Position numbers and translations under genes: made by a program. From IMG/VR virus record IMGVR_UViG_3300043436_000696: 20,000 nucleotides of DNA; one strand, 5' to 3'. This document shows positions 1 to 20,000 of the stretch, in pieces. The notes under the pieces were generated by a model. The model was not told the DNA's origin. It worked only from the letters and a program-made list of their open reading frames with translations, and ran no database searches. The DNA is from an uncultured virus (IMG/VR IMGVR_UViG_3300043436_000696). Its lineage: Duplodnaviria > Heunggongvirae > Uroviricota > Caudoviricetes. The first letter of the stretch is position 1. The number at the start of each line of letters is the position of its first letter.

Positions 1-65
1 ATCCATACTGCTAAGAATGGTACTAACATAGTTACTGTGAATACACTCATTTTAATCTTTTTCAT
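1..65 (-). CDS. Partial small membrane/secreted protein (runs off window start)
   Basis: ATG at 65-63 on the minus strand reads MKKIKMSVFTVTMLVPFLAVW... with no stop before the window edge. It has a basic N-terminus plus hydrophobic stretch, and the same upstream ACCCCTGA motif as its two neighbours. Confidence 0.7.
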   Translation of the reverse strand, partial: MKKIKMSVFTVTMLVPFLAVW

Positions 66-87
66 AATATATTATTTTATAATACAA

Positions 88-95
88 TCAGGGGT
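88..95 (-). promoter_or_regulatory. Conserved ACCCCTGA motif, copy 1 (candidate early phage promoter)
   Basis: Plus strand TCAGGGGT at 88-95, 22 nt upstream of the ATG at 65. Identical octamer at 416-423 and 665-672. Confidence 0.6.
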
Positions 96-103
96 AAATT
101 CTA

Positions 104-141
104 ACTTAATGACTACTACTTTTCAGTAGTAATCGTTAAGT
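104..141 (-). other. 17-pair hairpin with GAAA tetraloop overlapping the stop codon of the 92-aa ORF
   Basis: 104-120 pairs with 125-141. On the minus strand there is one G-U pair and one mismatch. The loop TTTC (121-124) reads GAAA on the minus strand. Confidence 0.65.
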
Positions 142-394
142 CTTCATCATATGCCCACTTACCAGTAGCTAGGCTATTACCTATCTCTTCACCATACATG
201 TGGTCTAATCCCTTCTCATCTTCAAAGAGAATAGTGTATGTAGGTCTACCCTCTACTGTATCAGATGGGATAATCAACATAGATCCAGGTGTATTGTGTG
301 CACACACAGGTTCATTAGTACAGCTGTAAGCTAAAACAGCTATTACAACTAATACTGTAAAAATCTCAGGAATAAAGTACTTTAAGTTTTTCAT
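116..394 (-). CDS. Small putative lipoprotein / membrane protein
   Basis: 92 aa. The N-terminal hydrophobic segment ends in LAYSC (Cys25), resembling a Bacteroidota signal peptidase II site. Ends TAG TAG. Confidence 0.7.
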   Translation of the reverse strand: MKNLKYFIPEIFTVLVVIAVLAYSCTNEPVCAHNTPGSMLIIPSDTVEGRPTYTILFEDEKGLDHMYGEEIGNSLATGKWAYDEDLTITTEK

Positions 395-415
395 AATATA
401 TATTTTATATATACA

Positions 416-423
416 TCAGGGGT
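416..423 (-). promoter_or_regulatory. Conserved ACCCCTGA motif, copy 2
   Basis: TCAGGGGT at 416-423, 21 nt upstream of the ATG at 394. Confidence 0.6.
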
Positions 424-434
424 AGAATACTACA

Positions 435-464
435 TGATAATCCCCCTAGAAAGGGAGATCATCA
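435..464 (-). other. 13-pair hairpin overlapping the stop codon of the 65-aa ORF
   Basis: 435-447 pairs with 452-464. The two plus-strand A/C mismatches become G-U pairs on the minus (coding) strand. 4-nt loop. Confidence 0.6.
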
Positions 465-643
465 TCAACTTCTACAGTCTCTACACTACTACTAATAGGC
501 AATATAATATTCTTTTCTTCCACCTCCTGATAGTATGCTTCTTCTTCCAATCTACAATTCATACAAGTATGTGATGGTTCCCACTGATTCTCATCAGGTA
601 AGTAGTATGCTGGTGTACACGTACATTCATTAATCTTTTCCAT
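446..643 (-). CDS. Small acidic Cys-containing protein with SSB-like C-terminal tail (DDDLPF)
   Basis: 65 aa. Contains CxC...HxCxxC, an acidic tail ending VDDDLPF, and the upstream ACCCCTGA motif. Confidence 0.7.
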   Translation of the reverse strand: MEKINECTCTPAYYLPDENQWEPSHTCMNCRLEEEAYYQEVEEKNIILPISSSVETVEVDDDLPF

Positions 644-664
644 AGTATTTATTTTTAATGTACG

Positions 665-672
665 TCAGGGGT
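665..672 (-). promoter_or_regulatory. Conserved ACCCCTGA motif, copy 3
   Basis: TCAGGGGT at 665-672, 21 nt upstream of the ATG at 643. Confidence 0.6.
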
Positions 673-847
673 TTCTTCCTCTCTCCCCACAGCTCATAGG
701 GGTACACACCCAATTTCTTTCTGCCGGGGGGATTTTTCTCTAAAGGTAACGCCACCGCATAACACGGAGTAAAATTTTATGGGTAGAAAAAAATTGTACA
801 CCCATGGGGATATCTTTTCATGGAGTTACGTATTATATAATATTAAA

Positions 848-879
848 TTTGTGTAGTTTAAACTTTTTAAGTATATTAT
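848..879 (+). promoter_or_regulatory. Bacteroidota sigma-type promoter (TTTG-N20-TATATTAT)
   Basis: TTTG at 848-851, a 20-nt spacer, then TATATTAT at 872-879. Resembles the Bacteroidota -33 TTTG / -7 TAnnTTTG consensus. The same geometry recurs at 17883-17914. Confidence 0.55.
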
Positions 880-896
880 AATGTAAACCAACTGTT

Positions 897-1118
897 ATGA
901 GTAAGAAAAAATACGTAGAAGGAGAAACCTCTAGTCATTATATACAGACTAAGGATAGTTATGGTAGACCCGTTAATATTCCCGTTGTGGATGTAAGGGA
1001 TGGTATTGGGGAAAGGATGTTAGCCATGGCTATTATGAAGGCTACTAATAGAAGTAAGTATATCACTTACAATGAGTACCATGTATCTAGGAAACCAGTT
1101 AATAACTTAAGTGAGTAG
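897..1118 (+). CDS. Hypothetical protein
   Basis: 73-aa ORF. First gene after the putative promoter, with an AAACCAA-N5-ATG leader. Confidence 0.6.
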   Translation: MSKKKYVEGETSSHYIQTKDSYGRPVNIPVVDVRDGIGERMLAMAIMKATNRSKYITYNEYHVSRKPVNNLSE

Positions 1119-1431
1119 TAATATGAATCTACACGAATGTAATATACATTGTCATACGATACATCCCGACCAAATGGATCTTCTTAATATAGATGATGAC
1201 CAGGGTAAGTGGATGCCGTTTATATTTGATCTAGATATAGTGGTTGCAGCTAAACAGACGTCAGAAGACGAAGAAGAGTTAGTATATAACGCTACCACTA
1301 TTTTCACTGACCACGGGGATACGTACATTATAGACACTCCCTATCACGAATTCTTTAAATTATGGAGATCTCATATTGACCCGACCAGTGGTAGACTTTC
1401 TACTAATGGTACAGGGGATTTAGAGTTTTAA
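1111..1431 (+). CDS. Hypothetical protein
   Basis: 106-aa acidic ORF with a GTG start overlapping the previous gene. Alternative ATG at 1123. Confidence 0.65.
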   Translation: MSSNMNLHECNIHCHTIHPDQMDLLNIDDDQGKWMPFIFDLDIVVAAKQTSEDEEELVYNATTIFTDHGDTYIIDTPYHEFFKLWRSHIDPTSGRLSTNGTGDLEF

Positions 1432-1462
1432 ATAATTGATTATAAAATAAAAACCAAATATT

Positions 1463-1807
1463 ATGTCTGAAGAACAAAAAGTTCCAACAAAAGAAGAGAT
1501 CATCTCTTTTCTTAATGAGCAAATTGAAGTGAAAGAACTTCAATTGAAGCTACAAGAGATCAACGCAGGCTTGGCAGTTGCCAGAGCTGAAGAGTTAAAA
1601 GCCCTAGCATTTATTGGACAGATGACTACCCAAGCGGGTAAGAAGCCTGATCAACCAGAAGGCACCCCTCACACAATCACTCAAGAAGACTTGGATAACA
1701 ATCCAGAGTTAGTTGAAGCTGGTGTGGAAGTGGGTGATGATATTATTATACCTACAGCTGCAGAGCAAGCTGAAGGAGTTCCTGCTAAAAAGTTAAAAAA
1801 GAAGTAA
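1463..1807 (+). CDS. Hypothetical protein with N-terminal coiled coil and basic tail
   Basis: 114 aa. Heptad-like N-half, an acidic HTITQEDLDNNPEL...G.EVGD segment, a KKLKKK end, and an AAACCAA-N5-ATG leader. Confidence 0.75.
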   Translation: MSEEQKVPTKEEIISFLNEQIEVKELQLKLQEINAGLAVARAEELKALAFIGQMTTQAGKKPDQPEGTPHTITQEDLDNNPELVEAGVEVGDDIIIPTAAEQAEGVPAKKLKKK

Positions 1808-1815
1808 ACACCCTT

Positions 1816-2247
1816 ATGACAACTCTTTACAAACTACGAGACTATAAGTTAGCTTACAAGTTTGAGAAGGAACATCCTAAGCCTATCCAATGGGACGAGA
1901 AGTATAAAACATACGTTTTGTCCCAAGGGGATGGGATTCAGGGTATCTGGTTTAAAGATAAAGATACTCTTATTGCTGAAATCATAATGTCTTGGACAAG
2001 TGATAATGTAGTGAAAGTAGATTCTTTTACAGTGATGCCTTCACATAGAGGTCAGGGCCTAGGTCACGATCTTATTAAAGAAGCTTTAGATTGGGCTACA
2101 GAATCAGGATTTAAATACTTTATAGGTGAAGCTCGTAAAGGAGCATCATGGAAAGTATTCCAAGCTTTTGGAGCAGAAGAAATCTTAGTTTATAAAAACT
2201 GGAGCAAGACAGGTGAAGAGTACGTAAGTTTTAAAATAGAATTATAA
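1816..2247 (+). CDS. GNAT-family N-acetyltransferase
   Basis: Motif A VDSFTVMPSHRGQGLGHDLI (R/QxxGxG acetyl-CoA loop), followed by AS-WKVFQAFG (motif B-like). Confidence 0.85.
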   Translation: MTTLYKLRDYKLAYKFEKEHPKPIQWDEKYKTYVLSQGDGIQGIWFKDKDTLIAEIIMSWTSDNVVKVDSFTVMPSHRGQGLGHDLIKEALDWATESGFKYFIGEARKGASWKVFQAFGAEEILVYKNWSKTGEEYVSFKIEL

Positions 2248-2618
2248 TGGCAATAGTAAACCAAGTAGATAAAAGAATGAGGATGGATACCTGGCAGATT
2301 GTCAAGTATCAAATCCTTACACATTGTTATCTATATAACATACAAGTATCAGAGGCAGATTTAGATTGTCTAACTTATTTAGCAATTGAGGGTGAGCAAG
2401 AACTTACATCTTTTTGTATAAAGGCTCATGCTAAAAATATATTTTCATCAACACAGTCAGTACGTAATTGTTTGACTAAAGCTGAAAAGAAAAACCTTAT
2501 TGTAAAAGAAGGAAAGAACAAAAAGAAGATTAACATCAATCCTATTATGAATGTTCATAGTAAAGGAAATGTTTTATTAGATTATAAATTCTTATCAATT
2601 GAAACCCAAGAAGGCTAA
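2247..2618 (+). CDS. Winged helix-turn-helix-like DNA-binding protein
   Basis: SEADLDCLTYL...SSTQSVRNCLTKAEKKNLIVKEG...ININP has the helix/recognition-helix/wing pattern. TAATG overlap with the GNAT gene. Confidence 0.6.
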   Translation: MAIVNQVDKRMRMDTWQIVKYQILTHCYLYNIQVSEADLDCLTYLAIEGEQELTSFCIKAHAKNIFSSTQSVRNCLTKAEKKNLIVKEGKNKKKININPIMNVHSKGNVLLDYKFLSIETQEG

Positions 2619-3030
2619 ACAATTACTACCAGAGGTAGCAGAATCTGTTGGTCTTCCTGAACAGACAGTAAAAGATATAACAGACTTTTATTGGCAGGAG
2701 ATAAGAAAAAGTCTCTCTAGTTTAAAACATACTAGAGTGCATATAACTAACTTAGGAGATTTTACAATAAAGCATTGGAAGATTGATGATAAGATATCAA
2801 TACTAGAAAAGTTTAAAGAGAATTTTAAACAAAGAGGATTACAAGAAACTGTAACTAGATTTAGAACAGATGAAAAACTCTTTGATTTAAAAGCTATGAA
2901 GAAGATGGTAGAGGAAGAGAGTCAAAGAAAAGATTTTATAAAACTACATAAATTACAATCACATGAGTCTAACAGACAACATAATAAGGATATGGAAGAA
3001 CAAGGGTCAGATTCTGGAGGGAGTAACTAA
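2599..3030 (+). CDS. HU/IHF-like histone-like DNA-binding protein
   Basis: KQLLPEVAESVGLPEQTVKDITDFYWQEIRKSL...RVHITNLGDFTIK matches the HU/IHF pattern of two helices then VxlxxfGxF. TTG start and helical C-terminal extension. IHF homologues are typical of crAss-like structural modules. Confidence 0.75.
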   Translation: MKPKKAKQLLPEVAESVGLPEQTVKDITDFYWQEIRKSLSSLKHTRVHITNLGDFTIKHWKIDDKISILEKFKENFKQRGLQETVTRFRTDEKLFDLKAMKKMVEEESQRKDFIKLHKLQSHESNRQHNKDMEEQGSDSGGSN

Positions 3031-3292
3031 TTCTATATTTAAGAAAGAAGATGTAGAAGAAATTGCACAACAGAGAATGCAGATTTGTAAGAGTTGTGCA
3101 CTTTTTGATATGCAAGGTACAGGTTGCTTAGTAGGAGGAACGGCTCCTTGTTGTGATCAAACTAAAGGAGGTTGTGGATGTAGTCTTACATTTAAAACAA
3201 GATCTTTATCTTCAGAATGCCCTAATGGACATTGGAAAGCAGAAGTAAGTCAAGAAGAGGAAGATGTTATAAACCAAAAATTAGGACTATGA
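2963..3292 (+). CDS. Cys-rich putative Zn-binding protein (DUF6171-like)
   Basis: RMQICKSC...C...CC...CGCSLTFKTRSLSSECPNGHW pattern. Confidence 0.7.
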   Translation: MSLTDNIIRIWKNKGQILEGVTNSIFKKEDVEEIAQQRMQICKSCALFDMQGTGCLVGGTAPCCDQTKGGCGCSLTFKTRSLSSECPNGHWKAEVSQEEEDVINQKLGL

Positions 3293-4128
3293 GTATATTA
3301 ATATTTACACCAGAAGACCATAAGTATAGAAGTATTGATGTAACAGATTTAACTGATTGGTTATCCGTTACTAGTTTTATAGGAAACTTTAAACAACCAT
3401 TTGATGCAGATAAGATTGCTGAGAAGTCAGCTAAGTCTAAGAAGTCAAAATGGTATGGTATGACTCCTGAAGAAATCAAAGCTGCTTGGAAAGCAGAAGC
3501 TCTTCGTGCTACAACATTAGGAACATGGTATCATAATTGTAGAGAAGCAGATATATGTGAACTTACTGATATGGAACGACATGGTAAGACTGTACCTGTA
3601 TTTAAACCTATAGAGAAAGAAGGTTGTAAATATTCTCCATCTCAAAAACTTACAGATGGAATTTATCCAGAGCATTTAGTTTATTTAAAATCTGCCGGCT
3701 TATGTGGTCAATCAGATTTAGTTGAGGTGATAGATGGGGAAGTACATATTACAGATTACAAGACTAATAAAGAAATTAAGACAGAAGGCTTTACAAACTG
3801 GGAAGGAATGGTGACTAAGATGATGTCTCCTGTATCTCATTTAGATGATTGTAACTTTATGCACTATGCATTACAATTGTCTATGTATATGTATATTATT
3901 CTTAAGCATAATCCTAGACTTAAACCAGGAAAGTTAACACTTCATCACATTATATTTGAAGAAGCAGGAAGAGATAAGTTTGATAATCCAATAACAGCTT
4001 TAGATACTACTGGTAATCCTATTGTAAAGGATGTGGTTCCTTACGATGTTCCATATTTAAAAGGAGAAGCAATATCTCTTATACATTGGTTAGAAGATAA
4101 TAGAAAAAAATTAAAACCTAAATACTAA
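3289..4128 (+). CDS. PD-(D/E)XK superfamily (RecB/Cas4-like) exonuclease
   Basis: Motifs SVTSFI, GTWYH, E...GLCGQSDLV, ITDYKT and YALQLSMY. The start is more likely the ATG at 3289 (ATGA overlap with the upstream stop) than 3232. Confidence 0.85.
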   Translation: MSILIFTPEDHKYRSIDVTDLTDWLSVTSFIGNFKQPFDADKIAEKSAKSKKSKWYGMTPEEIKAAWKAEALRATTLGTWYHNCREADICELTDMERHGKTVPVFKPIEKEGCKYSPSQKLTDGIYPEHLVYLKSAGLCGQSDLVEVIDGEVHITDYKTNKEIKTEGFTNWEGMVTKMMSPVSHLDDCNFMHYALQLSMYMYIILKHNPRLKPGKLTLHHIIFEEAGRDKFDNPITALDTTGNPIVKDVVPYDVPYLKGEAISLIHWLEDNRKKLKPKY

Positions 4129-4748
4129 TGATTTTAAATCATAATATTGATAATTTAAAATGTTTAGTAAGAGTATCTCATTTTACTCATAAACCAGAGG
4201 ACCATGATAAATACCATAACGCTTATATATTTGGTATACAATCAATAGCTGGAAAAATATTAACTTTTCATATTATGACTGATTATGGTATGCTAAGAAG
4301 TAGAGTACCAATTAGTGAAATATTTTTAAAAGAACCAACTAAAGATATTCCTTTTCATTTTAAACAGTTATGGGATTGTTTTAGTGAGAATGTATCCGTA
4401 ATTAGTTATGATTATTTATGTGAAAGAAGATGTCAAGTGGTATTAAAAGACGGAATTAAAGTTTGGGCTAGTTATTTATTCACTGTAGATTGGTATAGTA
4501 ATCCTTATTCTGATGAGCCTAGTGATTATAAATGTGGTCATATTTTAGTAGCAGATGATGGATATTTATTATGCCAACCAAATAATAGAATATTTTGGAA
4601 AGATTCTAATTGGATTACAAGACCTTTTCCACTTGACTTAAAAGAAATAAAGGTTGATGTACAGTTACCATCTGTTGAAACAGTTTCTGATAGATGGGTA
4701 AGTGAAGACACTGACTCATATTATTACAATATAAATAAAGAAGATTAA
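4128..4748 (+). CDS. Conserved phage protein of unknown function
   Basis: 206 aa with LWDCFS, YLFTVDW, KCGH and QPNNRI motifs. TAATG-coupled on both sides. Confidence 0.75.
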   Translation: MILNHNIDNLKCLVRVSHFTHKPEDHDKYHNAYIFGIQSIAGKILTFHIMTDYGMLRSRVPISEIFLKEPTKDIPFHFKQLWDCFSENVSVISYDYLCERRCQVVLKDGIKVWASYLFTVDWYSNPYSDEPSDYKCGHILVADDGYLLCQPNNRIFWKDSNWITRPFPLDLKEIKVDVQLPSVETVSDRWVSEDTDSYYYNINKED

Positions 4749-5125
4749 TGTTACTTGTAGAAACATATTTATCAGAGTCTCCAGGAAAAGGATTAGGCTT
4801 ATTTGCTAAAAACTTTATTCCAAAAGATACATTGATATGGCAGTTTGTTGAGGGTTTTGATGTAAGAGTGCATAAAGACAAATATGAAACATTAACAGAT
4901 GTTCAAAAAAACTTTGTAGATACTTATTTCTGGAAAGACGGTGATTACTTATATTCTTCTTGTGATTACTCAAACTTTCAAAATCATAGTGATAATCCAA
5001 ATTCTATTGGGTTAGATGAAGATAAGATGATAGCCTCAAGAGACATTCATCCGAATGAAGAAATATTAGTTTCTTATGAAAGTTTTGATGATGATTTTGA
5101 GTTGTATAAAAATAAATTAAAATGA
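4748..5125 (+). CDS. SET-domain protein (putative protein-lysine methyltransferase)
   Basis: Motifs SPGKGLGLFAKNFIPKDT (GxG), FQNHSDNPN (NHS) and ASRDIHPNEEILVSY (EEIxxxY with catalytic Tyr). No post-SET cysteines. Confidence 0.88.
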   Translation: MLLVETYLSESPGKGLGLFAKNFIPKDTLIWQFVEGFDVRVHKDKYETLTDVQKNFVDTYFWKDGDYLYSSCDYSNFQNHSDNPNSIGLDEDKMIASRDIHPNEEILVSYESFDDDFELYKNKLK

Positions 5126-5634
5126 TAAGACTATTTGATATACAGAACGGACAAGTAACTGCAAGTGAGCATTGTTATACACTTAAGTTTCTTAAGAATA
5201 TAATGACTGAGTATCCTTTAGAATATTTAAAGGTTTACACTTACTTATTTTATATGACTTGTCCTAACCCAGATATAAATCCATTCTTTCATTTTCCAGA
5301 GAGTGAAAAGGAAGAAGTTATATTAGAAGAGGTGGATGGAGACTTTTCTCCTGAAGATGACGCTATAGTGTATGCATTACAGAGATGTAAGCAAATGTAT
5401 GAGACAGAAACATCTAGAGCATATTATGGAATTAAGACAGCTTTGGATAATCTAGGAAAGGTATTAGCCACAGAAACTCCTACATTTGGTAGAGATGGAT
5501 CAGCTGTAGGTATTCTTAGAATAGCAGAAAGATTTGATTCTGTAAGACAATCTTATAAAGGAGTATATAAAGATTTAATGGATGAACAACAGTCTTCTGT
5601 AAGAGGAGGACAAGACTTAGCATATGATCAATAA
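5122..5634 (+). CDS. Conserved phage protein, possible terminase small subunit
   Basis: 170 aa with a helical C-half ending VRGGQDL. Located shortly upstream of terL. The function call is positional inference. Confidence 0.5.
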   Translation: MIRLFDIQNGQVTASEHCYTLKFLKNIMTEYPLEYLKVYTYLFYMTCPNPDINPFFHFPESEKEEVILEEVDGDFSPEDDAIVYALQRCKQMYETETSRAYYGIKTALDNLGKVLATETPTFGRDGSAVGILRIAERFDSVRQSYKGVYKDLMDEQQSSVRGGQDLAYDQ

Positions 5635-5734
5635 TGTAGGGTGGTGAAACTGGCAGACACGCTACCTTGTCTCGGTAGTGTTTAGTTTTGTAAATAAAAA
5701 ACTAGATATGGAGGTTCAAATCCTTCCCCTACAG
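5635..5734 (+). tRNA. Atypical tRNA, anticodon GTC (Asp), with class II D-arm and very long variable arm
   Basis: Acceptor TGTAGGG/CCCTACA; D-arm GTG-AAACTGGCAGA-CAC; anticodon arm CTACC-TTGTCTC-GGTAG; 11-bp variable stem 5679-5708; T-arm GGAGG-TTCAAAT-CCTTC; discriminator G; no encoded CCA. Confidence 0.8.
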
Positions 5735-5748
5735 CTTAATTAAAAATT

Positions 5749-6033
5749 ATGAAAACAGAAGTTTACACAGATTTAGAAATCAAAGAGTTTGCCGCTATTG
5801 GTGAAGAGTTAAGACCAGAATCAGATTACATGAATGATTGGGTATTTCATTTTAACCCTTACAATCAGTTATGGAATGCTATTCCAAGAAACGTTTGTAA
5901 TGAGTATTGGAGTAATAGTCAGCATCATGCTGTATTAAGAAGCAAACATTTAAACACACTATTAGACATGCTTCACCGTACAAAAGGTGATACAGGAATG
6001 ATAGAAGATCTTACACGTGGAGAAATTAGATAA
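5749..6033 (+). CDS. Hypothetical protein
   Basis: 94-aa ORF with an A-rich leader and a WVFHFNPYNQLWNAIPR segment. Lies between the tRNA and terL. Confidence 0.7.
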   Translation: MKTEVYTDLEIKEFAAIGEELRPESDYMNDWVFHFNPYNQLWNAIPRNVCNEYWSNSQHHAVLRSKHLNTLLDMLHRTKGDTGMIEDLTRGEIR

Positions 6034-8236
6034 TAACCATACAATATATAAAGAAGTACCCACTTATAAAGATGGGTCTTGGGATACTACCGTGTTTTAC
6101 TCACGTGAAGAATTCCGAGATTTTCTTATTCCTTTATTTAAGGAACCTGGTCAATATGAGTTTGATGAGGTGAGTACAATATTTAATGCTGAAGGACGTA
6201 AGTTTCAGAAACAAGGTTATTATTGTGCAGCTCCTGTAAAGACTAAAGACTTTATTAAATACTGGGATGATCAAAAAGCTAAATGCCGTAATGGTATTAT
6301 AGTATATAATGGAGAAAAGACATGGTATGTGTCTAGAGATTATTACATGTGGTTAAACTTTCTTCCTATTTATGATAAGGAAGAAAAACGTTTTGACTTT
6401 GCTAAGATAAGAGATGCTCAGTATCACATGGCTCTTTATGAACATCTTGCAGAATTACATTGGAAGCATGCTATTATTTTAAAGAAACGTCAGATAGCTT
6501 CTTCATACTTTCACATGGCTAAGTTAATTAACCAATGGGTATTTGAAGCAGGTGCTGTACTAAAAATAGGTGCTAGTCTTAAAGATTATATTAATGAAAA
6601 AGGTTCTTGGAAGTTTTTAGAAGAATATAAAAACTTTATTAATCAGCATACAGCGTGGTATAGACCGGCTGAGCCAGATAAAGTTGGAGCATGGAACCAG
6701 CAAATTAAAGTGAGAATAGCAGGTAGAGATACTTATAGAGGATTAAAATCTAGTATTAACTCATATTCATTTGAAAAGAATCCTACAAATGGTGTCGGTG
6801 GTCCTGTAACTTATTTTTTTCACGAGGAAGCAGGTATTGCTCCAAGTATGCATGATACATATGGATTCATGAAACCAGCATTAAAGTCTGGTCATATGAT
6901 TACAGGTCAGTTTATTGCTGCAGGATCAGTCGGTGATCTTGATCAGTGTGAACCTTTAAAACTTTATATAGAAAAACCAGAAGAAAATGGATTCTATGGA
7001 GTTAAGTCTGATCTTATAGATAAGAATGGTACAATTGGAATAACAGGATTATTTATTCCTGAACAATGGTCAATGCCTCCATATATAGATCAATATGGTA
7101 ACTCTCTTGTAGAAGAAGCATTAGAAGCTTTAGAAAAAGAGTTTATTCAGTTAAAGAAAGATCTTGAACCGGCAGCATATCAACTTGAAGTATCTCAGCA
7201 TCCTCGTACTATAGAAGAAGCGTTTGCTACTAGAAAACTTTCTATATTTGCTCCTCACTTAATTGCCAAGCAGCAACAACGTATTCAGGATAAAGAATAT
7301 CCTGTAGAATATCTTGAATTATCTAGAGATAGTGAAGGTAAAATTATAGATAAACCTTCTAGAAAGATTCCTATTACAGAATGGCCTATATCTAAAAGAA
7401 CAGAAGATAAAGAGGGAGTGTTGTGTATCTATGAAAGACCTGTAAAAGATCCTACCTTTGGTATGTATTATGGCTCTGTTGACCCTGTAGGTGAGGGTAA
7501 GACCACTACATCAGATTCATTATGTGCCATTTATATTTATAAGAATCCTGTAGAGGTTATAAAAGATGATGGAAATGGTAAAGTGACTAACACAATAGAA
7601 AGAGATAAGATAGTAGCTAGTTGGTGTGGACGTTTTGATGATATTAACAAAACACATGAAAGATTAGAACTTCTTATAGAATGGTATAATGCTTGGACTA
7701 TTGTGGAGAATAACGTAGCTTTGTTTATACAATACATGATTAGTAAGAAAAAACAAAGATATTTAGTTCCTAAAGACATGATCTTATTCTTAAAAGATAT
7801 AGGAGCTAACCGCAATGTATTCCAAGAATACGGTTGGAAGAACGTTGGTACGTTATTTAAAGGAACTGTCTTATCTTATGCTATTGAATTTTTAAAAGAA
7901 GAGCTTGATCATGAGACAACTCCTGATGGAACTATCGTAAAAACTATATATGGCGTAGAAAGAATTCCTGATCCAATGCTTTTAAAAGAGATGCAAGCTT
8001 ACCAAGATGGTGTCAACGTGGATAGACTTGTAGCTTTTTCAGCTTTGATAGCCTTTGCAAAGGTTCAACAATCTAATAGAGGACTGGTTAAACGTGTAGA
8101 AGTTAGCAAAGAAAACTTGGATAACTCCCAAAAATTTAGTAAATTAAATTGGAGCCCCTTTAGACATATGGGTGGTTCTAAAAGAGGGTCAGGAAATAGT
8201 CAACCTCCTAGAAATCCTTTTAAAAATATGAGATAA
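6017..8236 (+). CDS. terL: Terminase large subunit
   Basis: 739 aa. Walker A variant ILKKRQIASS, Walker B YFFHEEAG, coupling-motif-like AGSVG, and RNase H-like nuclease YYGSVDPVGEG...SDS, IVENN, DRLVA. Directly upstream of the portal gene. GTG start is uncertain. Confidence 0.92.
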   Translation: MEKLDNNHTIYKEVPTYKDGSWDTTVFYSREEFRDFLIPLFKEPGQYEFDEVSTIFNAEGRKFQKQGYYCAAPVKTKDFIKYWDDQKAKCRNGIIVYNGEKTWYVSRDYYMWLNFLPIYDKEEKRFDFAKIRDAQYHMALYEHLAELHWKHAIILKKRQIASSYFHMAKLINQWVFEAGAVLKIGASLKDYINEKGSWKFLEEYKNFINQHTAWYRPAEPDKVGAWNQQIKVRIAGRDTYRGLKSSINSYSFEKNPTNGVGGPVTYFFHEEAGIAPSMHDTYGFMKPALKSGHMITGQFIAAGSVGDLDQCEPLKLYIEKPEENGFYGVKSDLIDKNGTIGITGLFIPEQWSMPPYIDQYGNSLVEEALEALEKEFIQLKKDLEPAAYQLEVSQHPRTIEEAFATRKLSIFAPHLIAKQQQRIQDKEYPVEYLELSRDSEGKIIDKPSRKIPITEWPISKRTEDKEGVLCIYERPVKDPTFGMYYGSVDPVGEGKTTTSDSLCAIYIYKNPVEVIKDDGNGKVTNTIERDKIVASWCGRFDDINKTHERLELLIEWYNAWTIVENNVALFIQYMISKKKQRYLVPKDMILFLKDIGANRNVFQEYGWKNVGTLFKGTVLSYAIEFLKEELDHETTPDGTIVKTIYGVERIPDPMLLKEMQAYQDGVNVDRLVAFSALIAFAKVQQSNRGLVKRVEVSKENLDNSQKFSKLNWSPFRHMGGSKRGSGNSQPPRNPFKNMR

Positions 8237-8237
8237 T

Positions 8238-8321
8238 ATGAATTTATTTTCTAATTCTATAAACAATTACTACAGTACAACTACTGGCGGTGTTGTTTTT
8301 TATACCTATACAACTAATTAA
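8238..8321 (+). CDS. Possible 27-aa micro-protein (MNLFSNSINNYYSTTTGGVVFYTYTTN)
   Basis: ATG 1 nt after the terL stop and TAA 5 nt before the portal ATG, filling the intergenic gap. Confidence 0.4.
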   Translation: MNLFSNSINNYYSTTTGGVVFYTYTTN

Positions 8322-8326
8322 GAATC

Positions 8327-11071
8327 ATGCAAGTATATAATGCTCTAGACCTAAAAGCGGGTAAAAAAGCTGATTATAATAAGATGGGTACTCTTACCCA
8401 GCCTATTCAGTTTTTACCTGAAAAAGAAAAAGATGATGAATGGAGAGCTTGGAACCTAGATTGGCTAGAGTTTCAGGGTATGAAACAACTTAGACGTAAT
8501 GCTCGTAGACTTATGAAGAACTATAATCTTGCAAAAGGGATTATAGATAAACAAGACTATATCATAGAAGAAGATAATGAAGTGGCTGATCTTATAGATA
8601 CTTTGACTAAACAAGACGAATCTGCTTTAGAACTTAAGTTTTACCCTATTATTCCTAATGTAATCAATGTACTTACTAATGAATTTAGTAAACGTACTTC
8701 TAAGATTATGTTTAGAGCTATTGACGACATTTCTTATAATGAAATGTTAGAGGAAAAGCGTCAAATGGTAGAAGATGTTCTATTACAACAAGCTCAGCAG
8801 AAGATGTTTATGAACCTTGTTAATCAAGGAATGGACCCTGAATCAGAAGAAGCTCAACAAATGCTATCTCCTGATAGTCTTAGAAGTCTTCCTGAAATTG
8901 AAGATTATTTTAAGAAAGACTACAGATCTATGATTGAAGAGTGGGCTACCCATCAGATGAAGGTAGACACTGAAAAGTTTGGATTACAAGAATTAGAAGA
9001 GCGTGCATTTAGAGACATGCTTATTACAGATAGAGAATTCTGGCATTTTAAGATGAATGAAGATGATTATGAGGTGGAGTTATGGAACCCACTTTTGACA
9101 TTCTATCATAAGTCTCCAGATGTACGTTACATTTCTCAGGGTAACTGGGTAGGTAAAATGGATATGATGTCTGTATCAGACGTTATTGACAAGTTTGGTT
9201 GGATGATGAATCAAGAGCAGTTAGAAGCTCTAGAAGCTATCTATCCTGTAAGATCTGCGGGTTATGCTATCCAAGGTATGCAAAATGATGGTAGTTACTA
9301 TGATCCTACCAGATCTCATGATTGGAATACTCAGATGCCAAGTCTTGGATATAGACAATTTGCATCTATTTATGATAGTAAATTTGGTACAGGAGATATA
9401 GTTGAGTGGATCTTATCTGATTCAGAAGATACTATTGACTTTGGTAAAACTCATTTATTGCGTGTATCTACAATCTATTGGAAGTCTCAACGTAAGGTGG
9501 GACACTTAACTAAGATTACAGAAGAAGGAGAAATTATTCAAGATATTATATCTGAAGAATATAAGGTTACTGATAAACCTCAATATAACACTGTTGTATA
9601 TAAACAAAAATCTAAGGATAACTTAATTTTTGGAGAGCATATTGACTGGATTTGGATTAACGAAACTTGGGGTGGTATTAAGATTGGACCTAACCGTCCT
9701 GCATTCTGGGGTATGAATAATCCAGGAGGTATTAACCCAATATATTTAGGTCTTAATGGTGGTAAGCCAGGTAAGGTTCCTTTCCAATTTAAAGGTGATA
9801 GTACATTATATGGATGTAAACTTCCTGTAGAAGGAGCTGTATTTGGTGATAGAAACACTCGTAGTATTTCTTTAGTGGATCTTATGAAGCCTTATCAGAT
9901 TGGTTATAATATTGTAAATAACCAAATAGCTGACATCCTTGTAGATGAATTAGGTACAGTGATCATGCTAGATCAGAATTCTTTACCACGTCACTCTATG
10001 GGAGAAGATTGGGGTAAGAATAACTTATCTAAAGCCTACGTGGCTATGAAGAACTTCCAGATGTTACCATTAGATACTTCTATTACTAACACTGAGAATG
10101 CTCTTAACTTCCAACACTACCAAGTATTAAACTTAGAACAAACTAACCGTTTGCTTTCTCGTATCAATCTTGCTACATATTTTAAGAATCAAGCGTTTGA
10201 AGTGATTGGTTTGAACCAACAACGTATGGGTCAACAGATTGCTCAACAACAGACTGCTACAGGGGTAGAGCAAGCTATGAATGCTTCTTATGCACAGACA
10301 GAGCAGTATTTTATACAACATAGTGATTACTTGATGCCAAGAGTTCACCAAATGAGAACTGACTTAGCTCAATATTATCATTCTAAAAAGCCGTCTTTAA
10401 GACTTCAATATATTACAGGTAATGATGAAAAGATTAATTTCCAGATAAATGGAACAGATCTTTTAATGAGAGACTTTAATATATTCTGTACTACTAAGAC
10501 TAATCAAAGATCTGTAATGGAGCAATTACGCCAGATTGCTGTTAATAATAATACAACTGGAGCTTCTATATTTGATTTAGGAAACGTTATTAAAGCTGAG
10601 TCTATTGCTGAGTTAACTGGTGTTCTTAAGAATGCTGAAGAAAAAGCTAATGCTCTTAAGCAACAAGAACAAGAGGCTCAACAGAAAATGCAGGAAGAAA
10701 TGCTTGCTTCTCAAGAGCGTCAGAAACAAATGGATCTTCAGTTTAAAGCTGAACAAGCTGACCTTGATAGACAAAATAATATTACTCTTGCTGAAATTAG
10801 ATCAGCAGGTTATGGTGCTATGATGGATATTGACAAGAACCAAGTGTCTGACTATCAAGATGTTTTAGCTAATATTCAGAAGCAGCAAAGTTATCAAGAT
10901 ACAATGAGTTTTAAACGTGAGCAGGAAGTAAATAAGAACGCTACTAATGCTCAGAAATTAGATATTGAGCGTCAGAAGTTACAAACTCAGAAAGAGATTG
11001 CTGATAAACAATTACAGATAGCTAAAGAAAATAAGAACAAATATGATGTTGGAGCTAAGAAGAAGAAATAA
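8327..11071 (+). CDS. Portal protein (crAss-like)
   Basis: 914 aa, after terL. Contains FYPIIPNVINVL, SLVDLMKPYQIGYNIV and a long Q/E/K-rich C-terminal coiled coil (barrel). Confidence 0.88.
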   Translation: MQVYNALDLKAGKKADYNKMGTLTQPIQFLPEKEKDDEWRAWNLDWLEFQGMKQLRRNARRLMKNYNLAKGIIDKQDYIIEEDNEVADLIDTLTKQDESALELKFYPIIPNVINVLTNEFSKRTSKIMFRAIDDISYNEMLEEKRQMVEDVLLQQAQQKMFMNLVNQGMDPESEEAQQMLSPDSLRSLPEIEDYFKKDYRSMIEEWATHQMKVDTEKFGLQELEERAFRDMLITDREFWHFKMNEDDYEVELWNPLLTFYHKSPDVRYISQGNWVGKMDMMSVSDVIDKFGWMMNQEQLEALEAIYPVRSAGYAIQGMQNDGSYYDPTRSHDWNTQMPSLGYRQFASIYDSKFGTGDIVEWILSDSEDTIDFGKTHLLRVSTIYWKSQRKVGHLTKITEEGEIIQDIISEEYKVTDKPQYNTVVYKQKSKDNLIFGEHIDWIWINETWGGIKIGPNRPAFWGMNNPGGINPIYLGLNGGKPGKVPFQFKGDSTLYGCKLPVEGAVFGDRNTRSISLVDLMKPYQIGYNIVNNQIADILVDELGTVIMLDQNSLPRHSMGEDWGKNNLSKAYVAMKNFQMLPLDTSITNTENALNFQHYQVLNLEQTNRLLSRINLATYFKNQAFEVIGLNQQRMGQQIAQQQTATGVEQAMNASYAQTEQYFIQHSDYLMPRVHQMRTDLAQYYHSKKPSLRLQYITGNDEKINFQINGTDLLMRDFNIFCTTKTNQRSVMEQLRQIAVNNNTTGASIFDLGNVIKAESIAELTGVLKNAEEKANALKQQEQEAQQKMQEEMLASQERQKQMDLQFKAEQADLDRQNNITLAEIRSAGYGAMMDIDKNQVSDYQDVLANIQKQQSYQDTMSFKREQEVNKNATNAQKLDIERQKLQTQKEIADKQLQIAKENKNKYDVGAKKKK

Positions 11072-11139
11072 TTATAGCTCTATTATCCAGACCTTAGATG
11101 ATAATTTCTTAAAAAGTGTAAATTTTTAAGATTTAAGTT

Positions 11140-11156
11140 GTATATTTTTAATGTAG
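11140..11156 (+). promoter_or_regulatory. Possible late promoter element GTATATTTTTAATGTA
   Basis: Near-copy of GTATATTATAATGTA at 871-885, located in the portal-scaffold gap. It lacks TTTG at the -33 position. Confidence 0.4.
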
Positions 11157-11181
11157 AGATACACAATAAAAACCAAACAAA

Positions 11182-12462
11182 ATGACTGATAATCAAAACA
11201 ATGTACAGACATCTGTACAACAAGTAGACCTTGACATTGATAGTTGGTTAGGAGCTCCAGGTGCAGACAGTATAGTTACACCTACAAGTGGTAATCCAAC
11301 TGGAGAAACTACAGAGCTTAAACCTAACATCTTTAGCCAAGGAAAACCAGATCTTAGTTTCTTAGATAAAGAAGTTGAAGATACTGAAGAACATAAGGAT
11401 AAAGACGGTAATGTCTTACCTAAAGTTACTAAAGAAGAAACTAAAGACCTTATTGACAGTTTAGATGAAGATTCTAACAATGATCAAGATGAGGATGGAA
11501 AATCTAAAGGTGGAAGACCTAAGACAGAAAAGTCTGGCTTAGTAGAGTTTCTTAAAAAACGTATAGAATCAAAGGAAATGTTTGCCTTTGATGACTATGA
11601 TGAAAGTAAACAAGATCTTGGAGAGTACTTAGGTACACTCTCAGAAAAAGATATAGATGAGTTATGGCAAGCTAACATGGACAATTTAAAGTCTGAAGTT
11701 GCTGCTAAAACTCCACAAGAGTTCTTTGAATCTTTACCTGAAGAACTTCAGTATGCTGCTAAATATGTAATGGATGGTGGTACAGACTTAAAAGGAATGT
11801 TCCAAGCATTATCAGCAGTTGAACAAGTTCGTGAATTAGATCCTTCTAAAGAAAGTGATCAAGAACAGATTGTTCGTCAATATTTACAAGCAAGAGGAGA
11901 ATCTTCTGAAGATATTGAAGATGAGATCTCTACTATTAAAGATTTAGGAGCTTTAGAAAAAAAGGCTAAGCAGTATAAACCTAAGTTAGACCAAATGCAA
12001 GAAGAGATTGTACAATCTCAGATTGCTGAACAAGAAGCTAGAAAAGTACAACAAGAGCAAGCTGCTGAAGCTTATATGAAAAATGTATTTGAAGCTTTAA
12101 GACCTGCGGAAATCAATGGTTTAAAGTTAGATAAGAAAACTCAAGCTCAATTGTACAGTGGATTAGTACAACCTCAGTATCCTTCTATTAGTGGAAGACC
12201 TACTAATCAATTAGGACACTTATTAGAGAAGTATCAGTTTGTAGAACCAAACTATCCTTTAATAGCTGAAGCACTTTGGTTACTTTCTGATCCTGAAGCA
12301 TATCGTCAAAATCTAGTTAAACAAGGTAAGAATCAAGCTGTTGAACAAACAGTTCGTACTTTAAAAACAGAACAATCTAGAAAGACAAGTAGTACTCATC
12401 AAGAAGATGATGAACCTAGATCTAGAAAGTTAGTAAGACCAACAAACATATTTAAAAGATAA
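11182..12462 (+). CDS. Putative capsid scaffolding protein
   Basis: 426 aa. Very acidic disordered N-part, coiled-coil centre and basic C-terminus (RKLVRPTNIFKR). Lies between portal and MCP. Confidence 0.7.
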   Translation: MTDNQNNVQTSVQQVDLDIDSWLGAPGADSIVTPTSGNPTGETTELKPNIFSQGKPDLSFLDKEVEDTEEHKDKDGNVLPKVTKEETKDLIDSLDEDSNNDQDEDGKSKGGRPKTEKSGLVEFLKKRIESKEMFAFDDYDESKQDLGEYLGTLSEKDIDELWQANMDNLKSEVAAKTPQEFFESLPEELQYAAKYVMDGGTDLKGMFQALSAVEQVRELDPSKESDQEQIVRQYLQARGESSEDIEDEISTIKDLGALEKKAKQYKPKLDQMQEEIVQSQIAEQEARKVQQEQAAEAYMKNVFEALRPAEINGLKLDKKTQAQLYSGLVQPQYPSISGRPTNQLGHLLEKYQFVEPNYPLIAEALWLLSDPEAYRQNLVKQGKNQAVEQTVRTLKTEQSRKTSSTHQEDDEPRSRKLVRPTNIFKR

Positions 12463-12501
12463 ACTTTTTATAATTTCTAACCCTTAAAATTAAAAAGCCT
12501 T

Positions 12502-14121
12502 ATGGCAACTCCAGTTTTGAACAATGGTATATTTCTACGTGATACCAGTTATCAAACAAGTTCACACGTAGATTCGTATCACCTTTCAAACTTACTGAAG
12601 TCAGCTGAACCTACAGACTTAGGTCCTGTAGATTTATGGGCTATGGCACAAAAAGTAGAAATGCCTTTGTACCAGATGTCTAGCTTCGGTGGTAAGAACG
12701 TTATCTCTGTAGATAATGCTCGTGGTGAGTACAAATGGCAGATCCCTGTAACTCAGGACTTGCCTTATATCGTGGAAGATATTGAATCAGCAAACCAAAC
12801 TAAAGGTGTTGATGGTCAATCTTTCAAGATTAAATTGAATAAGCGTTCTTTTGGTCATGGTGATATCATCACTTATGACAAGTACAATGGTGTTGAAATG
12901 TACATCACTGCTGACGATATTATCCCAGCTGGTGACGGTTTCATCTACACTGTACAATTGGTAAACAACGACAACGCTAAGTACTTGGATAACAAATACT
13001 TAAAAGTTGGTACTAAAGTTTTCCGTAAAGGTTCTGCAAGAGGTGAATACGGTGAAAGATTCTCTGACATCGGTAACGTAAATGCAGGTTTCCGTGAATT
13101 CTACAACTATGTAGGTGGTGCTGAAGCTCACGTTCATTATTCTGTAAGCTCTAGAGCTGACTTGATGATGAAAGGTGGTATGAAAGCTGATGGTACAGTT
13201 CCTGTAGTTGAGCTTTGGAGAAACTTTGACAAGAGCGTAGATCCTTCTATTTCTAACTTAGAAGACATGGCTTCTAAAATGGGTAAAGATTATGTAAAGA
13301 AAGCTTACCAATCTGGTCAGTTAACTCGTACATTCTTAACTACAATGGAAGCAGCTCATTTGAGCAAGATTGCTAATGACATTGAGACTTACTTAATGTG
13401 GGGTCAAGGTGGTAAAGTTAAGCAAGATGGTCCAGATGACATCAGATTGTCTGTAGGTTTATGGAAGCAGTTAGATAACTCTTACAAGCGTATTTACAAC
13501 AAAGGTTCTTTCAACTTAGATTTGTTCAAGTCTGAAATCTTCAACTTCTTCAATGGTAAGGTTGAATTCCAAGGACCAGATCCTAAGCGTCAGTTGGTTG
13601 TACAAACTGGTTTAGGTGGTATGAAGTTGGTAAATGAAGCTATTAAGCGTGAAGCTATCAACTCTGGTTTAGTAATCAATGCTTCTGAAATTGGTGCTAT
13701 CACTGGTAAAGGTATGGACTTAAACTTTGGTTTTGCATACACTCAATACGTTATTCCTTTCTTAGCTAACGTTAAGTTTGTATTGAACCCAGCGTTTGAT
13801 AACATCCACACTAATGACATTGAGAACCCAATCATTGATGGTTTCCCATTAAGTTCTTACAATTTCATTATCTTTGATATTACAGATAACACTAACGATA
13901 ACATCTACTTGTTAAAGTTAAGTTGGGACAACCAATTAAAGTGGTTCTATCAAAACGGTACAATGGATTACATGGGACGTACACAAGGATTCCAGTCTTC
14001 TGGAAACTTCAACGGATACCGTGTATTCATGACACAAACAATGCCAGCTATTTGGGTTAAAGATCCAACTAAGGTATTGAAGATCGTTATGAGAAACCCT
14101 GTAACTGGTGGCTCATTCTAG
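12502..14121 (+). CDS. Major capsid protein (HK97 fold, crAss-like)
   Basis: 539 aa, positioned after portal/scaffold. Strong high-expression codon bias (AAC, TTC, ATC, CGT, GGT). Contains EYKWQI, LMWGQGG...GLWKQL and IWVKDPTK segments. Confidence 0.9.
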   Translation: MATPVLNNGIFLRDTSYQTSSHVDSYHLSNLLKSAEPTDLGPVDLWAMAQKVEMPLYQMSSFGGKNVISVDNARGEYKWQIPVTQDLPYIVEDIESANQTKGVDGQSFKIKLNKRSFGHGDIITYDKYNGVEMYITADDIIPAGDGFIYTVQLVNNDNAKYLDNKYLKVGTKVFRKGSARGEYGERFSDIGNVNAGFREFYNYVGGAEAHVHYSVSSRADLMMKGGMKADGTVPVVELWRNFDKSVDPSISNLEDMASKMGKDYVKKAYQSGQLTRTFLTTMEAAHLSKIANDIETYLMWGQGGKVKQDGPDDIRLSVGLWKQLDNSYKRIYNKGSFNLDLFKSEIFNFFNGKVEFQGPDPKRQLVVQTGLGGMKLVNEAIKREAINSGLVINASEIGAITGKGMDLNFGFAYTQYVIPFLANVKFVLNPAFDNIHTNDIENPIIDGFPLSSYNFIIFDITDNTNDNIYLLKLSWDNQLKWFYQNGTMDYMGRTQGFQSSGNFNGYRVFMTQTMPAIWVKDPTKVLKIVMRNPVTGGSF

Positions 14122-14134
14122 ATAAATTTACAAT

Positions 14135-14157
14135 CCTGGGAGGTAAAATCTCCCAGG
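14135..14157 (+). terminator. GC-rich hairpin after MCP (terminator-like or mRNA stabiliser)
   Basis: CCTGGGAG-GTAAAAT-CTCCCAGG with outer TACAA/TTGTA pairing. Only a weak U-tract (CTCTTGTAT). Confidence 0.55.
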
Positions 14158-14177
14158 CTCTTGTATCTATACCCTCC

Positions 14178-14196
14178 CTTAGGATAGTATCCTAAG
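14178..14196. repeat. Perfect 9-1-9 palindrome CTTAGGATA-G-TATCCTAAG
   Basis: Directly seen inverted repeat with a single central base. Confidence 0.8.
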
Positions 14197-14203
14197 AAAA
14201 TCC

Positions 14204-14262
14204 AACCTGTTGTATGCAGACTGGCTGATCACCGGAGAGCTTGCAACTCTCAACAGGTTCAA
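14204..14262 (+). ncRNA. tRNA-like three-way structure lacking an anticodon arm
   Basis: AACCTGTT/AACAGGTT closing stem, CAG-ACTGG-CTG arm, GAGAG-CTTGCAA-CTCTC arm stacked on the closing stem, and 3' CAA. Confidence 0.45.
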
Positions 14263-14305
14263 CATTAGGTCGTAAAGACCATGTATAAAAACCAAAAAAC
14301 CAAAT

Positions 14306-15322
14306 ATGAGTAGTGTAACTATCGTGGAGAAGTATCCACAAAACAAAAGATCTAGTATAGCTATTAGACCTTATTTTGATCCTGCAGTAGATAACATGGG
14401 ATTACAAAAGTATGGTTTAAGTCTTTTTGACGGAGCGTTCCACGAGGAACAATTAGCTTGTTTAGAAATTAACGGTATTAAACGATACCTTACAGGTCTT
14501 AATGAGTTTGCTCCAGAAGTAAAGAACTTACCAATGGAAGAACAAGAAGCTAAGATTAAAAGTATCCGTAGTATCATAGTACAGCTTGAACGTGAGTTAG
14601 CTGCTAATATGGTAGATCCATCGGATAAAGAATTTTGGAATAAGATTAAGTTGTTAAAACCAGATAATTCTGAGTTTTGGGATAAGATCAAAATTAGATG
14701 TGGTAATGAACCTGTATTTTTAGAGCCTGATAAAGATCCTTATGATTTAATCAGACTATATGCTATAGAAGCAGGTGGGTTTTCAATAGTTGCTAAATCT
14801 TTAGAAGAAGCTAGAAGAATGCCAGTTCCTCCTAAGTTTTACTTAGATAAATTAGAGGAAACAGCAACACTTAATACTGAAGTTAAGAAGCTGAGAAACA
14901 AAGCGTTATCAGAACTTCAGAAGTTATTTGATAAGAATACCAATAAGTTATTTTATATAGCTAAGGTATTAGATGCAAATAGTGCTCAGTATAAGAAGTC
15001 AACTCCAAATGATATTGTTTATGATAACATGGACAAGTTTATTAATGGAGATTTAGTAGAGAAGAATAAGAAGAAAACAGCTGAAAGATTCCTAGATATA
15101 GTGAATCTTGACATGGAAACGTTAAAAATAAGAGCTATTGTAAAAGATAGTGGTTATTATAAATTCATTGCTACAAAAGCTGACGGATTTATTTACCATA
15201 TGGAAACAACAACCATGTTGGGAAGAACTCCTTCAGATGTGTTAGAGTACCTAAAGAATCCTTTGAATGAGGAGATTTTGGTAGATTTAACTAAAAAAGT
15301 AGAAAAATACTGGAATCAGTAA
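14306..15322 (+). CDS. Conserved crAss-like capsid-module protein of unknown function
   Basis: 338 aa, immediately after MCP. Contains YLTGL, FW...FW, LxPxxDPYDLI and YLKNPLNEEI. Family call is positional inference. Confidence 0.7.
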   Translation: MSSVTIVEKYPQNKRSSIAIRPYFDPAVDNMGLQKYGLSLFDGAFHEEQLACLEINGIKRYLTGLNEFAPEVKNLPMEEQEAKIKSIRSIIVQLERELAANMVDPSDKEFWNKIKLLKPDNSEFWDKIKIRCGNEPVFLEPDKDPYDLIRLYAIEAGGFSIVAKSLEEARRMPVPPKFYLDKLEETATLNTEVKKLRNKALSELQKLFDKNTNKLFYIAKVLDANSAQYKKSTPNDIVYDNMDKFINGDLVEKNKKKTAERFLDIVNLDMETLKIRAIVKDSGYYKFIATKADGFIYHMETTTMLGRTPSDVLEYLKNPLNEEILVDLTKKVEKYWNQ

Positions 15323-15328
15323 TAACAT

Positions 15329-16030
15329 ATGAACAATAGTACTTTACAAATTAAGTTTAAGCAGCGTCTGAATAAGCTAGATTCTATGGATTATGATAAC
15401 ATAGAATGCTGGCAAATAACAGAAGCTTTTAATAAAGCTCAGTTAGAATGGGCCCGTAGACAGTTACATGGTAACAACGGGTTAAAACAACTGCCTGAAC
15501 AAAGTATTACTGCTATTGATGATTTACAAGTTTTATTAGTACAAAGAGATTTGAAACTTAAAAACTTAGATCTGTTCTTTGAATCTTTAAAAATACCTGA
15601 TGACTACTTACATTTTGTAAGAGTTAGTGGATATGCTAGTTCAGATTGCTGCCCTAGAAGACCACTATCTATTTACCAAGCTGAAGAAGCTAACGTAGAT
15701 GTAATGTTATCAGATAGTTTTAAATCACCTTCTTTTGAATGGGCAGAAACGTTTTGTACAGTAATGGGAGATAAGATTAGAATTTATAGTGATAATAAGT
15801 TTGCTGTAGATGATGTGACTTTAACCTATTACAGAAAACCAAGAGCCGTTCAAATATTAGGTTGTGTAGATCCAGCTAACGGATTACAGTTTAAAGCTAA
15901 TCAAACCTGTGAGTTAAGAGATGATATTATAGAGATTATTATAGATGACGCTGTAGCAATATTAGCTGGAGACATGGATAATATGGGTCAGTATCAGAGA
16001 AATATTCAGAACGCACAAAGAAATAGTTAA
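15329..16030 (+). CDS. Putative head-tail ring/adaptor protein
   Basis: 233 aa. N-terminal helices (FNKAQLEW), IPDDYLHFV, LTYYRKP and CEL...IEIIIDDAV, the pattern of podovirus ring/adaptor proteins. Confidence 0.65.
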   Translation: MNNSTLQIKFKQRLNKLDSMDYDNIECWQITEAFNKAQLEWARRQLHGNNGLKQLPEQSITAIDDLQVLLVQRDLKLKNLDLFFESLKIPDDYLHFVRVSGYASSDCCPRRPLSIYQAEEANVDVMLSDSFKSPSFEWAETFCTVMGDKIRIYSDNKFAVDDVTLTYYRKPRAVQILGCVDPANGLQFKANQTCELRDDIIEIIIDDAVAILAGDMDNMGQYQRNIQNAQRNS

Positions 16031-16032
16031 TA

Positions 16033-16443
16033 ATGCAGAAGTTACAAAGACCTAGTCAAATGGGACCGTGTACAGAAACCGCAGCTATGATAGCTAATGC
16101 ACAAGCTCTTACATTGAGTATGCATCAGTTACATTTAAAAATTACAGGACCTGGTTCTTTTTCAGCTCATAAAGCTTTAAACGATTTTTATGATGGTATG
16201 CCAGGTTTAATTGATGCTGTAGCTGAGCAGTATCAAGGAGCTCGTGAGAAGCTTTTAGAGTATCCTACAGTAACACCTTATAAGTGTAAATCTGTACAAG
16301 AGGCTCTTTCTCACATGAAAGAATTATATACAGAAGTTAATGAGTTACAAAAGCTTATGCCTTTTTCAGAAGTTACAAATCAACTAGATGAGGTAAAAAG
16401 TTTAATAGCTTCAACTAAGTATAAATTAATGTTCTTAAGTTAA
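16033..16443 (+). CDS. Dps/ferritin-like protein (DUF5856-like)
   Basis: HQLHLKITGPGSFSAHKALNDFYD...IDAVAEQYQG aligns with Dps ferroxidase helices (H..H...G....H......D...E). Four-helix size. Confidence 0.8.
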   Translation: MQKLQRPSQMGPCTETAAMIANAQALTLSMHQLHLKITGPGSFSAHKALNDFYDGMPGLIDAVAEQYQGAREKLLEYPTVTPYKCKSVQEALSHMKELYTEVNELQKLMPFSEVTNQLDEVKSLIASTKYKLMFLS

Positions 16444-16481
16444 ATTTTTTATTTATTTATAACCCTTAAATTTAAAGCCCT

Positions 16482-17828
16482 ATGTATTTTCCAAATGCAT
16501 TCCGCAAGTCTTTCTTGCCTGCTAGCACAACTTTAGCTAGCTCAGGATCAACTGCTGCTTTAACTGCTGGACAAATTGGTTTCTTTGATGCCAAAACGTT
16601 TGCTGCAGTTACTGCTCAAGCTGCTCCTTTTATCTTAGCTCAAGGTTCTTACTTTACTAAAGACAAAATTGGTCCAGTTCACGGTGGATACCAAGAGTCT
16701 GTAAAGTCTAAAGTAATCAACCCTAAGTACATCAGTCGTCTTATCAAAGTTTCTGCTAAGACAGCTCAGAACCAAATTGTTAAAGTAGAAGCTAATGCTT
16801 GTGCAGGTCTTGCTTGTGATAGCACTATCCGTCTACGTCTTGACGTTAAAGGTTCTCCAGCACTTCGTTTCTTAAACCACCAGTTGTACAAAACATTGGA
16901 TGCTTACACAGGATGCTGTGATTCATCTAATAGTGCTATTGATCACACTGTGGCTCTTTTGAAATGGGCTGACCAAATCAATGAAGCTCTTTTGTTAAAA
17001 GATTTTGTACAAGCAAAAGTATGGGTTGAAGCACACGCTAGCGTAGCTATTGATCCTACCGCAGCATCTGCAACAATTGTTGTAGCTAATGCTGACCGTA
17101 CTAAGTTTACAGTTGGTGACAAGGTGGTTGCTGCTGGTATCCCTGCTAATACAGTTGTTGTATCTGTAGGTGCTGCTGATTCAGCTTCTTCTGGTAACGC
17201 TAACGTAGTTCTTAGCAAAGCTGCTACTTCTTCTACAAACGTTAATGCTGCTATTTTTGATGTTGCTACTACTGCTACTTACACTCCAGCTACTTCTAGC
17301 TTAGGTAATGTAAACAGCCACATGGACATCATCACTGCTTATGTAGACACTAAATTTGGTGACTGTACGTTTACTCCTACAGACAAGTATGATCTTGAGC
17401 CTTTGTTTGTTTATGCTTCTGTAGTTGATGAGTCTGGTGAGCCTTGTAAAGTAGAGTGTATCACTGTATCAGAAACTCAAGCTCCTGTGCAAGCTTCTGG
17501 TGTTGGTGAAACTGTATTACGTGAATTGATCTTAGATGGTCGTTATTTACAAAATGCATACCCTGATAGCTCTCGTGTAGATAGCTTACGTATGCGTGAG
17601 ATTGAAGCAGATCCTGCTTTAGCTACTGTAAATAAGGCTGGTTTATACGATCAGGTGTTAATTTTACACAACGTTCCTAGATTTAACAACCCTAGTTCTA
17701 CTTTTGATAATGATCAATATTTGATCGTGGTTCACGTACCAACTGGTACTGCAACTACTTCAATTACTAACTTCATTGCATCTAGTGCAAGTGCGGCTGG
17801 TAATGCAGTAACTTTAGAGACTGTATAG
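16482..17828 (+). CDS. Abundant virion structural protein (auxiliary capsid/cement-like) with inserted Ala/Thr-rich beta domain
   Basis: 448 aa with codon bias like MCP. Shares its leader sequence with MCP and is followed by a terminator. Confidence 0.65.
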   Translation: MYFPNAFRKSFLPASTTLASSGSTAALTAGQIGFFDAKTFAAVTAQAAPFILAQGSYFTKDKIGPVHGGYQESVKSKVINPKYISRLIKVSAKTAQNQIVKVEANACAGLACDSTIRLRLDVKGSPALRFLNHQLYKTLDAYTGCCDSSNSAIDHTVALLKWADQINEALLLKDFVQAKVWVEAHASVAIDPTAASATIVVANADRTKFTVGDKVVAAGIPANTVVVSVGAADSASSGNANVVLSKAATSSTNVNAAIFDVATTATYTPATSSLGNVNSHMDIITAYVDTKFGDCTFTPTDKYDLEPLFVYASVVDESGEPCKVECITVSETQAPVQASGVGETVLRELILDGRYLQNAYPDSSRVDSLRMREIEADPALATVNKAGLYDQVLILHNVPRFNNPSSTFDNDQYLIVVHVPTGTATTSITNFIASSASAAGNAVTLETV

Positions 17829-17848
17829 TAGAAATATACTAAAACTTG

Positions 17849-17885
17849 AAGGGAGGGTACTTATGTATCCTCCCTTTTTGTTTTT
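17849..17885 (+). terminator. Rho-independent terminator
   Basis: GGGAGGGTAC-TTAT-GTATCCTCCC followed by TTTTTGTTTTT. Confidence 0.9.
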
Positions 17886-17914
17886 GGAAAAGTCCATAAA
17901 TTATCTTATATTAT
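17883..17914 (+). promoter_or_regulatory. Bacteroidota sigma-type promoter (TTTG-N20-TATATTAT)
   Basis: TTTG at 17883-17886, a 20-nt spacer, then TATATTAT at 17907-17914. Directly after the terminator, with geometry identical to 848-879. Confidence 0.6.
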
Positions 17915-17965
17915 TTATGAGGACTACTCTTTTTTAATTAATGCAAATTTATAAAGTTTATACAT

Positions 17966-18520
17966 ATGGCTAGCAAACACCAATTAAGTTTAGAGCTACC
18001 AGAATCTAATAATATCAAGGTTTTCCGTGTATTTGATACCAGCATTTATGCTGAAGGTATGACTATTGACTGTGGTACATTACGTATAACATCTCCTGGT
18101 TTTAACTTACCAGTGTCTATAGAAACTCTACCTAACTTTAATTTAGTTCTTTCTGCATGTAGTTTAGGTCTTCAAAGGTCATCTTGTGGGGAAAATTTTC
18201 AAAATATTCCAGATGGTATTTATATAATTAACTATTCTGTTAGTCCTAATTCATCCGTATTTGTTGAATATAATTATTTAAGGACTGCTCAAACTATGAA
18301 TCAGTATTATAATATTTTAGCTTCTTTAGAATTAGCTGCTTGTGATCCAGAACCTGAGATTAAAGAAAAATTAGCTGAACTAAGAATGATAAAAAGCTTT
18401 ATTGAGGCAGCCAAAGGTAAAGTGGAATATGCTCATGAACCTGAAGCTGGTATGGAGCTATTTAGTTATGCTAAAAAAAGATTAAGTAAATTAGTAAATT
18501 CAATGGCTTGTTACACTTAA
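17966..18520 (+). CDS. Putative virion structural protein
   Basis: 184 aa. Beta-rich N-part (IPDGIYIINYSV) and helical C-part, within the structural module. Confidence 0.65.
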   Translation: MASKHQLSLELPESNNIKVFRVFDTSIYAEGMTIDCGTLRITSPGFNLPVSIETLPNFNLVLSACSLGLQRSSCGENFQNIPDGIYIINYSVSPNSSVFVEYNYLRTAQTMNQYYNILASLELAACDPEPEIKEKLAELRMIKSFIEAAKGKVEYAHEPEAGMELFSYAKKRLSKLVNSMACYT

Positions 18521-18546
18521 CTTTGTAATTATAAAAACCAACATAT

Positions 18547-18729
18547 ATGAGAACATGTACTAATTGTGGCTCTCAAATTACCTGTAGTTGTCAAGACAGG
18601 ATAGCCACTGATGGAAAAAAAGTTTGTGGTAGTTGTATTGTAACTTATGAACAACAACTTATAGCACAAAGAAACTTAGAACCTCAGATCCAGGCTAATT
18701 TAACAATGGATGAAAAATTTAACTCTTAA
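18547..18729 (+). CDS. Small Zn-finger-like protein
   Basis: 60 aa. CxxC-x5-CxC...CxxC, with an AAACCAA-N5-ATG leader. Confidence 0.7.
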   Translation: MRTCTNCGSQITCSCQDRIATDGKKVCGSCIVTYEQQLIAQRNLEPQIQANLTMDEKFNS

Positions 18730-18738
18730 GTAAAAAAG

Positions 18739-19338
18739 ATGAAAAACTTCTTATTTCATAAAACAAAACATACTATAAATTACGCTGATTCTATTTACAG
18801 GAAGTTCAGAGAGATAAGATATGGTATTAGTTCTTGTAAGCCAGAGTTAGAATCTGACTTAATATTTATGAGAAAAGAGTTAACTGATTGGCAAGCTTTT
18901 GATGATGCAGGTGCTTTAACAACATCTAATTTACAACATCAAACTTGGTTACCAGTAGAGTATGATCATAACATATACTTACATGGTGGTCATGGTTATT
19001 ATATGACTAATGAAAATATTGGTCCACAAAGATTAGCTATTAACTATCAAGTTAGTGGTGCACCTGATACAAGTGTTATTCAAGTAAATGCTCATGGAGC
19101 TGTTACTAGAATTAATCTTAGTCCAGCTATTACTATTAATAATAATATGTCTTATGTATACACTCAAGCTACTCCTGCCTTAGTATGGATAGTTGAGCAC
19201 AGAATGGGTTTCAAACCTAGTGTATTTACAGAAGATGCTACAGGAACTGATATACAAGGTGTTGTTGAATATGTTGATACTAATAACTTAAGAATTACAT
19301 TTAATCAACCTGTTGCAGGTAAAGCATATTTATCATAA
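18739..19338 (+). CDS. Putative tail/fibre-associated protein
   Basis: 199 aa. C-terminal ~60-aa beta domain (TQ.....W...H.....PSV...D......G.V.......L...F..P..GKAYL). Confidence 0.65.
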   Translation: MKNFLFHKTKHTINYADSIYRKFREIRYGISSCKPELESDLIFMRKELTDWQAFDDAGALTTSNLQHQTWLPVEYDHNIYLHGGHGYYMTNENIGPQRLAINYQVSGAPDTSVIQVNAHGAVTRINLSPAITINNNMSYVYTQATPALVWIVEHRMGFKPSVFTEDATGTDIQGVVEYVDTNNLRITFNQPVAGKAYLS

Positions 19339-19865
19339 TGGCATTACAGAAGATATACATAGACTATGACTTTAATAAGAATAGTATTCTTAATGCTAAG
19401 TTACAACCGGTAACTACTGCAGAAAGAAATACGTTAGGGTCTGGGTATAATTCTAACGATGCTGGTATTATCGTATATGATACTACATTAAAAATGGTGT
19501 ATTCATGGGACGGTAATGAATGGGATCAAGTAAGTCTATCCGATACTCAACTTGCTCAAATAACTGAGGCTTTTAATAAAACAGTAGTTGATATAACTGT
19601 AACATCTGATAATGAGAATAGAACTATTATTCTTACATATAGAGACACACTTTCTATACAAGAGACATACAAGTTTTCTCATATTCATACTCAAACAGTT
19701 TCATCTTCTACATGGACCATTACACATAATTTAAATAAATACCCATCTGTTTCTGTAGTTGATTCAAGCAATGAAGAGGTTATTGGGGAAGTGCAACATA
19801 TTAATTCTAATTCATTAACAGTTAAATTTTCTGCACCATTTAGTGGGAAAGCATTTTTAAACTAA
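19338..19865 (+). CDS. Putative tail/fibre-associated protein
   Basis: 175 aa. Contains the TTAERNTL...GIIVYDTT...WDG..W fibre-type motif and the same C-terminal beta domain as the upstream gene. Confidence 0.7.
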   Translation: MALQKIYIDYDFNKNSILNAKLQPVTTAERNTLGSGYNSNDAGIIVYDTTLKMVYSWDGNEWDQVSLSDTQLAQITEAFNKTVVDITVTSDNENRTIILTYRDTLSIQETYKFSHIHTQTVSSSTWTITHNLNKYPSVSVVDSSNEEVIGEVQHINSNSLTVKFSAPFSGKAFLN

Positions 19866-19881
19866 TTATAATACAAATACT

Positions 19882-20000
19882 ATGTCTAAAAAGTTTTTAA
19901 CCAATCTGGACCTCACACAAAACCAGATTTTAAACGTAGCGGTTCACAACAAAGTTGGTCCACCGTCTAGTCCAGTAGTTGGTCAAATCTATTTTGACAC
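19882..20000 (+). CDS. Partial fibre-like protein (runs off window end)
   Basis: MSKKFLTNLDLTQNQILNVAVHNKVGPPSSPVVGQIYFD..., open to the window edge. Confidence 0.75.
   Translation, partial: MSKKFLTNLDLTQNQILNVAVHNKVGPPSSPVVGQIYFD

Follow-up and report, generated by a model that had tools for sequence, protein, structure and literature searches.

Early-arm cassettes at the divergent junction

The window, i.e., the whole stretch of 20 kb that was analysed, comprises the late-gene arm and the divergent junction of an uncultured crAss-like phage. Crass-like phages include the most abundant viruses of the human gut. The late arm is of the crAss type and runs on the plus strand from 897 to 19865, with genes for the large terminase, the portal and the major capsid protein (Table 1) preceded by a series of small genes that includes a GNAT acetyltransferase, a PD-(D/E)XK nuclease and a SET-domain protein. 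The latter, a 125-aa protein encoded at 4748-5125 (+) amid the small genes 5' of the terminase, matches the SET methyltransferase domain (Pfam PF00856, E 1.2e-11). Based on the predicted crAss-type capsid protein, terminase and portal, the phage is assigned to the Crassvirales. In tblastn searches, the terminase shows around 25% identity to crAss-like, Flavobacterium and Cellulophaga phages; a megablast search of window positions 1-3000 against phages gave no match, and the nearest record (G001) is a 12-kb fragment that does not contain the octamer described below. Rfam reports a tRNA match at 5635-5734 (+) with 41.2 bits against a gathering score of 29, which has the anticodon-loop letters UUGUCUC and a 28-nt insertion in its variable region. 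ARAGORN found no tRNA anywhere in the window, and the insertion contains a host-type TAGTTTTG box.

Three small minus-strand genes diverge from the late arm at 644-896 and form the head of the opposite, early arm. The original prediction held that a G+C-rich octamer followed by GTA stands 21-22 nt before every one of these genes. The three minus-strand leaders read exactly as they had been quoted: the octamer, ACCCCTGA, precedes 3/3 of the small genes, and no other gene starts on the minus strand of the window; the gaps to the respective ATG are 22, 21 and 21 nt. A GTA is found 1-2 nt behind the octamer in each of the three copies of the window, and in 28 of 55 distinct copies in relatives. 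The window holds three copies of ACCCCTGA in 20 kb, on the minus strand only and with none elsewhere on either strand, where 0.31 copies are expected from dinucleotide-preserving shuffles; three copies were reached in one out of 200 shuffles. Variants with one mismatch occur at chance level (nine matches including the three exact ones, versus 7.9 expected) and are scattered over both strands.

The first two cassettes are complete in the window and each of their genes carries a stem-loop over its stop codon, of -20.8 kcal/mol (z -4.5) in the first and -16.1 kcal/mol (z -5.6) in the second, with 0/200 shuffles folding as well in either case. The octamer itself is single-stranded in predicted folds. 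Copy 1, which has no gene upstream of it on the minus strand, is conserved in six related contigs (L004, L130, L145, L164, L118 and L122). The first cassette protein is conserved in the sub-lineage of the window, not in the more diverged L071 or L162, and its cysteine pattern suggests a small zinc-binding fold. The slot of the second cassette holds different genes in relatives. One contig, L164, is 99.3% identical to window positions 1-743 and has a fourth octamer-headed cassette past the left end of the window.

Table 1. Features of the early-arm head, the divergent control region and the late arm in the 20-kb window.
Feature	Position	Strand	Remarks
Third cassette gene, 5' part	1-65	-	69 aa in L164
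ACCCCTGA copy 3, heads third cassette	88-95	-	22 nt 5' of ATG 65-63
Stem-loop over second gene's stop codon	105-140	-	ends 9 nt before next octamer; without T-run
Second cassette gene, 92 aa ORFan, hydrophobic N-terminus	116-394	-	no Pfam or PHROG family
ACCCCTGA copy 2, heads second cassette	416-423	-	21 nt 5' of ATG 394-392
14-bp stem-loop over first gene's stop codon	434-465	-	ends 10 nt before next octamer; no T-run after it
First cassette gene, 65 aa ORFan, CxC...CxxC pattern	446-643	-	no Pfam or PHROG family
ACCCCTGA copy 1, heads first early cassette	665-672	-	divergent intergenic region, 21 nt 5' of ATG 643-641
Divergent control region, early arm (-)/late arm (+)	673-896	.	second box, C-runs, conserved block, host-type box
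Second box ACCCCTA	697-703	-	in divergent control region, with several C-runs
Conserved block	745-796	-	kept even in relatives with an unrelated early arm
Host-type TAAATTTG box	844-851	+	before first plus-strand gene
Large terminase	6017-8236	+	PHROG phrog_6681, 2.5e-67
Portal	8327-11071	+	PHROG phrog_6547, 3.7e-94
Major capsid protein	12502-14121	+	Pfam Crass_capsid, E 1.7e-30

Octamer arrays in related contigs

A protein search with the PD-(D/E)XK nuclease in viral contigs yielded 462 related stretches, of which 80 were kept. Most of these protein-found loci (69/80) are without the octamer and six have single, chance-like copies, leaving five with 2, 3, 8, 8 and 10 copies, which without exception lie on the strand that encodes the small-gene arm. 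The whole records of L004 (42.6 kb) and L071 (22 kb) contain eight and ten copies, respectively, in each case all within around 2 kb and with none on the other strand. Metagenome contigs were searched with a two-copy pattern, which returned at least 119 stretches; inspection of 29 loci with a G+C content below 0.42 added at least six contigs as true array members, all short, with 4-14 copies each. Four further candidates (L120, L132, L186 and L193) were rejected as repeats of other kinds. The same two-copy pattern in viral contigs gave 20 stretches, comprising four already-known contigs and 16 that were rejected as tandem repeats, coding repeats or chance pairs. No match to the exact 32-nt leader was found in viral contigs, and a search with the exonuclease of L071 revealed no further array.

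The original prediction had proposed a scan beyond the window for enrichment on one strand at early genes. Across the window and ten related contigs (101 kb), the early strand carries 70 copies versus none on the other strand, and 67 of the 70 come from the ten related contigs. The enrichment is found at the head of the early arm only, as copies are confined to its first 2-4 kb. L005 was left out of this count as its octamer contexts equal those of L004, and the pattern-found contigs were selected for having two copies, with strand, place and any further copies unselected. The octamer is retained both in close and in diverged relatives: L130, with late-arm proteins 97-100% identical to those of the window, has eight copies, and in L071 and L162 the octamer is unchanged despite late-arm proteins that are only 53-83% identical. 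Its flanks carry little information, except for a pyrimidine at +8, G/T at +9/+10 and an A-run from +17 to +19. Comparison thus strongly supports, and confirms, that the observation is real: the motif exists, it is specific to one strand and one place, it is conserved across diverged phages and it heads cassettes of a recurring anatomy.

Two side observations concern other repeats. The first repeated 8-mers found as alternative octamers in other relatives were rejected, as they turned out to be antisense coding words. The octamer also occurs in arrays with a 66-nt period and 24-48 copies in the G+C-rich viral contigs L094, L095 and L105; these resemble tandem or CRISPR-type repeats and have no connection with the early-arm cassettes.

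The junction also marks where early arms have been exchanged. L278 encodes a nuclease 97% identical to that of L071 and has a late arm with 83-88% DNA identity to it, but its early arm is unrelated and lacks the octamer. Similarly, L008 and L013 are 83-89% identical to the window at the nucleotide level and yet have an unrelated early arm without the octamer. The similarity of the window to relatives with a different early arm begins at 744-806, and in the case of L071 the break lies at about 3860. Phages with alike late arms stop resembling each other precisely at the divergent junction, so that entire early arms are swapped there. In G010, a relative that is 96% complete, the junction lies between a 39-kb arm, with small and replication-type genes, and a long structural arm that includes a giant polymerase gene. 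In the junctions of the wider phage group (L001-L079), one or two tACCCC boxes occur before the first early gene, around 26-33 nt apart, and in many cases the second of them forms the 3' arm of an inverted repeat or palindrome (GGGG(T)...ACCCC).

Cassette anatomy and the promoter reading

The distance from the octamer to the following gene is narrowly distributed. The octamer lies exactly 21 nt before the start codon (ATG) of an ORF of 30 or more codons in 20 of the 55 distinct copies, and 19-22 nt before one in 31; for ten copies, no ORF of at least 30 codons is present within 52 nt. The median distance to the downstream ATG is 21 nt with a standard deviation (SD) of 7.6 nt (3.7 nt for gaps of up to 30 nt), compared to a median of 27 nt and an SD of 25 nt from the upstream stop codon to the octamer. 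The octamer position tracks the downstream start and not the upstream stop. Clustering of the 59 cassette ORFs yields 35 clusters; the octamer stands before unrelated ORFans as well as before ORF-less units, and its repeats are not remnants of gene duplication. In four ORF-less copies checked by eye the A-run from +17 to +19 is absent and the octamer is retained, which suggests that the A-run goes with the start of translation and that the octamer serves another function.

Most octamer copies come just after a strong stem-loop. In L162, where 21 terminator-like sites are found versus 2.4 +/- 1.4 in shuffles, a hairpin with a T-run ends 11-26 nt upstream of the octamer in 10 of the 14 copies. 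The order of the cassettes varies at octamer boundaries between close strains, for instance, A-C-D-B-F in L130, A-C-B-I-F in L004 and A-K-D-B-L in L122, and it also differs among the window with L164, L145 and L118. A search of 13 early-arm proteins of L004 against Pfam and PHROGs returned families of unknown function only, plus one sub-threshold zinc-finger match. The same contig contains, at 3530-3898 (-), two octamer-headed units of around 150-215 nt that have no ORF and are each closed by a stem-loop. Both units are conserved in L130 and L122 as well, three strains in all, and are candidate small early RNAs, for which an Rfam search of the ORF-less L004 cassettes gave nothing near threshold.

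A plausible model of the repeated unit follows from this anatomy. The promoter core would be ACCCCTGA with a pyrimidine and usually a GTA shortly behind it, and one such core would start each small cassette at the head of the early arm. Behind it would come an A/T-rich leader of around 21 nt, then either a small gene for an ORFan protein or a short RNA without an ORF, and finally a stem-loop at which transcription would stop a few bases short of the next octamer. With an octamer at the start and a stem-loop at the end of each unit, the cassette genes would be transcribed one by one. That the octamer acts as a promoter is likely, since it is oriented and non-palindromic, heads each unit, follows a structure expected to end transcripts and occurs even where no protein is encoded behind it. 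These features agree less well with the octamer being an operator, a processing site or a ribosome signal. A point against a promoter-terminator arrangement is that the stem-loops of the window itself lack T-runs, and a strict terminator scan of window positions 1-2000 found 0 sites.

The primary-sigma promoter of Bacteroidota consists of TAnnTTTG around 7 nt before the start and TTTG near -33. As had been predicted, the octamer does not resemble it: the minus strand has no TAnnTTTG box near the cassette genes, its nearest one being at 5399, whereas the plus strand has two such boxes in intergenic DNA (844 and 5683) and another just before the next gene start (18518). The octamer is not the usual promoter of the host. 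Moreover, upstream stem-loops that end 9-26 nt before the octamer leave little room for a two-box promoter, and sigma-70-type matches near the cassettes are not above the level of shuffles (12 versus 8.8 +/- 2.8). The claim of one promoter per gene in the early region is thereby well supported by comparison, i.e., by strand, place, neighbours, structure and the absence of a host box.

Public RNA data touch this region as well. A search of RNA runs returned six with small shares of the words searched for, and the four that were examined contain assembled contigs of relatives at 85-99% identity, from which starts, strand and level are not readable. In three RNA runs from two studies, contigs end at 674, two bases upstream of copy 1. 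This position was rejected as a transcript 5' end, as other contigs in two of the three runs cross the octamer, strain variation breaks contigs there and DNA may be present in the libraries.

Candidate polymerases and comparable systems

The original prediction assigned the putative promoter to an RNA polymerase that is carried in the virion and injected. For the relatives, the premise of such an enzyme holds: a giant ORF of 3082-4552 aa that matches gp66 of phage phi14:2 is present in 5/5 long related records, and the one such ORF that was translated, that of G010, reads GSDFDIDKM and so contains the DFDID motif of two-barrel polymerases. Sigma-70 region 2 was found neither in four near-complete relatives, with a control that was positive in 10/14 genomes, nor in the 42.6-kb record of L004. 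The T7-like polymerase family (PF00940) gave no match in a search in which the control was likewise without any match. None of the array contigs also carries the gene for a polymerase; the longest (42.6 kb) terminates among tail fibres. At the divergent junction, the array occupies the head of the arm that lies opposite the capsid genes, a position that corresponds to the start of the early module in phi14:2. With no host-type box, and with the octamer located where the early transcription of such phages begins, a giant gp66-like virion RNA polymerase is its most likely reader, although this assignment is weaker than the promoter role itself. It is the leading assignment given that four near-complete relatives have a gp66-like polymerase and no sigma factor. 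Overall, we put the probability that ACCCCTGA is the conserved core of a phage-specific promoter, read most likely by a gp66-like virion RNA polymerase, at about 0.5. Of the predicted early promoter, one promoter per gene is well supported, and the virion polymerase is a best guess.

In vitro, the injected polymerase of crAss-like phages is active only on DNA that is single-stranded or denatured, and we know of no promoter for it. A more elaborate version of the gp66 reading would give the stem-loops a double duty. Located 9-26 nt upstream of nearly every copy, the stem-loop would end the previous transcript and, when extruded in supercoiled DNA, might also offer gp66 its single-stranded entry; other lineages would have other signals, each matched to their own polymerase. 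We hold this combination of a two-barrel polymerase promoter, a stem-loop with two roles and lineage-matched signals only tentatively, at somewhat less than even odds. Several observations speak against a virion polymerase: most relatives have no motif (69/80 protein-found loci), similar late arms are paired with motif-free early arms (L278, L008/L013), and the early transcripts made by gp66 in phi14:2 are reported to have no detectable upstream motif in common (10.1101/2020.03.07.982082). If the pairs of the L278 and L008 type share alike polymerases, the octamer is not what that polymerase needs and would be read by something else, which could be the host enzyme together with a factor from the early arm.

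Such a promoter element for the host RNA polymerase, redirected by a small phage protein that is synthesised or injected as infection starts, or using an alternative sigma factor of the host, with no part for the injected polymerase, is an unlikely explanation. It would fit with the exchange of the early arm and its motif as a module against similar late arms, as such exchange is more readily understood with a recognising factor that the early arm itself encodes or that the host supplies. Many octamer copies have, 2-4 nt upstream, a loose TAGAAT- or TAGTAT-like hexamer with a GTA (the latter is at -10 or -7 in 18/55 distinct copies), a sigma-70-type scan site ends at 98, just before copy 3, and the first cassette protein has the CxC...CxxC pattern. 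Yet this protein is not conserved across the sub-lineages that share the octamer, no sigma-70 region 2 was detected in the four near-complete relatives and the L004 record, and there is neither a TAnnTTTG box nor room for a -33/-7 pair; the sigma-70-type matches near the cassettes do not exceed those in shuffles. Quite improbable is an action in RNA, in which the octamer would be a processing, stability or translation signal in the 5' leaders on one long early transcript. Some phages do cut early polycistronic RNAs between genes, and the octamer is strand-specific, at a fixed distance before the ATG and predicted to be single-stranded. Against this, the hairpins and T-runs that precede 10/14 copies of L162 imply that transcripts should end before each octamer, ORF-less units follow 10/55 distinct copies, the A-rich box from +17 to +19 is missing in four ORF-less copies that keep the octamer, and 21 nt are a long way from the start codon for a ribosome-binding signal.

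Two further explanations have very little probability. Modelled on the class II terminators of T7 RNA polymerase, the octamer might make the phage polymerase pause or terminate without a hairpin, as a backup to the stem-loop of the preceding gene. Its strict orientation and its constant location a few bases downstream of a stem-loop agree with such a role, but copy 1 has no upstream gene on its strand and the distance to the upstream stop is far more variable than that to the downstream ATG (SD 25 versus 7.6 nt), making this highly improbable. The least probable of the explanations weighed here is that the octamer is solely a recombination site for cassette exchange and plays no role in expression. 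Cassette order and content do differ between close strains at octamer boundaries; however, no recombinase was seen in the early-arm parts examined, recombination needs neither a fixed ATG spacing nor a strict orientation, and in the comparable arrays of T4-type phages shuffling is described as a by-product of a repeated regulatory sequence (PMC2839356).

The latter arrays, the PeSL (promoter-early stem-loop) cassettes, consist of a promoter, a small ORFan gene and a stem-loop and are shuffled between relatives (Arbiol et al. 2010, PMC2839356). As in the PeSL cassettes described there, the arrays analysed here place small, mostly ORFan early genes between a repeated putative promoter and a stem-loop terminator, and cassettes are inserted, deleted or replaced between close relatives at the repeats. 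By contrast, the promoters of PeSL cassettes are described as strong, sigma-70-like and read by the host polymerase, whereas the cassettes of the window have no host-type box and a single G+C-rich octamer, and the phage is not of the T4 type but a crAss-like podovirus of Bacteroidota. The repeat with its stem-loop and the cassette turnover are thus shared with PeSL cassettes and the sigma-70-like promoter is not, with the promoter function of the octamer being putative. Phage N4, an injector of its own giant polymerase, provides the second parallel. Its early promoters P1-P3 are read by the injected virion RNA polymerase, a T7-like single-subunit enzyme, and contain a G+C-rich heptamer centred at -11 in a small hairpin; these hairpins have conserved stem and loop bases and are extruded by supercoiling (PMC4496689). 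Both systems have a short, G+C-rich, phage-specific signal before the genes that are, or here would be, the first to be expressed, but according to that account N4 has three promoters, compared to 8-14 copies here, and the candidate enzyme here is a two-barrel polymerase. A conserved promoter hairpin of the N4 type was not found among the octamer copies: most are without a partner arm for the octamer, and only some first copies pair it with an upstream GGGG(T). Unlike the hairpins reported for N4, the neighbouring stem-loops vary in sequence and length and look like terminators.

A third parallel is phi14:2, a phage of the same order with the same genome plan, i.e., an early arm opposite the capsid arm. 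In this phage, the arm opposite the capsid genes is early and transcribed by injected gp66 despite rifampicin (Drobysheva et al., preprint 10.1101/2020.03.07.982082). No other crAss-like phage is known to have been studied in this way, and the preprint reports highly expressed non-coding early RNAs and no common motif upstream of early transcripts (10.1101/2020.03.07.982082). The gp66-like polymerase described there is matched in relatives of the window, and the ORF-less cassettes parallel the non-coding early RNAs. In the first 10 kb of phi14:2, no repeated G+C-rich 8-mer and no octamer array were seen. Thermus phage P23-45, which differs in phage type and host, has a tape-measure-fused two-barrel virion polymerase that makes pre-early transcripts (PMC10770324); the likeness, as far as described in this source, lies in a virion-carried two-barrel polymerase with a fold related to gp66 that transcribes the first-entering genes. 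A literature search for an early promoter of crAss-like phages found no paper.

If the gp66 reading is true, ACCCCTGA would be the first sequence-defined promoter for the two-barrel virion polymerase family. A short, invariant, many-copy motif with a clear cassette anatomy offers a concrete template for testing how this enzyme finds its starts. The motif also shows that the region for host takeover in crAss-like phages is built of exchangeable cassettes of a putative promoter and a terminator, as in T4-type phages, and such exchange helps to explain the strain variability of this region and the assembly breaks that occur there. Other early arms of the group show other recurring elements. In L028 (1700-4400, -), L078 (4500-7400, -) and L286 (6000-7500, -), early cassettes are headed by TCCTTTAnTAAA..GTA and then TTCTTAAyC, and in G010 the TCCTTTAnTAAA..GTA signal was detected in no part of the early arm beyond its first 3 kb. 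A TTAAyC..TTAAA box, located 10-20 nt before early-arm ATGs, is common to many relatives.
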